From: a virus | IMG/VR virus record: IMGVR_UViG_3300045988_116984 | DNA length: 64,000 bases | Strand: one strand, 5' to 3' | In this document: positions 1 through 64,000 of the stretch, in pieces | Layout of the letters: each line of letters starts with the position of its first letter | How positions within the stretch are numbered: the first letter of the stretch is position 1 | Translations under genes and position numbers: made by a program | Notes under the pieces: model-generated | Told to the model about the DNA's origin: nothing | Seen by the model: only the letters and a program-made list of their open reading frames with translations | The model's database searches: none

Positions 1-47
1 TGAAACAGTTCATGTCTGACTTGTTAAACGAGGGGACAGAAGAATAA
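1..47 (+). CDS. 3' end of a late gene truncated by the window edge
   Basis: Open frame (...KQFMSDLLNEGTEE) enters the window and stops at TAA 45-47, just before the RBS of the next gene. Confidence 0.35.
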   Translation, partial: KQFMSDLLNEGTEE

Positions 48-59
48 GGGGGAAAGTTT

Positions 60-770
60 GTGGCCGGGACATCTTATTTTACTGTATACAAAAGGGCCAT
101 AACAGAGTTCAAAGACCCTACTCTAAAAAATCTTTTAGAAAATGACACTGTTATGTTCAGCCAAGTTATGTATAATTTCTTGGAGAATGCGATTTCTCTT
201 TTCACAAATCCAATTCCGGCGCAAAAACGTGTGAACGACAGGGTTCCTCCTAAATTTTATTCTCAAACCTTTATAGGTGACGGGAGTAATAAGCAATTTG
301 CATTAACTGACGCGCCCGATGCTTCTTTGATTGATGATTGTCTTTTTGAATATACTGTTGACGGCAACAAAGTAAAAGGCGTATATACTGCTGTTGCTGG
401 TGGAGAAGTTGGAAAAGCAATTGTTGGCAAAACTCATACTGAGGGAACGCCAACAGTAACGCTTGACCCTGCTCCATTTGATGGAGCTGAGGTTGTGGTC
501 AATATTTATTATGTTGGCAACTGGAATATCAATCTTTATCCTATGGAAGAATATATTCTCTCCGAGTTTATTATGGCGGCTTGGTCGGAATACATTCAAA
601 ATGATAAGCTTGATATTGTCAGGTTGCTTGGTGATACCGACTTTAAACTTACGTCAGTATCTTCGGCAACAACTTCAAAATCAAGTTGGTATATTGTGAA
701 TAGAGAGACTGTTACTAAGCGTATGACAAAATATGCATGGGATGCGGCTATTCAGAGGTTATACCCATGA
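60..770 (+). CDS. hypothetical virion (head-tail region) protein
   Basis: 236-aa ORF, GTG start after AAGGGGGA RBS; stop overlaps the next start (ATGA). No family recognised. Contains EVGKAIVGK, one copy of the A-(I/V)-V-G motif. Confidence 0.7.
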   Translation: MAGTSYFTVYKRAITEFKDPTLKNLLENDTVMFSQVMYNFLENAISLFTNPIPAQKRVNDRVPPKFYSQTFIGDGSNKQFALTDAPDASLIDDCLFEYTVDGNKVKGVYTAVAGGEVGKAIVGKTHTEGTPTVTLDPAPFDGAEVVVNIYYVGNWNINLYPMEEYILSEFIMAAWSEYIQNDKLDIVRLLGDTDFKLTSVSSATTSKSSWYIVNRETVTKRMTKYAWDAAIQRLYP

Positions 771-1030
771 TAAAAAAATATTATGCTGACCTTGTAAATA
801 GAGTGTTTAATGTATTGTATGTATACGAAAACGACATAGACTCCTTTGAAACCTATGTAAAGTCATTGATATTTGAATTAAGTGGAAATGAGGACTTTTC
901 AGAGATACATCAAATACGATTCAAACTTAATGCCTTGCTTGTAAACAACATTGTTCATTCTGATGTTAGACATGCGGTATTAAAGTCAATCAGTATATTG
1001 GATAGAATATTGAGCAATTGGAAGGAGTGA
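767..1030 (+). CDS. hypothetical small structural-module protein
   Basis: ATG 767 is coupled to the previous stop (ATGA). I trimmed track ORF 737..1030 to this start. Confidence 0.6.
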   Translation: MIKKYYADLVNRVFNVLYVYENDIDSFETYVKSLIFELSGNEDFSEIHQIRFKLNALLVNNIVHSDVRHAVLKSISILDRILSNWKE

Positions 1031-1034
1031 TAAT

Positions 1035-2177
1035 ATGGCTCTTGATTTAAGAGGAATAAAAGCGGCCACATTCAACACTCCAACCAACTATGTCGAAAGC
1101 GTACAATACTACGAACAGAATTTACAAGATAAAATAAATGAGACATATCAATATGCGAGCAATACTTATGAGATAGGGCAAGAGCTTGTTCGTGGGACAT
1201 TAGATTTCACTCCTTTGGTATGTCGTGTTTGCCATGCCATTAACCCTAAAACTGGGTTAAACCTTGGTGACGACTTTAAAGACCTAAAATTCTTCGATGT
1301 CTTTTCTCATAGAACTATGGGTGAAAGATATTGGTTTAATAATTCTGTTTGGATTACTACTAATACAGACAACTATCATTATAACACACAATCTGCTATT
1401 GTCAGAAGATGCAATAACACGTTAAACTTAATTAATAGTAATGGATGTATTATAAGAGAACCATGTATTGTTGGTTATTCAATTAAATACGCCAATATCT
1501 ATTATAACACTTCTGTCGAAATTCCGCAAGGGACGATTGTTGTAACAGCACAAAACAATGATATAACTCAAGGTATAAACATAAACGATAGGTTCATTCT
1601 TGATAATCAAGTGTTTAAGATTAAATCAGTCAAGGACTATCTTCGTAGTAATACTACGATTGGTGAATCTGTGCCGTTAATTGAGTTCGAAATGTATGTT
1701 GACGCTATTTCTCCTGATGATGATTTTGAGCTTTGTATCGCCAATATGTCTAGATATAAAGGTATATATAAGCCTTACGAAGAAGTGAAACCAAGCGATA
1801 AGGCTACAAGCCTTGTTGGTGAGGCCATTGTTGGAACTTCGGTTGTTGGCGAATCAGAAACAAACATCGGTGCGATAGTGATAGAGCCGTATCCAGTGAA
1901 ACTATATCAGGGAGAACAACAGACTTATACATGTTCGGCTTATGGATATGTTGCGTCATGTGGTTGTCGTGATTCTTATGACTACGAAGAACCGATAGAT
2001 GTGGAATTTGTATTTAGTACAAGTGGTGCGAATCCAAACAGATATAAATTTGAAGTAATTGACAGAAACACATTTTCGGTAATGTGTCTTGGAAAGTCAA
2101 CAGTGCCGTTGGTTGTGACGTGTTCAGGCGGTGGAGTTTCTAAACAGGTAACTATTGATTTAAGGGGGCTATACTAA
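1035..2177 (+). CDS. hypothetical virion structural protein (380 aa)
   Basis: Starts after a GGAAGGAG RBS and is tightly packed with its neighbours. Contains LVGEAIVGTSVVGE motif copies. Confidence 0.75.
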   Translation: MALDLRGIKAATFNTPTNYVESVQYYEQNLQDKINETYQYASNTYEIGQELVRGTLDFTPLVCRVCHAINPKTGLNLGDDFKDLKFFDVFSHRTMGERYWFNNSVWITTNTDNYHYNTQSAIVRRCNNTLNLINSNGCIIREPCIVGYSIKYANIYYNTSVEIPQGTIVVTAQNNDITQGININDRFILDNQVFKIKSVKDYLRSNTTIGESVPLIEFEMYVDAISPDDDFELCIANMSRYKGIYKPYEEVKPSDKATSLVGEAIVGTSVVGESETNIGAIVIEPYPVKLYQGEQQTYTCSAYGYVASCGCRDSYDYEEPIDVEFVFSTSGANPNRYKFEVIDRNTFSVMCLGKSTVPLVVTCSGGGVSKQVTIDLRGLY

Positions 2178-2178
2178 T

Positions 2179-2757
2179 ATGGTTTACGACTTAGATAGGA
2201 TAGCCTATAATAAATTTACTGGTTTTTCCGACTTGTGTTATAACATTCTAGGCTATCTTATGACACAGAACGAGAACATATGGAAACTTTTGAAATATGA
2301 TACGCCAGATGCTCTGTCTAAGCCTAATCTCACGTTAGAAGAAAAGCGTAAGATGATTTATGACGGTGTTGGTGATTCAGAACATTATAATGTGTATAGA
2401 TGCCCGTTCGTTGATGATGCTTTCACAGAGCAAACAAGCCAACTTAGAATATATTCATATACTATCAATCCTAACAACAGGAGTATGTCCACAATTGATA
2501 TTAATATTGATTGTATAACGCATACAAAGCTTGTTAATATAGATGGGTGTAAGAGTAGAGTTGAAGTGATGGTTGAAGAAGTCTTAAAGACGTTAAACGG
2601 CCAAGAAATCAATGGCGTTGGGAAGTTGTTCTTCGACGCTAGAGAAAGCATGTACAATGCGGCTCGTTCAAGCATATTCAACAACAGATATTTCTGGGGT
2701 TATCAAATCACAATGTCTGTGAAATACGGAGAATTGGAACCTTTTACACATGGTTGA
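2179..2757 (+). CDS. hypothetical structural-module protein (192 aa)
   Basis: Start lies 1 nt after the previous stop; co-oriented late operon. Confidence 0.7.
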   Translation: MVYDLDRIAYNKFTGFSDLCYNILGYLMTQNENIWKLLKYDTPDALSKPNLTLEEKRKMIYDGVGDSEHYNVYRCPFVDDAFTEQTSQLRIYSYTINPNNRSMSTIDINIDCITHTKLVNIDGCKSRVEVMVEEVLKTLNGQEINGVGKLFFDARESMYNAARSSIFNNRYFWGYQITMSVKYGELEPFTHG

Positions 2758-3526
2758 CGATATTTTAATACCATATAGACAGGCAGTCATTAATGACGAA
2801 CCTGTTGAACTGTTCGATGGATTGGTGCTTCATCCAGTCAAGATGCGAGACTATATCACATTTAATGTTTGTTCGTCAATTTTGAAAATAAACAAAAACT
2901 CAACAAACGACCCAAAAGTTATTTCTATGTCATATTTAGACTATATCATATATCTCATGCAAATGGAAGAACGAGAAAAAGAGCCGGGGAAGCCAAATAT
3001 AAATGAAATGTTCTTAGAATGTTTAATTCTATTGGTTACAAACAAAGACGGTGCGGAGATAAGATATGGAGTAGATGGAAAGAAAAAGAGTTTCATTGAG
3101 ATTGATGGGGTAGTATTACATAAAAAAGAATTTGACAAGTTTAGAAAATTTATACTTGTTCAAAACATCCCTGACTACAAAGAGGAATATATCAACCCAG
3201 AGTTGGAAGCCGATTTAAAGAAGGCGGATGAAATCAGGAATAAAGGGAAAACCCCATGTGACATAGAAAAACAAATGATGGCAGTAGTGATTGGAAGTTC
3301 TTTGACGTTGGAAGAAGTTAAAGAAATGACAATCAGAAAGTTCTTTATTGCCCTTGAAATGATTGATAAAAAACTTCATTACACCATTCTTAAACAGGCA
3401 AGTCTATCAGGATTTGTTGAGTTTAAACAAGAAATAACTCACTATTTGGTTGAGGATAATAGAAGCATTGGCGACAGTGTTGTTGACTATTCTCAGTTCC
3501 AAAATAAAATAAATAGTGTAAATTAA
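2750..3526 (+). CDS. hypothetical structural-module protein (258 aa)
   Basis: Start overlaps the previous ORF by 8 nt; long uninterrupted ORF. Confidence 0.7.
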   Translation: MVDDILIPYRQAVINDEPVELFDGLVLHPVKMRDYITFNVCSSILKINKNSTNDPKVISMSYLDYIIYLMQMEEREKEPGKPNINEMFLECLILLVTNKDGAEIRYGVDGKKKSFIEIDGVVLHKKEFDKFRKFILVQNIPDYKEEYINPELEADLKKADEIRNKGKTPCDIEKQMMAVVIGSSLTLEEVKEMTIRKFFIALEMIDKKLHYTILKQASLSGFVEFKQEITHYLVEDNRSIGDSVVDYSQFQNKINSVN

Positions 3527-3543
3527 ATAAGGAGGAAACTTAT

Positions 3544-4602
3544 ATGTCAAGACAATTTTTGGCTGGTGCTGCTACTGTTGACATGCTTGTAGGCGACCAG
3601 CTTATTGCTACGGCTACTACATTGCTTGATTCTTCTATCACTGTTGGTTCTACGGCTGAGGAAGTCCGTGGTGGCCCCGGTGCTAAGTTGCTCGGTAAGT
3701 ATTATCATACAAGCACGTTTGACGTCAACTTGACAGACGTTCTGTTTAAGCTTGAGTATTTCGCGTTCCAGACCGGCTCTGCTATTCAGCAGATTGCTGA
3801 TGTGTTTACTTCAGAGCAAGTTACGCTTGGCGCTGGTGGCTCTGGCACTATCACTGGTACCCCTGCTGTGTATCAGTCTTACGGTACGATTGGTTGGGCG
3901 GCCAAACCGGGTTCTGACGCTTATCAGAAGATTACTTTTACAGAAAAAGCGTTTACAGTTGCTGGTGCCAAAGAGGGAGATATCTACTGTGTGAAGTATA
4001 TCAGCACAGATAATGCTGCTCGTCAGATTACAATTTCTTCTTCGTTCATTCCGAGCGAGGTTACTCTGGTTATGACTGCCAACCTGTATCGTGCTGGCGG
4101 ACGCGGAGAAAATGACGTGAACAATTCTTCTAAGATTGGTATTGTTCAGGTTCTCGTTCCTCGATTCCAGTTTAATGGTTCTATGGAGCTGTCTATGACT
4201 TCTACGGGCGTTGCTAACTCCCCGATTGCTGGTTCTGCTTTGGATAATCCGTCTGCAGACTGCTCTGACGGTGGTTACTACGCTATTATCACGGAGCAAC
4301 TCTCAGGTAGTTCTTGGTATGATAACGTGTTCGCGCTTGCTATTGAGGATAGTGATATTGAGCTTGCAACTACGACTGGTACGGCTACCCTTAGTGTTTA
4401 TGCTTTGCCCCTTAATGGCGCTGCTTTCAAGCCGCCCTACGAGGATTTGACGTTCACTTCCGCCGCTAACGGTACGGCTACTGTTACGCAGGAAGGTGTT
4501 GTAACTGGCGTTGCCCAGGGTAGCACGACCGTTACTGTCTCTATTAAGAATAAGGCGGGCGTAGAGGCTATTGCTAATATCACCGTTCCTGCTGCTGGTT
4601 AA
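3544..4602 (+). CDS. candidate major tail (tube) protein with C-terminal Ig-like domain
   Basis: AAGGAGG RBS. The last ~80 aa (ATLSVYALP...TVTVSIKNKAGVEAIANITV) resemble a Big_2-type Ig domain, as on lambda gpV-type tube proteins. Lies upstream of the tape measure. Confidence 0.5.
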   Translation: MSRQFLAGAATVDMLVGDQLIATATTLLDSSITVGSTAEEVRGGPGAKLLGKYYHTSTFDVNLTDVLFKLEYFAFQTGSAIQQIADVFTSEQVTLGAGGSGTITGTPAVYQSYGTIGWAAKPGSDAYQKITFTEKAFTVAGAKEGDIYCVKYISTDNAARQITISSSFIPSEVTLVMTANLYRAGGRGENDVNNSSKIGIVQVLVPRFQFNGSMELSMTSTGVANSPIAGSALDNPSADCSDGGYYAIITEQLSGSSWYDNVFALAIEDSDIELATTTGTATLSVYALPLNGAAFKPPYEDLTFTSAANGTATVTQEGVVTGVAQGSTTVTVSIKNKAGVEAIANITVPAAG

Positions 4603-4626
4603 TTGATAGTTAGGAGCTGAATAATA

Positions 4627-5031
4627 ATGGCATATACACCTACTGTTTGGGCTAATGGTGATGTTATCACCGCAGATAAGCTCAATAAATTAGAAAACGG
4701 TGTAGCCAATGAACAGGTGGGGCCAGCAGGCCCCGCTGGTTCGGCTGCCACCGTTACTGTTGGTAGCGTTACGACTGGTGAAGCTGGTACGGAAGCAACT
4801 GTGACAAATTCTGGTACTGAAAGTGCCGCTATTCTCGATTTTGTTATCCCTAAAGGAGCAGCTGGTACAAACGGTACTGACGGCGCTCCTGGTGCTGCGG
4901 GGGCGGCTGGCGCTTCCATTAAAGCGATTGAACTGTATACTAACGAGGCCGGTGGAGTAACTGGCGGTAAGGCAACGCTTACTGATAATAGTGAAATCAC
5001 TATTACTGTAACTACCGCTCCCGCTGGCTAA
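4627..5031 (+). CDS. collagen-like / fibre-like small protein
   Basis: N-terminal YTPTVWANGDVITADKLNKLENGV is a fibre-type motif. Short G-X-Y runs follow (GPAGPAGSA, GAAGTNGTDGAPGAAGAAGA). Confidence 0.6.
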   Translation: MAYTPTVWANGDVITADKLNKLENGVANEQVGPAGPAGSAATVTVGSVTTGEAGTEATVTNSGTESAAILDFVIPKGAAGTNGTDGAPGAAGAAGASIKAIELYTNEAGGVTGGKATLTDNSEITITVTTAPAG

Positions 5032-5039
5032 TTCGAGTT

Positions 5040-5071
5040 AAGGGACTACCATACGGTAGTCCCTTATTTTT
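5040..5071 (+). terminator. rho-independent terminator
   Basis: AAGGGACTACC-ATAC-GGTAGTCCCTT stem-loop followed by ATTTTT. Confidence 0.7.
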
Positions 5072-5087
5072 ACGTTGGAGTGATAGC

Positions 5088-5291
5088 ATGTGCCCGTATT
5101 CTGTGGATAAATCTGATATATTACACAAAAATTTAGTTTGTACAATTGACAATAAAACATGTGGGCTATGGAGATATTGCCCAACCCTAAAGAAGCCAAT
5201 TATGAGCGACACATATAACAAATATGGTTGTCGCACAAAAAATGAATTTGAAAACAGTCAGAAAGATGGTGATAAAGATGGACAAAGATAA
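5088..5291 (+). CDS. small Cys-rich hypothetical protein
   Basis: 67-aa ORF with 5 Cys. Overlaps the next ORF, so whether it is real is uncertain. Confidence 0.4.
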   Translation: MCPYSVDKSDILHKNLVCTIDNKTCGLWRYCPTLKKPIMSDTYNKYGCRTKNEFENSQKDGDKDGQR

Positions 5292-5526
5292 TGTTGTTTT
5301 GGAGGACGTTAAGGCTTTACCCAAACCTAAGAAAGCGGCTCCAAAAACGAAAAAGATTATTGCTACCGTAAACTATTCTAAACCCTCCAAAAACTTAACT
5401 TCTGTGTCGTATGAAAAAGATGGCACTATCTGTTCTGTTTTTATAAAAGGTATTTATACGGATAAAGTAGAAATTGAATATACAGGCGACTCTTTTAACA
5501 AAGATAAGATTGTAAGTGTAAAATAA
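5224..5526 (+). CDS. hypothetical protein, Lys/Pro-rich N-terminus
   Basis: Track ORF; the real start may be ATG 5266 or 5278 (MDKDNVV...). Confidence 0.5.
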   Translation: MVVAQKMNLKTVRKMVIKMDKDNVVLEDVKALPKPKKAAPKTKKIIATVNYSKPSKNLTSVSYEKDGTICSVFIKGIYTDKVEIEYTGDSFNKDKIVSVK

Positions 5527-5538
5527 GGAGGGACTTAT

Positions 5539-5844
5539 ATGTTTATTACAGTAGCTGGGACTCCTGCTGGATATGGATATTTTGAAATTACAGCAACTCC
5601 GAACGAAAATATTATTCCAGCCATGGTAGCCGAGATAAAAGCAAACGACATTAACAAGGAGCTTAGGGCCAATATTTCTGTTGGAACAATGGCTATTCAA
5701 GTTAAAGCGCCATGTAAAGTAAGTATAAATGGCAGAAATCCTGTTCTTGTTGAACCTGACATTGGACTTACATTTGATGCCAGAGGGGTATTTTCAGTTG
5801 TTTTTGACACAGCAGTAGCCTATAATATTACAATCTCATATTAA
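5539..5844 (+). CDS. hypothetical protein (101 aa)
   Basis: AAGGAGGG RBS 7 nt upstream of the ATG. Confidence 0.6.
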   Translation: MFITVAGTPAGYGYFEITATPNENIIPAMVAEIKANDINKELRANISVGTMAIQVKAPCKVSINGRNPVLVEPDIGLTFDARGVFSVVFDTAVAYNITISY

Positions 5845-5856
5845 TGGGGTGATTTA

Positions 5857-6123
5857 ATGTTGCCTCAATATGGTTTTAGGGTTGTTTACTATAATATAAT
5901 CCGTGGGTTTAACAATATCAACGTTGGTGAATCTGGTGGCGGTGGAGACTACAATAAAGATGCTACGGTAGGTAAAGCTATTGTTGGTCAAGCCGTTGTT
6001 GGTTATGAATATTCTACGTATGGTGCATCTTTAATCGGAGAAGCCAAAGTAGATGAAGCAATTGTTGGCTATGTACCATCTAGCATTAATGTTGCTGTCG
6101 TTGGAACTTCAGAAGCAGTTTAA
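5857..6123 (+). CDS. hypothetical protein made largely of A-(I/V)-V-G repeats
   Basis: TVGKAIVGQAVVGY...LIGEAKVDEAIVGY...NVAVVGTSEAV; RBS GGGGTGA. Confidence 0.6.
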   Translation: MLPQYGFRVVYYNIIRGFNNINVGESGGGGDYNKDATVGKAIVGQAVVGYEYSTYGASLIGEAKVDEAIVGYVPSSINVAVVGTSEAV

Positions 6124-6164
6124 CACTGATTCAATTTAAGTGATAAAATAAGGGGGTGGTTCCA

Positions 6165-6611
6165 ATGGCAGAAATATTAAAGCTTGCCTCAAGTATAGCT
6201 AGTGAAATTACCACTATTATTGCTTTGTTGGCAATAATACTTCCCAAATCCAGAAATGCTATTGTAAAATGGCTCAAAAAAGCTTTAGAAATTGATAGAG
6301 TAAATAAAACACTAGATGAGCAAAGCAAAAAAAATGAAGAAAGAGAAAAACTCATAGGGGATTTAAAAAACACATTAGACAACCACGTTAAAAGATATAA
6401 AGAATATACGGATAGAGCGCAAGAAAGAGACATATTTATGCTTAGAAGTGAAATAGACAACATATATCACAAATATATGCCGCTTGGATATATTACTTCG
6501 ACAGCCAAAAGTGATGTCGTTAAAGCATGGGAACTATATGTCGCTATGGGCGGAAATAGCTACGCAAAGTCAGAGGTTACTGACCTTATGGCATTGCCAG
6601 TAAGATTTTAA
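6165..6611 (+). CDS. membrane-anchored coiled-coil protein
   Basis: ATG 6165 after AAGGGGGTGG. Hydrophobic N-terminal segment (ASSIASEITTIIALLAIIL) followed by a charged coiled-coil region. Confidence 0.6.
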   Translation: MAEILKLASSIASEITTIIALLAIILPKSRNAIVKWLKKALEIDRVNKTLDEQSKKNEEREKLIGDLKNTLDNHVKRYKEYTDRAQERDIFMLRSEIDNIYHKYMPLGYITSTAKSDVVKAWELYVAMGGNSYAKSEVTDLMALPVRF

Positions 6612-6618
6612 TGGGTTT

Positions 6619-6650
6619 AAGGGACGCACAAACTGTGCGTCCCTTATTTT
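6619..6650 (+). terminator. rho-independent terminator
   Basis: AAGGGACGCAC-AAACT-GTGCGTCCCTT then ATTTT. The arms are nearly identical to those of the terminator at 5040. Confidence 0.7.
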
Positions 6651-6680
6651 ACCGGAATAAAAGGAAAAGGTGGTGAGCAT

Positions 6681-7727
6681 ATGGCTAGAAAGACATTTAA
6701 AAAGATTATTACAAGTGAGGAATTAATTTCTCAAATAAATCCAGAGAACAAAAAAATAGCCGATAGGTTCTTAAAAAACTTTGCTACAAAACGCTCAGAA
6801 ACATCAGTTAAGGTGTATAAGTCCAATTTCAACATATTCTTTTGTTGGAATCTCCAATATAATGATAATAAATTCTTCACAGATATTAGAAAGTCTGAAA
6901 TGATGGATTTCTTTGACTATGGCTCGTCTGAATTACAGTGGAGTCCAAACAGATATGCTAATGTTTGGAGTTCTTTGAACAGTCTTAGTACGTTTATAGA
7001 GAATGTACTTGACGATGATTACCCTGATTTCAGAAATCAAGTGAGAAAAATAGAGAAGCAGCCAAAGGCTACTGTTAGAAAGAAAACAGTTCTTACCGAT
7101 GTACAAGTCCACAATTTACTCAATCATCTTTCAGAGACAAACACACAGCAAGCCTGTTTATTAGCGCTTGCGTGCTATTCGGGTGCTAGGATTAGTGAAT
7201 TGTTCCGTTTCACGACGGACTTGATTGATTTAAATAATTTAGCATATGAAGATTTGTTCCTTGAAACAACTGATGAGATTAAGACAAAGGGTAGAGGACG
7301 ACTCGGTAAGGTATTATATAAATACATATTAAAAGCGCCATTTGAGCCTTATTATGTTAAATGGATAGAAGAACGCGAAGCTATTATGAAAGAGCTTGGT
7401 GTGTCACATGATTATCTATTTATCAGAAAAGACGGACAACCAGCTACTCCAGACACGGCGCGCGTATGGATAAAGCAATGGGAGAAGTATCTTACGGACG
7501 AAGAACCGAGTAATAAGCGTCACGACCCTGTTGATTTATACGCCCATGCTTTCAGGCATTATCTGTGTACATATTTAGCTAAGATAGGGCTGGAACAAGA
7601 ACTTGTTGTCGAAATCTTTGGTTGGAGTTCATTTGATATGTTTAATATCTATAATGATATGACGGCCAAAGATAAAAAGTGGAAGGGGCTTGAGAAGCTC
7701 AAAAAAGCCATTGAAAAACAAGGGTGA
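6681..7727 (+). CDS. tyrosine site-specific recombinase (XerC/D / phage integrase family)
   Basis: Catalytic signature is visible: ARISEL (R), KTKGRG (K), HAFRHY (HxxR), GWSS, NIYND (Y); 348 aa. Confidence 0.85.
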   Translation: MARKTFKKIITSEELISQINPENKKIADRFLKNFATKRSETSVKVYKSNFNIFFCWNLQYNDNKFFTDIRKSEMMDFFDYGSSELQWSPNRYANVWSSLNSLSTFIENVLDDDYPDFRNQVRKIEKQPKATVRKKTVLTDVQVHNLLNHLSETNTQQACLLALACYSGARISELFRFTTDLIDLNNLAYEDLFLETTDEIKTKGRGRLGKVLYKYILKAPFEPYYVKWIEEREAIMKELGVSHDYLFIRKDGQPATPDTARVWIKQWEKYLTDEEPSNKRHDPVDLYAHAFRHYLCTYLAKIGLEQELVVEIFGWSSFDMFNIYNDMTAKDKKWKGLEKLKKAIEKQG

Positions 7728-7731
7728 TTTT

Positions 7732-8322
7732 ATGGATAAAAATATCAAGATAAAAGAAATTATTGCTGATGTAAAAGCTGGTAATAATTTTGCTGATAAA
7801 GTAAAGATTAGGAGATACATTCCAATACTTGAAAAGGGAGATATTGCTAGAAATTATCTTTTCAAAGTAAATTCTATGAATTTAGATTTAATGGACCCGG
7901 TTACCAAAGTGACCGAAACTGAGATGCTTTGGCGTTTCAACGTTTTGCTTGAGTTCACAAATATAAAAGTAGATGATGATGATATTACCTTTGAGAACTA
8001 CGATGTTTTATCAAGTTCTGGTATTTTCGACCATATAAAAGAAGAATGTGGACTTGACTTTACGAAAATGGAAAAGTTCATAATGGAGACAATGATGTTT
8101 AGCAGAAACGACTTTATGTCAGATATGCTAAAATCAGCCAATGGCGATAATCTCAAAGAGTCTTTGAAAGAGTTTAAGGAAATTCTGGGCGACAAAGAGC
8201 TTGTCAATAAAATGTCCGAAATCATTGCTTTCAACGACCCAATAGCAAAAGCGGAAATTGAAAAAGCAAAAGCTGTGGTGGCAAAAGAGAAACTGAAAGC
8301 GGATATTGAGACAAAGAAATAA
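7732..8322 (+). CDS. hypothetical protein at the tail-assembly-chaperone position
   Basis: ATG 7732 after AAGGGTGA; acidic, helical; lies upstream of the tape measure. No slippery-site frameshift partner seen. Confidence 0.55.
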   Translation: MDKNIKIKEIIADVKAGNNFADKVKIRRYIPILEKGDIARNYLFKVNSMNLDLMDPVTKVTETEMLWRFNVLLEFTNIKVDDDDITFENYDVLSSSGIFDHIKEECGLDFTKMEKFIMETMMFSRNDFMSDMLKSANGDNLKESLKEFKEILGDKELVNKMSEIIAFNDPIAKAEIEKAKAVVAKEKLKADIETKK

Positions 8323-8343
8323 TGTGAGAAAAGGGGTGTTCTT

Positions 8344-8910
8344 TTGTGTGCTAAATATGCTTCTCGTGGCGGTAAAACGTTTATAGACGACGAAGATAAA
8401 CTGATTGATTATCTCGTTAAAGGGGCTAAAGGTTTTACGACGGCCATTGCTAGAGATACAGCTAAAAGGCTGAAAAAGAACACGGCTGAATTGGTTTATA
8501 AAGATTATAAACCTAAAATGTATAATAGAACAATGGAAATGCTAAACTCCATTGTAGGCCCCGGTTTTAATGGAGGCACTCCAACTAGAAAGACAATAGA
8601 CGGGTTTGAAGCCGAAGTTGGATTTGACTTGGATAGAATTACCCCATATCCGCCAACAAAAACGGAATGGGGTAAACATTCTACTTGGGACGGAGAGCCA
8701 TATATTGGAGAACTGATAGAGGGTTTTGAAGAACGAGGGTTCACGTTGTATGGCGGTAAAAATCTTAGTCATATTATATATGAGCGTGAACCTGTTCATA
8801 TGATTGAAACAACAATAGAGGAAGTAGAATCAGCATTAAACGGGATAGATAGAGAAGTCCCAGATTTTGATATGCTTGAAAATATAATATCTGTAAAACT
8901 AGACAGATAA
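8344..8910 (+). CDS. hypothetical tail-module protein
   Basis: TTG start after AAAGGGG; 188 aa; immediately precedes the tape measure. Confidence 0.55.
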   Translation: MCAKYASRGGKTFIDDEDKLIDYLVKGAKGFTTAIARDTAKRLKKNTAELVYKDYKPKMYNRTMEMLNSIVGPGFNGGTPTRKTIDGFEAEVGFDLDRITPYPPTKTEWGKHSTWDGEPYIGELIEGFEERGFTLYGGKNLSHIIYEREPVHMIETTIEEVESALNGIDREVPDFDMLENIISVKLDR

Positions 8911-8924
8911 AGGGGTGAGAGATA

Positions 8925-11900
8925 GTGGCAAAACGCATTGATATTCTTTTTGGTTCTAGGATAGATGAAAGCGGAGCCAAAAAGGATATAGAGAGAATAC
9001 AAACAATATTTAAGAGTGCTGGACTTAAAATTGTTCCTCAATTTGACAATACAACATTAAAAGAGTTTCAGAAAAACCTAAAGGTTACAATTGACGAAGC
9101 TACTAAGTTAAGAACCCTCACGTCTAGCTTTACACAGGGTGGCATCAAGTACGATATCTCTCAACGCGAATCATCACGCGGACAATGGTCGAAACCCGTC
9201 GTATCAATGGACTATGAACAGTCTATTGATACTGTTGAGAAAAAGTTAAAGTCTTTATATAGAACCGCTATTGAAACGCAGGAAAACATAAACGCTGCGG
9301 CTAAGGTTGGCGCGGCCACATATCAAAAGCAGTGGGAAAAATCTCTTTCAGAGATAGAAGCAGAAATTAAGTCAACGAAAGAGACTCTTGCTACACTTGG
9401 ATATAACGTTGGTGAAGATAGAGGACTTAACAGACTAAGCGGTAGGCTCGGAACAGCAAAGCTCGAACAAGATGCTATTGAACAAAAGAAGCTTGCCGAC
9501 AATCTGGAAGATTCTCTTAATAGACTTATTGTAGCAGAGACAAACCTTGAAAAAGCGCAAGCTTATCACAGTAGCAACGAAACGATACAATCACTTCAAG
9601 CACAAGTTGACATGTATAGAAAGCAAATTCGTGCTATTGAAGAGGCCACTCATGCTACTGAGGAATTAAAGCAGAAAGCCAGAGAGGGAATTGAAAGTTC
9701 TTCTATAAATGCCAAGGGGTATAGCGCCCGCTCTGGTGAGAAATATGACAACGAGCAGTTAGAGGCATATTCTAGAGTTCTAAAAAAAGTAAACAAATAT
9801 AAGCTTGAACTTGCCGCGACAAACAAAAAAGTCGATTCGAGTAACGACGAAGTAAATCAATCAACTGAGAAATATATAAATTCTCTCAAAGAAGAAATTA
9901 GTAAATTAGAACGACGGCTTGATTTGATGCAGCAGTCGTTTAACACTTCCAATGCGGCGGCAACTGCGGCTGAAAAACGAGCAGAAGCTGAAAGAGAATG
10001 TGCATTAGCGATAGATAAGCTTAACAAAGAGATGGACGATGGTATTAGAACATCGAAAACTTTTGGAGAAGCTTTAAAAGATGCTTTTGATAATTATATT
10101 GGGCCAGCGGCTTTGGCCGATAGGGCAGTAGATTTGCTGGTGGATGGTGCTAAAGAAGCGTATCAGACTATCGTAGATTTGAATAAGGCCATGACTGATG
10201 TTCAGATGGTTACTGGTGAAAGCGCTGAACAAACGGCTGAATTAGCACATCAATATAGCCAAATGGCCAAAGAGCTTGGGGCAACCACTACTGAAGTTGC
10301 CAATGGAGCGGCGGAATGGCTGAGGCAAGGCAAGAGCGTAGCCGAAACAAACCAGCTTCTTGAATCTTCAATGATTCTGTCAAAAGTTGGCGCTATCGAA
10401 TCTTCACAGGCGACAGAGCTTCTTACTTCTACACTTAACGGGTACAAAAAAGAAGCAAATGAAGCAATGCATGTTGTTGACGCTATGTCGGCGGTTGACT
10501 TGGCTGCAGCTACTTCCGTTGAAGAACTTGCTGTTGCCCTCCAAAGTACCGCTAACATGGCTCGTGTTAATGGTGTTGGGTTTGAACAACTTCTTGGCAT
10601 GGTTGGCGCTGTTTCTGAGGCTTCAAGGCGTAGCGCTAGTGTTGTCGGTAACAGCTTCAAAACAATTTTTTCTCGTCTTACCAACGTTGCTGCTGGTAAA
10701 ATGACAGACGACTTAGGCGAGCCTCTTAACGACGTTGAACAAGTATTTAACGGGCTTAATATAAAGCTTAGAGATTCTAGTGGCGAGTTCCGCAACATGT
10801 ATGATGTTATTAGTGAACTCGCTAATAAGTGGACGAAACTTGACAACGCAGAACAAAGCTGGGTTGCTACAAGTGTGGCTGGTACACGTCAGCGTGAGAC
10901 ATTCTTGACATTGATGGAAAACTGGGATAGAGCGGTTACATTGTCAACTACGGCTTTGAATTCCGAAGGCATGGCTATGGACAAGATGTCGATTTATCTC
11001 GAAAGTATCGAAGCGAACCTGAACAAGCTAAAAGCCGCTGTTGAGGACTTGTTGTATAGCGAAGAAATTGTAAACGTAATCAACCTCGTTATTAAAGCAA
11101 TAACACGGCTTGTAGAGGGAATATCTTGGCTTATAGATAAGCTTGGAGGAGTCAATTCGGCTGTTTTGGCTACTGTTGCTATTTTCTTAAAACTTAAAAG
11201 TGCTATAAATATAGCTAAAGACACTGAAAAAGTGTCGGGCGCTTTAAAAGTTTTTTCTGAAATTGCTAGTGGCGGAAATAAAACCATAAAAGTATTAACT
11301 TCAACATTTTCTGCGTTTAAAGACGGAGTATTGGCAGGTAAAGATGCCATAAATATAGCTGGTAAAGCTCTTTGGGCTTCTCCGTTTGTCAAAGTAGCAA
11401 TTGTATTAGCAGGAATTACAGCTATTGTTGCTGCGTTTGATGCCCTAATAACGACAACAGAAGAATACGAAGATATACTTGCTGAAACACAGTCTAAGCT
11501 TCAAGAAGTAAGTGATAAACGAAATGCTCTTGAGCAAAAAGCCGAAGTTGAGCAACTTACAGAAGCTGAAAAAGAGTATTTAGAAGTATTAAAGGCTGAA
11601 GAAGGTATTCTTGAAGCGCGTGAAAAGCGTGATAGACAGAACGTCTATAATTCTGCGGCAAAAGATGTTGAGCGTGGCGGCGAAGGGTTCTGGGCGAGAG
11701 CCAAAGAGGCGGCATTTATGTCGTCTCAAAACCCTGTCAACGAATTGGGCCTGCCAATTCCAAACAAAGCTCCGGTTGTTGAATACAACGTAGCCATCGA
11801 GGAACTTACTGGCAATATTGAGGAATATAAGGAAGTCACAGACCAACTTAATAACTCAAGTGGAAAGTCTCTTGAAGAATACGAGGCATTACAAGAGAGA

Positions 11901-13991
11901 CAACAAGAGTTAAGCCAAGTATTTCTTGAACACATCAAGCGTATATCTGAAGCGAACACTTACGGGTTAGAACTAACTGACACTGATAAACAACTCGCTG
12001 AAATGATGGAGAAGGCTGGAATCACAGCAGAAGCTCTGTCAGAAGCAATGGGCAATGTTGCTAATGAGCTTGGCGAAACCGGAGATGACTTAGTCAGAAT
12101 TACATCGGAGGTTTCTGGCTTACAATCCGCTTATGACAACTTAATATCTGTAAACGAAGAAGTAGCAAACACTGGAGTTATTTCAATTGAAACTCTTGAT
12201 GCTCTTGTTTCAAGATATCCAGCACTCAATGATGAAGTAACAAACTATCTTCTTGGACTTGCTTCAACAGAAGATGTTCTAACAGAATTGAAATTGGCCT
12301 ATCAGGATGATGAAGCAAATGCCTATGCTAATATCATAAACAAATTGAAAATGCAACAAAACTATTATAGTTTGTTGTCTACAATGGATTCGGCTTTAAT
12401 GCAACAATTTGCTGCTGATTATGGTGTTGATATTGGCAATCATGGCACATATGCTCAGTCAAAAGAAAAGATAGAAACTGATTTACTTCAGAGAATTTCG
12501 TCAATGTGGGCACAGTTCTATAAATCACAGGCATTGACGATGGACAACGTTATTAAGGCGGCTAACGGAGCGTTAAAACCAGATGGCGGCTCACTTTTAC
12601 CTACTTCAGAGATTAATGCTTTGAAGAACGTTGTAAACTCTTATAACGATGCTATTCAGGGACTTAATAACGTATATGATAAATCAATAAAATTAAGGCT
12701 TGATGGATATAAACAAATAAGTTCTGCCGCCAAAGACGCAGCAAAATCTAGTGGTTCTGCATCTAAGCAACAAAGCGAAGCCGAAAAAGCGTATGATGAC
12801 TTGTTGCAAATAACAATCAAGATGCTCAAAAAGAAAAAAGAGCTTGAAAAAGAAGCACTTAAAGAGCAGCTTGAGGGTTATAAAAAAGTTATTGATGCTC
12901 AAAAAGATTTACTTGATTTACAGGACGACGAGTATAATCATAAGCGTGAGTTAGAAGAAAAGAACAAAACTGTCTCTACTCTTGAATCACAAATTGCTGA
13001 ACTTCAGTTTGATACGAGTGCTGAGGGCACAAAGAAACGTCTTGAACTCGAAGAAGAACTTGCCGAAGCCAAGCGTGAACTTGAAGATTATCAACACGAT
13101 TATTCTATTGACCAGCAAAAAGACGCTCTTGACAGAGAAGAAAGTCGATTTGAAGAATATATCAATAACCAAATTGATGAAATTGACGATTATCTTTCTA
13201 AGACTGGTGAAATAACTGCTGAAGCTATTAGACTTCTTCAAGAGCATAGTGAGGAAACCCTTAATGCTCTAATTCAATATAACAGAGCGTATGGGGATTC
13301 AATAGACCAGAATATCATTGATTTATGGAACAAAGCCACAGGCGCTGTCAACACATATAAATCTGCTCTTGATGAGGCGGCCTCCGCAGCAAGCCGATTG
13401 GCAGCGGCAAGTGGTGGTGGAAGTTCTGTTTCATTGCCGAGCACTAGCCCTCCTGTTGGTAGCGCTGCCATGCGCCCTGCTGGCAAACCGCCTGTTGATA
13501 CTACGCCGAAATATCTTATTTATAAAACAGGCACAACTACCCCCATTAGTGGCTTTATGACACTAGAGGAAGCTCAAAGGGTTTGGGGATATATTCCAGA
13601 CCCAAAAAACTACTATTGGACAAAATTCGTCGGAGCGGCAAAGAAAAACTTAGTATATGCTGTTAAACCATATCATACCGGGCTTGATGCTGGATTTGTT
13701 GGCAACATCAAAGGTAATGAAGAGTTTGTTAAGGCCCTTAAAGGCGAAGCCTTTATTACCAGAGAGCAACAGGACAGATTTATGAATAATATTCTTCCTG
13801 ATATTGTTTCAAAGACTTCTACATATGGCGGAGCAACTTTTGATAATCTCCTCAATATTAACGTGCAGGGCAATCTTGATTCTTCTGTTGTTCCTGATAT
13901 TGAGCGCATATCAAATGATGTATTTAAACGTCTTAACAAGGCAATGTTCCAAGGCGGATATAAACGAAACACGAATACTGTTTCAATTTAA
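8925..13991 (+). CDS. tail tape measure protein
   Basis: 1688 aa with long coiled-coil/Ala-rich regions and central hydrophobic segments (VAIFLKL..., VAIVLAGITAIVAAF). Located just upstream of Dit and Tal. Confidence 0.85.
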   Translation: MAKRIDILFGSRIDESGAKKDIERIQTIFKSAGLKIVPQFDNTTLKEFQKNLKVTIDEATKLRTLTSSFTQGGIKYDISQRESSRGQWSKPVVSMDYEQSIDTVEKKLKSLYRTAIETQENINAAAKVGAATYQKQWEKSLSEIEAEIKSTKETLATLGYNVGEDRGLNRLSGRLGTAKLEQDAIEQKKLADNLEDSLNRLIVAETNLEKAQAYHSSNETIQSLQAQVDMYRKQIRAIEEATHATEELKQKAREGIESSSINAKGYSARSGEKYDNEQLEAYSRVLKKVNKYKLELAATNKKVDSSNDEVNQSTEKYINSLKEEISKLERRLDLMQQSFNTSNAAATAAEKRAEAERECALAIDKLNKEMDDGIRTSKTFGEALKDAFDNYIGPAALADRAVDLLVDGAKEAYQTIVDLNKAMTDVQMVTGESAEQTAELAHQYSQMAKELGATTTEVANGAAEWLRQGKSVAETNQLLESSMILSKVGAIESSQATELLTSTLNGYKKEANEAMHVVDAMSAVDLAAATSVEELAVALQSTANMARVNGVGFEQLLGMVGAVSEASRRSASVVGNSFKTIFSRLTNVAAGKMTDDLGEPLNDVEQVFNGLNIKLRDSSGEFRNMYDVISELANKWTKLDNAEQSWVATSVAGTRQRETFLTLMENWDRAVTLSTTALNSEGMAMDKMSIYLESIEANLNKLKAAVEDLLYSEEIVNVINLVIKAITRLVEGISWLIDKLGGVNSAVLATVAIFLKLKSAINIAKDTEKVSGALKVFSEIASGGNKTIKVLTSTFSAFKDGVLAGKDAINIAGKALWASPFVKVAIVLAGITAIVAAFDALITTTEEYEDILAETQSKLQEVSDKRNALEQKAEVEQLTEAEKEYLEVLKAEEGILEAREKRDRQNVYNSAAKDVERGGEGFWARAKEAAFMSSQNPVNELGLPIPNKAPVVEYNVAIEELTGNIEEYKEVTDQLNNSSGKSLEEYEALQERQQELSQVFLEHIKRISEANTYGLELTDTDKQLAEMMEKAGITAEALSEAMGNVANELGETGDDLVRITSEVSGLQSAYDNLISVNEEVANTGVISIETLDALVSRYPALNDEVTNYLLGLASTEDVLTELKLAYQDDEANAYANIINKLKMQQNYYSLLSTMDSALMQQFAADYGVDIGNHGTYAQSKEKIETDLLQRISSMWAQFYKSQALTMDNVIKAANGALKPDGGSLLPTSEINALKNVVNSYNDAIQGLNNVYDKSIKLRLDGYKQISSAAKDAAKSSGSASKQQSEAEKAYDDLLQITIKMLKKKKELEKEALKEQLEGYKKVIDAQKDLLDLQDDEYNHKRELEEKNKTVSTLESQIAELQFDTSAEGTKKRLELEEELAEAKRELEDYQHDYSIDQQKDALDREESRFEEYINNQIDEIDDYLSKTGEITAEAIRLLQEHSEETLNALIQYNRAYGDSIDQNIIDLWNKATGAVNTYKSALDEAASAASRLAAASGGGSSVSLPSTSPPVGSAAMRPAGKPPVDTTPKYLIYKTGTTTPISGFMTLEEAQRVWGYIPDPKNYYWTKFVGAAKKNLVYAVKPYHTGLDAGFVGNIKGNEEFVKALKGEAFITREQQDRFMNNILPDIVSKTSTYGGATFDNLLNINVQGNLDSSVVPDIERISNDVFKRLNKAMFQGGYKRNTNTVSI

Positions 13992-14003
13992 GGTGGTGAG
14001 TTA

Positions 14004-14792
14004 ATGGCATTTTGGGCACGTTCATTTATATTTGATGATATCCCAAGTGAAACTTACGGCCTGTTTTTAATTAGCGAGAGTGGAGCTGGCGTTCTAGAGA
14101 ACGTCGGCTCCAATTCGGTAGAGCCGTATACACAGGAGATATACAGAAAACCAAAGCCGTATTTCTTCGGTGTTCAACAAACGCCAGTTCTCACATTTAG
14201 TTTGAGCTTCGCTAGTTTAAAACCAGTCGATGCTGTTCAACAGCAAATTATTCAAAGATGGTTGTTTGGACACAATTCATATAAAAAGCTTCAAATAATG
14301 CAGTGCGACATGGAATCGGTATACTTTAATTGTATACTGAACAATCCAACAGTCACTACTGTTGGGAACTATGCTTATACATTTAAGTGTGACGTGGTGT
14401 GTGATGCGCCATGGGCTTGGGAATACCCTAAAACAGAATCATTTGGGCCGTTTTTAGTTGAAGGAACGTTCGATTTTAATAATATTTCGGACGACAACTA
14501 CTATATGTTCCCTATTTTTACTGTTAAAATGGGGAGCAATTCTAATTCGTTTGAACTGATAAATAAAACCGATGGGAATAAAGGTTGTTCCTTTGTGGGG
14601 TTAAGTCCAAGCGAAACATTGACAATTGATTCTAATAAATATATAATCACATCAAGCACAGGATTATTGCGTGTTGGTAATATGACTGGCACTCTGCCAA
14701 GACTTGTGCCCGGTATGAATACATTTCAAGTTCTTGGTTCACCTGAAAGCATAACAATAAGTTATCAAAACGCAAGGAAAGTAAGCGGATAA
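14004..14792 (+). CDS. distal tail protein (Dit, siphovirus tail component)
   Basis: 262 aa directly after the tape measure. The N-terminus FIFDDIPSETYGLFLI is typical of Sipho_tail-type proteins. Confidence 0.65.
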   Translation: MAFWARSFIFDDIPSETYGLFLISESGAGVLENVGSNSVEPYTQEIYRKPKPYFFGVQQTPVLTFSLSFASLKPVDAVQQQIIQRWLFGHNSYKKLQIMQCDMESVYFNCILNNPTVTTVGNYAYTFKCDVVCDAPWAWEYPKTESFGPFLVEGTFDFNNISDDNYYMFPIFTVKMGSNSNSFELINKTDGNKGCSFVGLSPSETLTIDSNKYIITSSTGLLRVGNMTGTLPRLVPGMNTFQVLGSPESITISYQNARKVSG

Positions 14793-14810
14793 AACGGAAA
14801 GGAGGATATA

Positions 14811-17474
14811 ATGTTACAAAAGTTTAATTATTTCGGAGAACATGAAGATTATGTAATCAGATTGTGTAATCCGAATAAACAACAAATCTGTTTCTTAAAT
14901 CAAGGATATCAACAGGAACTGTCTTTGAGATTTAATGAAATGTCAGAGTTCCACATCACTATTCCATATATGACAGATGGAGAAATATTCCCATATTATG
15001 ACAGAATAAAGAGCAAAAAACTTATTTTGATTGATGATATTGGGTATTTTCTAATCACAACTGTTGATGAAACAGATGATGGTATTGTCAAACAAAAGAC
15101 TGTAACAGCATATTCTTTAGAAACGGAACTTGCGTTTAAAAAAATAAACATATTTGATGGTACGTATAAGTTCTATGACCCTATTAACGCAGACAACACA
15201 CTTATGGGCAAGATTCTGTCAACATCCAACTGGACAATTGGGCAGATAGACCCTGACTTATGGAATGTTTATAGGACTTTTGAGATACCGGATAGTACAG
15301 TATATGAATTTTTAATGAATGATGTCGAAACGTCTTATGAATGCGTATTTATGTTTGACTCTTTTGCTAGGACAGTTTCGGCATATACATTGAAAAACCT
15401 AGTAAAGAATACTGATATTATACTAAGTTACAATAATCTGATTCAAAATATTGACATTAATGAAAAATCAGATGAAATTGTTACGGCTTTAAGCGTATAT
15501 GGCGGTAATAATCTTGGTATATCGGCTGTAAATCCATTGGGCACAAACACAATCTATGATTTTAGTTATTTTGCCACAACAGAATGGATGGACCAAGCCT
15601 TAATCAATGCTATTAAAGCCTGGGAGGCCGCAATAGCAGCACAACAAACAAGATATTCTAACCTTTTAACTCAATACAAAGATAAAAACACCGAGATAGT
15701 GACAGCCAATTCTACTTTAGTAGACTCAAAGACTGACAGAGACGCTATTGAGGGCGTTGTAAAGGTTATGATAGAGGGAGATTTGAAGAATACTCCCGAA
15801 TACACAGCCAAGGTTAATGAGCTTAATGCCGCCAATGCAGCCGTAACAGCACAAGAAAATCATATAAATGATTTAAAAACACAGCTTGAAGTTATAAACT
15901 CTGATTTAAAAGCAATCAATGAATCTTTGGCTTTCTCTAAATTCTTCACGGAAGAACAGTACGAAGAACTCAAAACCTATATGGTTGAGAATACATATCA
16001 AAATGAAAGTTTTACTATAACATCAGAAATGACGAATAGTGAAATCCAAGATATGGCACAATCTCTGTATAATCAGGGCAAATATGTACTTGAAAGAGTA
16101 TCACAGCCACGTTTTGAGTTCACAGTTGAAAGTGTAAACTTTTTATTCTTAAAGGACTTTGAAAAATTTAGTCAACAGTTGGAACTTGGATGTATTATTA
16201 ACATAGAGAAAGACGAAGCTGTGTATGTCAAGCCAGTATTACTTGAATTGAATGTACAGCTTGATGACCCAACGAATTTTTCTCTTGTATTCGGCAATAG
16301 ATATAAGCTTGATAATGGCGAATATACTTTCAGAGATTTGTTCGGTGATGCTATTAAGGCTGGTTCAAGCGTTAAATTTGACGGCGCTAAGTGGGGAGAA
16401 TATGTCAATAGTGGAATGAATAACGCTGTTAGTGACTTTATTAACTCCGCCTTAGACACTTCAAAGAATAATGTTATCAATGCCACAAATCAAGAGATAT
16501 TGATAAATCAAAACGGATTGCGTGGACGTACCATGATGGATAATGGTACATACAATCCAAACCAAGTATGGCTTACATCCAACACTCTTGCTTTTACGTC
16601 AGATAACTGGCAAACTGTACGACTTGCTCTTGGCGAAATAGATTTAAACGGACAAAAGATTTTTGGTGTTGCTGGTGATGCTTTGGTTGGTAAAATTATC
16701 GCTGGTAATCAGCTTATTATATCCAACGACAACAACAACTTTACATTGGACAGCAATGGTGCTGTACTGAACAATGCTAGTTTTTCTATTGTTTCTAATA
16801 ACGGGTTAAGTCAAATACAACTAAACCCGACACAAGGCATTAGTATACAAACAAGGGCGAACACAAGCGCTGCTTGGGCTAATCAATTTTACGTTGATGC
16901 GCAAGGCAATCTTGTTATTAACGGCAAAATCACAGCTAATAGCGGTACAATTGGTGGATGGCAAATTGATTCTACCAGATTATATAACTCTGCTAATGGT
17001 GACTACATTGGCTCAAATGGATATGGTAAACTTAGTTTGCTTTCGTGGACACCAACATCGGCTACATTTAACGGCAGAATTTACGCTTCAAATCTTGGTG
17101 ACCAAATTAAAACGGGCAATATTCAAGATGGCGCTGTAACGTCGGCAAAGCTAGATACTCTATATGCTACCAAGGCATTTGTTGATGAAATGAACGTTGA
17201 ACTGGCTAACGTACATACGCTTGCGGCAAATGCGGCTACAATTCAACAGTTAAATGCCACAAATGCTACAATTGCTAATCTTGACCTTACAAATTTGAAA
17301 TTTCAAGGGCGTTCAGCGAGCTGGACTCAGACGCCAATCGTGTATGATTTGAATGTGACTAATACGCTTGTCATAACATCGGTTGATTTTAAGAATCAAA
17401 CATATACATCAGCAAATATAACTGGTATTCGTAACTTCTATAAAACAAGCGGAATGTGGGTTATTAGTGGTTGA
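14811..17474 (+). CDS. tail-associated / anti-receptor protein (Tal-like minor structural protein)
   Basis: 887 aa after Dit. The N-terminal region is of the phage minor structural protein (putative anti-receptor) type, with a central coiled coil. Ends ...NLKFQGRSASW...SGMWVISG*. Confidence 0.7.
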   Translation: MLQKFNYFGEHEDYVIRLCNPNKQQICFLNQGYQQELSLRFNEMSEFHITIPYMTDGEIFPYYDRIKSKKLILIDDIGYFLITTVDETDDGIVKQKTVTAYSLETELAFKKINIFDGTYKFYDPINADNTLMGKILSTSNWTIGQIDPDLWNVYRTFEIPDSTVYEFLMNDVETSYECVFMFDSFARTVSAYTLKNLVKNTDIILSYNNLIQNIDINEKSDEIVTALSVYGGNNLGISAVNPLGTNTIYDFSYFATTEWMDQALINAIKAWEAAIAAQQTRYSNLLTQYKDKNTEIVTANSTLVDSKTDRDAIEGVVKVMIEGDLKNTPEYTAKVNELNAANAAVTAQENHINDLKTQLEVINSDLKAINESLAFSKFFTEEQYEELKTYMVENTYQNESFTITSEMTNSEIQDMAQSLYNQGKYVLERVSQPRFEFTVESVNFLFLKDFEKFSQQLELGCIINIEKDEAVYVKPVLLELNVQLDDPTNFSLVFGNRYKLDNGEYTFRDLFGDAIKAGSSVKFDGAKWGEYVNSGMNNAVSDFINSALDTSKNNVINATNQEILINQNGLRGRTMMDNGTYNPNQVWLTSNTLAFTSDNWQTVRLALGEIDLNGQKIFGVAGDALVGKIIAGNQLIISNDNNNFTLDSNGAVLNNASFSIVSNNGLSQIQLNPTQGISIQTRANTSAAWANQFYVDAQGNLVINGKITANSGTIGGWQIDSTRLYNSANGDYIGSNGYGKLSLLSWTPTSATFNGRIYASNLGDQIKTGNIQDGAVTSAKLDTLYATKAFVDEMNVELANVHTLAANAATIQQLNATNATIANLDLTNLKFQGRSASWTQTPIVYDLNVTNTLVITSVDFKNQTYTSANITGIRNFYKTSGMWVISG

Positions 17475-17496
17475 TATTAAATTAACCACTAATAAC
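17460..17496. terminator. symmetric 13-bp hairpin formed by the two convergent VISG-stop ends
   Basis: GTTATTAGTGGTT (17460-72) / AACCACTAATAAC (17484-96) with an 11-nt AT loop. Confidence 0.5.
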
Positions 17497-17655
17497 ATAA
17501 CCAGAGCTACCATATGTAAGCCCAACTACTACTTTTTCTTCGGAATATGTTGGAGTTCCTCCAGAACTAATACTTGAAACATATCTAATTGTGTGAGTTT
17601 GTATACCGGTTACAAACGTTGAGTATCTCCAACTAGCAGCTATACCTTGAAAATT
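17482..17655 (-). other. silent, start-less alternative C-terminal cassette for the Tal gene (inverted)
   Basis: The minus strand reads *NFQGIAASWRYSTFVTGIQTHTIRYVSSISSGGTPTYSEEKVVVGLTYGSSGYVISG*. There is no start codon or RBS. It is homologous to the last 57 aa of the 887-aa ORF. Confidence 0.6.
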
Positions 17656-17693
17656 TCAATTTTATTGACTATATAAAAGGAGTAAACGGAAAA

Positions 17694-17861
17694 ATGAAAG
17701 AAAAATTACAATCTATTTATAATGCCTTGAATACTATTCAAGTTAGTGGTAAAACAAACTGTGCTATTGTAGCTGGCGTTATGAATGTTATCGAAGAATT
17801 ATTCGTAGAATGCGAAAACTATCAACCTGTAAAACAGGAAGAAGGGAATACTGATGGCTAA
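17694..17861 (+). CDS. small hypothetical protein (55 aa)
   Basis: AAAAGGAG RBS 8 nt upstream of the ATG; the stop overlaps the next start. Below the 60-aa cutoff of the ORF track. Confidence 0.5.
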   Translation: MKEKLQSIYNALNTIQVSGKTNCAIVAGVMNVIEELFVECENYQPVKQEEGNTDG

Positions 17862-18213
17862 TGGCATATTTTGCTACGAGGTAAATCAGCTTGGCGAATT
17901 TGCAATGATTGCCGGTACATCTGAAACTCTTGAATTTTACTATTATTACTCGGATGGCACACCATTCAATTTAGAAAGTTCAACAGCGAGATGGAGATTG
18001 TGTCGTGTTGGACAACCAGATGTCGCCGTTTTAGATTTGCCCTGTGATATATTTAGCGGTAATGGTGTTGTTGTAAAACTTGGCAGTGCTCATACACAGA
18101 ACCTTTCAGGGAAATATATACAACAGCCTGTACTTATAGATTATTCTGGAGAAGAATACGCTTTTCAACAGGGCGTTATTACATTTATTCCAAAGATTAG
18201 GCCAACAACATAA
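17854..18213 (+). CDS. hypothetical baseplate/fibre-module protein
   Basis: 119-aa ORF coupled to the upstream small ORF. Confidence 0.6.
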   Translation: MANGIFCYEVNQLGEFAMIAGTSETLEFYYYYSDGTPFNLESSTARWRLCRVGQPDVAVLDLPCDIFSGNGVVVKLGSAHTQNLSGKYIQQPVLIDYSGEEYAFQQGVITFIPKIRPTT

Positions 18214-18225
18214 GGAGTGATTTCT

Positions 18226-18633
18226 TTGGCTATTACTACATATCAGGCTAATAAGCTGAACGATTTTTTATTTGGCGGAACGTCATTTACTCCGAGTGGT
18301 ACATACTATCTCGGACTTTCAACAACAGCAATTAACGCTAATGGTGGCGGAGCAACTGAACCCGCTGGCGGCGGATATGCTAGAGTTGCTGTTACAAACA
18401 ACAAGACTAATTTTACAACGTCGTCTGGTGGCATTGTCCAAAATAATACACAGTTTGAGTTCCCAGAAAGCACAACTGCTTGGGGAACAATTACACATGT
18501 ATTCATTGCGGATTCTGGTACAATTGGCGGCGGAAATATTTTGTATTACGACGCTTTGACGAATCCTAGAACTGTGCAAACTGCTACAATCTTATTGTTT
18601 GCTATTAATTCTATGAAAATTCAGCTCGTCTAA
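18226..18633 (+). CDS. hypothetical fibre-module protein
   Basis: The track start GTG 18217 overlaps the AAGGAG RBS. TTG 18226 is 8 nt downstream of the RBS, so I prefer it. Confidence 0.55.
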   Translation: MAITTYQANKLNDFLFGGTSFTPSGTYYLGLSTTAINANGGGATEPAGGGYARVAVTNNKTNFTTSSGGIVQNNTQFEFPESTTAWGTITHVFIADSGTIGGGNILYYDALTNPRTVQTATILLFAINSMKIQLV

Positions 18634-18656
18634 TACATGAAAGGCGGGGCGATTAA

Positions 18657-19130
18657 GTGAGAGCCTTTAAAATATTCGCTACTCCTAAACGTGTTTTTAA
18701 GATAGTGGCTGATACATTTCTAAGACTGGCAACTTTAATCTTTAATAATACAAACACAATTGAACTTATTGGATTAATCATGGCGCATTTGAAATCGAAC
18801 GTGACTTTAAAAATACAGTCATTGTTTACAATAACAGATACTCGTATGAAGCTTCATATGATAATGAGCAATATAGTCGCCCCGATAAGATTTAGAATTT
18901 TGGCTATACCAAAATCCATAGAGAGTGAAAAAATACTTATAATTGTAGCTACTAATATTATAGCACAATCGCTTGGACTTGTCAAGTTAGACTTTAATTC
19001 GTCAAGTACGGTTAAAATAATAGCGTCCGCATTAGTTGGAAGATTTAGACTTCTTGGCGAATTAGACCCGCTAACTTTGGGCGAAATAGACAATGACACT
19101 CTTGGAACGTTAGATTTCAAAACACAATAA
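18657..19130 (+). CDS. hypothetical protein with LGELDPLTLGEIDNDTLGTLD C-terminus
   Basis: 157-aa ORF; start uncertain (GTG 18657 or ATG 18781). Confidence 0.45.
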   Translation: MRAFKIFATPKRVFKIVADTFLRLATLIFNNTNTIELIGLIMAHLKSNVTLKIQSLFTITDTRMKLHMIMSNIVAPIRFRILAIPKSIESEKILIIVATNIIAQSLGLVKLDFNSSSTVKIIASALVGRFRLLGELDPLTLGEIDNDTLGTLDFKTQ

Positions 19131-19145
19131 CAAAGGAGGGAGATA

Positions 19146-20294
19146 ATGGCTAATACTCCTAACTATAATCTTACAACGTATTCTTCATCAGATACGGATG
19201 TAAGATTCTTAGATTTTCGTGTAGCTATTGCTGGTAGTCAAACTACAAGCAACTTCTATAAAATTGACACAGCCTTAAAACAGCATACCGACGCTATTGC
19301 TTCTCTTGAGGCTTCTCCATCGGCGTTTACGGTTAATGCTGTATATTCTACGGACAACTTTTATACTGCTTCTGTTACGAACTATCCTGGATATAAGACA
19401 AACCAACTTATCGCATTATCGCTTGACAGAAATAATGTTGGAACAGTAACAATCAATATCAATGGCTCTACTACAAAGAGTGTTATGAAATATAATACGT
19501 CTGGGCTATTAGTAAATGCCGCTGATAATGATTTTGTGAAAAATAATCCCGTCCTTTGTATTTATGATGGTACACAGTTCATTATGCTTGGTTCTTCTAG
19601 TGCTACTAATATACGAATTGACGGCGCTGCTAATCACGTTGTTATGATTTCAGGGCAAAATACTCTTGTGACAAGTGGACGAGGCATAGGAATTGCTAAT
19701 GGTTTTGCTACATTGGATGCTAGTGGTAAGCTTGTCCAGACGGCTAAAAACTCCGACTACGCAACTACTGCTGGTATAGCAAATACTGTTCTTGATGGCT
19801 CTATTGTAACAAATTCTTTCAACTCAGCTGCTGTTGCTCCAACCGCCGCTAAAACATCACAAGCTCTGACTATTCAGTTAAATGGTACAGCACAGCCAAC
19901 ATTTAATGGCTCTACTGCTAGAACAATCAATGTAACACCAGCTTCAATTGGTGCGGCAACGACTGGTGCGCTGGATGGAGTTGTTTCAGACTTAACCGAT
20001 GGCACTACTGTTGTAGCGCAAGCCAACAAGGTAACTAACGCTCTGGTTATTATGAGCAACAGTGGAACCGCGTTGGTAAACTATGACGGAAGTGCCACAG
20101 CAAATATGACACTTAGTCCATCCAATGTAGGTGCAGAACCAGCATTCACAAAAAACTCGGCGTTCAACAAAAACTTCGGTAGTTCTGCTGGCACGGTATG
20201 TCAAGGCAATGATAGTAGACTGTCTGATGCTCGTCGTTCATCTAATATAACCATGAGTTTGTCTGGAACAGACCTTAGTATTAGTTATAAGTAA
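19146..20294 (+). CDS. tail fibre protein
   Basis: AAGGAGGGAG RBS. Shares the AEPAFTKNSAFNKNFGSSAGTVCQGNDSRLSDAR block with ORF 23711. Confidence 0.7.
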   Translation: MANTPNYNLTTYSSSDTDVRFLDFRVAIAGSQTTSNFYKIDTALKQHTDAIASLEASPSAFTVNAVYSTDNFYTASVTNYPGYKTNQLIALSLDRNNVGTVTININGSTTKSVMKYNTSGLLVNAADNDFVKNNPVLCIYDGTQFIMLGSSSATNIRIDGAANHVVMISGQNTLVTSGRGIGIANGFATLDASGKLVQTAKNSDYATTAGIANTVLDGSIVTNSFNSAAVAPTAAKTSQALTIQLNGTAQPTFNGSTARTINVTPASIGAATTGALDGVVSDLTDGTTVVAQANKVTNALVIMSNSGTALVNYDGSATANMTLSPSNVGAEPAFTKNSAFNKNFGSSAGTVCQGNDSRLSDARRSSNITMSLSGTDLSISYK

Positions 20295-20306
20295 GGATGT
20301 GTTATT

Positions 20307-20849
20307 ATGGCTTTAAGTTTTAAGGGCACAAATGTACCTCCGTCCGGTAATGTAATATTTAATGGGACGTATTGTAAAACCGTAACATACAATGGTACTG
20401 AGGTTTGGAAAAAAGAATATACTGTGTATCCCGGCGCTCCCGTTGCTAATACTCAAAACCTTGGGTATGCTTCTTACTTTACTGTTACAAACAGTGGTAC
20501 AGACATTAAGGTTGACGCATTTGGCGGCACAGAACGAGGATATGGGCGTGTTATGCTTGGTGGATTTAGCACAATAGGTTATTCACAAATATATTTTAAT
20601 AATCTCCGGGCATTTATCACAAACAGCTATTCCCATATCAAGGTGGCATTGAGTGATATAAACGGGAATGTTGTTCAACAGCTTATTTATTCAGAAACAA
20701 ACGGATTCGACGCAACATATACCGCAAGCACTAAATTCAACATAAATTCGCCAAATGGTAATTACTATTTAATGTTAGAAGTTGAATCTGGCGCTACACA
20801 CTTAGGAAAGAACGCCACCATTTTAATGAATGGTTGTTATTTAGTTTAA
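20307..20849 (+). CDS. hypothetical fibre-associated protein
   Basis: 180-aa ORF 12 nt after the fibre gene. Confidence 0.55.
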   Translation: MALSFKGTNVPPSGNVIFNGTYCKTVTYNGTEVWKKEYTVYPGAPVANTQNLGYASYFTVTNSGTDIKVDAFGGTERGYGRVMLGGFSTIGYSQIYFNNLRAFITNSYSHIKVALSDINGNVVQQLIYSETNGFDATYTASTKFNINSPNGNYYLMLEVESGATHLGKNATILMNGCYLV

Positions 20850-20862
20850 GTGAGGGATTATA

Positions 20863-21243
20863 ATGATTAAAATTACATTGAAAAACGGTAAGGAGTATGA
20901 AGTGCTTGATAGTACATTGGTATATCCAAGCGGAATGTCAAGTGTTCGTAGCAAAATAGAAATTCATTTAGATGAATCAGCTATGACTCTTGCCGAACTT
21001 GAAAAAATATTTATAGACGAAACAGCAACAGACGAAATCCGTATTACAAAAACACGCGAGGACGGAGTTGTGGAATACGATAATATATATTACCACTATT
21101 GTGTTGTTTCTAGTATTGGCAAAAAGATTGTTTCTTCTGTTAGCAATTCAACTGGTGAAGTTACAGAAAAAATGCGCTTATCCGTTGTTCTAGAGCAGAG
21201 AACATATATCGAACAGAAATTATATGAGTTGGGTGTGTCTTGA
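20863..21243 (+). CDS. hypothetical protein
   Basis: 126-aa ORF, RBS GTGAGGGA. Confidence 0.55.
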   Translation: MIKITLKNGKEYEVLDSTLVYPSGMSSVRSKIEIHLDESAMTLAELEKIFIDETATDEIRITKTREDGVVEYDNIYYHYCVVSSIGKKIVSSVSNSTGEVTEKMRLSVVLEQRTYIEQKLYELGVS

Positions 21244-21271
21244 ACATATCTGGAAGAAAGGATGACAAATC

Positions 21272-21703
21272 ATGTTTAATGATGTATTAAGTTCTGTATT
21301 AGAAAGTTTAGTTATGGTGTCATCTTTCGGATTGTTTATGCTTTGTTGTGCTCTTTCCAATACCATTCTTGGCTCAATTATTGCTTCTAAGACTGCCACT
21401 TTTGAGTGGAAAACATTAGCCAAAGGGCTTCTGCGTAATATTGGTGTTGTTCTTGGTATTGATGTTCTAGCGGCTGGACTATCAGGTATGACAAAGCTTA
21501 TAGAGATATATGACGTTGTTCCTCAATATTCAGAAGCCTTACAGGGCGTAAGTGTGTTGGCAATAGTAGCCATAATTGTAACAATATCTTATAAGGTTTA
21601 TGGCGCACAGGCTATTGAAAAAATCAAAGAAATTGGTGGCATAAAAGATGAAGATATTATCCCCATTGAAAAGGCAGACGGATGGGAACAGAGAGGAACG
21701 TGA
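21272..21703 (+). CDS. holin-like multi-pass membrane protein
   Basis: 143 aa with 3 hydrophobic segments (VMVSSFGLFMLCCAL; IGVVLGIDVLAAGL; VSVLAIVAIIVTI) and a charged C-terminus. Confidence 0.5.
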   Translation: MFNDVLSSVLESLVMVSSFGLFMLCCALSNTILGSIIASKTATFEWKTLAKGLLRNIGVVLGIDVLAAGLSGMTKLIEIYDVVPQYSEALQGVSVLAIVAIIVTISYKVYGAQAIEKIKEIGGIKDEDIIPIEKADGWEQRGT

Positions 21704-21707
21704 TTAA

Positions 21708-22331
21708 ATGTTAAGTTTCTCTGTCAAGAAGCAAAAACTCGAAAGAAAAGACAATCAAGAAGTGGTTGGAGGAACATATAATTACTTATATGCTGTATTT
21801 GACTTTTCATATGATTGGGACAACGTTTCTAAAAATGCAATATTCAATAACTGCAAAGCAAAGAAAAACTTTGCCGTTCCTATTGTAGAAAATATATGTC
21901 TTGTGCCATGGGAGGTTATAGAAAGTCCAAACTTTACGGTATCGTTATATGGATTTACAGACAACAAGAGAATAACTTCTAATGAAGTTATGATACCAGT
22001 TAAAAGCAAACCATATAACGCCAATAACATTCCATCACCGCCTCCGACACCAACTGATTATGAAGCATATGTACAACTTGTAAATAAATATAAAGAAGAA
22101 TCGGACGCTCAATACAATGAGCTTAAAGAAACAAAAGCGGAAGTAACAACAACTGACAGCATTTATAAATTCCCGAATATCGGGAACAAAAACTATCTAT
22201 ACATTGATTCTTCTACTAATACAACGTATAGATGGGATGAAACCGAATTAAAGTATTATTGTGTTGGTTCTGATTACAGAGAAATAGAGATTATCATAGG
22301 GGGGAAAGCAAGTGGCAAATACAACTCTTAA
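21708..22331 (+). CDS. hypothetical protein
   Basis: 207-aa ORF 4 nt after the previous stop. Confidence 0.55.
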   Translation: MLSFSVKKQKLERKDNQEVVGGTYNYLYAVFDFSYDWDNVSKNAIFNNCKAKKNFAVPIVENICLVPWEVIESPNFTVSLYGFTDNKRITSNEVMIPVKSKPYNANNIPSPPPTPTDYEAYVQLVNKYKEESDAQYNELKETKAEVTTTDSIYKFPNIGNKNYLYIDSSTNTTYRWDETELKYYCVGSDYREIEIIIGGKASGKYNS

Positions 22332-23682
22332 TGTTAAAATACAAATAAGAAATGACGTTGCCAATACTTGGAAAACCACAAACCCTGTACTTCTAAAGGG
22401 TGAAATGGGTATTGAAACAGATACAAGGAAGTTCAAGTTCGGTGACGGCGTTTCAACTTGGACTGAACTTGACTATGCAAGTGCGCAAGCTGCGGTTGTA
22501 ATGAACAAAGCGCCTACGCCAATGGACTCTGGATATGATATTGGTGTAATTTGGATTGATACAGCGGGCAACAAGGCGTATGTCTTGTTTAACAACACAT
22601 CTAATAATGCTATTTGGAAACAGATGGTTACGCCTGATGACTTGAGCGACCTTGGCGCAGGAGACATGTTGAAATCTCAGTTTGCCAACAATCCAAAAGC
22701 AGAGCAAGGTTATGTAAACGCAGCTATTGTAGCCGACACAGCAAATGCTACTAAGGCGGCGCTTACTGCTGGTACAAAGACATTTAACGGCTCAACAGCG
22801 ATTGAAATCACTGCTGGTGATTTGGGTGCTCTTACATCTGTTCCATCAGAGTACGTCAAAAACACAGATTACGGTACTACCGAACAGGGCGGCGTTGTTA
22901 AGTCGGTTGCTAAGGGCACTGATACAGTTACCATTAACGCCGACGGAACAATGTCCATGGGAAAGGCTTCTACCGCCGGAGCGGCAGACACCGCCGCTGC
23001 TTTACAAACTGGTAGAACGATTGCTCTTAGTGGAGACGCAACTGGTACTTCTGCTGCTTTCGATGGTACGGCGAATGTAACAATTCCTGTTGTATTAGCA
23101 AAGAGTGGTGTTACAGCTGGTACATTCACAAAGGTTACTGTGAATGATAAAGGGCTTGTAACAAGCGGGGAGGCTCTTGTAGCTTCTGACATTCCATCCC
23201 TTACTCTTTCGAAGATTACTGATGCTGGTACTGCTGCTGCGGCTGATACTGGTATCGCAGAGGGCAACGTCCCCATTCTTGGTGCTGGTGGCAAACTGAA
23301 CGAAGCGGTTATCCCCGCCATTGCTATTACTGATACATATGTTGTTGACAGTCAAGCCGCAATGCTTGGGCTTGATGCTCAAAAAGGTGACGTTGCTGTT
23401 CGTACAGATATCAATAAAACATTCATCTTAAAACAGTCTCCCGCATCTACTTTGGGAAACTGGGTTGAGCTTGAAACACCGACAGATGCTGTAACGAGTG
23501 TAAATGGTTTAACTGGTGCTGTTGTTCTTACAACATCAAATATAGAAGAAGGAAGTAATCTTTATTTCACGACTGCTAGAGCAAACGCGAACTGGATTAC
23601 ACATGCTTCTACGGAGCTTACAGACTCTGATACTCTGCTTAGGACAACTGACACATTTATACTTAATGGCGGAAATGCCTAA
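22312..23682 (+). CDS. tail fibre protein
   Basis: GTG start after GGGGGGAAAG. The N-terminus NVKIQIRNDVANTWKTTNPVLLKGEMGIETDTRKFKFGDGVSTW is a fibre N-terminal (Mtd-N-like) motif; the rest is Ala/Thr/Gly-rich. Confidence 0.7.
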   Translation: MANTTLNVKIQIRNDVANTWKTTNPVLLKGEMGIETDTRKFKFGDGVSTWTELDYASAQAAVVMNKAPTPMDSGYDIGVIWIDTAGNKAYVLFNNTSNNAIWKQMVTPDDLSDLGAGDMLKSQFANNPKAEQGYVNAAIVADTANATKAALTAGTKTFNGSTAIEITAGDLGALTSVPSEYVKNTDYGTTEQGGVVKSVAKGTDTVTINADGTMSMGKASTAGAADTAAALQTGRTIALSGDATGTSAAFDGTANVTIPVVLAKSGVTAGTFTKVTVNDKGLVTSGEALVASDIPSLTLSKITDAGTAAAADTGIAEGNVPILGAGGKLNEAVIPAIAITDTYVVDSQAAMLGLDAQKGDVAVRTDINKTFILKQSPASTLGNWVELETPTDAVTSVNGLTGAVVLTTSNIEEGSNLYFTTARANANWITHASTELTDSDTLLRTTDTFILNGGNA

Positions 23683-23710
23683 TCTATATCAACATTAAGG
23701 AGGGGTATCT

Positions 23711-26092
23711 GTGGCTAATAGAAACCTAAACGCTCGACAGCAGCAAAAACATGATACTTCGTCCAATTTTAACTCTAAAAATGCCACATATTTAGAGGGC
23801 GAAATCCTTATTGAAAGTGACACCGGCAGAGTTAAGATAGCTGATGGAGATACAGATTATAAAACGCTCCAATATACTATTGGAACTCGTGTACCAACAG
23901 ATGCCAAGTTTACAGATACCACTTATACTGCTAGTGGAGGGCTGTCCCTTAGCGGGACAACCTTTTCCATTGCTAATTCTGGTGTAACAGCGGATACTTA
24001 TGGGCCAACTGCTAATGTATCTGGCTCTTGGGGAACGTCGTTTACAGTACCAAGCGTTGTTGTAAATACTAAAGGACAAGTTACGAGCGCGGTTGATAGA
24101 ACTGTTACTATGCCTGCGAAACCAACCGCTGCTGATATTGGTGCCGAGCCAGCGTTTACAAAAAATACAGCGTTCAACAAAAATTTCGGAACTGCTTCTG
24201 GAACTGTTTGTGAGGGTGACGATGAGAGATTGTCGAATGCGCGTCCTGCTTCTGATGTTTCAGCATGGGCAAAAGCGGCTACAAAGCCAACCTATACCCC
24301 AACAGAAGTTGGCGTCATTGGTGCAGCTCCTGCTTCTGGGCAAGTAGCTGTTTTTGATGGTACAACTGGTAAGATTAAATCTACTGGGTTTACGATAGCA
24401 ACATCGGTGCCTGCCAATGCCGAATTCACAGACACAACATATAACAAAGCAACAGATTCTTCTCTTGGACTGGTGCAAGTTGGATATTCCACTTCTGGAA
24501 AAAACTACGCTGTTACTTTAGACGATTCTGGCAATGCTTATGTAAACGTCCCATGGACGGATTCTGTTGCTAATAACCCAGCCATAACAATTACACAAAA
24601 CGGAACGTCTAAAGGCTCTTTCACGCTAAACCAGACTTCGGCAGAAACAATTGATTTGACTGATACAACATATTCTGTTTTTGAAGCCGCCACTTCAAGT
24701 GTAGCAGGTAGTACCGGATTAGTACCAGCTCCTGCGGCTGGCAAGCAGACGAGCTTCTTACGAGGAGACGGGACATGGGTTATACCGTCTCAACCGACAG
24801 TGAATAATCCTACTATCACAATAAAACAGGACGGCGCGACCAAAGGGACATTTACTTTAAATCAATCTGGAGATGCCACAATAGAGCTTACTGACGCCAA
24901 TACGACTTATGCTCAAGCGACATCAACAGTCCTTGGTTTGGTTAAGATTGGATACGCTGAAAATGGCCGAAACTATCCAATTAAGCTTGATTCTTTGGGG
25001 AAAATGTTTGTCAATGTACCATGGACAGACACAACATATTCCGTCGCCACTGTTAGCGAGGATGGATTGATGCCTAAAATCCCAAGTTCGTCTGCTCAAT
25101 ATTTAAACGGCATGGGACAGTGGAGTACACCACCAGATACTAAATATACAAACTTTGTCGGTTCTGGCTCTGAAGCTAAGTCTGGACTTGTTCCGTCTCC
25201 GGGGACAATCGCTGGCACAACAAAATATCTAAGAGAAGATGGAACATGGAGTGTACCGCCAGATACTACATATACAGCAGGACGAGCAATTGAAATTAGT
25301 CAAGGCGCTATTAGCGTAACAAGCAGTGGTGTATCTTCTGGCGCATACGGTTTAACGGATAGTACCAGTGTTAATATTGGTACGTCATTTACTGTTCCGG
25401 GGTTTGTTGTTGACCAATGCGGTAGATTGACGCAGGCATACAGCAGGACTGTTACTGTTAATGCGCCAAATATGACTGGTGCCACAACATCAGCAGCAGG
25501 AACGGCTGGCTTGGTTCCTACGCCTACTGCGGGGAAGCCAACAAGGTACCTTTGTTCAACCGGAGAATGGAGTATACCCACTGGAACTATTTATAATGGA
25601 AGCACAACAATATCCGTTAAACCGTCTACAACTGATGGAGAATACAATATATATTTAGTTGCGTTATTTCCGGGCACTACAAGCCAAAGCGTTGGACCAA
25701 GCGCATCAGGAACAATTAATTTTGGCTCTGCTTTTAATGTGCCATATATAACGATAGACCAATATGGCAGAATCACGGCATTAGCGAATAGAAGTATGAT
25801 TCTTAGTGGAGCATTAGCAAGCAGCTCTGCTCCTGGTTTGTGTCCAAAGTTAGATTCGTCACATCCATCATATTATCTAAATGCTAATGGAAGTTGGAGT
25901 CTCCCAAGAGGCAGAGTATATGGTGTAAAAGGAGAAGCCGAAACGGATTATCGTAAAGGACAAGTAAACATAACAGCAGATAATATTGGAGCATTATCTC
26001 TTTCTTCTGGCGGCACAGTTGCTGGTGCTACAACGTTTAGTAGTGATGTTACTATTAGCGGCGAACTAAATTATGATGGTGGATTCTATTGA
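23711..26092 (+). CDS. long tail fibre with internal repeats
   Basis: 793 aa, GTG start after AAGGAGGGG. Recurrent blocks: FTDTTY, VNVPWTD(T/S), GLVP.P...K.LR.DGTW. Confidence 0.75.
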   Translation: MANRNLNARQQQKHDTSSNFNSKNATYLEGEILIESDTGRVKIADGDTDYKTLQYTIGTRVPTDAKFTDTTYTASGGLSLSGTTFSIANSGVTADTYGPTANVSGSWGTSFTVPSVVVNTKGQVTSAVDRTVTMPAKPTAADIGAEPAFTKNTAFNKNFGTASGTVCEGDDERLSNARPASDVSAWAKAATKPTYTPTEVGVIGAAPASGQVAVFDGTTGKIKSTGFTIATSVPANAEFTDTTYNKATDSSLGLVQVGYSTSGKNYAVTLDDSGNAYVNVPWTDSVANNPAITITQNGTSKGSFTLNQTSAETIDLTDTTYSVFEAATSSVAGSTGLVPAPAAGKQTSFLRGDGTWVIPSQPTVNNPTITIKQDGATKGTFTLNQSGDATIELTDANTTYAQATSTVLGLVKIGYAENGRNYPIKLDSLGKMFVNVPWTDTTYSVATVSEDGLMPKIPSSSAQYLNGMGQWSTPPDTKYTNFVGSGSEAKSGLVPSPGTIAGTTKYLREDGTWSVPPDTTYTAGRAIEISQGAISVTSSGVSSGAYGLTDSTSVNIGTSFTVPGFVVDQCGRLTQAYSRTVTVNAPNMTGATTSAAGTAGLVPTPTAGKPTRYLCSTGEWSIPTGTIYNGSTTISVKPSTTDGEYNIYLVALFPGTTSQSVGPSASGTINFGSAFNVPYITIDQYGRITALANRSMILSGALASSSAPGLCPKLDSSHPSYYLNANGSWSLPRGRVYGVKGEAETDYRKGQVNITADNIGALSLSSGGTVAGATTFSSDVTISGELNYDGGFY

Positions 26093-26104
26093 TAGGTGAT
26101 TATT

Positions 26105-27064
26105 ATGGCAATTAAAATACAAAGGCAGACGGCATCAGCGTCGTCTGCCTCTCCTCCCTCTACGCTTCCATATGGGGAATTAGCATGTGATAAAACGGCA
26201 GTTTTATATGTCGGAAATTCGTCAAATTTGCCTGTTAAAATGATGGACACGAACAGTTACAATCAAGTTGGCAATCCAAATCTTTTAGACAATACAAACT
26301 TTAAGAATTTAGTAAATCAAAGAGGTAAATCTTCTTATTCATTAGACTGGAAATATTGTATTGATAGGTGGGTGCTTTTAGGAACATATTCCGTCAGTAA
26401 TCATACGCTTACTTTTGATGCCGGATACCAAACGTCAAGATTTGGGCTTGACGCAATATCATACATGCGTCAAGGACTTGAAAAACTTGATTCTGGTACA
26501 TATACAATATCGGCAGGAGTCGGAGATACAGTATATTCTCAGACTATATCCGTTTATCAAGGCGGTTCAGCAAATGCATGGAACATGGGGCCATTCTATT
26601 TTACATATGAAAAATTCGTTGGTGTGGATGTACAGTGGTTTGGCTTTGGGGTTACACCGGGAGAATCAGGCCCAGGCTCTATTGCTTTAGACTGGATTAA
26701 ACTTGAGCAGGGTGATAAAGCAACACCATATTCCCCGAAAGGATACGGAGCTGAATTAGGCGAGTGTTCAAGATATTTTATAAGCGCTATTGGATTTGGT
26801 GCTCCTGGAATTATAAACGCTAGTAGTTCAAGACTATTCATAAATACTCCTGTAATGATGCGTGGAGTGACACCAACCGTAACTGTAAATTCTCCTGATA
26901 ATATTGTATTCAACGGTACATTTAAAGCCCTAAATACAACGGCAACAGGAGCGCAAAGATTTAAAAATGGTATTCTTGTAAATATAGGTTCGGCGACAAC
27001 AGGAGTTACAAATACTCCCGGTATTGCCTTTGGATTATCTGTTGATATATCGTGCGATATATAA
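26105..27064 (+). CDS. receptor-binding / fibre-tip protein, paralogue A
   Basis: ATG 26105 after AGGTGA. Shares YNQVGNPNLLDN, WIKLEQG.KATPY.PKGY and ECSRYF with the next gene. Confidence 0.65.
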   Translation: MAIKIQRQTASASSASPPSTLPYGELACDKTAVLYVGNSSNLPVKMMDTNSYNQVGNPNLLDNTNFKNLVNQRGKSSYSLDWKYCIDRWVLLGTYSVSNHTLTFDAGYQTSRFGLDAISYMRQGLEKLDSGTYTISAGVGDTVYSQTISVYQGGSANAWNMGPFYFTYEKFVGVDVQWFGFGVTPGESGPGSIALDWIKLEQGDKATPYSPKGYGAELGECSRYFISAIGFGAPGIINASSSRLFINTPVMMRGVTPTVTVNSPDNIVFNGTFKALNTTATGAQRFKNGILVNIGSATTGVTNTPGIAFGLSVDISCDI

Positions 27065-27079
27065 CTAAGGTGGTTTAAT

Positions 27080-27963
27080 ATGCCTATAAAGATATATAGA
27101 CAAAATATTTCCGCAAATGAGCCATTGCCCCCCCGTTGACTTACGGAAATATAGCGTCTAATAAATATGGAAAACTATATGCGGGGGACTCATCTAATAG
27201 CCCAATTGGTATGTTAGATGAAAAGACTTATAATCAAGTAGGAAATCCAAACTTACTAGACAATAGCGATTTTACAAATGCTGTAAAACAACGTGGAGAT
27301 ACCATATTTGATAGAAATGGGTATTGCGTTGATAGATGGCAAGTGTTTGAGTCTACATATGACACTACTACAAAAACTGTTACAGCTGATGATGTAGTTG
27401 AATCTTGTGGCTCTCAGCTCAGACAAATAATAGACCCAAGCGTACTTTGTGAAGGAGACACTATTTCGGTTAGTGCTTATGTAAATAATACACTTTATAA
27501 GTTTACCACAACTATAACGACGTTTAGTGATTCAGGTTTAATTTCAGACGCTCCTTATGCTTTGGAAACGTCTTGGGGCGGATTTAAAATAGTTCTATTT
27601 GCTCATAGGCCGGAAATATTTTTTGTAATGTTTTTAAATCCGTCTCAAAAAATAACTGTAAATTGGGCCAAACTGGAAAGAGGAGCATCTGTAACACCAT
27701 ATGTGCCCAAAGGATATTGGCAAGAGCTGTCGGAGTGTTTAAGATATTATCAAACAATTGCTTTTTCAGTTGGAGCAGATAGAGCAACATATAAATATAT
27801 TCCGACACTTACTCCTATGAGGACCACACCAACGTGTACATTACAACAGATAGCAGCAAGTGGAACACTGCCAACAATATCAACAAACAATTTGTACATA
27901 ACGGCGAATTTGGCAACGCCACAGTATTTTGACGGAATTGCATTGCTTTCGGCAGATTTTTAA
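27080..27963 (+). CDS. receptor-binding / fibre-tip protein, paralogue B, frame broken at a C7 tract
   Basis: MPIKIYRQNISANEPLPP (27080-) hits TGA at 27137. The homologous body continues in the -1 frame from 27136. C7 lies at 27128-27134. Confidence 0.6.
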
Positions 27964-27976
27964 GGAGCGAACTTAC

Positions 27977-28327
27977 ATGGAAGATGGAAAATATATCGTA
28001 TATATCCGTGTTGACGAGAATGGCAGTATCATAGAAATAAATAGTGATGCTTTCTTGGATAACATAGATGGCTATATAGAACTTGATAGTGGTTATGGCG
28101 ACAAATACCATCACGCTCAAAATAACTATTTTTCTAAGCCGTTGTATGACGAACAATGGTGTGCCAACTATAAAATGGAAAACGGCATTGTATTGGAACG
28201 CACAGAAGAAGAAAAAGAGATTGAGATGTCTAATAGGCCTAAACCATTGCCAACGGGCGAGGAGAGACTTGCCGCTCTTGAAGAGGCGATGTTAGCAACG
28301 ATGTCTAGGGGGACTACAAATGTTTGA
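27977..28327 (+). CDS. hypothetical protein of the fibre/lysis junction
   Basis: ATG 27977 after TAAGGAG; 116 aa. Confidence 0.6.
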   Translation: MEDGKYIVYIRVDENGSIIEINSDAFLDNIDGYIELDSGYGDKYHHAQNNYFSKPLYDEQWCANYKMENGIVLERTEEEKEIEMSNRPKPLPTGEERLAALEEAMLATMSRGTTNV

Positions 28328-28439
28328 CTTTTTAAAAATTCAATATGAACTTGGGAAGATAACAAAAGAGCAATTATATTCTTATGTTTCAACATGGATT
28401 TCCGAGTTTGAATATAAGAAAATAATTGGAGAAATGTAA
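28320..28439 (+). CDS. XkdX-like small protein
   Basis: 39-aa ORF (MFDFLKIQYELGKITKEQLYSYV...) overlapping the previous stop (ATGTTTGA). The pattern is typical of XkdX-family proteins near lysis genes. Confidence 0.45.
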   Translation: MFDFLKIQYELGKITKEQLYSYVSTWISEFEYKKIIGEM

Positions 28440-28544
28440 CCCCCAAAAACGATATTTATGCTGATACCAATAAAACTACGTAGATTTAGCTGCTATGAGT
28501 GGTAACAATATCAATTTAACGAAAGTCAAAAAAAGGTGAATAAT

Positions 28545-30194
28545 ATGTCTATCTATTCAGGTAGAACACAAGTCCCATTCTATTATAGCTGTTACGGCTA
28601 TACAAGAGGCGGAGGAAAAACATGGCATGGAGGTATTGATGTTGTTGGAGTTGACGATACTACAATACGCATGCCAGACTACGATGGTAAGTCAATTAGT
28701 GGTACAGTTGTTTCTTCTAGGATAGTTGATAAAAGTACAGGCGATTTGACATGGGAGTGGGGTTGGTATGTTTGTGTCCAACTAGATGCTAACCAAACTC
28801 CTGATACCGTAAACTATCTATATTTTTGTCACAATGAAAGAAACCTAGTAACTGTTGGACAAAAAGTAAAGACTGGTGATGCTCTTGCTATTATGGGCAA
28901 CAGTGGTAACGCGGCTTTAGCAAATCCTCCAATCAAACATTGTCACTTTGAAGTAAGAGCAACGAGAAGTGGAAAGGGACTCGACCCAACACATTATTCT
29001 GGGACAAAGAACGCAGTTGGCACATATGATTCGTCCAACTCAAATAGTGATTCTGGAAATACTAATGTTTTATATAATGGGATTGACGTTTCAAAATATC
29101 AGGGAGTAATCAATTGGCCACAAGTAAAAGCGGCTGGATATAAATTTGCGTTTATTCGAGTAGGGTATTGTGGATATGATGGACGTATTATTGATGGATA
29201 CGACCCATATTATGAGACAAATATGAAGAACGCAATAGCGGCTGGAATAGACGTCGGTGTATATGTTTACTCATATGCTAAGACAGTTGAAGCGGCTAAA
29301 ATAGCGGCTCAAGATGTTATCAATAGGGTAAAACCATATACAGTAACAATGCCTATTGCTTTTGACTTCGAGGACAGTTCTCTATATTCAACGATAGGTA
29401 AAGCCGCGAATACAGAAATATGTAAGGCGTTTTTAAGCGAAGTACAAAGACTTGGATATTATTCAATGCTTTATACATATACAAACTTTGCCAATACGTT
29501 GCTTGATATGTCACAATTAAGTGCTTATGACATGTGGCTTGCTGACTATACAGGAAGTCCTGGATATTCTGGCTCTTATAGTATATGGCAATATAGCTCA
29601 AAAGGCTCTGTGGCTGGAATTAGCGGAAATTGTGACGTAAACTATGAATACAAAGACCACCCAGCTATTATAAGAGCAGCTGGACTTAACGGATTGGGGG
29701 AACCAACTGTGGAGAAACTTACAAATACACTTCTTAGGGTATCAATGGTAGGAGAAAAGAATCCTAATCAATACTTCAACAGCAAAGACACAAATGATAT
29801 TGTTGGGTATCTTGACATTGGTGACTATGAAGCAATTGAGAAAAATAGTGCTTTAGAGAATGGGTTCTGGTGGGTTAAATTTAAACATACAGACGGTAAA
29901 GAATATTGGGCTGTATATGACAACCATGACGGCGGAGCAATCAGTGACGGTAGAGCAGTGCTTGTAGCTGGTTCTATTAAACCCGACCCTGAACCCGAAC
30001 CAGAGCCTACGCCTCCTGCCAGTGAACTTGTAAAACAAATCGAGGAATTGATGAAACAACTCGAAGATTTGATGAAGCAAGTTGATGATGCTTTGGCGAA
30101 AGCGAATGCTCTCGAAGAAGAAAACAAAAGACTTGTAGCTGAAAACGAACAGCTTAAAGCCAAAATTGAGGCGGCTAAGGCCGCTCTAGCATAA
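28545..30194 (+). CDS. endolysin: M23 peptidase + GH25 muramidase + C-terminal coiled coil
   Basis: M23 motifs WHGGIDV and HCHFEV; GH25 motif NGIDVSKYQGVINWPQVKAAGYKFAFIRVGY; a PDPEPEPEPTPP linker; then a heptad-like tail. Confidence 0.85.
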   Translation: MSIYSGRTQVPFYYSCYGYTRGGGKTWHGGIDVVGVDDTTIRMPDYDGKSISGTVVSSRIVDKSTGDLTWEWGWYVCVQLDANQTPDTVNYLYFCHNERNLVTVGQKVKTGDALAIMGNSGNAALANPPIKHCHFEVRATRSGKGLDPTHYSGTKNAVGTYDSSNSNSDSGNTNVLYNGIDVSKYQGVINWPQVKAAGYKFAFIRVGYCGYDGRIIDGYDPYYETNMKNAIAAGIDVGVYVYSYAKTVEAAKIAAQDVINRVKPYTVTMPIAFDFEDSSLYSTIGKAANTEICKAFLSEVQRLGYYSMLYTYTNFANTLLDMSQLSAYDMWLADYTGSPGYSGSYSIWQYSSKGSVAGISGNCDVNYEYKDHPAIIRAAGLNGLGEPTVEKLTNTLLRVSMVGEKNPNQYFNSKDTNDIVGYLDIGDYEAIEKNSALENGFWWVKFKHTDGKEYWAVYDNHDGGAISDGRAVLVAGSIKPDPEPEPEPTPPASELVKQIEELMKQLEDLMKQVDDALAKANALEEENKRLVAENEQLKAKIEAAKAALA

Positions 30195-30200
30195 AAAATT

Positions 30201-30231
30201 AAAGGCTAACCCGTATGGGTTAGCCTTTTTT
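30201..30231. terminator. bidirectional rho-independent terminator between convergent operons
   Basis: AAAGGCTAACCC-GTAT-GGGTTAGCCTTT flanked by A-run and T-run. Confidence 0.8.
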
Positions 30232-30251
30232 ACACGCCTATTTTATAATTA

Positions 30252-30818
30252 TTATTCTACCGATTCTACACTTTCTTCTGGAATAACTAGAGTATCTCTT
30301 TTAACAAATGAAACCTTGTACGGCAAGACAGCAATTGTCTTTTTATGTACGGTTTTTATTGTTTTTTCTCCGCTCTTTTCAACACTACATGTGTCAAAAT
30401 CGCCATCTTCTGTATACAAAATACAGTTACCAATCTCAAACTTTAAGTCATAATACCAAAAATCTTCTTCATAGTTTTCTGGCTTAATTGCCTCTGGTAA
30501 ATCCATATTCTTCCACAATGCTTCAAGCACACTTGTTGTGATAAAATCATCACAATCTTCATCATTATATATTACAGCGCATCGTGTGGCATTAAACTCA
30601 ATATCATTGTTAAAATATACTTCAAGCGAGCGTTCGTATTTATTGTCATTTGATATTTGTCTGCCAATAAAAGGAAGCTCAAAATGAATAGTATTTTCAA
30701 GTGTATTTAGTGTGTTTTTATTCTCATAAGCAATATCGAAATCTTTGATATAAAAAGAATCATCTTTCATATTATCTAGATTTCCATATATTTCCTTTAC
30801 AAATTTAATTGAACGCAT
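30252..30818 (-). CDS. hypothetical acidic protein (188 aa)
   Basis: Last gene of the leftward operon; starts 3 nt after the upstream stop. Confidence 0.6.
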   Translation of the reverse strand: MRSIKFVKEIYGNLDNMKDDSFYIKDFDIAYENKNTLNTLENTIHFELPFIGRQISNDNKYERSLEVYFNNDIEFNATRCAVIYNDEDCDDFITTSVLEALWKNMDLPEAIKPENYEEDFWYYDLKFEIGNCILYTEDGDFDTCSVEKSGEKTIKTVHKKTIAVLPYKVSFVKRDTLVIPEESVESVE

Positions 30819-30821
30819 ATC

Positions 30822-31013
30822 TTACTCCTCGGCTTTATAATATAGCCCGCAATGGCAATATCCAGTGGTATTTTGATTTACAAATTCCTCGCACATACAT
30901 TTATTCTCTTTTAGTTTTCCAAGCTTACATGGGCAATATCCGTCTTTTTTCTTCAAAGCTTCTCTTATTTTTGATTCATGTTCTTTATCATCGGTTACAA
31001 ATATTTTAAGCAT
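30822..31013 (-). CDS. ferredoxin:thioredoxin reductase catalytic-subunit-like (FTR/FDR-like) small Fe-S protein
   Basis: 63 aa with the CPC-x10-CMC-x13-CHC spacing (GYCPCKLGKLKENKCMCEEFVNQNTTGYCHCGLYY) characteristic of FTR catalytic chains. Confidence 0.55.
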   Translation of the reverse strand: MLKIFVTDDKEHESKIREALKKKDGYCPCKLGKLKENKCMCEEFVNQNTTGYCHCGLYYKAEE

Positions 31014-31491
31014 TATATGATTTCCTAAATAAATGTGTTAAATCTTCAAATTCTTTATTTTTTATATGATAGAATTTTTGATTTGTTTTCCCCGAATCGA
31101 GTCCACCATACTCTTTAATATAAGGGCCAATCTTCAAATAATCAATAATATTGTCGTTAATTAAATCTGCGAAAGAAGTTATGCTTTGTAGTCCACTATA
31201 AATACATGTTTTTAGATTCGGATATTTTTCTTTGATTGACTTTATAAATAGATAAAGTTCTTCTATATTTTGGTCGCCGCCCATAAAACAAACACATGTA
31301 ATAAATGTATTATATCTATCAATTATTTTTAAATAATCCTCTTTTACATATTTACCAACATAATCCCATAGATATTTAGAGTGGCAACCCTCACATTTGT
31401 GAGGGCAACCACTAATATTGAACACAAGAGTTGTTTCGTTCGGTACTTCTTGGAACACTATATCATAAGAACAATATTTTAGATTAAGCAT
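31006..31491 (-). CDS. nrdG: anaerobic ribonucleotide reductase activating protein (radical SAM)
   Basis: CPHKCEGC radical-SAM cluster motif. ATG 31491 overlaps the nrdD stop (ATGCTTAA). Confidence 0.85.
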   Translation of the reverse strand: MLNLKYCSYDIVFQEVPNETTLVFNISGCPHKCEGCHSKYLWDYVGKYVKEDYLKIIDRYNTFITCVCFMGGDQNIEELYLFIKSIKEKYPNLKTCIYSGLQSITSFADLINDNIIDYLKIGPYIKEYGGLDSGKTNQKFYHIKNKEFEDLTHLFRKSYNA

Positions 31492-31930
31492 AATATCTAT
31501 CACGTTCTTCTTTTTGACGCGCCTCAGAGAAGTTTGATACACGTTTCAAATACCCAATTACTCTAGTGGCATAATCAAGATTTTCGCTTCCGCATTTTGG
31601 ACATTTATTTAAACGATGTTTACTAATATGGCCACATTCGTTACAGATTGTATTTGGAACATTGAATGTAAAATACGAACATCCTGTTGACATTGCGGTA
31701 TCGAGCAAATGTTTATACTGTTCTTTTGTAAGGTGTTCGTTCAGATTGGCATGAAGGGCGCTACCACCATCAAGATATTTTGTTAGCTTTTCTCCATGTA
31801 ATATAAACTTATCAATAAGATTTACACTATCATCTTCCACACGATAGAAATAACTATTATAACACTCTCTTGGTACATATAGCCCATCTTTTTTATCCCA
31901 GCCTGAATTTTTAACGCCTAGATTTTCCGC
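31484..31930 (-). CDS. nrdD: anaerobic (class III) ribonucleotide reductase, exon 2
   Basis: AENLGVKN..., a Zn-ribbon (CNECGH...CPKCGS) and the glycyl-radical motif RVIGYL. Joins ...NTEFVP of exon 1 in frame. Confidence 0.85.
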   Translation of the reverse strand, partial: AENLGVKNSGWDKKDGLYVPRECYNSYFYRVEDDSVNLIDKFILHGEKLTKYLDGGSALHANLNEHLTKEQYKHLLDTAMSTGCSYFTFNVPNTICNECGHISKHRLNKCPKCGSENLDYATRVIGYLKRVSNFSEARQKEERDRYYA

Positions 31931-32821
31931 CATTCTGTTGCTTTTATGACCTACATCAATTCTTTTTCAGCATTAGTACGTGCTTCTAATGCTAACTCAT
32001 AAGTTTCAAACGTACCTAAGTAGTGCGTTTTATAATTTTTTGTGATTGTGACTTGATATTTACCAGAAGGAACTCTTTTTATCCCTTTTCTATCAATTGA
32101 TTGGTTCCTAATGTTATCAGAATGTTCTATTACCCTAAGATTATTTTTACGGTTATCCATTCCGTTTCTATTTATATGGTCTATATCTTTGTCACCATAA
32201 TAATTAAGAATAAATCTATGTAAGAACGTTTGTTTTCCATTTATATTAGTCATAGCATAATTTGTATTTTTGCTTCTTTTTATGTGCCATTTACGCTCTA
32301 AGCAACGTTGTAAATCATCTGTGTCTATTATAGCTCTGCCAATCTCTTTACAATTCTTATCATTAATTATAATTTCTGAATAATCATCAAATATAATATA
32401 ATCGTTTTTATCATAAATGGTTTTATCTAAGAAGCCGCCATGTCTATATAATTGTGTTATATGGCGAGTACATAAGTTCATGCCCCTAATCGTTCTTATG
32501 CGTTTCTTATCGCTTGTTATTCCACATACGTCACACTCTATAATTTATACTCCTTTCTATATTTTAATAGCACGTTTTATGATGTAGGCGGTGATGGTTC
32601 TTCCAAGAGTGTCTTTACACTCGACCATCACTCACTATGTTACCATAGTGTTCAGACTATCGCACCAGCACCTAAGTGCTGCTTCTTCATTTAGTCGTTC
32701 ACGCTGCCATTACGCTTGCGCCCTGTTATCCAACTGTAAAGACAATTGGAACTCCAAGTCAATTAGAAGAAGTTTTTATATGACAGTTTATGTATTATGC
32801 TGCCAAGTGCCCACTCATTTT
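31931..32821 (-). mobile_element. group I intron interrupting nrdD (carries an HNH endonuclease ORF)
   Basis: 891 nt lie between the conserved ...FNTEFVP and AENLGVK... The 5' exon ends in U, the intron ends in G, and both exons are multiples of 3. The upstream ~340 nt are GC-enriched and non-coding. Confidence 0.7.
31951..32481 (-). CDS. HNH homing endonuclease with AP2 DNA-binding domain (intron-encoded)
   Basis: DHINRNGMDNRKNNLRVIEHSDN (HNH) plus GIKRVPSGKYQVTITKNYKTHYLGTFETYELA (AP2). The frame stays open upstream to an ATT/ATA at 32544/32541 behind an AAAGGAG RBS. Confidence 0.8.
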   Translation of the reverse strand: MNLCTRHITQLYRHGGFLDKTIYDKNDYIIFDDYSEIIINDKNCKEIGRAIIDTDDLQRCLERKWHIKRSKNTNYAMTNINGKQTFLHRFILNYYGDKDIDHINRNGMDNRKNNLRVIEHSDNIRNQSIDRKGIKRVPSGKYQVTITKNYKTHYLGTFETYELALEARTNAEKELM

Positions 32822-34225
32822 AGGCACAAATTCGGTATTAAACATTATTTCGGATGTTCTGTCTCTTTTGTTTATAGTATAAATAGGTTTAAGAATAGCT
32901 TCTCCATATTTGAAATATTCTTCATTTACAGTAGGTTGAATCCCTAAAAATTCTGCTCCCTCTACAAATCCATTAATTCCAATAGTAAGATACTGTTTTT
33001 CCATCGAAATATATCCGGCATCATATACTGGAAGCATATGGTTTTTGAGGTTGTCTTTTACAATTTCGTTATACGAAATCATATATTTATGAATTTTTTC
33101 TACCTGTTCAGCTACTCTTTCACTAATATCTTCAAGCGTAATTTTGCCTTTTTCTTTTGCTAAATTTTGAATAAGTCTATTGAGGTTGATGGTCATAACG
33201 CCTTTACTGCCTGTACTTATTCCACCAGCACCAAGCGTGTATGAAAACGTGTTCTCTGTCACTTCGTTCTTTAAACGACAGCACGATGCTAATGCGTCAA
33301 CACTATTACTCGTATAGCAGAAAAATGAATGTCCTTCGCTCCACATTTCGGCCGTGAAATCATACCATTCTTTATCTACATATTCTGTGCCATTATTGAG
33401 CAGATTGACAGTTTCAACTGGGAATGTAAGAATTTTCTTCAATCGCTCAGCGTTAAACCATTTCATAAACTTCTTTTGAAGCCAATTTACGCTTTCCCAG
33501 ATTGGAGAAGAACCATCAGGGAATACAAACTCACTAAACATCCCATCGAAGTATGGTTTATCAAAATAAGCTATATTCCAGAATACTGACTGAAAGTTTC
33601 TGGCACCAGCAGGGTCGTTTATTGTATAGACAACTTGTTGAAATTTGTTTTCAATAAGATTTTCTAGAGACTTTGGCTCTTTACCAAGAATAACATTATC
33701 AGAAACATGTTTATAGTAGTCGTCACCAAAATCCTTCCTGATAAAGTAATCCATATACATAAGGAACTCTGGTGTGGCAACTGCTCCAGCGAATTGTGAA
33801 GCAACAGCGTATACAAGATTAACGAAACTTCCGCAGAATGAATCAAGATGTTTCGGAGCTTCTGAATTTCCTCCGATATTTGTTGTGCCACTGAACAAGA
33901 ATGGATACATTGTTATGCTTACACAATAAGGCAACATGGGATTCGTTTCGTCATGCCTATAAATCTCGTGCGAATCTAGTTGACGAATGTATTCTTCAGC
34001 CAGTTCTTCTCCATAAAGCTCCGTAATCTTATTAATCATAAGAAGCCGGTTTGTGCCAATTGCTTCTTTTTTATACATTTCGCCGGTACAAGTCGTTACG
34101 TTTTTATGCTCTACATTAGCATTGGAATCAACTTCGCTTCCGCTTGAAGCATTTACTGCTTTACGATATCTGTCGATGAAATTAAGGTATTTTGTGTATT
34201 GATTCTTATACTTCTCTATTCCCAT
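32822..34225 (-). CDS. nrdD: anaerobic (class III) ribonucleotide reductase, exon 1
   Basis: 468 codons with NrdD-type sequence (YCVSITMYPF, GGNSEAPKHLDSFCGSF, SQFAGAVATPEF). The track ORF runs 9 codons into the intron. Confidence 0.85.
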
Positions 34226-34228
34226 TTG

Positions 34229-34435
34229 TTAATCCCCCATGCTATTTATTAAATTATAAGCATCCCGAAAGTTGTACAGTTTTCCATCAACTGATAACAT
34301 CGGCATACTTGTAAAACCGAGCTTAATCATTTCATTTTCATCTGTAAAAATATCATAATCGACGTTTTTTGACCTCAATATTTTTTCAAGTATAATACAC
34401 TGTGGACAATGATTAGAATATAAAATTACTTTCAT
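34229..34435 (-). CDS. glutaredoxin/NrdH-like redoxin (CPQC)
   Basis: MKVILYSNHCPQC..., 68 aa, ATG 34435 after GGAG. I trimmed track ORF 34229..34477. Confidence 0.75.
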   Translation of the reverse strand: MKVILYSNHCPQCIILEKILRSKNVDYDIFTDENEMIKLGFTSMPMLSVDGKLYNFRDAYNLINSMGD

Positions 34436-34448
34436 AGCTTCTCCAATA

Positions 34449-34904
34449 TTAGTTTGTTTCATCGGAATATACAACAACGCCGTTTACAGTATATGTGCTT
34501 GTTTTTTCTACGCACAAATTATACATAACTTCCACTACATTTTCCGAAACACTTACGCTAACTATATTACTATAACTAGACAAATCATCTTCTTTTCTAT
34601 TAGCCAGCAATATATGATGGTTAAACGTTATATTTCTTGCTTCAACCCATCCAGCCTCGAATGTAAAGAATTTGTGCTCCGGAGCACAAATAATTGGTTC
34701 ATCAATTCCGTTTACTGTAAAAACAAGGATATGTCCACTGTATATATGGCTAACGACATTATTTACTCGATTGTATGTTAAGTCGTGCGACAAAACCATG
34801 TCACCGACTTTTATATCTTCAATGTTATGTATTCCACGGTTTGTAATAACTTTATGCCCAGCCATGAAACAGTCGGAACTACAACTGCTCAATAACATTA
34901 CCAC
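34449..34904 (-). CDS. free-standing Hint-domain (degenerate mini-intein-like) protein
   Basis: Block A CFMAGHKVITNRGIHNIEDIKVGDMV, block B ICAPEHKFF, block F/G MYNLCVEKTSTYTVNGVVVYS. Only an 11-aa leader and no C-extein; the terminal HN is replaced by YS. Confidence 0.65.
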   Translation of the reverse strand: MVMLLSSCSSDCFMAGHKVITNRGIHNIEDIKVGDMVLSHDLTYNRVNNVVSHIYSGHILVFTVNGIDEPIICAPEHKFFTFEAGWVEARNITFNHHILLANRKEDDLSSYSNIVSVSVSENVVEVMYNLCVEKTSTYTVNGVVVYSDETN

Positions 34905-34906
34905 CT

Positions 34907-35080
34907 TTATTGTTTATCTATCCATGCCAATGCCGCATTGTAATTGTACAAAGTTCCATTTACACTTATAGAATATTCAGTATCACCCGCAGGAACTTCT
35001 GTATATTCTATTTTCTTGATATTTAAAAAGGCTTTTATATCTTGATAATATAAAGAGCCATCATCATATAGTATTACCAT
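34907..35080 (-). CDS. redoxin-fold paralogue lacking the CxxC motif
   Basis: MVILYDDGSLYYQDIKAFL... aligns with the NrdH-like protein, but CPQC is replaced by GSLY. ATG 35080 overlaps the dUTPase stop. Confidence 0.55.
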   Translation of the reverse strand: MVILYDDGSLYYQDIKAFLNIKKIEYTEVPAGDTEYSISVNGTLYNYNAALAWIDKQ

Positions 35081-35567
35081 CTGTGCTTCCAAAACCACCG
35101 TTTCTTTCTTTGTCAACAGAATCATCATCTGTCGTATAGAATTTACTAAACACTCCCTGTACAAACCCTTTACCAGCGGGCACTTCAACATCTACGCCTT
35201 TTCTGTTATCGTTTATCATTGTAATTGATATATGTCCCTCGTTATCCGAGAAAACAAAATCGCTATCCACAATACCAACTACATTGTTTAACTGAAGCCT
35301 ATTTCTAATTCCAAGTCCACTTCTTGGATAAATCATAAGAACAATATCTTCTGGCATATAACATCGAATACCAGTCGGTATTGATATTTCTTCTCCGGCC
35401 TTTAAAGCAATATCAAAAGGAGCAAAAAAGTCATAACCTGCAGAACCTTTTGTGGCGCGTTTTGGCAATTTAATATTATCATACGCTTTCTTAGATTCTT
35501 CATCACTAAAAAACGGAGTGGATTTCCTAAATTCTTCAAAACTTACTTTTTTAAAAGCTATATACAT
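35064..35567 (-). CDS. dut: dUTP diphosphatase
   Basis: AGYDF, IYPRSGLG, GIVDSDF and GGFGSTD motifs of trimeric dUTPases; AAGGAG RBS. Confidence 0.85.
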   Translation of the reverse strand: MYIAFKKVSFEEFRKSTPFFSDEESKKAYDNIKLPKRATKGSAGYDFFAPFDIALKAGEEISIPTGIRCYMPEDIVLMIYPRSGLGIRNRLQLNNVVGIVDSDFVFSDNEGHISITMINDNRKGVDVEVPAGKGFVQGVFSKFYTTDDDSVDKERNGGFGSTDGNTI

Positions 35568-35577
35568 TTAATGCTCC

Positions 35578-35736
35578 TTAAATATCACCTATAAATAATC
35601 TATCTACATTTCCGCAATCACTACAAGTCACGACAACACAGTTTTCATCGGCGTCGTATTCAAGCTCGTACTTGTCTGAATCGCACATTTTACAATAAAT
35701 TTCAAAATCAAACGTTTCATTCTCGAAAGTCAACAT
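35578..35736 (-). CDS. small zinc-ribbon protein (52 aa), first gene of the leftward operon
   Basis: CKMC...x23...CSDC; AAAGGTGGTG RBS. Below the ORF-track cutoff. Confidence 0.5.
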   Translation of the reverse strand: MLTFENETFDFEIYCKMCDSDKYELEYDADENCVVVTCSDCGNVDRLFIGDI

Positions 35737-35765
35737 TTTCACCACCTTTGAGGGAAAGTAATCAT

Positions 35766-35794
35766 ATTATACCACAAAATTGTTTATTTGTCAA
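35766..35794 (-). promoter_or_regulatory. leftward sigma-A-type promoter (proximal)
   Basis: On the minus strand: TTGACA (35794-35789), 17 bp, TGgTATAAT (35774-35766). Confidence 0.7.
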
Positions 35795-35890
35795 TACCAT
35801 AATTGTGAAAGATTTGTAAACAAATTGTGAACAACTATACATATTTTTCATATTCTCAGCCTTGAAGAAGTAATTTATTGCTATGTTTGT

Positions 35891-35919
35891 ATTATAACAT
35901 ATCTTGCTGTAAAAGTCAA
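35891..35919 (-). promoter_or_regulatory. leftward sigma-A-type promoter (distal)
   Basis: On the minus strand: TTGACT (35919-35914), 17 bp, TATAAT (35896-35891). Confidence 0.6.
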
Positions 35920-35939
35920 TACCTTAATTGTAAATAAAT

Positions 35940-36580
35940 TATTAACAAATTACTGCAATATTATTATAAGCTTATAGATTTATACGCTTGTATTACAAGC
36001 TAGTCTATAATATAGGCTTATATACTAGCTTATATTTCTATACGCTTATCTACACGTTTATAAAACTATACGCTTGTAATATAATATATATTATATAAAC
36101 AAAAAAACTAAATATTATATTAAAACGGTAGTTACTACTTTGAGCGTATAGAAAAGCTTATAGTATGACAAGCTTATATACAAGCTTATAGATTTATACG
36201 CTTATAATACTAACTTATAAATCTATAAGCGTATATTACTAGCTTGTAGTATTATAAGCTAGTAATATATATTATTATATATAAATATATAATTATAAGC
36301 TTATATTATATACTAGTTTGTAATATAAGCTTATAATACTACAAGCTAGTTACATGATTGTCATACTATAAGCTTTTCTATACGCTCAAAGTAGTAACAT
36401 CTTTTTAAATATTATATTATTTTTTTGTTTATATAATATATATTATACTACAAGCTTGTAGTATTATTAGCTTATATATAAGCTTATATTATAGACTAGC
36501 TTATAATACAAGCGTATAAATCTATAAGCTTATATTACAAGCATATAGCATTACAGGCTTGTAACTGTATTACAGTAGTT
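35940..36580. repeat. AT-rich quasi-palindrome with iterons (probable replication origin)
   Basis: Arms match in inverted orientation: 35967-36010 with 36481-36533, and 36120-36172 with 36350-36405. Many copies of ATAAGCTTAT / TATACGCTTAT / ACAAGCT(T/A)GT. No ORF. Confidence 0.6.
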
Positions 36581-36608
36581 TGTTCACAAATTATTTACAA
36601 TTGAGGTA

Positions 36609-36637
36609 TTGACTTCTTCTCGGCAATGTGGTATAAT
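36609..36637 (+). promoter_or_regulatory. rightward sigma-A-type promoter (distal)
   Basis: TTGACT (36609-14), 17 bp, TGgTATAAT (36629-37). Confidence 0.65.
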
Positions 36638-36757
36638 AGCATCGTTGATTGAGTTTGTGATTGTGATTATTGTGATTGTTAGTGCGTTTTGTGTAATTTT
36701 AGTGTATTTTTTATATGTGGTGCTTGTTTTGTTCATAAATTGTTTACAATTAGGGTA

Positions 36758-36786
36758 TTGACAAATTGATTGAAGTGTGGTATAAT
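36758..36786 (+). promoter_or_regulatory. rightward sigma-A-type promoter (proximal) of the early/replication operon
   Basis: TTGACA (36758-63), 17 bp, TGgTATAAT (36778-86). Confidence 0.7.
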
Positions 36787-36835
36787 ACAAATACAGTCGA
36801 AAACGACAACAAAATATTTCATTTAGGAGTAACTT

Positions 36836-37288
36836 ATGGCAGTAGAATACATCATTAACGAAGAAAAGCGTACTGTTGTTGCTATGCTTAAAGGCACAGA
36901 ACTTGACGCTCATAAAGCAATTATGCGGCAAGTTGGAGACGCTGAGGAAAGCTTTTTCGGATTTAACAGCAATTGGACTACGTTGATTCCTGATTCTTTC
37001 ACAGGTAAAGCAAAATGCGACCCGCGTGACGAATTTAGTCTTGACGAGGGAAAGAAAATCGCAAAAGCTCGTTGTATGGAAAAGTATTACAGGGCGAAAG
37101 ACGCGGCAATTAAAACGTGGTATAAGAATGCTCGTGTAAAGATGGGGCGAGTAGAAAAGCTTGTTCGTGACATTGACACGGCTAGACTGTTCAAGGAAAG
37201 AAAACAAAAAGAGGAAGCATTGAACAAATATAGAACAGCATTAGAGGCTGTTGAAGAAGCTAGAGCCGAACTTGAAAAAGTTATGTGA
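36836..37288 (+). CDS. hypothetical early protein (150 aa)
   Basis: TAGGAG RBS; first ORF after the promoter; coiled-coil C-terminus. Confidence 0.7.
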   Translation: MAVEYIINEEKRTVVAMLKGTELDAHKAIMRQVGDAEESFFGFNSNWTTLIPDSFTGKAKCDPRDEFSLDEGKKIAKARCMEKYYRAKDAAIKTWYKNARVKMGRVEKLVRDIDTARLFKERKQKEEALNKYRTALEAVEEARAELEKVM

Positions 37289-37335
37289 TATCATTATTGA
37301 TATTTTATAATAATTAAGAAAATGAGGTAAAATTA

Positions 37336-37689
37336 ATGGCAGTTGGATTTAGCTTTCAAAAAGCAAAACGAGAGAAAATTTGGGTAAAACTTCTGCTTAA
37401 TGGCCCGTCAGGTAGCGGCAAAACGTATACAGCATTGCGTCTAGCTACTGGTATGTTGAGCAAGGTTGGCGGAGCTGGTATTGCCGCTATTGACACGGAG
37501 AATGGACGTATTCGTTATTATGCGAATGAATTTGACTTCTTCGACTTACAGCTTGGCGAACCATATACGTCTGAATCGTATATCGAAGCAATCAATGCGG
37601 CAGTTGACAATGGATTTAAAGTGCTTATCATTGATAGTTTGAGCCATGAATGGAAATGGTTGAATGAAGTACATGATAAGATGCCCGGT
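37336..37689 (+). CDS. AAA/RecA-like phage ATPase, exon 1
   Basis: Walker A GPSGSGKT and Walker B VLIIDSLSHEW. The track ORF reads 4 extra codons into the intron before its stop. Confidence 0.75.
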
Positions 37690-38093
37690 TGTAATGTGGC
37701 GTAAACACATTCACGGCCCGCTATATTGGTAACAATATGGTGTTTCCTCACGAATATGCTGGAACGCCCTTAGAGTTCACATGCTAAAGAGGAATCTTGA
37801 GATAGATAAACTTAAATGCTATAAAAAGTTGTGAAATTGGGAAATCAGCAGGGAATGGATATAACAGTCCTGCCCTCAACGACTATGGTGTTGGAACCAG
37901 TAGAATTAAGCGATTCAAAATGTGAGGACTCCTTATGAGTAAAAACAATTTAACTTCTATGACAAAAGACGAAGTTCAAGAAGTTATTATCTCATTAGGA
38001 TGAAGATATAGTCTGCACTTACGCGAAAGCGTGAGAAAAGCATATAAACTATGCTCTTTATAGAAATAGCGAATCTATAAAGTAACACAATGG
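37690..38093 (+). mobile_element. ORF-less intervening sequence (probable group I intron) in the ATPase gene
   Basis: 404 nt with no ORF over 22 aa separate ...HDKMPG from NSFTNWGKLKPRH... The upstream exon ends in T, the insert ends in G, and both exons are in frame. Confidence 0.55.
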
Positions 38094-38666
38094 AACTCAT
38101 TTACGAACTGGGGCAAGCTTAAACCGCGTCATGCGGCTTTGATGGAAAAAATTCTTCAGTCACCAATTCATATTATTGCTACTGCTCGTGGTAAAGATGA
38201 TTATGTGATGGAAGATAAGAACGGTAAACAGATTCCTAAAAAGGTTGGTGTAGGTTCACAGCAAGAGAAAGATATCGAATACAACTACACTGTAACGTTT
38301 AATATCGACCAAGAAACGCATGTGGCATCAGTGGCAAAGGATAATACACATCTTTTTGAGGGACGATATGATAAACTCACGGAAAAAGATGGTTCTAATC
38401 TGATTGATTGGGCAACTTCTGGCGAGGGAGAAATGCCGACAGAACCTGTTTCAAAGCCTACATTTGCAGCACCGAGCGATTCTAATGATTTGGATAGCAA
38501 GGTTATTGAGTGTAAGGATTTGTTCGCTTCTAGAATGGATGAGGGTATCTCAAAGGATTTCTTGTATGACATTGTAAAGAAGCACAATGCTGGCAATAAA
38601 AACTTCATGCAGATTAAAGATATTGAAGTATTGAATACTATTATTAAGGAAATTAAAGAGGTTTAA
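38094..38666 (+). CDS. AAA/RecA-like phage ATPase, exon 2
   Basis: The frame is open from 38070 with no start or RBS. NSFTNWGKLKPRHAALMEKILQSPIHIIATARGK continues the ATPase fold. Confidence 0.75.
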   Translation, partial: NSFTNWGKLKPRHAALMEKILQSPIHIIATARGKDDYVMEDKNGKQIPKKVGVGSQQEKDIEYNYTVTFNIDQETHVASVAKDNTHLFEGRYDKLTEKDGSNLIDWATSGEGEMPTEPVSKPTFAAPSDSNDLDSKVIECKDLFASRMDEGISKDFLYDIVKKHNAGNKNFMQIKDIEVLNTIIKEIKEV

Positions 38667-38671
38667 TTAAT

Positions 38672-39073
38672 ATGAGTCTGAATATTCGTGAAACTTACGC
38701 AAGTGTTTTTGATGTCGCACCGAACGATAGATATGTAAACTGTAATCTTAGCACAGGACGTAAACTGAAAGATGTTGATGATAATGGGAATCCAAAATAT
38801 GCTAATTCAAGTTGGCGTGCTACTTTCGTTGGTTCAAAGCTTGAGGAAGCCAAGAAGCTTAAGGCGAGAGATAGGATTAAGATTAATTCTGGCACTATTA
38901 GCCATGAAAAGAGCAACAAGACTGGTGTTGACGGCAAGCCTCTTTATTTCTATAATGTGACTATCTTTGACTTTGATAAGATAGATTCTTCGGGTTCTTC
39001 TTCCGCAACCACTACTTCTTCTACGCCAAAAGCCACTGGCGTAATTGATTCCGAAGATGATTTGCCGTTCTAA
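38672..39073 (+). CDS. ssb: single-stranded DNA-binding protein
   Basis: OB-fold-sized protein (133 aa) with a Ser/Thr-rich linker and the acidic tail DSEDDLPF typical of SSB C-termini. Confidence 0.7.
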   Translation: MSLNIRETYASVFDVAPNDRYVNCNLSTGRKLKDVDDNGNPKYANSSWRATFVGSKLEEAKKLKARDRIKINSGTISHEKSNKTGVDGKPLYFYNVTIFDFDKIDSSGSSSATTTSSTPKATGVIDSEDDLPF

Positions 39074-39084
39074 TGCGTAATTGT

Positions 39085-39119
39085 GGCGGGGAGAAATTAA
39101 ACTCCCCGCCTATTCTTTT
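39085..39119 (+). terminator. rho-independent terminator
   Basis: GGCGGGGAG-AAATTAAA-CTCCCCGCC followed by a T-rich stretch. Confidence 0.7.
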
Positions 39120-39179
39120 AAAGGTAGTGGTTTATTGATTTTACTTGAACAGGAATTGATACATGACATAATTGATGAT

Positions 39180-39914
39180 ATGGTGTGGTCGTTCTCAAGG
39201 CTAAATAGCTTTTATAACTGTAAAAAGGGTTGGTATTATTCATATATTTTAAAGAGGGCTGACCAAGAGAATTTCTTTTCACAGTATGGCACATTTGCTC
39301 ATTCAGTGTTTGAAAAATATAACAATGGTGAGCTTGAAATATTTGAATTAGCAGACTATTATAAAGACAATTATTATGATAATGTTGTCGAACCAGCACC
39401 ACCAAATAAATATGTTGACTTAAATGAATCATATTTCAATAAAGGATATGAGTATTTTTCTACATTTGACGACAACGATAGTGAAGAAATTATAGGTGCT
39501 GAGATTAAATTTGACTTTAACATAGAAGTTCTTGGCAAAGATAGAAAGTTTCTTGGCTTTATTGATAAGATTTCCAAGGACAAAGATGGATATATTGTAA
39601 CAGATTATAAGTCTAAGGGGAGATTTAAGAGTAAAGAAGAACTGCATGATTATACACGACAATTGTATATTTATGCAATAGCAATAAAAAAAATGTTTGG
39701 GGAATATCCTCATACATTGATATTCAATCAATTTAAAGAACATACACAAGAGGTTATAAAGTTCAACGAAGCAGATTTACAAGAAACAATTGATTGGATA
39801 AAGAAAACTATTGAATTAATTTATGACGAAAAAGACTTTTTAGCTTCTCCGAATGACTTTTTCTGCGCATATTTGTGTTCTTCAAGGGATGAATGTACTT
39901 CGGATGGCGGTTGA
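39180..39914 (+). CDS. PD-(D/E)XK (RecB/Cas4-like) exonuclease
   Basis: SFSRLNSFYNCKKGWYY N-terminus, GFIDKISKDKDGYIVTDYKSK core, C-terminal Cys cluster CAYLCSSRDEC. The track start 39081 lies inside the terminator, so I trimmed it. Confidence 0.7.
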   Translation: MVWSFSRLNSFYNCKKGWYYSYILKRADQENFFSQYGTFAHSVFEKYNNGELEIFELADYYKDNYYDNVVEPAPPNKYVDLNESYFNKGYEYFSTFDDNDSEEIIGAEIKFDFNIEVLGKDRKFLGFIDKISKDKDGYIVTDYKSKGRFKSKEELHDYTRQLYIYAIAIKKMFGEYPHTLIFNQFKEHTQEVIKFNEADLQETIDWIKKTIELIYDEKDFLASPNDFFCAYLCSSRDECTSDGG

Positions 39915-39939
39915 CAACTTTTTCGTTTTGTGATATAAT
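39911..39939 (+). promoter_or_regulatory. sigma-A-type promoter
   Basis: TTGACA (39911-16), 17 bp, TGaTATAAT (39931-39). Confidence 0.7.
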
Positions 39940-39957
39940 TAGGACGGAGTAGGTTAT

Positions 39958-41931
39958 ATGATAAGTAGAGAACAAATTGAAGCCGCGAAAGAAAAACTAG
40001 GCGAACGGGCGTTCGCACTTATGGCTCAAGAACTTCCACTTGAGCAAGTAGATATGAAAACTCTTTCATGTAAATCTCCTTTCAGAGATGAAAGAACTCC
40101 GTCCGCACATTGGTATAAAGAGGGAAATTGCTTAAAATGCTTCTCTACTGGAATATCAATGGATTATATTGACTTTCTTATTCGTTTTCAAGGCAGAACA
40201 TTTTCAGAAGCCGTCAGAGAGCTTTTTGAAGAAGCAGAAGTTGAATATAATCCTGATGATTTAAAGCCAGACAGTGGTGAAGATGCTTATAGGAATTTTA
40301 AATTCGCACATGATGAGCCTAGAAATGATAGACAAATAGTCGAAGCATATCTAAAACGGCGGCACATCTCTCCAAAAACGCTTGATTTTTGTAATGTTAA
40401 GCAAGATAAGAATGGCAATATTGCTTATCAATTCTATGATACCGATGGCAGACTTATTCAAACTAAGTACAGAGTGTCTAAACCAGCTGAGAACGGTGAA
40501 ACTAAATGGCATTGGCAAGTAGGTTCAAGCAATTGCGCTTTGCTGTATGGTATAAACAAAGTTAATCCATCTTTGCCACTTGTTATAGTAGAGGGGCTTA
40601 ATGATAGATTAGCTTGTGTAGAGGCGGGTTATACAAATACTGTATCTATTCCTGGCGGAGCAAACGACTTAAACTGGATTGACTTTAACTTTAATACACT
40701 CCAAAAGTGTAAGGAGCTTATCCTTTGGTTTGATGATGATGAATCTGGACAAAAGGCTACAAAAGAATGTGTTAGCAGACTTGGTATTTATCGCACAAAG
40801 GTAGTTCAGAATGATTCTGTTATTAAAGAAAAAATTAGAGAGTTCTACGGACAGCATAATATTGATAAAGTAGACGCTAATAATGTACTGGCGGCTTGTG
40901 GAGAGAACGAAGTTCTTAATATGATTGCCAAGGCAAAAATGGAAGATAATCCGCGAGTACAGCATCTTATGGACGTAGAAGAAGTACAGATTAGTGATTT
41001 ACCTAGGATTTCTATGGGCTTCAAGGCAATGGATAAGGTGTTTTCTGGAAATTTTGAACACTCTTTGACAATTCTTACTGGCAAATCTGGTAATGGTAAA
41101 TCTAGTATTCTTAACACAATGTTTGTGGCCGCTCCACTTGAAGCAGGAGAAAAGGTGTTTATATATAGTGGTGAAATTCCAAGCGGAATACTTCTAGCCA
41201 ATATCTTAAAGCCGTTAGCTTCTAATAGACATATTCTTGAATTTGATAATGGTGATGCTCCTAAAGGGTATGCGGTTTCAAAACAAGCTTCTCCGGTAAT
41301 AAAATCGTTTTATCGTGAAGATTTGTTCAACTATAATGATTCAAATGAGTTTGACACTGATTCAAAATCTATTTTACATGCTATGGAGTATTCTTATAAA
41401 AGATATGGTGTTAAGAACTTCATTGTTGATTCTTTGCTAACAGTTGATTATTCGCATGAATACGGTGACGATAAATACGAAAAGCAGAAAAACTTTGTTA
41501 TAAACCTAAAGTCATTTACAAATGCTTATCCAGTTCGTGTTGCTCTTGTAGCACATAGTAGAAAGCTTGCTCCGGGGGCCAAAGAGATAGGCGGAGACGA
41601 TATTGCTGGTTCAAGTGATATTCTGAAATGTTGTAACAGAGCGTTTAGTGTGGAGATTTTGTGGGACGACCCTGATGGGTATAACACGTTGGTTCGTTGT
41701 ATTAAGGATAGAGAGACTGGTTACGCCGATAGAGAAGTTAAGCTGTATTACGACAGAAAGAGTTATAGAGTATATTCTAATAAAGAAGAACTGAATTACA
41801 AGTACAAGTGGGAAGTAGAAGCCGAGAAGAACAGAACTATTAGATATTCCGAACATGTATCGAAAAGACTTGTATGTAACATTAAAGAGCCAGTGGTTGC
41901 GAAAGAAGTATTAGGAGAAATTGAGAAGTGA
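39958..41931 (+). CDS. bifunctional DNA primase / DnaB-like helicase
   Basis: N-terminal Zn-finger/primase region, Toprim (VIVEGLNDRLA, WFDDDESG), helicase Walker A GKSGNGKSS. Confidence 0.85.
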   Translation: MISREQIEAAKEKLGERAFALMAQELPLEQVDMKTLSCKSPFRDERTPSAHWYKEGNCLKCFSTGISMDYIDFLIRFQGRTFSEAVRELFEEAEVEYNPDDLKPDSGEDAYRNFKFAHDEPRNDRQIVEAYLKRRHISPKTLDFCNVKQDKNGNIAYQFYDTDGRLIQTKYRVSKPAENGETKWHWQVGSSNCALLYGINKVNPSLPLVIVEGLNDRLACVEAGYTNTVSIPGGANDLNWIDFNFNTLQKCKELILWFDDDESGQKATKECVSRLGIYRTKVVQNDSVIKEKIREFYGQHNIDKVDANNVLAACGENEVLNMIAKAKMEDNPRVQHLMDVEEVQISDLPRISMGFKAMDKVFSGNFEHSLTILTGKSGNGKSSILNTMFVAAPLEAGEKVFIYSGEIPSGILLANILKPLASNRHILEFDNGDAPKGYAVSKQASPVIKSFYREDLFNYNDSNEFDTDSKSILHAMEYSYKRYGVKNFIVDSLLTVDYSHEYGDDKYEKQKNFVINLKSFTNAYPVRVALVAHSRKLAPGAKEIGGDDIAGSSDILKCCNRAFSVEILWDDPDGYNTLVRCIKDRETGYADREVKLYYDRKSYRVYSNKEELNYKYKWEVEAEKNRTIRYSEHVSKRLVCNIKEPVVAKEVLGEIEK

Positions 41932-44900
41932 TTGATTTTGTTAATCTCCACCTACACGATGATAATTCTTTGTTAGATAGTTGTACAAAGTTCAATGAAT
42001 ATGTAGATTTAGCAGTTAAATACGAACAGAAAGCGATAGCATGTACGAATCACGGAAGAATCATAAATTGGACTGACAAGAAAAGATATTGCGATTCTGT
42101 TGGTATTAAATATATACACGGCTGTGAGGTATATTTAACGGCTAAAGAATATTTTAATATTGATGATTCTCAAAGAAAAGTAAAAGATAACTATCATACA
42201 ATTCTATTAGCAAAGAATAATGATGGTATAAAAGAGCTTAATTCACTTGTGTCGATGTCAAGCACTCCGTCTCACATGTATTATAAACCGAGAATAACTT
42301 TTGATGAGTTTCTTGGAATATCTGATAATATAATATCTTTATCGGCATGTTTAGCTGGTGTATTATCTAGAATAGATAGAGAAATAAAATATTTGTCTGA
42401 ATCAGAATCTGAATTAGATATACAAAGACTTTCGGTTCTAATAGATTATAGGGAGAAACTTTTTGATAAGTATGATTATTATGAAGTACAACCTCATAAT
42501 ACCGACGAACAGATTGTGCTTAACAGAGTTCTTTCAAAAGAAGCAAAAGCTAGAGGGAAGAAATTAGTAGCAACTAATGATGTTCATAGTTTAAATCAAT
42601 ATAAAGCAGAATGTAGAAAAATTCTTATGGCTGGAAAAGAAATAACGTTTGGAGAGGACGAATACGATTTTGATTTAACGTTTAAATCAGGCGACGAAAT
42701 GAAAGAACTTCTTCGCAATCAATTTGTATTGTCTGATGAAGAAATAGATGATGCTATCGCAAATTCTGTTGAAATAGCGAATAACATAGAATTATATGAA
42801 TTAGACACTTCTATTAAATATCCTAAAATAAGCGATAATGATGAAGAAGTGTTTATAAAGAAAGTAAGAGAAAAACTTGATTATAAAATCAAGAACGGTA
42901 TTATCAGGGAAGATGAGATAGAACAGGTAAGAAAGAATTTAAACGAAGAATATAAAGTATTTAAACAAGTAAATATGATAACGTTTATGCTCTCAATGTC
43001 TGATTTGATTTGCTGGTGTAAGGACAACGGAATACCTGTTGGGCCAGCAAGAGGAAGCGTTGGTGGCTCTACAACGGCATATGTGCTTGATATTATAGAT
43101 ATGAACCCTGTAAGATGGAATACTATATTCTCTAGGTTCTGTAATGAGTTCAGAGTTGAAATAGGAGATATAGATGTTGACATACCGGGCAATCAACGAG
43201 ACGCCGTTTTTAACCACTGTATAGAAACGTTTGGGAAAGATAAAACTGCGTTTGTGTTGGCAATTGGAACTGTTGTTGATAAGGGAACGATAGACTTAAT
43301 AGGTAAAGCATTAAAGTATGATTTAAACGAAGTAAAAGAAATAAAGAAAAAATACGAAGAAAGCCCAGAAAAGACAAGAAGTAAATATAAAGATATATTT
43401 AAGTATTTTGATGGTATTGTAAATACTTGTATATCACAATCTAGGCATCCTGCTGGTATCGTTATTTCTCCGATAACATTAGATGATAACTATGGTACAT
43501 TAGTTGATTCAGACGGCAATAGAGTATTACAGCTTGATATGGAAGCTGTACACGAAGTTGGTTTGGCAAAATATGATATCCTTGGCTTGAGGACGGTTGA
43601 TACGATATATGAGACATATAAGTTGATAGGGAGGCCTTATCCTAAAAGCCACGAAATAGATTGGGACGACCAAAAAGTTTGGGAAGATATGCTTCGTTCA
43701 CCATTCGGAATATTTCAAATGGAATCTCCTTTTGCTTTCCAGATGATAAATGAATTTAAACCACATAGCATATTTGACATGTCTTTGGTTACTGCTATGA
43801 TTCGCCCTAGCGGAGCGTCTTATAGAGATGGGCTTATAAAAAAACAAGTTCATAAAAATCCATCAGAAGAAATTGACGAACTTCTTAAAAATAACTATGG
43901 ATACCTTGTGTATCAAGAGGACGTTATTGCTTTTCTACAAAAAGTTTGTGGGCTAAGTGGAGGCGAAGCAGACAATGTAAGACGAGCAATTGGCCGAAAG
44001 GATTTAGATAGACTTGAAAAGGCAATGCCATCAATACTTGAGGGATATTGTAATAAGTCTAAGAAACCAAGAGAAGTAGCAGAGCAAGAGGCAAAAGAGT
44101 TCTTAAAGGTGATAGAAGATGCTAGTTCCTACATGTTTGGCTACAACCATTCAATAGCATATTGTCTGTTGGGCTATATGTGCGCTTATCTTCGGTATTA
44201 TTATCCGTTGGAATTTATTACGGCTTCATTCAACACGATTGAAAGCGAGAAAGATATTGCTGACTGTACAGAGCTAGCAAAACAAATGAAAATATCCATT
44301 TATCCTCCACAATTTAGGTATTCTCGTTCAAACTATTATATGGACAAAGAGCATAACGCTGTATATAAAGGAATAGCTTCAATTAAGTTTCTAAGTCCTG
44401 ACACAGCAGAATATCTATTCGGGTTGCGTGGTGAAAAATATAATGGGTTTATTGATTTTCTTTCAAGGCTCGACACCGGCCATATCAACTCACGTCAAAT
44501 TGAAATCCTTATCAAACTTGATTTCTTCAAGGAATTTGGTAACTCAAAGTTTTTGCTTAATGCTTATCGTTTTTATAGTAAGTTTGGTTCTTCAAAGATG
44601 ATTAGCAAAGATAAATTCGACGACGCTAATATTATTGAAAACATATTTAAACGTCATAGCCGAGAAACAGCAAAGAAATATGTTGATTTAGATATGGAAG
44701 CTATATTGGCAGAAGTTGAAGAATACTTGAAGATGATTCATTCAGAAGATTTTCCGATAATTGACAAAATTAAATGGCAAAATGAATTTGTCGGATATAT
44801 AGACTTCAGAACAAATGAAGAAGAAGATAGAACAAAACTCCTTATATTATATATTCGTAAATTGGTAAGCAAGAAAACTGGTAAGATATGGGCTTATTCA

Positions 44901-45083
44901 TTTGAAACAATATCAATTGGAAGTGGAAAGAAGTCAGAGGTTCTTGTATATCCAAATGTATATGAGAAGAATCCAGTTGTAGAGAAAAGTGTCATTAAAG
45001 TTAGTCCATATGCTCTTACTTCAAAGGAATTTAACGGAAGAAAATCGTGGTATCTCAACAAATATGAACAGATTGTCATGTAA
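41928..45083 (+). CDS. DNA polymerase III alpha subunit (DnaE/PolC-type, PHP domain)
   Basis: PHP motif FVNLHLHDDNSLLDS, GPARGSVGGSTTAYVLDI, 1051 aa. GTGA overlap with the primase stop. Confidence 0.85.
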   Translation: MIDFVNLHLHDDNSLLDSCTKFNEYVDLAVKYEQKAIACTNHGRIINWTDKKRYCDSVGIKYIHGCEVYLTAKEYFNIDDSQRKVKDNYHTILLAKNNDGIKELNSLVSMSSTPSHMYYKPRITFDEFLGISDNIISLSACLAGVLSRIDREIKYLSESESELDIQRLSVLIDYREKLFDKYDYYEVQPHNTDEQIVLNRVLSKEAKARGKKLVATNDVHSLNQYKAECRKILMAGKEITFGEDEYDFDLTFKSGDEMKELLRNQFVLSDEEIDDAIANSVEIANNIELYELDTSIKYPKISDNDEEVFIKKVREKLDYKIKNGIIREDEIEQVRKNLNEEYKVFKQVNMITFMLSMSDLICWCKDNGIPVGPARGSVGGSTTAYVLDIIDMNPVRWNTIFSRFCNEFRVEIGDIDVDIPGNQRDAVFNHCIETFGKDKTAFVLAIGTVVDKGTIDLIGKALKYDLNEVKEIKKKYEESPEKTRSKYKDIFKYFDGIVNTCISQSRHPAGIVISPITLDDNYGTLVDSDGNRVLQLDMEAVHEVGLAKYDILGLRTVDTIYETYKLIGRPYPKSHEIDWDDQKVWEDMLRSPFGIFQMESPFAFQMINEFKPHSIFDMSLVTAMIRPSGASYRDGLIKKQVHKNPSEEIDELLKNNYGYLVYQEDVIAFLQKVCGLSGGEADNVRRAIGRKDLDRLEKAMPSILEGYCNKSKKPREVAEQEAKEFLKVIEDASSYMFGYNHSIAYCLLGYMCAYLRYYYPLEFITASFNTIESEKDIADCTELAKQMKISIYPPQFRYSRSNYYMDKEHNAVYKGIASIKFLSPDTAEYLFGLRGEKYNGFIDFLSRLDTGHINSRQIEILIKLDFFKEFGNSKFLLNAYRFYSKFGSSKMISKDKFDDANIIENIFKRHSRETAKKYVDLDMEAILAEVEEYLKMIHSEDFPIIDKIKWQNEFVGYIDFRTNEEEDRTKLLILYIRKLVSKKTGKIWAYSFETISIGSGKKSEVLVYPNVYEKNPVVEKSVIKVSPYALTSKEFNGRKSWYLNKYEQIVM

Positions 45084-45087
45084 ATGT

Positions 45088-45116
45088 TTGACAAAACTAA
45101 AAATATGTGGTATAAT
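45088..45116 (+). promoter_or_regulatory. sigma-A-type promoter
   Basis: TTGACA (45088-93), 17 bp, TGgTATAAT. Confidence 0.7.
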
Positions 45117-45147
45117 TGGTACAAAGGTGAGACACATGGAGTAAGTT

Positions 45148-45444
45148 ATGTACGAAAAAGACCAACTATGTTTTAGTTGCGCAAAAGCTTGCGGCAAATG
45201 TTCATGGAGTTATAATCTTGTACCTGTTGACGGGTGGACAGCGAGGTTTTCTATATTACCTAATAATATAGAGACGTTCAAAGTAATTAAGTGTCCACAA
45301 TATGAATTTGATGGATTGTGTACTAGGTGTATATACTTTGACAACTCATATGAAAACCCGTCAGAATGGTACAAAAACTGCAAACATAACAGAAATTCTC
45401 AAGGATTTGGCGATTGTTCAGGCTATAAAAACAGATATAGGTGA
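45148..45444 (+). CDS. Cys-rich hypothetical protein
   Basis: 98 aa, 10 Cys (CFSCAKACGKCS...). Confidence 0.6.
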   Translation: MYEKDQLCFSCAKACGKCSWSYNLVPVDGWTARFSILPNNIETFKVIKCPQYEFDGLCTRCIYFDNSYENPSEWYKNCKHNRNSQGFGDCSGYKNRYR

Positions 45445-45450
45445 TAAACA

Positions 45451-46167
45451 TTGGTATATGTCGGCTCTAAAAGACGCATTGCGAAAGATATTGTCCCGAT
45501 AATTCAGTCTTATATAACTGATAAAACTACAATGTACATAGAACCCTTTGTAGGGGGGGGCAATACAATACAGAGAATCAATTTCCACACTAAAATAGGG
45601 TATGATATTGACAAATATGTTATAGCATTGCTTGGCTATTGTCGCGACAACGGAGAAAGTATTAATCCGTTAATAACGCGAGAGGAATATAATCGCGTTA
45701 AAGATAATATGGACGACTATCCTGATTGGTATGTTGGGCTTGTTGGTTATTTAACAACTTTTGGTTCAAAGTTTTTCGGTGGATATGGACTACATAAAAA
45801 GGGTGATGAAGAAAGCCGAGTTGGATATGCGACTATAAAGAATTTTAAAAAGGAACAAGATTCACTTGTAGGTTGTAGTTTTATTTGTGAAGATTATCGA
45901 AATATTGATACATCTTTATGGAAGAACTGTGTAATATATTGTGACCCTCCATATAGAGATACGTTAAAATATAAAAGTAGTAACAACTTTGATTATGACT
46001 TTTATTATAACTGGTGTATACAATTGTCTCAAAACAATACAGTATTAATGAGCGAATACGACATGCCAAAAGAATTTAAGTGTATCTGGCAAAAGGACTT
46101 AAACTGCGGCATAACATCTTTAATTGATAAACAAATTAGAACAGAAAAGCTATTTGTAGTTAGGTGA
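45451..46167 (+). CDS. Dam-type (D12 class) N6-adenine DNA methyltransferase
   Basis: YVGSKRRIAKDI, EPFVGGGN, CDPPY; TTG start. Contains a G8 tract at 45553-45560. Confidence 0.8.
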   Translation: MVYVGSKRRIAKDIVPIIQSYITDKTTMYIEPFVGGGNTIQRINFHTKIGYDIDKYVIALLGYCRDNGESINPLITREEYNRVKDNMDDYPDWYVGLVGYLTTFGSKFFGGYGLHKKGDEESRVGYATIKNFKKEQDSLVGCSFICEDYRNIDTSLWKNCVIYCDPPYRDTLKYKSSNNFDYDFYYNWCIQLSQNNTVLMSEYDMPKEFKCIWQKDLNCGITSLIDKQIRTEKLFVVR

Positions 46168-46171
46168 TATT

Positions 46172-46879
46172 GTGACAAAATACTTTGTTACTGGTGATTG
46201 TCATGGACAATATAAAAAGCTAGAGCTATTCATTAAAAAGCAAAACCCAGAAGATGAATTGTTTATATTCATTCTTGGCGACGTTGGACTGAATTGGCAT
46301 CTTAAATATGATTTAGATGATGAAAAGAAAAAGTATCTATCTAGGTTAAAAGCAACATTTGTTTGTCTTAGAGGAAATCACGACGCAAACCATCAAAAAC
46401 TTAATATCTATAAACAAAAGAAGATGTTTGATGGAATAGTATATTATGAAGATAAATATCCTAATATATTATTTACCAAAGACGGAGAAGCATATACAAT
46501 AAACAGTAAGAAGATTTTCTGTTGTGGTGGGGCATATTCTGTTGATAAGTTCTACCGTTTAGTTCATCATTATATATGGTTCGCTGATGAACAGCCACAA
46601 GACGAAGATAAAGAATACGCCAAGAAAAGATTGTATGAGAACGACTATAATGTTGACTTTATATTCACTCATACTTGTCCGTATTTTGCTATTCCTAAAC
46701 ATTTATTTCTTCCCGGTATTGACCAAAATACAGTCGATAATTCAACCGAAATATGGCTCGAATCGTTGTGTGATGATGGACTGGAGTTTAAGCACTGGTA
46801 TTGTGGGCATTATCACGCTGATGCTGAATATAATGGAATAACATTTATGTTTGACGATTTCTTGCCTATTGATTTATGA
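46172..46879 (+). CDS. calcineurin-like metallophosphoesterase
   Basis: GDCHG, GDVGLN, RGNHD and GHYH motifs. Confidence 0.75.
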   Translation: MTKYFVTGDCHGQYKKLELFIKKQNPEDELFIFILGDVGLNWHLKYDLDDEKKKYLSRLKATFVCLRGNHDANHQKLNIYKQKKMFDGIVYYEDKYPNILFTKDGEAYTINSKKIFCCGGAYSVDKFYRLVHHYIWFADEQPQDEDKEYAKKRLYENDYNVDFIFTHTCPYFAIPKHLFLPGIDQNTVDNSTEIWLESLCDDGLEFKHWYCGHYHADAEYNGITFMFDDFLPIDL

Positions 46880-46886
46880 GGAATAT

Positions 46887-47399
46887 ATGATAGTACAACA
46901 GATTACAACTAAAAACGATGAATACTATACGCCAGAATGCGCCATAACCCCACTTCTAAAGTATGTAGGTGGGGGTACAATATGGTGTCCATTTGATACG
47001 GAAGATAGTTTATATGTAAAGATTTTCCGTGAAAACGGAAATAACGTAGTTAATACACATATAGTCAATGGACAGGATTTCTTTAAAACCGAACCGCCGA
47101 ATGGATGTCAATACATTATAAGCAATCCTCCGTACTCTCTCAAGAATGAAGTTCTTCATAGACTATTCGATATAAATATACCATTCGCTATGCTTGTTGG
47201 TGTAGTAGGATTATTTGAATCTGAAACAAGATTTAATATGTTCAAAAATAATGATTTTGAACTTATGTATTTTAACAAAAGAATATCATATATGACAAAA
47301 TATGGAGAGAAGCCTGTTGCAAAGCCACCATTCAGCAGTATCTACGTTTGTCATAATATGTTGCCAAAGCAGATAGTTTTTGAGGATATAAATAAGTAA
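46887..47399 (+). CDS. putative N6-adenine DNA methyltransferase
   Basis: EYYTP near the N-terminus and IISNPPYS catalytic motif. ATG 46887 after GAGGAA. Confidence 0.6.
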   Translation: MIVQQITTKNDEYYTPECAITPLLKYVGGGTIWCPFDTEDSLYVKIFRENGNNVVNTHIVNGQDFFKTEPPNGCQYIISNPPYSLKNEVLHRLFDINIPFAMLVGVVGLFESETRFNMFKNNDFELMYFNKRISYMTKYGEKPVAKPPFSSIYVCHNMLPKQIVFEDINK

Positions 47400-47405
47400 A
47401 TTTAC

Positions 47406-47433
47406 TTGACAAGATACGCCTTTATATGATAAT
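47406..47433 (+). promoter_or_regulatory. sigma-A-type promoter
   Basis: TTGACA (47406-11), about 16 bp, TATGATAAT-like -10. Confidence 0.55.
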
Positions 47434-47463
47434 ATATAATTACATTATTAATAGGACGGACGA

Positions 47464-47628
47464 ATGAATCTATTTATTAAAACTTGTTTGTATATTTCAA
47501 CTATGGTTATGTCTTTGTTTTTCGTTGTAACCGTAATTGAAACCGCAATGTTCTCAACTTGGTTTATTTTAATCTTTTACGCTATTTGGATGTTGTCTTT
47601 TGTTTCAACATTCACAACAAAGGAGTAG
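47464..47628 (+). CDS. small two-pass membrane protein (54 aa)
   Basis: AGGACGGA RBS; MNLFIKTCLYISTMVMSLFFVVTVIE...WFILIFYAIWMLSFV. Below the track cutoff. Confidence 0.5.
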   Translation: MNLFIKTCLYISTMVMSLFFVVTVIETAMFSTWFILIFYAIWMLSFVSTFTTKE

Positions 47629-47632
47629 TGAT

Positions 47633-47842
47633 ATGATTTCAAGAGATTACTCATTTAAACTCGATGATGATGAATACGATAGGCTTGAAGCGTGGTATAA
47701 TAATTTACTAAGTCGTCATAATAGCAGCGGTTATTTTGGAGCCTGTGGCGGCGGACTAACATTTAAGATTGTTCCAACTTCAATTGGTGACGTTGTAACC
47801 GCTGAATGCCTTGGTGAGGAATTTACCGTGAGAGGTTTTTAA
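47633..47842 (+). CDS. hypothetical protein (69 aa)
   Basis: ATG 47633 after AAGGAG; I trimmed the track ORF. Confidence 0.6.
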   Translation: MISRDYSFKLDDDEYDRLEAWYNNLLSRHNSSGYFGACGGGLTFKIVPTSIGDVVTAECLGEEFTVRGF

Positions 47843-47843
47843 A

Positions 47844-48152
47844 ATGGTAAAAAAAGAAGAACTTTATCAATTTTTGGATTCAGCCGAAGAAAATTGTCAT
47901 TTTGAGGACGAAAATTTCGTGCCGAAAATAAAGACGTTTATTAAGGCACTTTTTGACAAAAATTCGCCCCAAATGCCGCAAAAGGTACGTTTTTTGCCGA
48001 AAAAGTGGCAAAAATGTCCTAGTTGTGAACGTATTATAAAAGTCCAATTTTATTGTCCATTTTGCGGCCAAAGAGTGCGTGAAAGACACTATGAGTGGAT
48101 AAATGACAAATTAACATTTGGCCCAACAGATGGATGGGGAGTAAACACATGA
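47844..48152 (+). CDS. zinc-ribbon hypothetical protein
   Basis: CPSC...x11...CPFC. Confidence 0.6.
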   Translation: MVKKEELYQFLDSAEENCHFEDENFVPKIKTFIKALFDKNSPQMPQKVRFLPKKWQKCPSCERIIKVQFYCPFCGQRVRERHYEWINDKLTFGPTDGWGVNT

Positions 48153-48646
48153 ACTTTATAGAAGAAGATGGATACATCGAATATCAGTCAAAATGTGACC
48201 TGCCATACGGGAAATTCAAATCTTCACGAAATGGTTGTGGATGGATTGCTTTTTACAATTTTTACAGAACAATTTATGGACAACAGACGGCAGAAGATTC
48301 TCTTGAAACAATTCGTAAAAGGTTTGACGCAACGGTAAACTTCTGGGGAATATTTGGAACGTCCATATTTGATATGGCAGTACATCTTAGGAGACAGTAT
48401 AATAATAGAACGGTAAAGGTTAGAAGAAGATTGATGAAATCACATTATTCTGGTAATCTGCCGAGATATGGAATTATTTATTATTTTACTGGACACTCAC
48501 TACACTATGTCGCATTTGAGAGAAATGGATGGGAATTTATTTTTCATAACGTAGAAAGCAAAATTACAACAAAGAGCATGGATGAGTTCGAGGACAAATA
48601 TATTAAGTTTAAACATTATTTGTTATTTGAACTTGAAGAAATTTAA
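48149..48646 (+). CDS. putative papain-fold cysteine peptidase/acyltransferase-like protein
   Basis: NGCGWIAFYNF (candidate nucleophile Cys) and HSLHYVAF (candidate His). ATGA-coupled start at 48149. Weak assignment. Confidence 0.4.
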   Translation: MNFIEEDGYIEYQSKCDLPYGKFKSSRNGCGWIAFYNFYRTIYGQQTAEDSLETIRKRFDATVNFWGIFGTSIFDMAVHLRRQYNNRTVKVRRRLMKSHYSGNLPRYGIIYYFTGHSLHYVAFERNGWEFIFHNVESKITTKSMDEFEDKYIKFKHYLLFELEEI

Positions 48647-48662
48647 TTTGGAGGTAAATAAA

Positions 48663-48902
48663 ATGAGAAAGTATAAGATTCGGGTTGATACGAAAAGCGA
48701 CATTACCAAGATTATGGGCATTATTGATTCAGCAGAGGGCGATGTGTTTCTGTTGAATCAAGGCGTTGAAGATGGAACAGAGTTTCGTGTAAACGCAAAG
48801 AGTCTGCTCGGTTTTACTTTGGCGGTTTGTGAGTGGCCTGAGAAGTGGCTCAAGTGCGACGCTGATTTGTATACAGCCATTAAAGACTTCGTTATTGCGT
48901 AA
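48663..48902 (+). CDS. HPr-like fold protein lacking the phospho-His
   Basis: RVNAKSLLGFTLAV resembles the HPr VNAKSIMGVMSLG block, but there is no H-x-RPA. GGAGG RBS. Confidence 0.4.
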   Translation: MRKYKIRVDTKSDITKIMGIIDSAEGDVFLLNQGVEDGTEFRVNAKSLLGFTLAVCEWPEKWLKCDADLYTAIKDFVIA

Positions 48903-48904
48903 TC

Positions 48905-49291
48905 ATGGATTATGAAGAAGTAATTTCAAATTTCCTTAAACTTACATCTAACATTGAATCTGAATACCGCATTGCTTCAGAGCTTCTCGAAGAACAAAAT
49001 CAGTTGACGCAAGACTATCTACACAAGTTAGAACTTGGAAAACTGAATGCTATTGAGCTTACCAAAGTTGCTAAAAGCATACAGGACAACAGAAAAGAGC
49101 GCAGAAAGCACAAAAACGATATGGAATATGCGCAAATTATTGTTGAATTTGTACAGAATCCACAAACAAGAGATGTTTTACATCAGCTTGAAGCCACTCT
49201 TGGTAAGCTGAGAAAGATGAAGAAGCAAAGGCAATACCGAGTTTATAGATATAGAGTAATTGATGAAGAAGATTTGGTGGAACAACCATGA
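48905..49291 (+). CDS. hypothetical coiled-coil protein
   Basis: 128-aa ORF. Confidence 0.6.
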   Translation: MDYEEVISNFLKLTSNIESEYRIASELLEEQNQLTQDYLHKLELGKLNAIELTKVAKSIQDNRKERRKHKNDMEYAQIIVEFVQNPQTRDVLHQLEATLGKLRKMKKQRQYRVYRYRVIDEEDLVEQP

Positions 49292-49476
49292 AAATCTCCG
49301 AAGTCAAACTTCCTCGTGGCGAACGTGCTGTATTAACCTACCATATTGGTGGGGAAGTGCAGTACGTTATTGCTACGAATTTACTTGACACAACTTGGTA
49401 TTGGCGATATAATATAGAAAATGGAAAATTGGTTAAGCAAAAACAGAAAGCACACAATCCAAAGGAGTTAGAATAA
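49288..49476 (+). CDS. hypothetical protein
   Basis: 62-aa ORF with ATGA coupling. Confidence 0.55.
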   Translation: MKISEVKLPRGERAVLTYHIGGEVQYVIATNLLDTTWYWRYNIENGKLVKQKQKAHNPKELE

Positions 49477-49604
49477 TGTATAAGTTTGTAATTGAAGTCT
49501 CCGACGATGATGAAATTGACATCGACGATATTAAAGATAATTTGATGGAAGCGATGGAACAGTCAAATGTGGAAGATTATTGTATCAGTGGTAGTCCGGC
49601 ATGA
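49476..49604 (+). CDS. small strongly acidic protein (42 aa)
   Basis: TAATG coupling upstream and ATGA coupling downstream; VSDDDEIDIDDIKDN. Confidence 0.45.
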   Translation: MYKFVIEVSDDDEIDIDDIKDNLMEAMEQSNVEDYCISGSPA

Positions 49605-50260
49605 TAAAAACAGACAACGACTGGAAAGATTTTTTGGATTCTGAGCAACAAAAAGACTACTATAAGGAGTTAAAGCAATTTCTAGTAAAAGAGTATGAAA
49701 CAGGAAATGTATATCCGCCTGCTGATTCTATCTTTAAAGCCTTTGAAATTACGCCATTTTCGAGTGTAAAAGTTGTGATAATTGGACAAGATGTGTACCA
49801 TACGCCGAATACCGCAATGGGATTAGCATTTTCTGTGAAGCCAGAATGTCGAATCCCGCCGTCTTTACAAAACATTTATAAGGAAATTGACAATGAATAT
49901 GGCAGTCATTCATTAAAAAATGGAGATTTAACTCCGTGGGCTGAACAAGGTGTCTTTCTGTTGAATACAATTCTTACGGTTTATAGTGGTTGTCCCGGTT
50001 CACATGCCGGAAAAGGGTGGGAAATTTTTACTGATAATGTAATTTCTCTCTTAAACGACGACGATAAACCAAAAGTTTTTCTCTTATGGGGCAAGTTCGC
50101 TCAAAGAAAGAGTGAGCTTATTACAAATAAGTTACATTTTGTGCTTGAATCAGCACATCCAAGCCCATTTTCTGCCCGGAATGGTTTCTTCGGGAACAAT
50201 CATTTTCTCAAAACGAATGAGTTTTTGCGTAAAAATGGGTATGAGGAGATAGTTTGGTAA
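49601..50260 (+). CDS. ung: uracil-DNA glycosylase (family 1)
   Basis: GQDVYH (variant of GQDPYH), LLNTILTV, HPSPFSA. Confidence 0.85.
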   Translation: MIKTDNDWKDFLDSEQQKDYYKELKQFLVKEYETGNVYPPADSIFKAFEITPFSSVKVVIIGQDVYHTPNTAMGLAFSVKPECRIPPSLQNIYKEIDNEYGSHSLKNGDLTPWAEQGVFLLNTILTVYSGCPGSHAGKGWEIFTDNVISLLNDDDKPKVFLLWGKFAQRKSELITNKLHFVLESAHPSPFSARNGFFGNNHFLKTNEFLRKNGYEEIVW

Positions 50261-50261
50261 T

Positions 50262-50423
50262 ATGATTTGTTATAATTATCTGTGTCCGTTGATACCGAAA
50301 GATGGAAATTGTGCCTGTTATGAGCACTGTAAAACATTTTACCGGAAGCCAATTGTTATAACGTATTCTCATAGCACTGAAAATGTGTATAAAAATGGGG
50401 TGAATAGCTATAAAATTCGATAA
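50262..50423 (+). CDS. small Cys-rich ORF (53 aa) preceding the ThyX-like gene
   Basis: MICYNYLCPLIPKDGNCACYEHC...; ends in the region where the ThyX-like frame opens. Confidence 0.4.
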   Translation: MICYNYLCPLIPKDGNCACYEHCKTFYRKPIVITYSHSTENVYKNGVNSYKIR

Positions 50424-50460
50424 AACAGACGTTTGGGGATTTGAACATGCCCTCCGTGGC

Positions 50461-51066
50461 ATGAGAAACCCCTTGGATTCACACCAAAAAAGTGACAGTA
50501 TTTTCTCGCCAACTGTAAAAATCGGTGAAAACGATATGAATTTGGCAAAAAGACTGATTTCGGCTGGCCCCGAACATCGTAAGTTTTTGCGTCAAATCAT
50601 GGTTTCTGTTGATATAACAGGCCCTTTATTTTGGTTCAAGGAATTCGATACATATAAAATAGGAACTACTGCCAACAGCTCAAGCACCATGCATACTATT
50701 ATGCGTAATCCAATCACGATTGACAACTTTGAAATAGACGATTATTCTCATATGTTGTCATTGGATAAATATACATGTGTTCATGGCGACGAAGCAGAGT
50801 TTGTAATTGATGATGCGTGGGAAGATATTCTCACTATTTGTAATAAGTTGCGCGACAAATACCTTGAAACAAAAGACAAAAGATATTGGAAAGAGCTTAT
50901 TCGTATTTTGCCTGAATCATGGCTTCAAACTCGGACTATCACAATGAATTATGAAAATCTGTATAGTATTGTACGCCAAAGAGCGGGGCACAAACTTACA
51001 GAGTGGGCGAAATTTATTGAATGGGTGTCAACATTGCCATACGCTAATGAGTTTTTGATGCCGTAA
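50461..51066 (+). CDS. ThyX-like (flavin thymidylate synthase fold) protein, divergent
   Basis: Co-linear with ThyX (EHRKFLRQIMVSVDITGPLFWFKEF...; C-terminal RQRAGHKLTEW), but the RHR..S motif reads DTYKIGTTANSSSTMH. The frame is open from 50404 with no start or RBS. Confidence 0.55.
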   Translation: MRNPLDSHQKSDSIFSPTVKIGENDMNLAKRLISAGPEHRKFLRQIMVSVDITGPLFWFKEFDTYKIGTTANSSSTMHTIMRNPITIDNFEIDDYSHMLSLDKYTCVHGDEAEFVIDDAWEDILTICNKLRDKYLETKDKRYWKELIRILPESWLQTRTITMNYENLYSIVRQRAGHKLTEWAKFIEWVSTLPYANEFLMP

Positions 51067-51070
51067 TCTC

Positions 51071-51100
51071 TTGACACAACGGCCTAGTATATGGTATAAT
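51071..51100 (+). promoter_or_regulatory. sigma-A-type promoter
   Basis: TTGACA (51071-76), 18 bp, TGgTATAAT. Confidence 0.7.
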
Positions 51101-51126
51101 ATATACAAATGAGGGAGGTTGTCCGC

Positions 51127-51549
51127 ATGATTGATAAGTTTGATGGTGAATTTTCTTTTCTTAGCAACTTTTATGAATCGCCTGTGAAGTATAGAGGGCA
51201 TATCTTTGGAAGTGCTGAGGCGGCTTTTCAGGCTCAAAAGTGTCAGGACACATCATTAATCAAAAGCTTTTGCGGACTATCTCCATCAGAATCCAAGCGT
51301 AAAGGGCGGCATGTAACATTACGCAAGGATTGGGAAGAAGTTAAAGATGGTATTATGTATGACATTGTTTTTTCAAAGTTCTCTCAAAATGAGACGTTGA
51401 AGTACAAACTGCTCTCTACTGGAAGTGAGGAGCTAGTAGAGGGGAACTGGTGGAAAGATACATATTGGGGTGTCTGTAATGGTGTTGGTGAAAATAAATT
51501 AGGGCATATTCTCATGGAAGTTCGCGAAAAGCTATCTCAATCCAGTTGA
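51127..51549 (+). CDS. NADAR (YbiA/DUF1768) domain protein
   Basis: FLSNFY, AEAAFQAQK, DTYWGV...GENKLGHILMEVR. ATG 51127 after GAGGGAGG. Confidence 0.8.
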   Translation: MIDKFDGEFSFLSNFYESPVKYRGHIFGSAEAAFQAQKCQDTSLIKSFCGLSPSESKRKGRHVTLRKDWEEVKDGIMYDIVFSKFSQNETLKYKLLSTGSEELVEGNWWKDTYWGVCNGVGENKLGHILMEVREKLSQSS

Positions 51550-51575
51550 CAAAAAGTGTGCTTGTGTGATATAAT
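51546..51575 (+). promoter_or_regulatory. sigma-A-type promoter upstream of the first tRNA
   Basis: TTGACA (51546-51), 18 bp, TGaTATAAT. Confidence 0.65.
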
Positions 51576-51618
51576 ACAATAGTAGTCAGAAGTAATACCA
51601 TTTTAAACTCCTTTCTTT

Positions 51619-51641
51619 AGCGCCCTTATGGGCGCTTTCTT
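51619..51641 (+). terminator. terminator-like hairpin immediately 5' of a tRNA
   Basis: AGCGCCC-TTAT-GGGCGCT followed by TTCTT; the tRNA starts at the next base. Confidence 0.45.
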
Positions 51642-51718
51642 GTGGGCGTAGGAGAATTGGCATATCCACTGCGCTAAGAACGCAGCTTTTGTGGGTTCAA
51701 ATCCCACCGCCCACACCA
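51642..51718 (+). tRNA. tRNA, type I cloverleaf, anticodon AAG (nominally Leu/CUU), CCA encoded
   Basis: Acceptor GTGGGCG/CGCCCAC, A73, anticodon stem CTGCG/CGCAG, loop CTAAGAA, 5-nt variable loop, T arm GTGGG-TTCAAAT-CCCAC. Confidence 0.75.
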
Positions 51719-51740
51719 TTATTTTTATATTAGGGTGAAT

Positions 51741-52061
51741 ATGATGGACAATCGCACTATTTCTATTCCAGATGAATATTGTGAAACCTATATAGACGAT
51801 ATAGATGAAGTCGGGGAATTTTTACAAGAAATGTTTTCAGAATATGGGTTAAAAAATATCAGAGCTGATTTTTTGTTGCCAAATTTAACCGATAATGAAT
51901 ACAATTGTAAGTTTTTTAACGATTTTCAGGGAGTAGATTTCGGTTCTTCTGGTTCTTGGAGCTTTTATGATTTCCAAGTTCTTTCTACTTCTCCGTTTAA
52001 ATTCGAGGCTGATGGCGCTACGATTATACCATATAAGGTTGGTGAGAAATATGACGTTTAA
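51741..52061 (+). CDS. hypothetical acidic protein
   Basis: ATG 51741 after AGGGTGA. Confidence 0.6.
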   Translation: MMDNRTISIPDEYCETYIDDIDEVGEFLQEMFSEYGLKNIRADFLLPNLTDNEYNCKFFNDFQGVDFGSSGSWSFYDFQVLSTSPFKFEADGATIIPYKVGEKYDV

Positions 52062-52344
52062 AGACGGAGATTGCGTTCCGTTTTATAGGTTTCTTATAGA
52101 ATATTCTAAGGAGTTTAACTGTGAACCAAAAGATATTCGCTTTGATTTTAAATATAGAAATGGATGTACTGAGTACAACATGAATCCGTTGGACTTTGGT
52201 GATGGGTTTGACAGGGTAAAATCACGTTATGATGGCAGGGGATTCTGGATGATGAATATGATTAATATAGTTATGACAGAACCTCCTATTATCGAAAAAG
52301 ATGGACTTATGTTTAGAGCATATCCAAACAAAATTAAAAAGTGA
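52051..52344 (+). CDS. hypothetical protein
   Basis: ATG 52051 after GGTGAG, overlapping the previous ORF by 11 nt. I trimmed track ORF 51967. Confidence 0.55.
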   Translation: MTFKDGDCVPFYRFLIEYSKEFNCEPKDIRFDFKYRNGCTEYNMNPLDFGDGFDRVKSRYDGRGFWMMNMINIVMTEPPIIEKDGLMFRAYPNKIKK

Positions 52345-52350
52345 AGATTA

Positions 52351-52427
52351 GCGCCGATAACTCAATCGGAAAGAGTACCGTTCCTCTAAAGCGGGAGTTG
52401 GGGGTTCGAGTCCCTCTCGGCGCGCCA
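52351..52427 (+). tRNA. tRNA-Arg (anticodon TCT) with C at position 33, CCA encoded
   Basis: Acceptor GCGCCGA/TCGGCGC, G73, D stem ACTC/GAGT, anticodon stem CCGTT/AGCGG, loop CCTCTAA, T arm GGGGG-TTCGAGT-CCCTC. Confidence 0.8.
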
Positions 52428-52735
52428 TTGAGATTTTCTCAAACGTAGGCTTAGAAGCAGCCATCGTATAATGAGTGAGTGATATTCCGTATGTAACCAA
52501 GGTGGGTTTCTCTGTTCACCGCCAGAACTGATAGGGAGAGCCGATTCAGAAGAAAACAGAGCTTAGGCAAGTCAGTGAGGGACAACTACACGATAAGCCC
52601 ATTATATAAGTGTAGTTGTGAAGCATTGGAGCTTGTACAGGAACGGTTACAAGGGCGGGATGGGACATAAATGCCCAATATTCCTTTGGCGTAACAGCAC
52701 ATGAGAAAATCTCTTTCTTACTTTGTGTAAAACAT
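52428..52735 (+). ncRNA. candidate structured non-coding RNA of unknown class between two tRNAs
   Basis: About 308 nt with no plausible ORF and visibly higher GC than the flanks. Terminal 11-nt complementary pair 52430-40/52703-13, 10-bp hairpin 52582-91/52610-19, 6-bp hairpin 52632-37/52648-53. Confidence 0.4.
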
Positions 52736-52821
52736 GCTGGTGTGGTGAAATTGGAACACACATGAAATTTAAGCTTTCACGGTTAATAACCATGCGGGTT
52801 CAAGTCCCGCCACCAGCACCA
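52736..52821 (+). tRNA. tRNA-Leu (anticodon TAA), type II long variable arm, CCA encoded
   Basis: Acceptor GCTGGTG/CACCAGC, A73, anticodon stem TGAAA/TTTCA, loop TTTAAGC, variable arm GGTT-AAT-AACC, T arm GCGGG-TTCAAGT-CCCGC. Confidence 0.9.
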
Positions 52822-52846
52822 TTTCTTTAAAATAAAGAGGTATACT

Positions 52847-53137
52847 ATGGCTAAACGTTCTAAAAATATAAAATTTAGTGCAGGACTTGGAAGTTTTAAT
52901 GGTGATACATTTCAAAGGGTTATTAAAAATGAAAACGCTTATACAAAAATAAGGGTAGATGATGTTGACCCATCTTGGAGTGTTAGAAACGCAAAGTTAA
53001 AAAGTGGCAGAAATTACATGTTAGTTAAGGACTGTACTCATAATTATGACATATGGTTTTTGGGTACTGTTCGTGTAAAATCAATATCGCCATTTCTTAT
53101 AGAGTGTGATGGAAGAAACTTCGTGTTCTATTATTGA
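52847..53137 (+). CDS. hypothetical protein (96 aa)
   Basis: AAAGAGG RBS. Confidence 0.65.
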   Translation: MAKRSKNIKFSAGLGSFNGDTFQRVIKNENAYTKIRVDDVDPSWSVRNAKLKSGRNYMLVKDCTHNYDIWFLGTVRVKSISPFLIECDGRNFVFYY

Positions 53138-53148
53138 CATCATATTGC

Positions 53149-53177
53149 TTGACAAAATCGAATATATATGATATAAT
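53149..53177 (+). promoter_or_regulatory. sigma-A-type promoter driving the tRNA-Gln/Gly pair
   Basis: TTGACA (53149-54), 17 bp, TGaTATAAT. A second TTGACA lies at 53134. Confidence 0.7.
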
Positions 53178-53188
53178 ATATACAATAA

Positions 53189-53264
53189 TTCCTCGTAGTC
53201 GAATGGTACAGACAGCAGACTTTGACTCTGCGCGTTGCTGGTTCAAGTCCAGCCGAGGAAGCCA
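53189..53264 (+). tRNA. tRNA-Gln (anticodon TTG), CCA encoded
   Basis: U1-A72 acceptor TTCCTCG/CGAGGAA, G73, anticodon stem GCAGA/TCTGC, loop CTTTGAC, T arm GCTGG-TTCAAGT-CCAGC. Confidence 0.9.
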
Positions 53265-53265
53265 T

Positions 53266-53341
53266 GCGATAGTAGTTCAATTGGTAGAGCTTCTGATTTC
53301 CAATCAGAAAGTTGCGAGTTCAAATCTCGTCTATCGCTCCA
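53266..53341 (+). tRNA. tRNA-Gly (anticodon TCC), CCA encoded
   Basis: Acceptor GCGATAG/CTATCGC, U73, anticodon stem TCTGA/TCAGA, loop TTTCCAA, T arm GCGAG-TTCAAAT-CTCGT. Lies 1 nt after tRNA-Gln. Confidence 0.9.
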
Positions 53342-53356
53342 AACTATATTCAATGC

Positions 53357-53384
53357 GGACTTAGTTTTTGCTAAGTCCTTTATT
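53357..53384 (+). terminator. rho-independent terminator after the tRNA pair
   Basis: GGACTTAG-TTTTTG-CTAAGTCC followed by TTTATT. Confidence 0.7.
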
Positions 53385-53446
53385 GTTCTATAAATATATA
53401 AATGAACAATGAGCAAATAAATTTTTAAATAGGATGGTAATGTTTA

Positions 53447-53872
53447 ATGGAAGAATTTATTTGCCCCGTATGTGGACATCATACAAAATCTGGCGAAGAT
53501 TACGAAGCGATACTACAAACAATGAATGTAATTGGCAGAGCTGCTGGTTATCCAGAGTACAAAGCATACTGTGAAAATTGTGAAAATGTCTTTCCGATTG
53601 TAGATGATTTGTACGAAATTGAGGCAATTACAAACCTCGATGGAGAACAAAAAAAAGACGAAAAAGCACAAAGTAGAATTGGCCGTAAAGTAATTATCGG
53701 AGAACTCGAAGTTGGGAAGCGCTCTGTATTGCCGTATTGGCCTGATTTCAAGAAATATCTCCATACAAGCACCATTATGAGTATTATTTCAACGTCTGAT
53801 GCTAGCAGAATTACGTTTGAAACAATGAACTCTGTGTACTCCCTCGTTCGTGTTGATAGAGAAAATGCTTGA
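53447..53872 (+). CDS. hypothetical protein with N-terminal zinc ribbon
   Basis: CPVCGH...x29...CENCEN. Confidence 0.65.
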   Translation: MEEFICPVCGHHTKSGEDYEAILQTMNVIGRAAGYPEYKAYCENCENVFPIVDDLYEIEAITNLDGEQKKDEKAQSRIGRKVIIGELEVGKRSVLPYWPDFKKYLHTSTIMSIISTSDASRITFETMNSVYSLVRVDRENA

Positions 53873-53898
53873 CAAATGATATATGCTTGTGGTATAAT
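53869..53898 (+). promoter_or_regulatory. sigma-A-type promoter
   Basis: TTGACA (53869-74), 18 bp, TGgTATAAT. Confidence 0.7.
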
Positions 53899-53926
53899 AT
53901 CTTCATTAAGTCAAGGACGGTAACGC

Positions 53927-54676
53927 ATGAACGAACGATTCCTCAATAAACTGATTAACGGTGACTGTTATGAGGTTCTGCCAGACATTGAGGATTGTAG
54001 CATTGATTTAATTCTAACTGACCCGCCATATAATACAACAAATTGTGGTTGGGAGTGCGCCATTGATATTGATGGACTTTTTACACATTACAAGAGGATT
54101 ATCAAAGATAATGGAACAATTGTTATGTTTGGAAATAATCCTTTCACGGCCAATGTAATTGTAAGAAATCCAGATATTTACAGGTATAGTTGCGTTTGGG
54201 TAAAACCGAACGCAACAACACCACATTTAGCAAGGGTTCAACCTATGCGTAGATATGAAGATATCATGGTGTTTTATAAGAAAAAGAACCTCTACAATCC
54301 AGTTTTATCTGATGGAAAAAGGCCATATGTTTGGCGTAGTAAAAGAAGCGGCGGAGAAGCTTCTAGTATTGTTTATAAAGAAGATAAAGAGATTGTGAAC
54401 ACTGGGCAACGATTCCCAACAAATGTGTTTGAGTTTAAGCAAGAGAGAGGACTTCACTCAACGCAAAAACCTGTTCCATTATTTGAATATATAATACGGC
54501 TATACACAAATGAGGGAATGGTTGTATTAGATACATTTATGGGGTGCGGGACAACTCCAATAGCATGTATAAACACAAACAGAGTATTTATAGGCGTTGA
54601 AAAAGATAATAATATCTTTTCTACGGCGGAAAAGCGAGTTGCCGAAAGATTAAATTCGCTTGACAAAGTGGAGTAA
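53927..54676 (+). CDS. DNA methyltransferase (N4/N6 MTase family, DPPY)
   Basis: IDLILTDPPYN near the N-terminus, HSTQKP, and C-terminal DTFMGCGTT SAM-binding motif. Confidence 0.8.
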   Translation: MNERFLNKLINGDCYEVLPDIEDCSIDLILTDPPYNTTNCGWECAIDIDGLFTHYKRIIKDNGTIVMFGNNPFTANVIVRNPDIYRYSCVWVKPNATTPHLARVQPMRRYEDIMVFYKKKNLYNPVLSDGKRPYVWRSKRSGGEASSIVYKEDKEIVNTGQRFPTNVFEFKQERGLHSTQKPVPLFEYIIRLYTNEGMVVLDTFMGCGTTPIACINTNRVFIGVEKDNNIFSTAEKRVAERLNSLDKVE

Positions 54677-54689
54677 GATATGTTATAAT
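54660..54689 (+). promoter_or_regulatory. sigma-A-type promoter
   Basis: TTGACA (54660-65), 18 bp, TGTTATAAT. Confidence 0.65.
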
Positions 54690-54739
54690 ATCGTTAGTGA
54701 AATCAATCACAGCGAAAATTTTATTGGAGGCAATAGTCA

Positions 54740-56464
54740 ATGGATTTTAGAATCATTGGGGAGTTCGATGGTACACCAGCCAAATATGAGGACTTCTCAG
54801 CAAAACTTCTTGAGCCGGTGTGTCGAGAGTTTTTAAAGGATGATGTATTGGTTGTGATTTACAACCATCACATTCCTGAAAGAGCTTTCGATGATAAGGA
54901 ACTTAACGAAACTTTCGCGGATTTTATTTCGGCAAATCCAGAAGAAAACAAGAACAAAGTATTCATTGTAAACTGGGGCTGGCATCATCAGTGTGGATTT
55001 GCTGATATTCGTGAGTATATGAATCAATATCAACTTGCGAACAATGATGCCTGTATCTTTTTAAATGAAAAGAAATGTCCAGATGAATACGCTGTCAAAA
55101 ACAAGACAGGCACATCGTTGGCTTCTTGGAGAATCCATAAAGATGGATATTCGGTTCTGTATTTCTTGTGGGATGCGTTTCATGTGGTGTCAGACAACGC
55201 AAAAACCGAATGGAAGAAAGAATTTCTTGGTTTTGCCATAAACCAATTCAAGTCTGGTGTGTTTTTGGAAAAATATGGCGCTATGGAAGATGAAAGCGGT
55301 AAAGATAAACGTCTTGAGGGACGTGTTTTTACTTCAATCGAAAATAAAGCTAAGGCTGTGGTTGGTGATAGTAAAGAGTCTATCATTGAGGAAATGCTGA
55401 ATAAGGCTCCGATTAAGGAGATTGTTCTGTATTTGAATCAGTGTGCTAACACTGGCAACGTACAAAATTCTCGTCAAACTCGTAATCCATTGTTTGTAAC
55501 AAAGGAACAGGCTCGTGAATGGTTGCGTCGTTGGGCTGAGAAGAAGTGGGAATATTATGTCATGTTTGGGCATAATTTTTCTATTTCGAGGGACATCAAT
55601 ATCTCTTTGCGGCCTGACAAAGATGAAATTCTTATCAGGGCAATGATGTCGGATTTCAAACGTAAGTTTATCAAATACGCTCCGATTCTCGATATGTTCA
55701 GTGTATCGGAATTTCTTCAGAATAAAATCGGAAGCCATTCCGAGTTGAACAAGTATAAACCGATTCAGCGTGGGATGAAGTTGTCGAAGTATTTATCTGA
55801 TTTCTTCGACGATGAGGAGTTCGATATTGAGCTGTCGAAGTTTATTCAGAATAAAGAAGTAAACTCGACGGTTCATATCAGCATCAATCCGATGGACTAT
55901 ATGACGGCGAGTGTTACAAAACATGAGTGGCGTTCTTGTCATGCGCTTCACGATGGCGAGTATGGACTTGGTTGTTTGAGTTATATGTTTGATGAGGGAA
56001 GCCTTGTTGCGTTCATGGCATCTGACAGGGAATACGCATACGACCTTGATGGAAACGGAAAGCCGTTTATGTGGAACTCCAAGTCATGGCGACAGATGAT
56101 TTACGGCTCTAAGAAAGACAACATGTTTATCTTTAGTCGTGAATATCCTCAGAAGTACCAGAATGAGGCAATCACTTCTGAGATTCGCAATCTTCTCGAA
56201 TCAACGGTGGCAAAGTTCTGTGACATCCCGCATGTTTGGGTTAAGAAGAATAATGGTGCTAAAAACTGTCGTGGTACGGTTTATGAGAACGCACCAAACG
56301 CAAAGCATTATGACGATATTCCAAGCAATCAAACTGTTCTGATTCGTCATAAGATGAATATGGAATTTTCAGGGCCAATCGTTATTGGTTCAAATCCGCA
56401 TTGTCCTATCACCGGTAAACCGCTTGATGGACGAAATCGGGTATTCCATAAATCCGTTCTTTAA
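54740..56464 (+). CDS. large early protein of unknown family, paralogue 1 (574 aa)
   Basis: Shares a conserved C-terminal module with ORF 60284: GMKLSKYLS, ISINPMDYMT.S, H.W.SC, WNSK..RQ. Confidence 0.75.
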   Translation: MDFRIIGEFDGTPAKYEDFSAKLLEPVCREFLKDDVLVVIYNHHIPERAFDDKELNETFADFISANPEENKNKVFIVNWGWHHQCGFADIREYMNQYQLANNDACIFLNEKKCPDEYAVKNKTGTSLASWRIHKDGYSVLYFLWDAFHVVSDNAKTEWKKEFLGFAINQFKSGVFLEKYGAMEDESGKDKRLEGRVFTSIENKAKAVVGDSKESIIEEMLNKAPIKEIVLYLNQCANTGNVQNSRQTRNPLFVTKEQAREWLRRWAEKKWEYYVMFGHNFSISRDINISLRPDKDEILIRAMMSDFKRKFIKYAPILDMFSVSEFLQNKIGSHSELNKYKPIQRGMKLSKYLSDFFDDEEFDIELSKFIQNKEVNSTVHISINPMDYMTASVTKHEWRSCHALHDGEYGLGCLSYMFDEGSLVAFMASDREYAYDLDGNGKPFMWNSKSWRQMIYGSKKDNMFIFSREYPQKYQNEAITSEIRNLLESTVAKFCDIPHVWVKKNNGAKNCRGTVYENAPNAKHYDDIPSNQTVLIRHKMNMEFSGPIVIGSNPHCPITGKPLDGRNRVFHKSVL

Positions 56465-56487
56465 ACAATACAGATAGGAGAACTGCA

Positions 56488-57201
56488 ATGAAGATTTTAG
56501 ATGGAGCAACACGCCCCAAAATCTTTGTGGACGATTATGTGTTTGATAAGCTTTCAAAGTATGCGAAAGCTATGACACAGAGAGCCACAATTATCTGCGA
56601 CTGTATTGTTGACGGAGCAAGCGGAAATGTTGAGATTTTTGACGCAAATCTCTTTGAGCAAACAGTCGATTATATCAAAAATTCCTCGAAATATGAGGAA
56701 ATCTCCAAATATATCGGATATCGTGTTGACAAAAAGTACGGTACGATATATTCTCAGTGTATGATTCGTAATACATTGAGTTCTAACCATGATGCTTTTG
56801 ATGGGAAAGACTTTTCATATTTTGAAAAGCTGTGTGAAGTCACAGATTGGCTTATTGTTGGTGAAATTACAAAAGAGACAAGCGGTAGGCCATCATTACA
56901 TCTGTGGTATCTCGATTTGGAAAATCGAATCGCATATGGCTATTGCGACCCGTCAGGAGCAGTGAAAGATGGGTTTGATGCGACATGGGAAGCTTGTTCA
57001 GCAGATTATTATGAATATGACAAGATTCTCGAAGAAGTAAGAAAGTTTTGTAAATCAAAGCCTACTTCGTATAGTTCTTATAGCAATAACTATGGCACAA
57101 GTAAATACGGTGGTACAACCTACTACTCGTCTACTCCTGCAACACCGCCGCCCAAAAGCGAATTAAACAAGACAGACCCTGATATCTCAAAGATTGTTTG
57201 A
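56488..57201 (+). CDS. hypothetical protein with Ser/Tyr-rich tail
   Basis: 237-aa ORF, AGGAGAA RBS. Confidence 0.7.
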   Translation: MKILDGATRPKIFVDDYVFDKLSKYAKAMTQRATIICDCIVDGASGNVEIFDANLFEQTVDYIKNSSKYEEISKYIGYRVDKKYGTIYSQCMIRNTLSSNHDAFDGKDFSYFEKLCEVTDWLIVGEITKETSGRPSLHLWYLDLENRIAYGYCDPSGAVKDGFDATWEACSADYYEYDKILEEVRKFCKSKPTSYSSYSNNYGTSKYGGTTYYSSTPATPPPKSELNKTDPDISKIV

Positions 57202-57214
57202 GGGTTGATATGGC

Positions 57215-57487
57215 ATGGATGAATCGAAGAAGATTAAAACCATATACGACTTTCAAATGGCGGCTTACTTGATTTTAAATGGGTGTAAATTAGTCGATGT
57301 TGAAGAATTGTATGTTGACAAAAAGAAACGTATTATATTCTACTTTCGCAACGATTCAAAAGTGCGATTGTTAATGAGGGTGTACTACGGTTATAGAGAT
57401 AATCTGTACAATATCAGAACAGATATTCTCGAAAAACATATTGTCAGTCATTCTTCTTCAAAGAAAAGCAAAGGAGAAAGACAATGA
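57215..57487 (+). CDS. small hypothetical protein (DUF5659-like pattern)
   Basis: IYDFQMAAYLILNGCKLVDVE...IIFYFRND resembles the pattern I recall for that family. Weak. Confidence 0.5.
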   Translation: MDESKKIKTIYDFQMAAYLILNGCKLVDVEELYVDKKKRIIFYFRNDSKVRLLMRVYYGYRDNLYNIRTDILEKHIVSHSSSKKSKGERQ

Positions 57488-58362
57488 AAGGATTTAACTT
57501 TGACGGTTATAAATTAATCGTTCAAAGCCGCGAGCGCGACCTTGTTGAATATCTTGGCCGCCAGATTCCAAAGGTTTACGGCGAAGATAACTGTGTCATA
57601 ACCGACGACTACATCTTTGCGAAAGGCACAATCCCTGTAATTTTGTGTGCCCATATGGATACCGTTTTCAAGGTAGTTCCCGAAATGATTCTGTATGACG
57701 AAAAGCAGGAACTTATTTGGTCGCCACAAGGTATTGGCGGGGACGACAGAAATGGTATTTATACTATTCTGAAAATTATCAGTAAACGAGCAAAGGATAA
57801 GCTTCCGTATGTGTTGTTTACAACGCAGGAAGAATCTGGATGTATTGGTGCTAGAAAAGCGACAAAGCCGTTGAAAGCACATTCAGAGGGAATCAATTTT
57901 GCTATTCAGATTGATAGACAGGGTTCGACGGATGCCGTGTTTTATCGTTGCAAGAATCAAGAGTTCATAGATTATATATGTTCTTTTGGTTATAAGGAAA
58001 CTCCGGGTTCAAGGACAGATATTTGTGAATTTTGTCCCGACTGGAACATTGCTGGTGTAAACTTCTCGTGTGGTTATATGCATAATCACACAGAAAAAGA
58101 GATTGTAAATGTCAAAGATATGTTCCAAACAATCGAAATGATTGAAAAAATCCTCGACGATGAGGGGAACAAGAAAAAATTCCCTTTCGAGTTGAAAAGT
58201 ATCGGAAAAGGAGAAAAAAGCGCAGAAAAAAGCGTCACTAGGTTTCTTGACGATACTCAAGAGGATTATGGGGAAGTAGTGAAATATACTACTGGAACAT
58301 TCCCAGCTCAACCAAATACTGATGATGAACTTTTGTTGGCTATGTTCGGAGAAAAGAAATAA
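57484..58362 (+). CDS. Zn-dependent peptidase-like protein (M20/M28/M42 clan)
   Basis: CAHMDTV, GIGGDDRNGIY and TTQEESGCIGA metal-ligand style motifs. Confidence 0.6.
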   Translation: MKGFNFDGYKLIVQSRERDLVEYLGRQIPKVYGEDNCVITDDYIFAKGTIPVILCAHMDTVFKVVPEMILYDEKQELIWSPQGIGGDDRNGIYTILKIISKRAKDKLPYVLFTTQEESGCIGARKATKPLKAHSEGINFAIQIDRQGSTDAVFYRCKNQEFIDYICSFGYKETPGSRTDICEFCPDWNIAGVNFSCGYMHNHTEKEIVNVKDMFQTIEMIEKILDDEGNKKKFPFELKSIGKGEKSAEKSVTRFLDDTQEDYGEVVKYTTGTFPAQPNTDDELLLAMFGEKK

Positions 58363-58373
58363 GTCGATTTTGG

Positions 58374-58403
58374 TTGACAAGATACCCATTCATATGATAT
58401 AAT
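58374..58403 (+). promoter_or_regulatory. sigma-A-type promoter
   Basis: TTGACA (58374-79), 18 bp, TGaTATAAT. Confidence 0.7.
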
Positions 58404-58480
58404 ATATACAGTGGATGGGGAACTTAATTAGTGTCCGTTTTATTCACATAAATTTTATTAAACAAGGAGACAAAAACAGT

Positions 58481-58879
58481 ATGATTAAGACGAATAATGA
58501 TTTGCGAGTTGCCATGATTCTGACGGTTAAGAACGGCGATAAGTATGTTGTCGTGGCCGACGATGCTGGGCATCACGACGTCATCAACCTGATGAACGGC
58601 AAGTCCAATGGCATTGAGGTTGGCACTGGCAAGATTGCTGTGTGTGGCTCTACCAAAGGCAATCGCGACGTTGTGAAGATTGAGGAGTTCTCGGATGCCG
58701 TTCCTACTCGCAACCGTCTGTCCGAAGCTCTCAAGTTTATGACGGGTCGTCGATTCACCGAGGATTTGGTGACTGTGTGGACTGCTGAGGACCCGCGCCT
58801 GACTGCGGCAAAGGCCAAGGTTGATGCGGCGCGTAAGGCTCTGGCTGACGCAGAGCGCGAGGTTGCATATTATAGCTAA
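58481..58879 (+). CDS. hypothetical protein encoded by a GC-rich insert
   Basis: ATG 58481 after AAGGAGA. By eye the coding GC is about 50% against about 35% for neighbours; 132 aa. Confidence 0.6.
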   Translation: MIKTNNDLRVAMILTVKNGDKYVVVADDAGHHDVINLMNGKSNGIEVGTGKIAVCGSTKGNRDVVKIEEFSDAVPTRNRLSEALKFMTGRRFTEDLVTVWTAEDPRLTAAKAKVDAARKALADAEREVAYYS

Positions 58880-58893
58880 TCGGCTATAATAGA

Positions 58894-58926
58894 TAGCTAT
58901 GGAGAGGTAAACCCTCTCCATAGCTA
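58894..58926 (+). terminator. 14-bp stem hairpin (terminator-like)
   Basis: TAGCTATGGAGAGG-TAAAC-CCTCTCCATAGCTA; no clear U-run. Confidence 0.45.
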
Positions 58927-58974
58927 CATTATTGTTCAAAATTTCCGTTTGTCCCTTTGGCATAAATGAGCCGA

Positions 58975-59018
58975 GTATTAGCACCAAACATTAATGTTTG
59001 GTGCTAATACTATCTTTT
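58975..59018 (+). terminator. long-stem rho-independent terminator
   Basis: GTATTAGCACCAAACAT / ATGTTTGGTGCTAATAC (17 bp) followed by TATCTTTT. Confidence 0.6.
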
Positions 59019-59043
59019 AAGTATAATAAAGGAGGTTTTAATT

Positions 59044-59751
59044 GTGAATCTTGTATTGTTCAGTTCTTTTTACGATTCCAAAAAAGTTCGTGATTTCATC
59101 CGTGAAAAGGCAAAGCATGCCGACCCTAAAATTTGTATTATCCCATCTTTCACAAATTTTCAGGGCGTACAGTCGTCGGGAGATTATTATACATTGGAAA
59201 GAATGGGGTTTAACCCTGATAATATCTCCATGTTTGATGTTGGTTATCTCTTTGATGAAACAAAGATTGACTCCTTGAAAGAGAATGATGTTATCATTCT
59301 TGGTGGCGGTAATACGTTCTTGTTCCAGTGGCTTCTTCGTAGAGCTGGTATGCTCGATGTTCTTTCGGAGTTTGCTAAAAATGGCGGCATTCTCATTGGT
59401 GAAAGCGCCGGAAGTATTATGATGTCAGAATCCATCGAGATTGCTCGTTTTGCAGATGAAGATATTGTAGGTTCTGAAAACACAGATGGACTTGGCATCA
59501 TAGATTTTGAGATGAAGCCACATTTTGGTGGGTGGTTAAAACGCTTCCCAGAATTTGTACATTACAGTGCTGAATCAAATCAAGATTTGTATTGCCTGTT
59601 TGATGGCGGGTTTATCATTGTCTCTGATGATAATATCACACCATATGGCAACTTTATTCTTCTCCGAAAAGGTGAGATTGTCAACTTTGATTTGACAAAC
59701 CGTGAACAAGAGCGTTGTGTTTCGTCTAAACGCACTATCGAGGTACAATAA
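59044..59751 (+). CDS. peptidase S51 (dipeptidase E)-like protein
   Basis: VIILGGGNTF and LIGESAGSIM motifs; GTG start after AAGGAGG. Confidence 0.65.
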   Translation: MNLVLFSSFYDSKKVRDFIREKAKHADPKICIIPSFTNFQGVQSSGDYYTLERMGFNPDNISMFDVGYLFDETKIDSLKENDVIILGGGNTFLFQWLLRRAGMLDVLSEFAKNGGILIGESAGSIMMSESIEIARFADEDIVGSENTDGLGIIDFEMKPHFGGWLKRFPEFVHYSAESNQDLYCLFDGGFIIVSDDNITPYGNFILLRKGEIVNFDLTNREQERCVSSKRTIEVQ

Positions 59752-60044
59752 TGGTTACAAAATATGTTGTTGGACAAGAACTAGATGGAATTGTACAGCC
59801 ATGGGTGGTTGTAGATAACGAAGAACAAGCTGAACAAGTATCTCTTGTTATGAATCGTCTATATTTTGGTAATGAATCGTTTGAAGCTATTATGGCCTCC
59901 GAGAATCCGTTTGAAATGTTCGCCGCTGATGCAGGATTCACATATAGCACAGTAGAAGCAATTGATGAATCAGACACAGTAGAATCTGTAATAGCAACAG
60001 TAGCAGAAGAAATGGTGGAATGTGGTTTTGTCTATGAGGAGTAA
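59751..60044 (+). CDS. strongly acidic hypothetical protein (97 aa)
   Basis: TAATG coupling. About 25% Asp+Glu and almost no basic residues. Confidence 0.6.
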   Translation: MVTKYVVGQELDGIVQPWVVVDNEEQAEQVSLVMNRLYFGNESFEAIMASENPFEMFAADAGFTYSTVEAIDESDTVESVIATVAEEMVECGFVYEE

Positions 60045-60240
60045 ATATGCGTTTCCGTCAAAAGATGCTTTCTTAAAAGCTAAAGACGAAACGAAAGACT
60101 GGCAAAGGTACGATGTGTTTTCTCATAGGGGATATATTGACAGCAAAAACGAACTCTATTTCTTTCTTAAAGGCAAAGACAGAATAAAGGTAAGTTATGC
60201 TGAATATTTATCTATTGTTCAGTTGACAAAGAGCGAATAA
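60034..60240 (+). CDS. hypothetical protein
   Basis: ATG 60034; weak RBS; the 3' end carries the next promoter. Confidence 0.4.
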   Translation: MRSKYAFPSKDAFLKAKDETKDWQRYDVFSHRGYIDSKNELYFFLKGKDRIKVSYAEYLSIVQLTKSE

Positions 60241-60252
60241 ATATGATATAAT
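60223..60252 (+). promoter_or_regulatory. sigma-A-type promoter
   Basis: TTGACA (60223-28), 18 bp, TGaTATAAT. Confidence 0.7.
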
Positions 60253-60283
60253 AATATATAGAAAATACATATGAAAGGCAGGA

Positions 60284-61639
60284 TTGGTGGCGTTGTACAA
60301 ATGGCAAGTAAAGGGCGCATTACGCAGTGGAATGGTTCTTACTGTAAAGTCAGTTGAAGAACTTAAAAAAGAATTTGGTGAGCTTAGTTTAGTTCCGGGG
60401 AAATTCACAAATGGGATGTCTATATATTGTGGGACAAAATTTCGTGTTACTCCCGAAATTAAGGATGTCATTTGGCAAACCGCAAATGAATCCGAATATA
60501 TTCTATTCAAAAAAGATGGATATATTTTCACGGCTGCTATGCTCAAACCAAATAAAAAAGAGCTGTGTGAGCATGTTGAGACCGTTAAAGTAACAGAATC
60601 AGTCGAAGAAGATGAAGTAGTCAAAGAAATGTTGTCTAAAGTTGATTTTGAACTTATGAAACATTTCTTTGCTCTTGGTACATGGGGAACAAGCGGATAC
60701 AGCGATATACGAGATAATCTTGTAGAAGAATATCTGACAGATTGGGCAAGGAATAAAAAGTGGCTCTATCTTCTTATGGGGAGAAACCTTTCCATTAAGA
60801 AAACGATTAAAGTAAACAAAACTGAAAGGGAAATGAGCGCTTTAATCGAAGAACTTTCTCAAGAGTTTCCTGTATATTCTTTTCATTTAAAACAATTTGA
60901 AACAGAAGATGTTTTGAATAACATTATATCGCATGTTCCATGCTTTTATACTCAATATACAGATATTTGTCGTAAAGGTATGAAGCTGTCTAAATTTCTT
61001 TCACAGCTTTTGAATGACAACGCTTTTGATATTGCTTTGTCAAAAATAATGCAGAATACAAAGATTGACGCAACAGTTGAAATTTCTATCAATCCGATGG
61101 ATTATATGACAATGTCCATTCATAAACATAGATGGGCCTCATGTTATGATATTTCGCAAGGTTGTTATTCAAACTGTGCTTTTGCCATTATGCGTGATTC
61201 TGGTTCTGTTATTGCTTTTAAGCAAAATGATAAAGAATATGATTATAATTTTACTCTGAAAGATAAAGGGTTTAGTTATAAATGGAATAGCAAACAGATG
61301 CGTAGCGTTCTTTATATTGACGAGGCGACAAAGTGTATTTTTAGTTGCTTGGCTCAAGGAAGCGCTGATGATATTTACTACAATGCCATAGACTCTTTCG
61401 CTGAAGAACTATTTGTAGGAAAAGAATATGTAAAAATCAAGAAGTATAACAATTGGACTCCCAACAAAGAATTTACAACCTCTGTAAAACATGGTAAGTA
61501 CGACCATATATCGGATGATTGTAAATATGTTTTGAAACCTACTGACTCCCATCTTCCAGAAAGAATTGTGTTCGGTGTAGATGAAATCAAAAATCCAGCA
61601 ACCGGAAAAATTGTAACGACTCATACGAAGTTGAAGTGA
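60284..61639 (+). CDS. large early protein of unknown family, paralogue 2 (451 aa)
   Basis: GMKLSKFLS, ISINPMDYMTMS, HRWASC and WNSKQMRS are shared with ORF 54740; GTG start. Confidence 0.75.
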   Translation: MVALYKWQVKGALRSGMVLTVKSVEELKKEFGELSLVPGKFTNGMSIYCGTKFRVTPEIKDVIWQTANESEYILFKKDGYIFTAAMLKPNKKELCEHVETVKVTESVEEDEVVKEMLSKVDFELMKHFFALGTWGTSGYSDIRDNLVEEYLTDWARNKKWLYLLMGRNLSIKKTIKVNKTEREMSALIEELSQEFPVYSFHLKQFETEDVLNNIISHVPCFYTQYTDICRKGMKLSKFLSQLLNDNAFDIALSKIMQNTKIDATVEISINPMDYMTMSIHKHRWASCYDISQGCYSNCAFAIMRDSGSVIAFKQNDKEYDYNFTLKDKGFSYKWNSKQMRSVLYIDEATKCIFSCLAQGSADDIYYNAIDSFAEELFVGKEYVKIKKYNNWTPNKEFTTSVKHGKYDHISDDCKYVLKPTDSHLPERIVFGVDEIKNPATGKIVTTHTKLK

Positions 61640-61643
61640 TAAT

Positions 61644-62075
61644 ATGATAAAAGAAGAACTTATCGGATTTTTCCATCAAATGGATTTGGGGAAATATCAG
61701 TTTGATTGTCCTATAAAAGCAGTTTATAACGAAACACTATCTCACAAGCCCGTGTTTGAAAGAGGATGGCTGTGTTTAAACGGAAGTTTCTATAATCAGT
61801 TCCAAAGCGCTGCTTATGCTAATGATAGATTGGCAATAAAGTTTAGTTGGGGACATATATTTATTTATCCGAAACAAACCGTAAAACCCAATATTGATGC
61901 GCGAAAGTATGTTTCTGATAAAGTTTGTGATAACACAATAGATATCGGTTGGATTGTATCTTCAGGAGACAACACTCCTGTTACTATAAGATATAATGAT
62001 GTTCCAATTACATCCATTACTGGAACACCAGCTAATTTTAGGTACACCGTTATATCTTTCACGCCAATAAGGTAA
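61644..62075 (+). CDS. hypothetical protein
   Basis: 143-aa ORF 4 nt after the previous stop. Confidence 0.65.
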   Translation: MIKEELIGFFHQMDLGKYQFDCPIKAVYNETLSHKPVFERGWLCLNGSFYNQFQSAAYANDRLAIKFSWGHIFIYPKQTVKPNIDARKYVSDKVCDNTIDIGWIVSSGDNTPVTIRYNDVPITSITGTPANFRYTVISFTPIR

Positions 62076-62099
62076 AAAAATATAAAAAATGGTGACATA

Positions 62100-62609
62100 A
62101 TGGATTATTTTATATCTGATTTACATTTTGGGCACAAGAACATCATTGAATATGAGAAACGCCCATTCAGAAGTGTTGAGCACATGAATGATGAGCTTGT
62201 GAAAAACTGGAACAAAGTTGTAACCGGCAACGACACTGTGTTTTGTCTTGGTGATGTTTCGTTTTGCGGAGCAGAACTTACAAGAAACTATGTCAGTGCG
62301 TTGAATGGTAAAAAGATTCTTGTTATGGGGAACCATGATAGAATCAGAAAACCTGATTGGTGGGCCGAGAAAGGATTCCAAGAAGTATATAGGTTTCCTA
62401 TTATTTATAAGGACTGGATTGTTCTTGGACATGAACCACCTGTCTATATGTGTGATAGTTCGCCATATTATTTCATGTATGGACATGTACATGGGAGTGA
62501 AATGTATAAGACTATCACCAGAAGAAGTGCTTGTGTATGCGTAGAGAGGTGGAATTATACACCGGTTTCATTTGAGCGCATTCAAGGGCTATGGAACACA
62601 ATGGAATAA
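62100..62609 (+). CDS. metallophosphoesterase
   Basis: SDLHFGH, GDVSF, GNHD and GHVH motifs. Confidence 0.75.
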   Translation: MDYFISDLHFGHKNIIEYEKRPFRSVEHMNDELVKNWNKVVTGNDTVFCLGDVSFCGAELTRNYVSALNGKKILVMGNHDRIRKPDWWAEKGFQEVYRFPIIYKDWIVLGHEPPVYMCDSSPYYFMYGHVHGSEMYKTITRRSACVCVERWNYTPVSFERIQGLWNTME

Positions 62610-62610
62610 T

Positions 62611-62640
62611 TTGACACAAACGTGTGTCGTGTGGTATAAT
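62611..62640 (+). promoter_or_regulatory. sigma-A-type promoter
   Basis: TTGACA (62611-16), 18 bp, TGgTATAAT. Confidence 0.7.
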
Positions 62641-62666
62641 ATAGGTACAGTAAAGGAGGGCAGGAT

Positions 62667-63071
62667 ATGATTGCTGATGGGGTTTATCAAAAACCTGATA
62701 TTCCCAAATCAATACAGCAAACAGTATGGGGTTATGTAGCTGATGAAAACAGAATAATTACACACTCTAGGCATCAATCCGATAATATCGTTGAGAATTT
62801 TTTACAGCACAAGAACTGTTTTAAAAGACGATATAACTCAAACGATATTACAAAAGACTTGTTATTAAGAGGTGTAATTACAGAAGTCCATATTGAACAT
62901 GGCATAATAACAAAGGCTGTATTTAGTTGTCCTTATACGGACACAAAAAATCTAGTTGTAGTAATTGGATTTTGGTTTCGTAAGTTCCCTTGCCTGTACT
63001 GTTTAACAGCCTATATCAATTTTAAGTCAGGATATGGGATTTACGGAAGAAAAGAAAAAAGGCGGGGATAA
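62667..63071 (+). CDS. hypothetical protein
   Basis: 134-aa ORF after AAGGAGGG. Confidence 0.6.
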   Translation: MIADGVYQKPDIPKSIQQTVWGYVADENRIITHSRHQSDNIVENFLQHKNCFKRRYNSNDITKDLLLRGVITEVHIEHGIITKAVFSCPYTDTKNLVVVIGFWFRKFPCLYCLTAYINFKSGYGIYGRKEKRRG

Positions 63072-63074
63072 AAA

Positions 63075-63338
63075 GTGATGGCAAAGAAAGAAATTAGAGA
63101 GTTTGAAAAGCCAAAAAGAGTACCATACAGTGAAGTATTGCCTTATAGTGTGGCAAAAGTTGAGTTTGGTGCGAGCAATAATTTTGTAAGAATTATCATT
63201 CGTGGATTTAAAATCGAAAAGAATGGTGATATCTGCATTATGTATTCTTGGCCCACAAGCCCTCGTAAAATCGAAAAGATGTATGACTTGAGTCAGTCAA
63301 TGAATACAGAAATTGAAGTTGTTGGGGTTTATGCTTGA
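63075..63338 (+). CDS. hypothetical protein
   Basis: 87-aa ORF (GTG 63075 or ATG 63078); the stop lies inside the next promoter's -35. Confidence 0.6.
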   Translation: MMAKKEIREFEKPKRVPYSEVLPYSVAKVEFGASNNFVRIIIRGFKIEKNGDICIMYSWPTSPRKIEKMYDLSQSMNTEIEVVGVYA

Positions 63339-63364
63339 CACGATACGGAATGATATGATATAAT
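63335..63364 (+). promoter_or_regulatory. sigma-A-type promoter
   Basis: TTGACA (63335-40), 18 bp, TGaTATAAT. Confidence 0.7.
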
Positions 63365-63388
63365 AATGTCATTGAAAGGAATGATGTT

Positions 63389-63565
63389 ATGTATTATATC
63401 GCTTACAAACATCGTGGAGAAGCAAGGATAAAAGACATTGATTTTTCACACGCTTATTCCATAAAAGAAGAAGCATGGAATCATTACAATGATATGTGTT
63501 ATGATGATTGCGACTTCAAAGTGTGGGATGAATCTACTGGCAAATTTGTACGCAGATGGGACTAG
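63389..63565 (+). CDS. small hypothetical protein (58 aa)
   Basis: GAAAGGA RBS. IAYKHRGEARIKDIDFSHAYSIKEEAW is paralogous to the ORF at 63762. Confidence 0.5.
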   Translation: MYYIAYKHRGEARIKDIDFSHAYSIKEEAWNHYNDMCYDDCDFKVWDESTGKFVRRWD

Positions 63566-63575
63566 CTTAGTTTAA

Positions 63576-63736
63576 TAACCTCTCTTTATTTGGTGCCACT
63601 AGTCTATCTAAACTTATGGCATACCATCACTGCAAACAAAAAACGGTATCTTAGTTCCTTTTATTCGGTATACTCATAAAGCAATAGCGTTGTTTAAGTA
63701 TTGTTTAAATTAGTGGCACCAAATAAAGAGAGGTTA
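63576..63736. repeat. 26-bp perfect inverted repeat enclosing 109 nt
   Basis: TAACCTCTCTTTATTTGGTGCCACTA (63576-601) and its exact reverse complement (63711-36). Confidence 0.8.
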
Positions 63737-63761
63737 AATAAAAGAGAAAGAGGGTAACATA

Positions 63762-63923
63762 ATGTTTCACACAGCATGGAAGAACAAAGACACAGGTATG
63801 ATAGAGGACATCGACTACGAAAATGGGTATTCAACTCTTGAAGAAGCATTTTCTAGAGGCAAAGAAAAAGTCCATGAAAACTGCAAGCTCATAGTGTTGA
63901 AAGTAACAAAAGTTTCTGATTGA
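63762..63923 (+). CDS. small hypothetical protein (53 aa)
   Basis: AGAAAGAGGG RBS. TAWKNKDTGMIEDIDYENGYSTLEEAF is paralogous to the ORF at 63389. Confidence 0.5.
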   Translation: MFHTAWKNKDTGMIEDIDYENGYSTLEEAFSRGKEKVHENCKLIVLKVTKVSD

Positions 63924-63938
63924 TAAGTACCGATTTAC

Positions 63939-63968
63939 TTGACACATAACGAGTTCGTATGGTATAAT
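63939..63968 (+). promoter_or_regulatory. sigma-A-type promoter
   Basis: TTGACA (63939-44), 18 bp, TGgTATAAT. Confidence 0.7.
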
Positions 63969-64000
63969 AATAACATGGGAACAGGTAAAACAAAAAAAAT

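What the first reader, a model, noticed from the sequence alone, without database searches (positions are those of the whole stretch)
17301..17655. Start-less, inverted alternative C-terminus behind the Tal/anti-receptor gene: candidate miniature invertible host-range switch
The 887-aa tail-tip ORF ends ...NLKFQG-RSASWTQTPIVYDLNVTNTLVITSVDFKNQTYTSANITGIRNFYKTSGMWVISG*. Seven nt past its stop, on the opposite strand (17482-17655), a 57-codon frame reads NFQG-IAASWRYSTFVTGIQTHTIRYVSSISSGGTPTYSEEKVVVGLTYGSSGYVISG*. That frame has no start codon and no RBS, and an in-frame TGA closes it immediately upstream of the shared (N/K)FQG junction. The two tails are homologous (ASW, TY.S, G..Y..SG.(W)VISG) and lie tail to tail, so their identical ends form a 13-bp hairpin that could terminate either orientation. 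The junction octamer TTTCAAGG (17301-08) recurs inverted at 17645-52, within TTGAAATTT(T)CAAGG (14/15 with one indel). The left copy sits in the perfect palindrome TTGAAATTTCAA. Recombination in the octamer would invert about 340 bp and fuse the silent cassette in frame. The layout mirrors the Mu G / P1 C segments and shufflons, but it is far smaller and has no adjacent serine invertase. The only recombinase in the window is the tyrosine recombinase at 6681-7727.
Basis: partly seen in the sequence, partly recalled or inferred. Interest (0 to 1): 0.85.

Follow-up and report, generated by a model that had tools for sequence, protein, structure and literature searches.

The report
Invertible tail-tip switch in gut phage
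The last 55 amino acids of this gut phage's tail-tip protein lie on a 336-bp DNA segment that carries a second, silent version on the opposite strand, and related phages carry the identical segment in either orientation, so it is a real but very small member of the known class of phage switches that change the host-binding tip by flipping DNA.

Summary
The 887-aa tail-tip gene (14811-17474) ends in cassette A. A start-less homologous cassette B lies tail-to-tail on the minus strand (17482-17644). Short inverted repeats flank the pair.

In 30+ related human-gut phage contigs, the inner 336 nt occurs in both orientations, with breakpoints inside an invariant core, TTGAAATTTCAAGG. One contig (L055) carries the window's own segment at 100% identity but flipped, with B fused in frame to the tail-tip gene. 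Five cassette pairs occur in both orientations. All 29 silent cassettes are intact and under purifying selection (pN/pS 0.08-0.22).

The closest relative (L001) replaces the module with a three-cassette nested version. Identical segments also sit in diverged backbones, so the cassette pairs move horizontally.

Caveats:
- The window's right core carries a 1-nt insertion, so this copy may be impaired or locked.
- The enzyme is not shown. The only recombinase in the window (6681-7727, catalytic residues intact) lies 9.6 kb away. Its homologues also occur in phages with no detectable switch.
- The central hairpin is conserved but is not a canonical terminator.

This is a new variant of a known kind (Mu G, P1 C, the Rin and BV01 shufflons).

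The parts
14811..17308 (+). Constant part of the tail-tip (Tal-position) gene, up to and including the codons NLKFQG
   Evidence: The ORF is 887 aa. It follows the tape-measure gene (8925-13991) and a Dit-family gene (14004-14792: PF20195, PF20753; PF22768 just below its cut-off). It matches phrog_6211 'minor tail protein' at 2e-93. The YOMG_N match is 24.9 bits, below the Pfam cut-off of 27.
17291..17308 (+). Left recombination core, AAATTTGAAATTTCAAGG. The 14-nt exact core TTGAAATTTCAAGG is 17295-17308 and contains the palindrome TTGAAATTTCAA.
   Evidence: All orientation breakpoints in relatives fall inside this sequence. The five codons of the core show no synonymous variation, while nearly every third codon position just upstream varies. 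For the metagenome loci (L038-L056) the left core was fixed by the search pattern. For the IMG/VR loci, which were found by protein similarity, it was not.
17309..17474 (+). Cassette A, currently expressed (RSASWTQTPIVYDLNV...GMWVISG plus the stop)
   Evidence: The same cassette type is silent in 13 loci and expressed in 5. Its pN/pS is 0.08.
17460..17496 (.). Central hairpin spanning both stop codons, which are 7 nt apart
   Evidence: The arms are 16 nt and 94% complementary. The fold is -24 kcal/mol with z = -4.8. A comparable hairpin is present in most cassette pairs of relatives, at -8 to -30 kcal/mol. No U-tract follows and the terminator scan does not call it.
17482..17644 (-). Cassette B, silent (IAASWRYSTFVTGIQTHTIRYVSS...GYVISG plus the stop). 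It has no start codon of its own.
   Evidence: The same cassette type is expressed in 15 loci and silent in 6. Its pN/pS is 0.13. L055 has this very sequence fused in frame to the tail-tip gene.
17645..17662 (-). Right recombination core, carrying a 1-nt insertion. It reads AAATTGAAATTTTCAAGG on the minus strand.
   Evidence: Of the 29 right cores that could be read, 27 are the exact 14-mer. Only the window and its 99.4% twin L044 carry the extra T.
17227..17664 (.). Exchangeable module: the neck end plus the invertible segment. Some relatives have a different module here.
   Evidence: L001 matches the window at 97.6% and 99.5% in the flanks. L001, L009, L010 and L014 replace exactly this interval with a module of about 755 nt that holds three cassettes and two nested inverted-repeat pairs.
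6681..7727 (+). Tyrosine recombinase, the candidate invertase (inferred, not shown)
   Evidence: It matches PF00589 at 1.2e-18. R170, K203, H289, R292, W315 and Y324 are invariant across homologues down to 36% identity. It is present in all 10 switch-bearing contigs that reach far enough. No other recombinase was found in the window.

Best explanation
This is a two-cassette DNA-inversion switch that changes the last 55 residues of the tail-tip protein.

The constant part of the gene ends in the codons N-L-K-F-Q-G. Those codons form the left copy of a short recombination core (TTGAAATTTCAAGG). An inverted copy of the core lies 336 nt downstream. Between the cores sit two homologous but diverged C-terminal cassettes, tail to tail. 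Only the cassette joined to the left core is translated.

Site-specific recombination between the two cores flips the segment and fuses the other cassette in frame. Nothing outside the segment changes. The same sites also appear to allow whole cassette pairs to be exchanged between diverged co-infecting phages.

The most likely enzyme is the phage's own tyrosine recombinase (6681-7727), acting at a distance. I put this at about 0.5.

The expected consequence is two (in some relatives three) tail-tip specificities within one phage lineage, that is, a change of receptor or host range. This is inferred from position and precedent and is not shown.

In this window the switch is in the A-on state. 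Its right core carries a 1-nt insertion that probably lowers or abolishes switching. If the crossover fell on the promoter-proximal side of the extra T, the product would be a frameshift. I put the chance that this copy is impaired or locked at about 0.5.

What is shown: the anatomy; both orientations in nature with breakpoints in the core; intact and selected silent cassettes; horizontal spread of the segment.

What is inferred: the enzyme, the rate, the within-population heterogeneity and the phenotype.
For: 1. Precise flips. L003 and L013 match in plus orientation in the flanks (95.6% and 97.0%). The 372-nt piece between and including the repeats matches at 99.5% in minus orientation.

2. 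The window against L055. The inner 336 nt are 100% identical in minus orientation. The flanks match at 96.4% and 98.1% in plus orientation. The junction sequences of L055 are the exact recombinant products.

3. Five cassette pairs (A/B, B/C, D/E, D/G and the window's own A/B allele) each occur in both orientations. Six of the seven cassette types are seen both expressed and silent.

4. All 29 silent cassettes are intact. pN/pS is 0.08 for A, 0.13 for B and 0.22 for D.

5. The right core is exact in 27 of 29 loci. In the loci found by protein similarity, the left core shows no synonymous change although the neighbouring third positions vary.

6. A repeat of 14-18 nt is shorter than sequencing reads and shorter than the larger k-mers modern metagenome assemblers use, so assemblers should not flip the segment by mistake (inference). 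One IMG/VR contig (L008) ends exactly at the inner edge of the core. That is what an assembly-graph branch would produce if both orientations were present in that sample.

7. The type II relatives L009 and L010 differ by two nested inversions at their own repeats. L001 and L014 differ by one inversion.

8. Recombinase. The catalytic set is intact. It is conserved at 86-98% amino-acid identity in every switch-bearing contig that is long enough. The window has no lysogeny module: the minus-strand block encodes NrdD, NrdG and dUTPase, and the phage carries its own Pol III alpha and primase-helicase. An integrase role is therefore not obvious.

9. Horizontal exchange. Segments that are 99-100% identical sit in backbones only 76-98% identical, and the break in identity falls within about 8-19 nt of the cores.
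Against: - No reads were available, so switching within one population is not shown.
- The window's right core differs from the family consensus by an insertion. Both contigs that carry it (the window and L044) are in the same orientation.
- The recombinase is 9.6 kb from the left core, not adjacent as in Rin, BV01, Mu or P1.
- Its homologues occupy the same structural-module position in Tyroviruses (gp50) and in the Lactococcus 949 group. Homologues are also present in the gut-phage record MT835481 (35% identity) and in the L029-group gut phages (65% identity). I found no inversion module in MT835481 or the L029 group, and the 949-group phage PMBT69 has no room for one after its tail-tip gene.
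- No third copy of the core lies near the recombinase gene.
- The core contains a 12-bp perfect palindrome and is short for a classical tyrosine-recombinase site with two arms and a 6-8-bp spacer.
- The receptor-binding role of the 55-residue domain is untested. The AlphaFold model has low confidence (pLDDT 58; a long helix followed by four strands).
Confidence: 0.8

Rival explanations
1. This is a frozen relic. The window's copy is a former switch that no longer inverts, because the right core has a 1-nt insertion. Cassette B is then on its way to decay.
For: The window and its 99.4% twin L044 both carry TTGAAATTTTCAAGG and both are A-on. An indel inside the crossover region generally blocks or derails tyrosine-recombinase strand exchange (established knowledge of the family). 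A crossover 5' of the extra T would frameshift the tail-tip gene (read directly from the sequence).
Against: The window's inner 336 nt are 100% identical to those of L055, which is flipped and has canonical cores. The insertion is therefore very recent and cassette B shows no damage. A crossover within CAAGG would still give an in-frame product. A homopolymer miscall shared by two assemblies cannot be excluded.
Confidence: 0.45
2. Inversion is real, but an enzyme other than 6681-7727 catalyses it. Candidates are a host invertase acting in trans, or a recombinase encoded outside the 64-kb window.
For: The recombinase is not adjacent. Its family is conserved in phages where I found no switch. 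Its function is called unknown in Tyroviruses (PMC9703825). Related contigs reach 92-120 kb, so part of the genome is unseen. A bifidophage inversion of about 500 bp with no flanking recombinase has been reported, with a trans-acting invertase proposed (PMC6109161).
Against: It is the only recombinase found in the window. It is present in every switch-bearing contig that is long enough. It sits in the late structural operon, so it would be made when genomes are replicating. The host is unknown, and no relative was found in 185,579 species genomes.
Confidence: 0.4
3. There is no programmed inversion. The orientation differences arise from rare general (homology-driven or replication template-switch) recombination at a short repeat, or only from horizontal replacement of the segment in either orientation.
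For: Identical segments are found in diverged backbones, so horizontal replacement certainly occurs. The type II modules have long outer repeats of 46-104 nt that ordinary homologous recombination could use.
Against: Fourteen to eighteen nucleotides is generally considered too short for efficient RecA-type recombination. Yet flips are seen in five independent cassette pairs, between segments that differ by 0-3 nt. The core is frozen at synonymous sites. Silent cassettes stay intact and selected, which requires regular expression. Replacement in either orientation with breakpoints at the cores would itself need site-specific recombination at those cores.
Confidence: 0.1
4. This is an assembly artefact. 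Metagenome assemblers oriented the segment arbitrarily because of the inverted repeats and the central palindrome.
For: All the data are metagenome assemblies. Some contigs have low coverage (2-7x, from the contig names).
Against: The repeats (14-18 nt) and the hairpin arms (16 nt) are shorter than sequencing reads and than the larger assembly k-mers, so both junctions are spanned by single reads (inference). Orientation is consistent among independent assemblies of the same strain type, for example L005, L006, L007, L048 and L049. The flipped forms always give a clean in-frame fusion.
Confidence: 0.03

Closest known systems
Mu G segment / Gin, P1 C segment / Cin, p15B Min multiple-inversion system
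   Same: An invertible segment flanked by short inverted repeats swaps the C-terminal, specificity-determining part of a tail adhesin. The constant N-terminal part stays in place. The alternative cassettes face each other.
   Different: Those systems use an adjacent serine invertase. Their segments are 3-4 kb and include a cassette-specific assembly gene. They act on myovirus side fibres. Here the segment is 336 nt and holds only two 55-codon cassettes. No serine recombinase was detected. The target is the central tail-tip (Tal-position) protein of a large siphovirus-type phage.
Rin shufflon of Bifidobacterium prophages (Mavrich et al. 2018, PMC6109161)
   Same: It is a phage-encoded system, with a tyrosine-family recombinase proposed as the invertase. 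Short crossover sites (11-bp rix) precede each variable C-terminal cassette of a siphovirus receptor-binding protein. The evidence came from comparing genomes and induced virions.
   Different: The Rin recombinase flanks the cassettes, there are about five cassettes, and the phages are temperate phages of actinobacteria. Here there are two cassettes (three in some relatives). The candidate recombinase lies 9.6 kb upstream, inside the structural operon. The phage shows no lysogeny module within the window.
Second bifidophage inversion, 689b-1 versus Bb423phi2 (same paper, PMC6109161)
   Same: It is a segment of about 500 bp that carries the 3' end of a structural gene and a small opposing gene. 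It is inverted between two related phages at an 8-bp sequence, with no recombinase next to it. In form this is the nearest match.
   Different: That gene's function is unknown, only two genomes were compared, and no selection or repertoire data were given. Here the target is identified by synteny, seven cassette types are catalogued, and flips are seen repeatedly.
BV01-like Phocaeicola phage tail-fibre shufflon (2026 preprint, PMC13596623)
   Same: It is a human-gut phage. The distal end of a tail-fibre gene is recoded by cassette inversion at 10-bp motifs, and read data confirm its activity.
   Different: It spans 1.7 kb, has three non-homologous cassettes and an adjacent recombinase, and belongs to a temperate Bacteroidota phage.
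R64 shufflon / Rci, and the fimS / FimB-FimE switch
   Same: Both are tyrosine-recombinase inversions at very short sites (19-bp sfx; 9-bp repeats flanking the 314-bp fimS). They show that an element of about 300 bp can be inverted by this enzyme class, and that one conserved arm plus a spacer can suffice. This rests on my own knowledge and was not tested here.
   Different: Those are bacterial or plasmid systems. fimS carries a promoter, not coding cassettes. The Rci shufflon has an adjacent recombinase and recodes the PilV pilus adhesin.
Structural-module tyrosine recombinase of Tyroviruses (gp50) and the Lactococcus 949 group
   Same: It is homologous to 6681-7727 (about 25% identity). It sits in the same unusual position between the neck and tail genes and the tape-measure gene. 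The authors call its function unknown and its location 'especially curious' (PMC9703825).
   Different: No inversion has been reported in those phages. PMBT69 has no room for silent cassettes after its tail-tip gene.

Membership tests
Phage tail-adhesin DNA-inversion switches (generic class) | A segment bounded by inverted repeats, found in both orientations, with breakpoints inside the repeats | tested here: met
   Flips occur in five cassette pairs. The window and L055 are 100% identical over the inner 336 nt in opposite orientation.
Phage tail-adhesin DNA-inversion switches (generic class) | Alternative C-terminal coding cassettes that fuse in frame to one constant N-terminal part, with the silent one lacking its own start | tested here: met
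   All 29 silent cassettes are intact, with pN/pS of 0.08-0.22.
Phage tail-adhesin DNA-inversion switches (generic class) | Both orientations coexist within one phage population (active switching) | not testable with these tools
   No read data were available. The only hint is that contig L008 ends exactly at the inner edge of the core.
Phage tail-adhesin DNA-inversion switches (generic class) | The two orientations give different receptor or host specificity | not testable with these tools
   This is inferred from the Tal position and from precedent. The structural model is too weak to use (pLDDT 58).
Gin/Cin/Min (serine invertase) type | A serine invertase gene adjacent to the segment | tested here: not met
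   No Resolvase-type hit appeared among the ORFs scanned. The catalytic-motif scan of all six frames found nothing.
Gin/Cin/Min (serine invertase) type | The segment carries a cassette-specific fibre-assembly gene (U/U' type) | tested here: not met
   The 336-nt segment holds only the two 55-codon cassettes and a 7-nt spacer.
Tyrosine-recombinase phage shufflons (Rin, BV01-like) | The phage encodes a tyrosine recombinase with an intact catalytic set | tested here: met
   It matches PF00589 at 1.2e-18. R170, K203, H289, R292, W315 and Y324 are invariant.
Tyrosine-recombinase phage shufflons (Rin, BV01-like) | The recombinase gene flanks the cassette array | tested here: not met
   The gene ends at 7727 and the left core starts at 17291. 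The tape-measure gene, the Dit gene and the tail-tip gene body lie between them.
Tyrosine-recombinase phage shufflons (Rin, BV01-like) | Three or more cassettes that shuffle by multiple inversions | tested here: not met
   The window has two cassettes and one repeat pair. The relatives L001, L009, L010 and L014 do have three cassettes and two nested repeat pairs.
Tyrosine-recombinase phage shufflons (Rin, BV01-like) | This recombinase catalyses the inversion | not testable with these tools
   The support is co-occurrence in 10 of 10 contigs that are long enough. Against it, homologues also occur in phages without a detectable switch.
Tal (tail-tip protein downstream of Dit in siphovirus-type tails) | Gene order tape measure - Dit - Tal, and homology of the N-terminal body to tail-tip proteins | tested here: met
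   The upstream gene matches the Dit domains PF20195 and PF20753 (PF22768, at 24 bits, is just below its cut-off of 25). The protein matches phrog_6211 at 2e-93. tblastn finds proteins annotated as 'tail endopeptidase' or 'minor tail protein' in Bacillus and Lactococcus phages. The Pfam YOMG_N match, at 24.9 bits, is just below its cut-off of 27.
   The stem is strong, but no T-run follows it and the scan does not call it.

The most novel reading that the evidence does not exclude
The tyrosine recombinase that sits unexplained in the structural operon of many large Firmicutes siphoviruses (Tyrovirus gp50, the 949 group, and this gut clade) would here be a late-expressed DNA invertase and cassette-exchange enzyme. 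During lytic replication it would flip, and swap between co-infecting genomes, a 336-bp coding module. A single burst of an apparently non-lysogenic phage would then release particles with different tail tips, and cassette pairs would spread through diverged phage backbones by recombinase-mediated exchange at a 14-bp core.
Probability: 0.35. Interest if true: 0.75.

Novelty: new variant of a known kind. Interest (0 to 1): 0.62.

Why it matters
Host-range switching by DNA inversion is textbook for Mu and P1, but few cases are documented outside enterobacterial myoviruses.

This one adds several things:
- It shows the principle reduced to about the smallest workable size: a 336-bp flipped segment, two 55-codon cassettes and a 14-bp core.
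- It acts on the central tail-tip protein of an uncultivated, apparently lytic human-gut phage clade.
- It comes with a natural catalogue of seven cassette types, plus a three-cassette nested variant in the closest relative.

It gives a concrete, testable candidate function for a recombinase family whose position inside the tail operon has been noted as unexplained (PMC9703825).

It suggests that the same sites drive horizontal exchange of specificity modules between diverged phages.

Practically, a 14-bp core and a 336-bp module could be a compact tool for engineering switchable receptor-binding tips. Gut-virome host prediction should also allow for phages with two or more alternative tips.

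Tried and rejected
- DNA search of 16800-17900 against GenBank phages found nothing.
- The 14-mer core, with up to 2 mismatches, has no further copy in the window, so there is no third site near the recombinase. AAATTTNNAATTT, the motif shared by the type I and type II cores, is too AT-rich to be significant.
- A whole-window scan for inverted repeats found no second invertible module. The 15-nt perfect repeat inside the fibre gene (25347 / 25611) would create a stop if inverted.
- I looked for co-occurrence of switch and recombinase in more distant phages.
  - MT835481 (35% identity) has a 15-nt repeat near the end of its tail-tip gene but no alternative cassette.
  - The L029 group (65% identity) has a different baseplate and no candidate repeats of 13 nt or more.
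  - In Staphylococcus Sextaecvirus the homologue sits after the lysis genes, so it is not syntenic.
  - Lactococcus PMBT69 is syntenic but has no room for cassettes, and no close relatives were available for comparison.
- An alignment-based locus search did not reach intermediate relatives of the tail-tip gene.
- The protein database returned only 4 relatives of the C-terminal region. The AlphaFold model was therefore shallow and of low confidence, and I ran no fold search on it.
- No PDB sequence relative of the recombinase was found at E <= 0.001.
- No relative was found in 185,579 species genomes, so there is no host clue.
- Terminator function for the hairpin was rejected on the absence of a U-tract.


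Full report
**1. The observation**

The sequence is as described. The 887-aa ORF 14811-17474 ends ...NLKFQG-RSASWTQTPIVYDLNV...GMWVISG*. Seven nucleotides after its stop, the minus strand carries an open frame, 17482-17655, that reads NFQG-IAASWRYSTFVTGIQ...GYVISG*. It has stops just upstream, and the ORF lister calls no ORF in that frame.

The two tails align at 29% identity (E = 0.001). TTTCAAGG (17301-08) recurs inverted at 17645-52. The left copy lies in the palindrome TTGAAATTTCAA, and the right copy has one extra base. The two stop codons sit in a 16-bp hairpin (-24 kcal/mol, z = -4.8).

Within the window alone this is suggestive but not compelling. The 14-mer, with up to 2 mismatches, is no rarer than chance.

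**2. Context**

The gene follows a 1688-aa tape-measure gene and a Dit-family gene (PF20195, PF20753). It matches phrog_6211 'minor tail protein' at 2e-93. It therefore occupies the Tal (tail-tip) position of a siphovirus-type tail.

The window encodes an NrdD/NrdG/dUTPase block on the minus strand, a Pol III alpha, a primase-helicase and methyltransferases. I found no repressor or integrase module. It resembles the large Firmicutes siphoviruses, whose tail-tip proteins are its nearest GenBank relatives at 25-31% identity. There is no DNA match in GenBank phages and no relative in 185,579 species genomes. All relatives found come from IMG/VR viral contigs or human-gut metagenome assemblies.

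**3. The decisive evidence: relatives carry the same segment in both orientations**

A protein-based scan of IMG/VR gave 18 loci. A scan of metagenome contigs with the left-junction 26-mer gave 19 more.

In every locus that spans the region, the constant part ends in ...NLKFQG. A cassette of 53-55 residues follows it, and a second cassette lies on the minus strand beginning (K)LKFQG. Seven cassette types (A-G) occur. Six of them are found both fused to the gene and in the silent position.

For the A/B pair:
- A is expressed in the window, L011, L042, L044 and L046.
- B is expressed in twelve loci, including L002, L005-L007 and L055.

The B/C, D/E and D/G pairs are likewise seen both ways (L003/L013, L004/L047, L015/L041).

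BLAST shows clean flips. L003 and L013 match in plus orientation in the flanks (95.6% and 97.0%), while the 372 nt between and including the repeats match at 99.5% in minus orientation.

Most directly, L055 carries the window's own inner 336 nt at 100% identity, reversed. Its flanks match at 96.4% and 98.1% in the same orientation, and its two junctions are exactly the predicted recombinant joints.

**4. The site**

In the relatives the inverted repeat is an exact 14-mer, TTGAAATTTCAAGG. It extends to 18 nt with one mismatch: AAATTTG... on the left and AAAATTG... on the right. All breakpoints fall inside it.

The right core is exact in 27 of 29 loci. In the loci found by protein similarity, the left core's codons show no synonymous change, although almost every third position just upstream varies. 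The metagenome loci were selected with the left core, so they are not independent evidence for it.

The site is short and contains a 12-bp palindrome. Outside it the two copies share little, and inside only the weakly conserved codons R-x-A-x-W follow. This recalls the sites of Rci and Rin more than loxP-type sites. That comparison is inference.

**5. Selection**

All 29 silent cassettes are intact and of constant length. Within cassette types, pN/pS is 0.08 (A), 0.13 (B) and 0.22 (D), with pS of 0.41-0.55. Sequences that were never translated would not behave like this.

**6. A modular and mobile element**

The window's closest relative, L001 (97.6% and 99.5% in the flanks), together with L009, L010 and L014, replaces exactly 17227-17664 with a different module of about 755 nt. 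That module has three cassettes. It has an outer inverted repeat of 46-104 nt and an inner 19-nt repeat that flanks a 422-nt tail-to-tail unit. L009 and L010 differ by two nested inversions, and L001 and L014 differ by one. It is a miniature shufflon.

L017 and L002 are 98% identical in the flanks but carry unrelated cassette pairs.

Conversely, inner segments that differ by 0-3 nt sit in backbones only 76-98% identical. The break in identity falls within about 8-19 nt of the cores. Cassette pairs therefore move horizontally with breakpoints at or next to the cores. This is what recombinase-mediated exchange between co-infecting genomes would produce, though that mechanism is inference.

**7. 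State of the copy in this window**

The right core has a 1-nt insertion (TTT to TTTT). The 99.4% identical contig L044 shares it. L046 and L055, which carry the same cassettes, lack it.

The insertion is recent, because the inner segment is identical to that of L055. It lies inside the presumed crossover region, so it would be expected to hinder strand exchange. A crossover 5' of the extra T would frameshift the tail-tip gene, and only one within CAAGG would be in frame. Both carriers are A-on. I put the chance that this copy is impaired or locked at about one half. A shared homopolymer error cannot be excluded.

**8. The enzyme**

The ORF 6681-7727 is a tyrosine recombinase (PF00589, 1.2e-18). 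R170, K203, H289, R292, W315 and Y324 are invariant across homologues down to 36% identity. No other recombinase turned up in the Pfam scan of 29 of the window's larger ORFs or in the serine-recombinase motif scan of all six frames. It is present, at 86-98% identity, in all ten switch-bearing contigs that extend far enough. This includes the contig of L009, which has the three-cassette module. It lies in the late structural operon, just upstream of the tape-measure region.

Against a dedicated role:
- It is 9.6 kb from the left core.
- Homologues occupy the same position in Tyroviruses (gp50, function stated as unknown; PMC9703825) and in the Lactococcus 949 group.
- Homologues are also present in MT835481 and in the L029-group gut phages, where I found no inversion module. 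The 949-group phage PMBT69 has no room for one after its tail-tip gene.

I therefore put the assignment at about 0.5. The alternative is a host enzyme, or one encoded outside the window (related contigs reach 92-120 kb).

**9. The hairpin**

A hairpin across the two stops is present in most cassette pairs, at -8 to -30 kcal/mol, with a fixed spacing of 7 nt (or 2 nt). Much of it follows from the shared terminal codons (W-V/I-I/V-S/T-G-stop). It has no U-tract and is not called as a terminator. The downstream genes are co-oriented and closely spaced. A role in RNA 3'-end stability is possible but untested.

**10. Function**

That the 55-residue domain determines receptor choice is inferred from three things. 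[quoted passage not shown] The AlphaFold model shows a helix followed by four strands, but at pLDDT 58. And there is precedent from Mu, P1 and Rin. No experiment or confident structure supports it yet. The phage also has other fibre-like proteins, for example the two Mtd_N proteins at 22312-26092.

**11. Comparison with what is known**

In how it works, this belongs to the class of phage adhesin switches driven by DNA inversion.

It is not a member of the Gin/Cin/Min type. There is no serine invertase and no assembly gene in the segment.

It resembles the tyrosine-recombinase shufflons Rin (PMC6109161) and BV01-like (PMC13596623). It differs from them in that the recombinase is not adjacent and, in this window, there are only two cassettes.

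The nearest match in form is the bifidophage inversion of about 500 bp at an 8-bp site with no flanking recombinase, from the same 2018 paper. That case rested on two genomes only.

At 336 bp the flipped segment is about the size of fimS (314 bp, from my own knowledge), so a tyrosine recombinase can physically invert it.

**12. Verdict**

It is a new variant of a known kind. Interest is moderate to high for four reasons: its minimal size; its target and host clade; the natural cassette catalogue with evidence of horizontal exchange at the cores; and the possible first function for the enigmatic structural-module recombinase. The main open points are the enzyme, the within-population dynamics, the phenotype, and whether this particular copy still switches.

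Noticed in passing
L001:3736-4490; L009:8417-9176; L010:8133-8894; L014:1733-2501: The closest relatives replace window 17227-17664 with a module of about 755 nt. It holds three alternative C-terminal cassettes, an outer 46-104-nt inverted repeat (encoding AANYATIGSLNAANA) and an inner 19-nt repeat (AAATAAATAATTTATCTGC). L009 and L010 differ by two nested inversions. It is a miniature shufflon on the same gene.
   Followed up: partly
window 17309-17644 compared with L004, L011, L013, L042, L046, L047, L055 and others: Inner segments that are 99-100% identical sit in phage backbones only 76-98% identical. The drop in identity falls within about 8-19 nt of the cores. This suggests horizontal, site-associated exchange of cassette pairs.
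   Followed up: partly
window about 17100-17290 (L011 versus L045): In tail-tip genes that are otherwise 97% identical, 41 of the 59 mismatches in the 2 kb upstream of the left core fall in the last 200 nt before it. This looks like a second mosaic 'neck' module next to the switch.
   Followed up: no
window 35786-36766: A dense cluster of nested inverted and direct repeats (arms up to 112 nt) lies where the minus-strand gene block meets the plus-strand block and the GC skew changes sign. It is probably a replication origin or regulatory region.
   Followed up: no
window 31484-34225 (minus strand): The anaerobic ribonucleotide reductase gene nrdD is split into two ORFs (profile positions 7-414 and 415-560). 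An HNH-endonuclease ORF (31951-32481) lies between them, like an insertion of a homing endonuclease or intron.
   Followed up: no
window 34449-34904 (minus strand): A free-standing 151-aa ORF has Hint / intein-splicing domain matches (below or near the Pfam cut-offs).
   Followed up: no
window 6619-6650: A hairpin with an 11-bp perfect stem and a following T-run lies directly upstream of the recombinase gene, inside the structural operon. It looks like a terminator that could keep recombinase expression low. The consensus scan did not call it.
   Followed up: partly
window 25347-25361 / 25611-25625: A 15-nt perfect inverted repeat lies inside the 793-aa Mtd_N fibre gene. Simulated inversion introduces a stop codon, so it is not a second switch.
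   Followed up: yes
window 22312-23682 and 23711-26092: Two consecutive fibre-like proteins carry the Mtd_N (major tropism determinant N-terminal) domain. No reverse transcriptase was seen in the ORFs scanned.
   Followed up: no
window 63576-63606 / 63706-63736: A 31-nt inverted repeat, 94% complementary, has arms 99 nt apart near the end of the window.
   Followed up: no
L008 (IMGVR_UViG_7000000570_000022), contig end: The contig ends exactly at the inner edge of the left core (...AAATTTCAAGG). An assembly-graph branch would give this if both orientations were present in that sample.
   Followed up: no

Follow-up and report, generated by a model that had tools for sequence, protein, structure and literature searches.

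This part of the window (the whole 64,000-nt stretch of DNA that was analysed) carries the module for tail fibres and lysis of an uncultured phage from the human gut. A pair of long fibres, each with an Mtd_N N-terminus, is followed by two tandem fibre-tip genes, which we call paralogues A and B, and then by a 117-aa protein, a 39-aa XkdX-like protein and an M23/GH25 endolysin (Table 1). A G6 run (22299-22304) lies at the end of the ORF at 21708-22331, just 5′ of where the 456-aa Mtd_N fibre begins.

Table 1. Features of the fibre-tip locus and of the distant methyltransferase gene, in window coordinates.
Feature	Coordinates	Strand	Remarks
Long fibre with Mtd_N N-terminus, 456 aa	22312-23682
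Long fibre with Mtd_N N-terminus	23711-26092
Paralogue A, intact 319-aa tail-fibre-tip (receptor-binding-like) protein	26105-27064	+	ORF; PHROG 4492 tail fiber, E 1.2e-15
Shine-Dalgarno sequence AAGGTGG of paralogue B	27067-27073	+	6 nt 5′ of ATG 27080; kept in relatives
Leader of paralogue B, 19 codons, MPIKIYRQNISANEPLPPR	27080-27139	+	frame 0 translation; stop TGA 27137-27139
C7 run, candidate contingency tract over Pro-Pro codons, including the invariant Pro	27128-27134	+	one C below the in-frame C8
Body of paralogue B	27136-27963	+	-1 frame, intact, unjoined to the start; TTG-started ORF, 275 aa
Partner gene, 117 aa, phrog_24451	27974-28327	+	after the fibre-tip cassette in every relative (synteny)
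Dam-like DNA adenine methyltransferase gene	45451-46167	+	PF02086 in relatives

Paralogue B is split by its C7 tract. The ATG at 27080 has a strong ribosome-binding site, and the body that lies beyond the stop reads, in the -1 frame, ...APPLTYGNIASNK... / ...PPLTYGNIASNKYGKLYAG... and is free of stops up to 27963. The start, the stop, the tract and the -1-frame body had all been placed by the original prediction, and each position proved exact on the sequence and in the ORF list. The tract occupies codons 17-19 of the gene, encoding Pro-Pro(-Pro), and a run of n C fuses the leader to the body when 48 + n + 1 is divisible by 3, that is, at C8 or C5. This arithmetic agrees with the earlier claim that one extra C, or two fewer, would restore a full-length protein. 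Reassignment of the TGA at 27137 was ruled out, as more stops follow in frame 0. Within the body, the remainder of an N-terminal adaptor ends at NPNLLDN; a central beta-sandwich domain comes next and a C-terminal module last. Neither the TTG at 27136 nor the next in-frame ATG is preceded by a ribosome-binding site, and the window copy of B is therefore effectively OFF.

The leader of B is homologous to residues 1-18 of an adaptor that is common to the family. Once leader and body are fused, the alignment of B with paralogue A begins at the first residue and has 33% identity over 293 aa (E 1e-40), as expected from the predicted match between the B leader and the N-terminus of A. In alignments of in-frame members the adaptor is conserved (M1, K4, I5, R7, Q8, P18, Y23 and G24, of which M1 to P18 are invariant), and the second Pro of the tract never changes. 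Paralogue A spells its Pro-Pro site TCT CCT CCC TCT, with no homopolymer, and appears to be stably ON in the window phage. In one relative (L007), paralogue A itself carries C8 and is out of frame, hence OFF.

Both paralogues match PHROG 4492, “tail fiber protein” (A, E 1e-15; B, E 9e-12), and the body of B matches the profiles of PHROG 4492 and 28838. An AlphaFold model of an in-frame B relative has a moderate mean pLDDT of 72.7, with 80-95 in the central beta-sandwich. Compared with BFVD, this model gave 45 matches with E no higher than 1e-3 (best 1.8e-10), the majority of them to tail-fibre or other tail proteins of phages, and a fold search of the PDB returned weak CBM22-like matches (E 4e-3). 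By sequence, the PDB yielded no meaningful match. From NPNLLDN onward, the body also occurs in other phages and in Clostridia (Ruthenibacterium among them), there in prophage-like regions, joined to quite different N-termini. Oscillospiraceae such as Ruthenibacterium are candidate hosts of the window phage. Thus, the first ~60 residues are predicted to be a phage-specific adaptor and the rest an exchangeable binding module. Homology, fold and modular exchange of the body all point to a receptor-binding tail-fibre tip as the product of B, in line with the original description of two receptor-binding genes in tandem, of which B is the second, where binding itself is a prediction. An effect of B on host range would follow from the same homology and fold. 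An assignment of the adaptor to Mtd_N (PF18454) found no support: A, B and 24 relatives had no Pfam match, and in hhalign the comparison with the 456-aa Mtd_N fibre reached a probability of 0.14%.

The fibre-tip genes are three-module mosaics, in which the adaptor extends to NPNLLDN, the centre to TPYVPKGYGAEL-EC-RYY, and the C-terminal module follows. The relative P0002 combines the A adaptor with the B body and thereby bypasses the tract, P0024 joins the A adaptor and A centre to the B C-terminus, and P0023 and P0027 are further relatives with mosaic fibre-tip genes.

Relatives of B were found by searching proteins with leader and body fused, and their DNA junctions were then tabulated. Megablast of positions 25900-28400 against GenBank phages returned no match, and the sole tblastn match of an in-frame B relative was Clostridium phage HM T, at 28.6%. 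A scan of IMG/VR for the B-type flank recovered nothing but an unrelated giant-virus MAG (L018), and a scan of JGI metagenomes for the B-type pattern gave no match. The called N-termini of the close relatives are odd (MFPQMSHCPP..., MSHCPP..., MAYG..., MTYG...), because the gene caller meets the frameshift at the tract.

Across nine loci of gene B from other gut metagenomes, the tract ranges from C6 to C9. Given as the C run and what follows it, the junction is C7+G in the window, C7+TCA in L003 and L004/L005, C6+A in L006, C8+TCA in L007 and L041, and C9+A in L040. All of these copies, in the window and seven loci, are OFF. The gene is ON in L039, where the junction is C9+TCA and reads MSIKIHRQNVSANEPLPPPSLAYGN, and the in-frame B proteins on record are P0122, P0125 (NCBI UVY03723.1), P0131 and P0135; beyond L039, cluster members contribute three in-frame proteins. 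The OFF copies occupy both wrong frames, with an offset of +1 in L003, L004, L006 and L040; L007, L041 and the window copy have an offset of +2. L004 and L041 have zero synonymous differences over 600 nt (dS 0), yet one has C7 and the other C8. The variant class of the window, with a C run, one base and TTG (window C7+G, L006 C6+A, L040 C9+A), was seen only out of frame, and the C7 of the window is among the shorter tracts observed. Comparison of the tract among related phages had been proposed as a check on the prediction; its outcome is that lengths vary and that in-frame and out-of-frame alleles of B are both present.

Tract variation extends to the sister fibre-tip genes of the family, which carry poly-C at the equivalent codon, from C5 to C13. 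For the sister gene beginning MGIKILRQTISSTSTEPLPPPTTEYG... (MGIKILRQ...EPLPPPTTEYG), contigs with an identical truncated product carry C7, C8, C10 (six contigs) and C13. A tenth such contig (L008, 2397-2420) has an in-frame C9 and, separately, a nonsense mutation from CAA to TAA at codon 8, apparently a non-reversible route to OFF for this gene. We sampled the sister gene blind to its state, using a pattern with two flanks and a free middle, in IMG/VR and a metagenome collection. Among the 20 contigs recovered, nine have C9 (ON), six C10, four C8 and one C7. A third N-terminal type (MAMKIYRQIPSQLEAAPPSS...) is represented by OFF contigs with C5, C7 and C9, and variable tracts at the equivalent codon are found in two further N-terminal types and in a single paralogue A copy.

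In some relatives the XkdX-like gene and the endolysin are separated by a third fibre-tip cassette (L004, 4352-5335; L041, 2831; L039, 2891), with tracts of C6 (ON), C8 (OFF) and C12; this cassette is absent from the window. In L008-L038, ~1.4 kb downstream of the main tract, there is a small gene with its own poly-C between the flanks GTAACGGCTG and TATTGAGCTA. This sister-phage gene, with the N-terminus ...AAPPLLSYGQIAIDKDG, has C8 in two cases, C9 in 15, C10 in four and C12 in one, and its called product is 175 aa (in frame) or 155 aa.

For the tempo of these changes, homopolymers in 30 sister-gene loci were keyed by their flanks. The A6 and A7 runs of these loci are invariant (n = 12-29), and the poly-C tracts vary from C7 to C10 and, in the neighbouring small gene, from C8 to C12. 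Five contigs of the sister gene share identical 1.3-kb flanks and carry C10, C8, C7, C9 and C10. Mapped onto a flank tree, the tract states of 25 rows require at least 13 changes, against 12.6 with shuffled labels, and those of the 15 unbiased rows at least 7 against 6.6, with no phylogenetic signal. Given that the changes equal the shuffled expectation, we conclude that the tract evolves faster than substitutions accumulate in its flanks. All of this variation consists of differences in assembly consensus between samples and not within one population.

That the true tract of the window is C8, and its frameshift a homopolymer miscall, we consider most improbable. Homopolymers are prone to error, and some assemblies may carry miscalls at a single locus; against this, truncated products of the exact window allele are recorded on several contigs (P0003 on five, P0137 on two), independent assemblies of different studies differ in modal length, and the same contigs keep their A6 and A7 runs constant. 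Illumina consensus errors at a C7 run are uncommon. An assembly error in this particular contig would leave the conclusion on the locus unchanged.

The bodies of gene B are open in all eight copies compared, at lengths of 275-297 codons. Over the first 200 codons of the body, pairwise dN/dS is 0.10-0.35, with dS up to 0.43, and this range includes pairs in which both copies are OFF. The body is thus under purifying selection and not decaying. Codon choice in the tract is also unusual. CCC accounts for 38 of the 495 Pro codons of the window (7.7%), fewer than any other, and not one of the 25 remaining Pro-Pro pairs is spelled CCCCCC; we therefore conclude that the homopolymer is kept against codon bias in several paralogues. 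The C7 run is the sole C run of at least 6 in the window, where 0.17 runs of at least 7 are expected at 37% GC. Taken alone, a run of this length is mildly unusual and weak evidence; codon choice and the recurrence of the tract at the same codon in sister genes seem the stronger points.

These data bear on whether B is a plain pseudogene, killed by a one-base deletion and with no role in switching, as degenerating sequence downstream of the tract in relatives would have suggested. Such a reading accommodates the out-of-frame window copy, the predominance of out-of-frame copies among the relatives of B, and an intact paralogue A that may suffice. It fits poorly with eight open bodies under constraint even between two OFF copies, with a lesion that always falls at the same tract and varies in length, with the existence of ON alleles, and with CCC runs maintained against codon bias. 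In a decaying gene, dN/dS would approach 1 and further stops or indels would build up; the eight bodies have low dN/dS and no stops. We regard a dead gene as very unlikely.

Recoding would account for a conserved gene in another way: B would be fixed out of frame, and either a -1 slip of tRNA-Pro or stuttering of RNA polymerase would yield the full-length protein. We judge this quite unlikely, despite several features that suit it. On the C7 run, tRNA-Pro would find the same codons after a shift of frame, the 0-frame TGA is within two codons of the tract, most sampled copies of B are out of frame yet conserved, and the RNA downstream folds better than shuffled sequences (z -2.8). Relatives are, however, out of frame in both directions, and in-frame alleles are present (L039, P0125, P0131 and P0135), therefore no single recoding event is conserved. 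In addition, the 0-frame G CCC CCC departs from the canonical X XXY YYZ heptamer, and the closest stem in the predicted fold begins ~21 nt past the tract, as opposed to the 5-9 nt needed. Programmed -1 ribosomal frameshifting is disfavoured by the varying frame requirement, the in-frame alleles and the distance of the stem. Low-level leaky slippage could still occur on top of switching at the DNA level.

We thus favour, with a probability of roughly 0.8, a role of the C7 run as a hypermutable contingency tract that switches an accessory tail-fibre-tip gene of a human-gut Clostridia phage. The slipped-strand ON/OFF switching that had been predicted for B is supported, at the level of assembly consensus, by the variation in length, the ON and OFF alleles and the purifying selection on the body. 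In the mechanism we propose, the polymerase would slip on the C run during replication of phage DNA, so that progeny differ by one C more or less. At C8 (or C5 or C11) the 18-residue start of the adaptor would be joined to the body and tip protein B could be made. At C7, translation would end after 19 codons and the body, which has no ribosome-binding site, would stay silent. Paralogue A, with the same adaptor and an interrupted tract, would remain ON constitutively. In a phage population, virions that carry tip B would then be mixed with virions that lack it, as a bet-hedge against changes in the receptors of the host, and the states of this accessory protein would be both heritable and reversible. 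Phages in the OFF state are evidently viable, given that many samples have it as their consensus. The rate of switching in one population, the assembly of B on the virion via its adaptor and a change of host range are parts of this mechanism that we infer.

The window has only one other G or C run of at least 7, and with the C7 run and the G6 run upstream of the fibres it completes the set of at least 6. It is a G8 run (45553-45560) in the Dam-like adenine methyltransferase gene, where it is in frame in the SAM-binding motif (EPFVGGGN / FVGGGN). Many members of the 90% cluster of this protein are truncated, and a 152-aa form starting at Met87 is found on 67 contigs. Six contigs with this form have G9 (four) or G7 (two); these tract lengths came from cluster members, and a scan of IMG/VR for the methyltransferase tract gave no match. 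With G7 and G9 in truncated relatives, the phage appears to switch its adenine methyltransferase too, and the G8 run looks like a second contingency tract, in a phase-variable phage methyltransferase. Both G/C runs of at least 7 in the window therefore vary in length among relatives. Whether the clade runs a coordinated, selected set of tracts, with a poly-C for each cassette, placed in the adaptor against codon bias, and a poly-G in the methyltransferase, seems to us evenly balanced; if it does, bursts would contain combinations of receptor specificities and methylation states.

The tract of B works like known phage systems and involves no new principle. In Fletchervirus phages of Campylobacter, genes for receptor-binding proteins contain hypermutable poly-G tracts (Sorensen et al. 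2021, Cell Rep 35:109214; via PMC12823448, PMC10877375). As that system is described in these sources, it shares with ours a coding G/C homopolymer in a receptor-binding or tail-fibre gene that is turned ON or OFF by frameshift when the length changes, the presence of several genes of this kind per phage, and phenotypic diversity in the progeny. Relative to the same descriptions, our case differs in the phage lineage (gut, probably Clostridia), in an unrelated protein family, and in the position of the tract at the Pro-Pro(-Pro) codons of a common N-terminal adaptor; switching is also deduced here from differences between metagenomes and not from culture. More generally, phage contingency loci have been described as repeats in ORFs that undergo reversible slippage frameshifts and serve as a bet-hedge (Gomez, Barrick and Waters 2025, bioRxiv 10.1101/2025.10.21.683753). 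The present tract is likewise a simple-sequence repeat in a phage ORF subject to polymerase slippage. Those loci come from T-even and other cultured phages; they are many, mostly A/T repeats, and they fall in all gene classes, whereas the 64 kb here have just two G/C runs of at least 7, both variable among relatives, one in the methyltransferase and the other in the fibre-tip gene B.

Bacterial contingency genes with poly-G or poly-C tracts, as in Campylobacter, Neisseria and Haemophilus, also use slipped-strand mispairing as a stochastic switch of surface interactions, but here the replicon is viral and the switch would set the composition of virions in each burst, not the phenotype of a cell lineage. 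Invertible tail-fibre segments (Mu Gin, P1 Cin and the Rin shufflon of Bifidobacterium prophages) similarly pick a host-recognition tip stochastically; unlike these, the C7 site has no recombinase or inverted repeats, and the mechanism would be replication slippage. We found no paper on tract switching in this phage clade or in Clostridia phages.

In combination, these comparisons would extend homopolymer phase variation of host-recognition genes from Campylobacter and T-even phages to a widespread, uncultured clade of gut phages of Gram-positive anaerobes. The clade appears to have several alternative tip genes that use one common adaptor, each gated by its own tract. Split genes of this kind should not be labelled pseudogenes, and prediction of host range from a metagenome consensus would be unstable at such tracts. 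Counts of tract length at the level of reads could report on phage–host arms races in the gut.

Follow-up and report, generated by a model that had tools for sequence, protein, structure and literature searches.

The stretch of phage DNA analysed here (64,000 nt, referred to as a whole as the window) carries a cluster of tRNA genes, two of which, called both by ARAGORN and by Rfam models, are separated by a gap of 308 nt (52428-52735):

52351..52427, + strand: tRNA-Arg(UCU), with an encoded CCA
52736..52821, + strand: tRNA-Leu(UAA)

The tRNA-Arg gene (52351-52427) has C, not U, at position 33 (52384). Elsewhere in the window, Rfam models applied at curated thresholds detect a group I intron.

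A first-pass annotation had read the gap as a novel structured RNA, and the homologues and covariation described below uphold that reading. The claim that the gap holds no credible ORF stands: the sole ORF of more than 60 aa to overlap it is antisense (52546..52761, 71 aa) and would start within tRNA-Leu, and six-frame translation reveals no coding remnant. GC enrichment, which had been judged by eye, is likewise evident on calculation, with values of 0.45-0.51 (taken over 150 nt) vs about 0.30-0.40 in the flanking genes. The complementary pair reported at the ends of the gap is real and 100% complementary, but its length is 12 nt and not 11 (52430-41, GAGATTTTCTCA; 52702-13, TGAGAAAATCTC); by our own estimate, about 0.01-0.03 such 12-nt pairs would be expected by chance per 308 nt. 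The stem formed by these arms, designated P1, begins 2 nt after tRNA-Arg and ends 22 nt before tRNA-Leu, in line with the original description of an RNA that is co-oriented with and flush to the tRNAs. Three internal hairpins had also been listed. The 10-bp hairpin at 52582-91/52610-19 is exact and covaries among relatives, and the GGTG/CACC hairpin lies in a stem that is conserved and covaries (52501-07/52518-23). The window sequence does contain the CTTGTA/TACAAG hairpin, but relatives do not keep it; its 3' arm contributes instead to a long-range helix that is conserved (GUAACC, 52493-98, with GGUUAC, 52645-50). Folding energy alone provides modest support, the minimum free energy of the gap (-86.3 kcal/mol) being moderately better than that of shuffled sequences (z = -2.4 on the + strand and -2.2 on the - strand). 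The first-pass annotation did not include the likeness to helices 43 and 44 of 23S rRNA (H43 and H44), the placing of the terminal repeat in the position of H42, the wider phage family or the absence of the RNA from the closest sister phages, all of which are described below.

The same annotation had set aside tmRNA, RNase P RNA and a tRNA intron as identities for the gap and had called for an Rfam scan. ARAGORN (for tmRNA) and the Rfam models agree, with no match to any of the three, and no described family reaches threshold at the gap. Searches of 601 nt at gathering thresholds and at E <= 10 returned nothing in the gap, and no Rfam hit to tmRNA, RNase P, group I or II introns, GOLLD, ROOL, HEARO or ribosomal protein leaders was obtained at E <= 10 with either the 308 nt or the 601 nt as query. 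A group I or group II intron was rejected on its boundaries also, as these lack U/omega-G (group I) and GUGYG/AY (group II). Among GenBank phages, blastn found no relative of the locus, and a 15-kb megablast query returned only matches to tRNA-Gly.

Could the gap hold degenerate tRNAs, the remains of decayed genes of the cluster? Its GC content is tRNA-like, a 9-mer resembles the 5' end of tRNA-Arg and ARAGORN makes a weak "tRNA-Val" call (52461-52535) when its thresholds are lowered to 70%. We find this barely credible, however: ARAGORN calls no tRNA here at its default or 80% thresholds, the Rfam tRNA model finds none at E <= 10 and the weak call overlaps the H43/H44 segment described below. 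A pairing with 11/12 complementarity between the loop at 52636-47 and the tRNA-Arg anticodon arm is missing from the more distant (L082-type) relatives, which counts further against degenerate tRNAs, and the pairing itself was for this reason treated as chance.

A likeness to large subunit (LSU) rRNA emerged only when the 308 nt were searched alone. Using cmscan, positions 1098-1143 of the LSU_rRNA_bacteria model (RF02541) align with 52443-52488 (27.5 bits, E 8.6e-7), with all pairs standard; this part of the model covers H43 and the beginning of H44 (from E. coli 1057), within the GTPase-associated centre (GAC), the domain of 23S rRNA to which uL11 and thiostrepton bind. The match is 46 nt long and sub-threshold (27.5 bits vs a gathering threshold of 50), and the locus thus fails as an rRNA gene. 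When the 308 nt were compared with plasmids by low-stringency blastn, over 100 records, spanning many phyla, matched at query positions 18-57 without exception. These 40 nt are a segment of 23S rRNA; the one match examined was a complete 23S gene, aligned at about 1092-1134, and blastn against a Clostridia 23S was limited to the same 1092-1134. Neither cmscan nor blastn against the Clostridia 23S matched the remainder of the 308 nt to LSU rRNA. Judged by sequence, the LSU match reflects mimicry of one rRNA domain and not an rRNA gene. The cmscan alignment took 52473-88 as "H44", probably wrongly: the loop and 3' strand of H44 are found again further on, at 52689-52700, which places the true 1095 loop at 52691-96, and the 3' strand of P1 follows almost directly. 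With this assignment, the locus can be laid out as follows (E. coli numbering for rRNA positions):

52430..52441, + strand: 5' strand of P1 (GAGAUUUUCUCA), forming 12 bp with the 3' strand, in the place of the H42 5' strand
52442: A, equal to position 1056
52443..52467, + strand: H43 replica (E. coli 1057-1081), ACG UA GGCU UAGAAGC AGCC AU CGU
52468..52476, + strand: AUAAUGAGU, the equivalent of 1082-1090
52477..52684, + strand: subfamily-specific inserted domain, between U1090 and G1091, inside H44
52477-52688, + strand: the inserted domain with its UUUG linker (52685-52688), 212 nt
52485-90/52655-60, 52492-98/52645-51 and 52501-07/52518-23: helices of the insert
52528-31/52546-49, 52567-74/52627-36 and 52582-91/52610-19: further helices of the insert, the last being the central hairpin
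52685..52701, + strand: UUUG linker, then GCGUAACAGCAC-A (52689-52701), equal to G1091-C1102 plus A1103
52702..52713, + strand: 3' strand of P1 (UGAGAAAAUCUC), in the place of the H42 3' strand and directly after 1103, as in rRNA
52714..52735, + strand: 3' spacer of 22 nt, to the RNase P site of the next tRNA

In the GAC of bacterial 23S rRNA (H42-H44, E. coli 1051-1108), three helices meet in a junction, and the same three-way junction is found in the phage RNA. The H43 replica has the A1067 loop of rRNA (UAGAAGC) and retains U1060, with A at position 1061. The 1082-1086 pair is present, as A-U in the window where rRNA has U-A, and G1087 and the bulged A1088 are retained. The H44 hexaloop (G-U-A-R-N-A) keeps G1093, U1094, A1095 and A1098. 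At the level of sequence, therefore, the H43, 1082-1086 and H44 pairs of the GAC fold are all in the window, together with A1067, G1093, U1094, A1095, A1098, U1060 and A1088. In common with rRNA, the closing stem comes right after 1103, and because P1 starts exactly where H42 starts in rRNA, the whole H42/H43/H44 junction is reproduced, with an extra domain added. The differences are equally plain. Where the rRNA domain is part of a 2.9-kb molecule, the phage RNA has a gene to itself, of 105-430 nt, which phages encode within tRNA arrays. H42 is swapped for a plain helix of free sequence that lacks kink-turn 42, and a domain of 45-350 nt lies between 1090 and 1091, with a conserved YUUUG linker before G1091. 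Position 1101, which is U in rRNA, is A in the window as in the rest of the family. G1071 and C1072 of the GAC form two base triples with H44, and both the insertion into H44 and the U1101>A change seen throughout the family might affect the fold. We consider it very probable that the product of 52430-52713 (+ strand) is a stable RNA, non-coding and about 285 nt long, with a GAC replica at its core.

The relatives that support this view were collected in IMG/VR by exact match to an H43 17-mer, GGCTTAGAAGCAGCCAT, so that invariance within the 17-mer itself is by construction. At least 120 IMG/VR contigs contain the 17-mer. None of the matches listed is an rRNA gene, as the likeness to 23S never exceeds about 50 nt, and 98 distinct sequences among them share one architecture: a 5' stem strand, H43, UAAAGAGU, an insert of 45-350 nt, YUUUG, GCGUAAYAGCAC, A and a 3' stem strand. 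The family consensus for H43 is RRG-GU-D-GGCUUAGAAGCAGCC-AU-CYY, followed by UAAAGAGU (positions 1082-1090), and GCGUAAYAGCAC is G1091-C1102, which includes the H44 loop. In 92 of the 98 distinct sequences (again from the matches listed), GCGUAAYAGCAC is found with three or fewer mismatches 74-379 nt downstream of G1062 and is followed by the complement of the 5' leader, P1 pairing having served as a tie-breaker in the choice of 3' motif. The window conforms at each point: 52443-52476 fits the H43 module, with GGCUUAGAAGCAGCC and then AUAAUGAGU; 52684-52701 reads CUUUG GCGUAACAGCAC A, 241 nt after G1062; the closing stem is the 12-bp P1; and the gene is co-oriented with, and flush to, its neighbours in a tRNA array.

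Covariation was assessed in an alignment of 60 distinct cores, drawn from the matches listed, with a linker in place of the insert. Standard pairs fill 91.6% of cells in this alignment vs 71.5% in shuffles, and the covariation score is 0.532 vs 0.152 (reached in 0/500 shuffles), falling to 0.15 or less when the partners are slid by 1-3 columns. In all 10 P1 pairs that were scored, both partners vary among the 60 cores. Also covarying are 1057-1081, 1058-1080 and the GAC-specific pair 1082-1086 (U-A, C-G or A-U). A covariance model built from the phage cores alone gives genuine 23S GACs scores of 49-59 bits; in the same model (R1), the 3' half is misplaced in members with long inserts, whose coordinates in it are unreliable. 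Insert domains differ completely between subfamilies (45 to 350 nt), and exact 18-22-mers of the window's insert recover only the same phage from IMG/VR. The sequences gathered here very likely represent a large, unannotated family of phage RNAs, with the GAC replica as its invariant core.

Is the locus instead simply a captured fragment of host 23S rRNA, decaying as junk DNA? Likeness to LSU rRNA is what such a fragment would show, and genuine pieces of rRNA do occur in phage records, as in Paenibacillus phage Pd_22F, whose match to our search is a real 23S fragment and not a family member. This origin seems very improbable to us all the same. Only the H43 and H44 pieces match, 212 nt apart, and the rest of the 308 nt is unlike LSU rRNA; the same split layout recurs in 98 distinct phage sequences (among the matches listed) with a covarying, non-rRNA stem in place of H42; and compensatory changes preserve the pairs.

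The members retrieved from the matches listed measure 105-430 nt from P1 to P1 (median about 205) and are closely tied to tRNA genes; the L145 copy is one of the short ones, at about 120 nt. P1 starts no more than 7 nt from the 3' end of the upstream tRNA in 21/22 cases in which such a tRNA was found, and ends no more than 22 nt from the next tRNA in 25/41 cases. All 12 of the 12 loci scanned with Rfam are tRNA arrays, some of which also contain tmRNA, GOLLD, HEARO or group I introns, and no Rfam family was found at the GAC-like sites of these 12 loci. This flush position on both sides in many members, and the placing of P1 like an acceptor-type helix, might be taken to indicate an element that works only in cis, as a spacer or processing signal that aids maturation of the adjoining tRNAs or balances their expression. 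We think this improbable. It provides no reason for a nucleotide-by-nucleotide copy of the GAC across more than 98 phages, many members have no adjoining tRNA on one side, the annotated features that flank the copy in Cronobacter phage GAP32 are protein-coding genes, and sister phages of the window process the same two tRNAs with a spacer of 5 nt.

Several of the carriers are phages in culture, and in each the core is unannotated. They include Cronobacter phage GAP32, Pectobacterium phage CBB, Serratia phage BF, several Erwinia pEa_SNUABM phages, Yersinia phages fHe-Yen9-03/04, Xanthomonas phages XbC2, XaC1 and XacN1, Aeromonas phage 4_4572 and Pseudomonas phages pf16, Astolliot, Milchi and UNO-G1W1. 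In pf16 the RNA lies between tRNA-Asn and tRNA-Pro, and in GAP32 it is found at 289.5 kb. At 1089-1090 the GAP32 copy has GAGU vs GAAA in the rRNA of its enterobacterial host, a mismatch that speaks against the two sequences having co-evolved tightly.

Clues to the history of the window copy come from its relatives. By its DnaE-type polymerase, the phage belongs with relatives of large Clostridia and Bacillus phages, the top match being a human faecal phage record. IMG/VR contains one near-identical contig, and assemblies from the human gut yield the phage very frequently, proteins identical to those neighbouring the RNA being indexed in 358 and 586 blocks, with contigs of up to 118 kb. Every window-type contig fetched via the neighbouring proteins has the interval, at 98.7% identity or above. 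In sister phages whose flanking proteins are 77-95% identical, however, tRNA-Arg and tRNA-Leu lie 5 nt apart (CCA|AATGT|GCTGG), and the phage-core covariance model finds nothing in these phages. One sister (L019) has the window-type tRNA-Arg and yet is without the interval (CCA|AATAT|GCTGG). From these junctions, that of L019 included, the difference can be defined as a clean piece of 303 nt, 52428-52730, with no target-site duplication.

The insert domain of the window is shared by a subfamily made up of L046 and a group of five (L082, L083, L154, L155 and L156). In the L082-type phages, neighbouring proteins are 31-35%, 65% and 81% identical to those of the window, the gene order is the same (up105, up97, tRNA-Arg, RNA, tRNA-Leu, dn96) and the RNA, 69% identical to that of the window, occupies the same site between tRNA-Arg and tRNA-Leu. 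The presence of the RNA at this site in such distant relatives implies that it is old there and that the close sisters lost it; their lack of the RNA in turn means that it is dispensable in at least some hosts. The consensus fold of the subfamily retains P1, H43, the two long-range helices, the GGUG/CACC stem and the central hairpin, and 20/64 consensus pairs change on both sides, in a sample of only three independent lineages. Among 20 window-type contigs there are 7 segregating sites in 286 nt, a tRNA-like level of diversity that is partly a product of linkage, because the contigs were chosen by their identical neighbouring proteins. One of the polymorphisms, 52433 A>G, leaves a P1 pair intact as G-U on the + strand only. 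Pfam and PHROGs searches of ten neighbouring proteins, including those of the four nearest ORFs, identified no RNA- or ribosome-related function.

Presence in some phages and absence from others, with clean ends and no target duplication, is also how a small mobile element between the tRNAs would look, whether a MITE, a PATE of IS200/IS605 type or the remnant of a TnpB guide (omega) RNA. Both arms of the repeat are small palindromes in their own right, the minus-strand end is TCAA and, in the near-identical IMG/VR contig, a TnpB (IS605 OrfB-type) element replaces half of a tRNA-Gln 450 nt downstream. Nevertheless, we judge a mobile element to be highly improbable. No copy with these ends is present in 185,579 reference genomes, the sole 20-mer match (to the left end) being to unrelated tandem palindromes in Ca. 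Electronema, and nothing (0 hits) came from two scans of JGI metagenomes in which the phage's own flank was left out. The TnpB element of L001 aligns no better than shuffles do, and occupation of the same site in distant relatives points to deletion in the sisters.

How does the phage RNA compare with known systems? The leaders of ribosomal protein operons (the L10 leader, RF00557; the L1 site on the L11 operon mRNA; the S8, S15 and L20 sites) are likewise RNAs outside the ribosome that copy a protein-binding site of rRNA. These are, however, cis-acting 5' UTRs of host mRNAs, loose copies that regulate translation of the downstream gene, whereas the phage RNA is a near-exact copy flanked by tRNAs, with no ribosomal protein gene downstream and no Rfam leader hit. 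The tRNA cluster of phage T4 encodes stable non-tRNA RNAs (species 1 and 2, also RNA C and D) of about 120-140 nt that are released from a tRNA precursor. These too lie within a phage tRNA cluster; at about 120-140 nt they are shorter than the phage GAC RNA, we know of no report of rRNA mimicry by them, and T4-type records are absent from the GAC-core hits. Neither the rRNA-mimicking leaders nor the T4 RNAs are free-standing replicas of a functional centre of the ribosome. GOLLD, ROOL and HEARO are similarly large structured RNAs, often found in phages and beside tRNAs, and both GOLLD and HEARO share arrays with members of the family (in L053, GOLLD lies 3.4 kb from the GAC-like RNA). Their models do not match the GAC-like sites, however, and to our knowledge none of the three has an rRNA-derived module. 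Finally, the phage tRNAs themselves replace tRNAs hit by host anticodon nucleases (PMC10264068); they are, like the present RNA, translation-related genes of the array, and are thought to counter an attack on translation (PMC10264068). Unlike a tRNA, a free GAC cannot enter the ribosome, leaving only binding or titration as modes of action.

What, then, might the RNA do? On balance, we favour an RNA of the tRNA array that is freed by tRNA processing and acts in trans as a free GAC, capturing a ligand. Transcription would take place within the array, with the 5' end set by 3' processing of tRNA-Arg and the 3' end of the precursor piece by 5' processing of tRNA-Leu, so that the tRNA-processing enzymes would excise a free GAC replica. 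This replica could then capture a GAC ligand in trans, as a decoy, and the variable domain would add stability or a function specific to each lineage. The decoy mechanism as such we put forward as plausible but tentative, with a ligand and a benefit to the phage that are both putative.

The isolated 58-nt rRNA domain (1051-1108) folds independently and binds uL11 tightly; it also binds thiopeptides, with uL11 and thiostrepton bound together. The uL10-bL12 complex, translational GTPases and RelA all act at the GAC. Given that the isolated domain folds and binds uL11 and thiopeptides, the phage RNA should do likewise. Our first preference for the ligand would be uL11, with or without uL10-bL12: its capture could lower occupancy on ribosomes and so weaken activation of RelA and the stringent response. 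As a second preference, the ligand might be a toxin or antibiotic directed at the GAC, for which the RNA would be a decoy. Mutational work by the Draper laboratory is said to show that the C-domain of L11 binds without need for the A1067 and A1095 loops. That the 1067 and 1095 loops are conserved although not needed by the uL11 C-domain suggests a partner that reads the factor-binding face. A GAC-directed toxin is already known in Tre23, which ADP-ribosylates H44 at 1095-1098 (PMC8661411), but a decoy would protect poorly against a toxin that acts catalytically, which is a point against this second option.

The GAC module could alternatively be no more than a handle, recruiting uL11 as a folding or stabilising partner or serving as a tertiary cap, with the variable insert as the acting part and acting differently in each phage. 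The diversity of the inserts, which are wholly different between subfamilies and range from 45 to 350 nt, is compatible with this, as are the conserved loops and covarying helices that the insert of the window subfamily has of its own. We nonetheless think it unlikely: no part other than the GAC core, with its exposed A1067 and A1095 loops, is shared by every member, these loops are reportedly not needed for binding of the L11 C-domain, and the inserts of the shortest members are only 45 nt. Returning to a free GAC that acts in trans, we regard it as possible, if somewhat doubtful, that phages make a free-standing replica of a ribosomal centre in order either to strip away or trap uL11 and the stalk proteins, blunting the stringent response, or to absorb immune or competitor effectors aimed at the GAC.

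Rfam 15 contains no family for a phage GAC-replica RNA, our full-text searches of papers and preprints found no description of one, and a survey of huge phages makes no mention of rRNA-like elements. An immediate consequence of the family would be one of annotation, as its loci now appear as empty gaps, as spurious "hypothetical proteins" or as partial 23S hits. The RNA may also represent a natural scaffold, self-folding, 100-400 nt in length and tolerant of large insertions at one defined site. As cultured carriers exist (GAP32, CBB, XacN1, pf16 and Aeromonas phage 4_4572), knock-outs and binding tests are feasible. If the proposal is right, a very common and unannotated phage gene would be an RNA copy of the factor-binding platform of the ribosome, offering a handle on the role of phage tRNA arrays beyond codon supply. 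It may point to a new conflict between host and phage over uL11, the stalk, RelA, or GAC-directed toxins and thiopeptides. If true, the RNA would be the first "ribosome-part decoy" known from a virus and would found a new class of phage RNAs for counter-defence or host takeover, spread from gut Clostridia phages to the jumbo phages of enterobacteria and Xanthomonas.

Four sigma-70 consensus promoters, each a perfect match at 12/12 positions (TTGACA-N17/18-TATAAT) and all four with the TG extension, are spread across the tRNA region of the window:

Perfect sigma-70 promoters in the tRNA region of the window
51071-51100, + strand, promoter 1, 12/12 consensus
51546-51575, + strand, promoter 2, 12/12 consensus
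53149-53177, + strand, promoter 3, 12/12 consensus
53869-53898, + strand, promoter 4, 12/12 consensus

Since none of these four lies directly upstream of tRNA-Arg, the GAC-replica RNA, which copies the GTPase-associated centre (GAC) of 23S rRNA and is encoded between tRNA-Arg and tRNA-Leu, is probably transcribed from 51546, across two small ORFs.

The adjoining tRNA-Arg(UCU) has C33 (window 52384) in an anticodon loop reading CCUCUAA, and this is the same in 20 of 20 contigs of the window phage; the near-universal U33 is present in tRNA-Arg of L019, a sister phage that lacks the RNA, and of the distant L082-type relatives that keep it. Anticodon-loop variants have been proposed as a means of evading tRNA-targeting defences (PMC10264068) and C33 may be a variant of this kind. 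A hairpin loop of the RNA (52636-52647) is complementary at 11 of 12 positions to the tRNA-Arg anticodon arm (52377-52388), but this probably reflects chance, as it is not kept in the L082-type relatives.

The tRNA-Gln(ttg) gene is intact in the window, unlike in L001 (IMGVR_UViG_7000000695_000007), a contig 99.9% identical, where the 5′ half of the gene is replaced by a 1281-nt element (L001 1557-2837, in place of window 53189-53226). This element encodes a TnpB/IS605 OrfB-like protein, whose translation contains a CxxC...CxxC zinc-finger motif near the C-terminus, followed by ~135 nt of non-coding, omega-RNA-like sequence; it ends in GTCAA, abutting the tRNA-Gln 3′ half. Elsewhere in the window, a group I intron match (37681-38035, + strand; Rfam 59.5 bits, exceeding the gathering score) is flanked by ORFs 37336-37704 and 38139-38666.

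Elsewhere in the GAC-replica family, one viral contig, L077, carries two such RNAs (at 5138 and 5456), 318 nt apart and each adjoined by a tRNA, and several members have an extra hairpin in the H43 3′ strand, right behind AGCCAU, which is a second permissive insertion site. These features come from L077 and also from L073, L076, L090, L103, L119, L125, L133 and L148. Three arrays hold a further structured RNA, in L066 a phage tmRNA ~200 nt downstream:

RNAs sharing a tRNA array with a GAC-replica RNA
L066 8505-8666 and 8864-9133, GAC-replica RNA/tmRNA array
L053 685-1176, GOLLD
L101 11348-11572, HEARO

Two scan matches are not members of the family. That in Paenibacillus phage Pd_22F (MZ092003.1, ~83.6-84.0 kb) is genuine 23S rRNA, collinear far past the GAC and sitting within a 1.7-kb unannotated gap; either the phage genome contains host DNA here or the stretch is an assembly artefact. 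That in Ca. Electronema sp. PJ (NZ_JBLWEO010000083.1; L030 7780-7905) comprises tandem copies of the palindrome CGTTTGAGAnnnTCTCAAACG, which look like operator sites; by coincidence one of these copies matches the window RNA over its first 20 nt, and the locus has no relation to that RNA.

Finally, L025 (ENA ERZ28582736), a contig of the window phage, keeps the RNA, but the 96-aa gene that comes after tRNA-Leu in the window is missing: its alignment ends at window 52782 and another gene, of 116 aa, follows. This gene swap shows the tRNA region to be a recombination hotspot.
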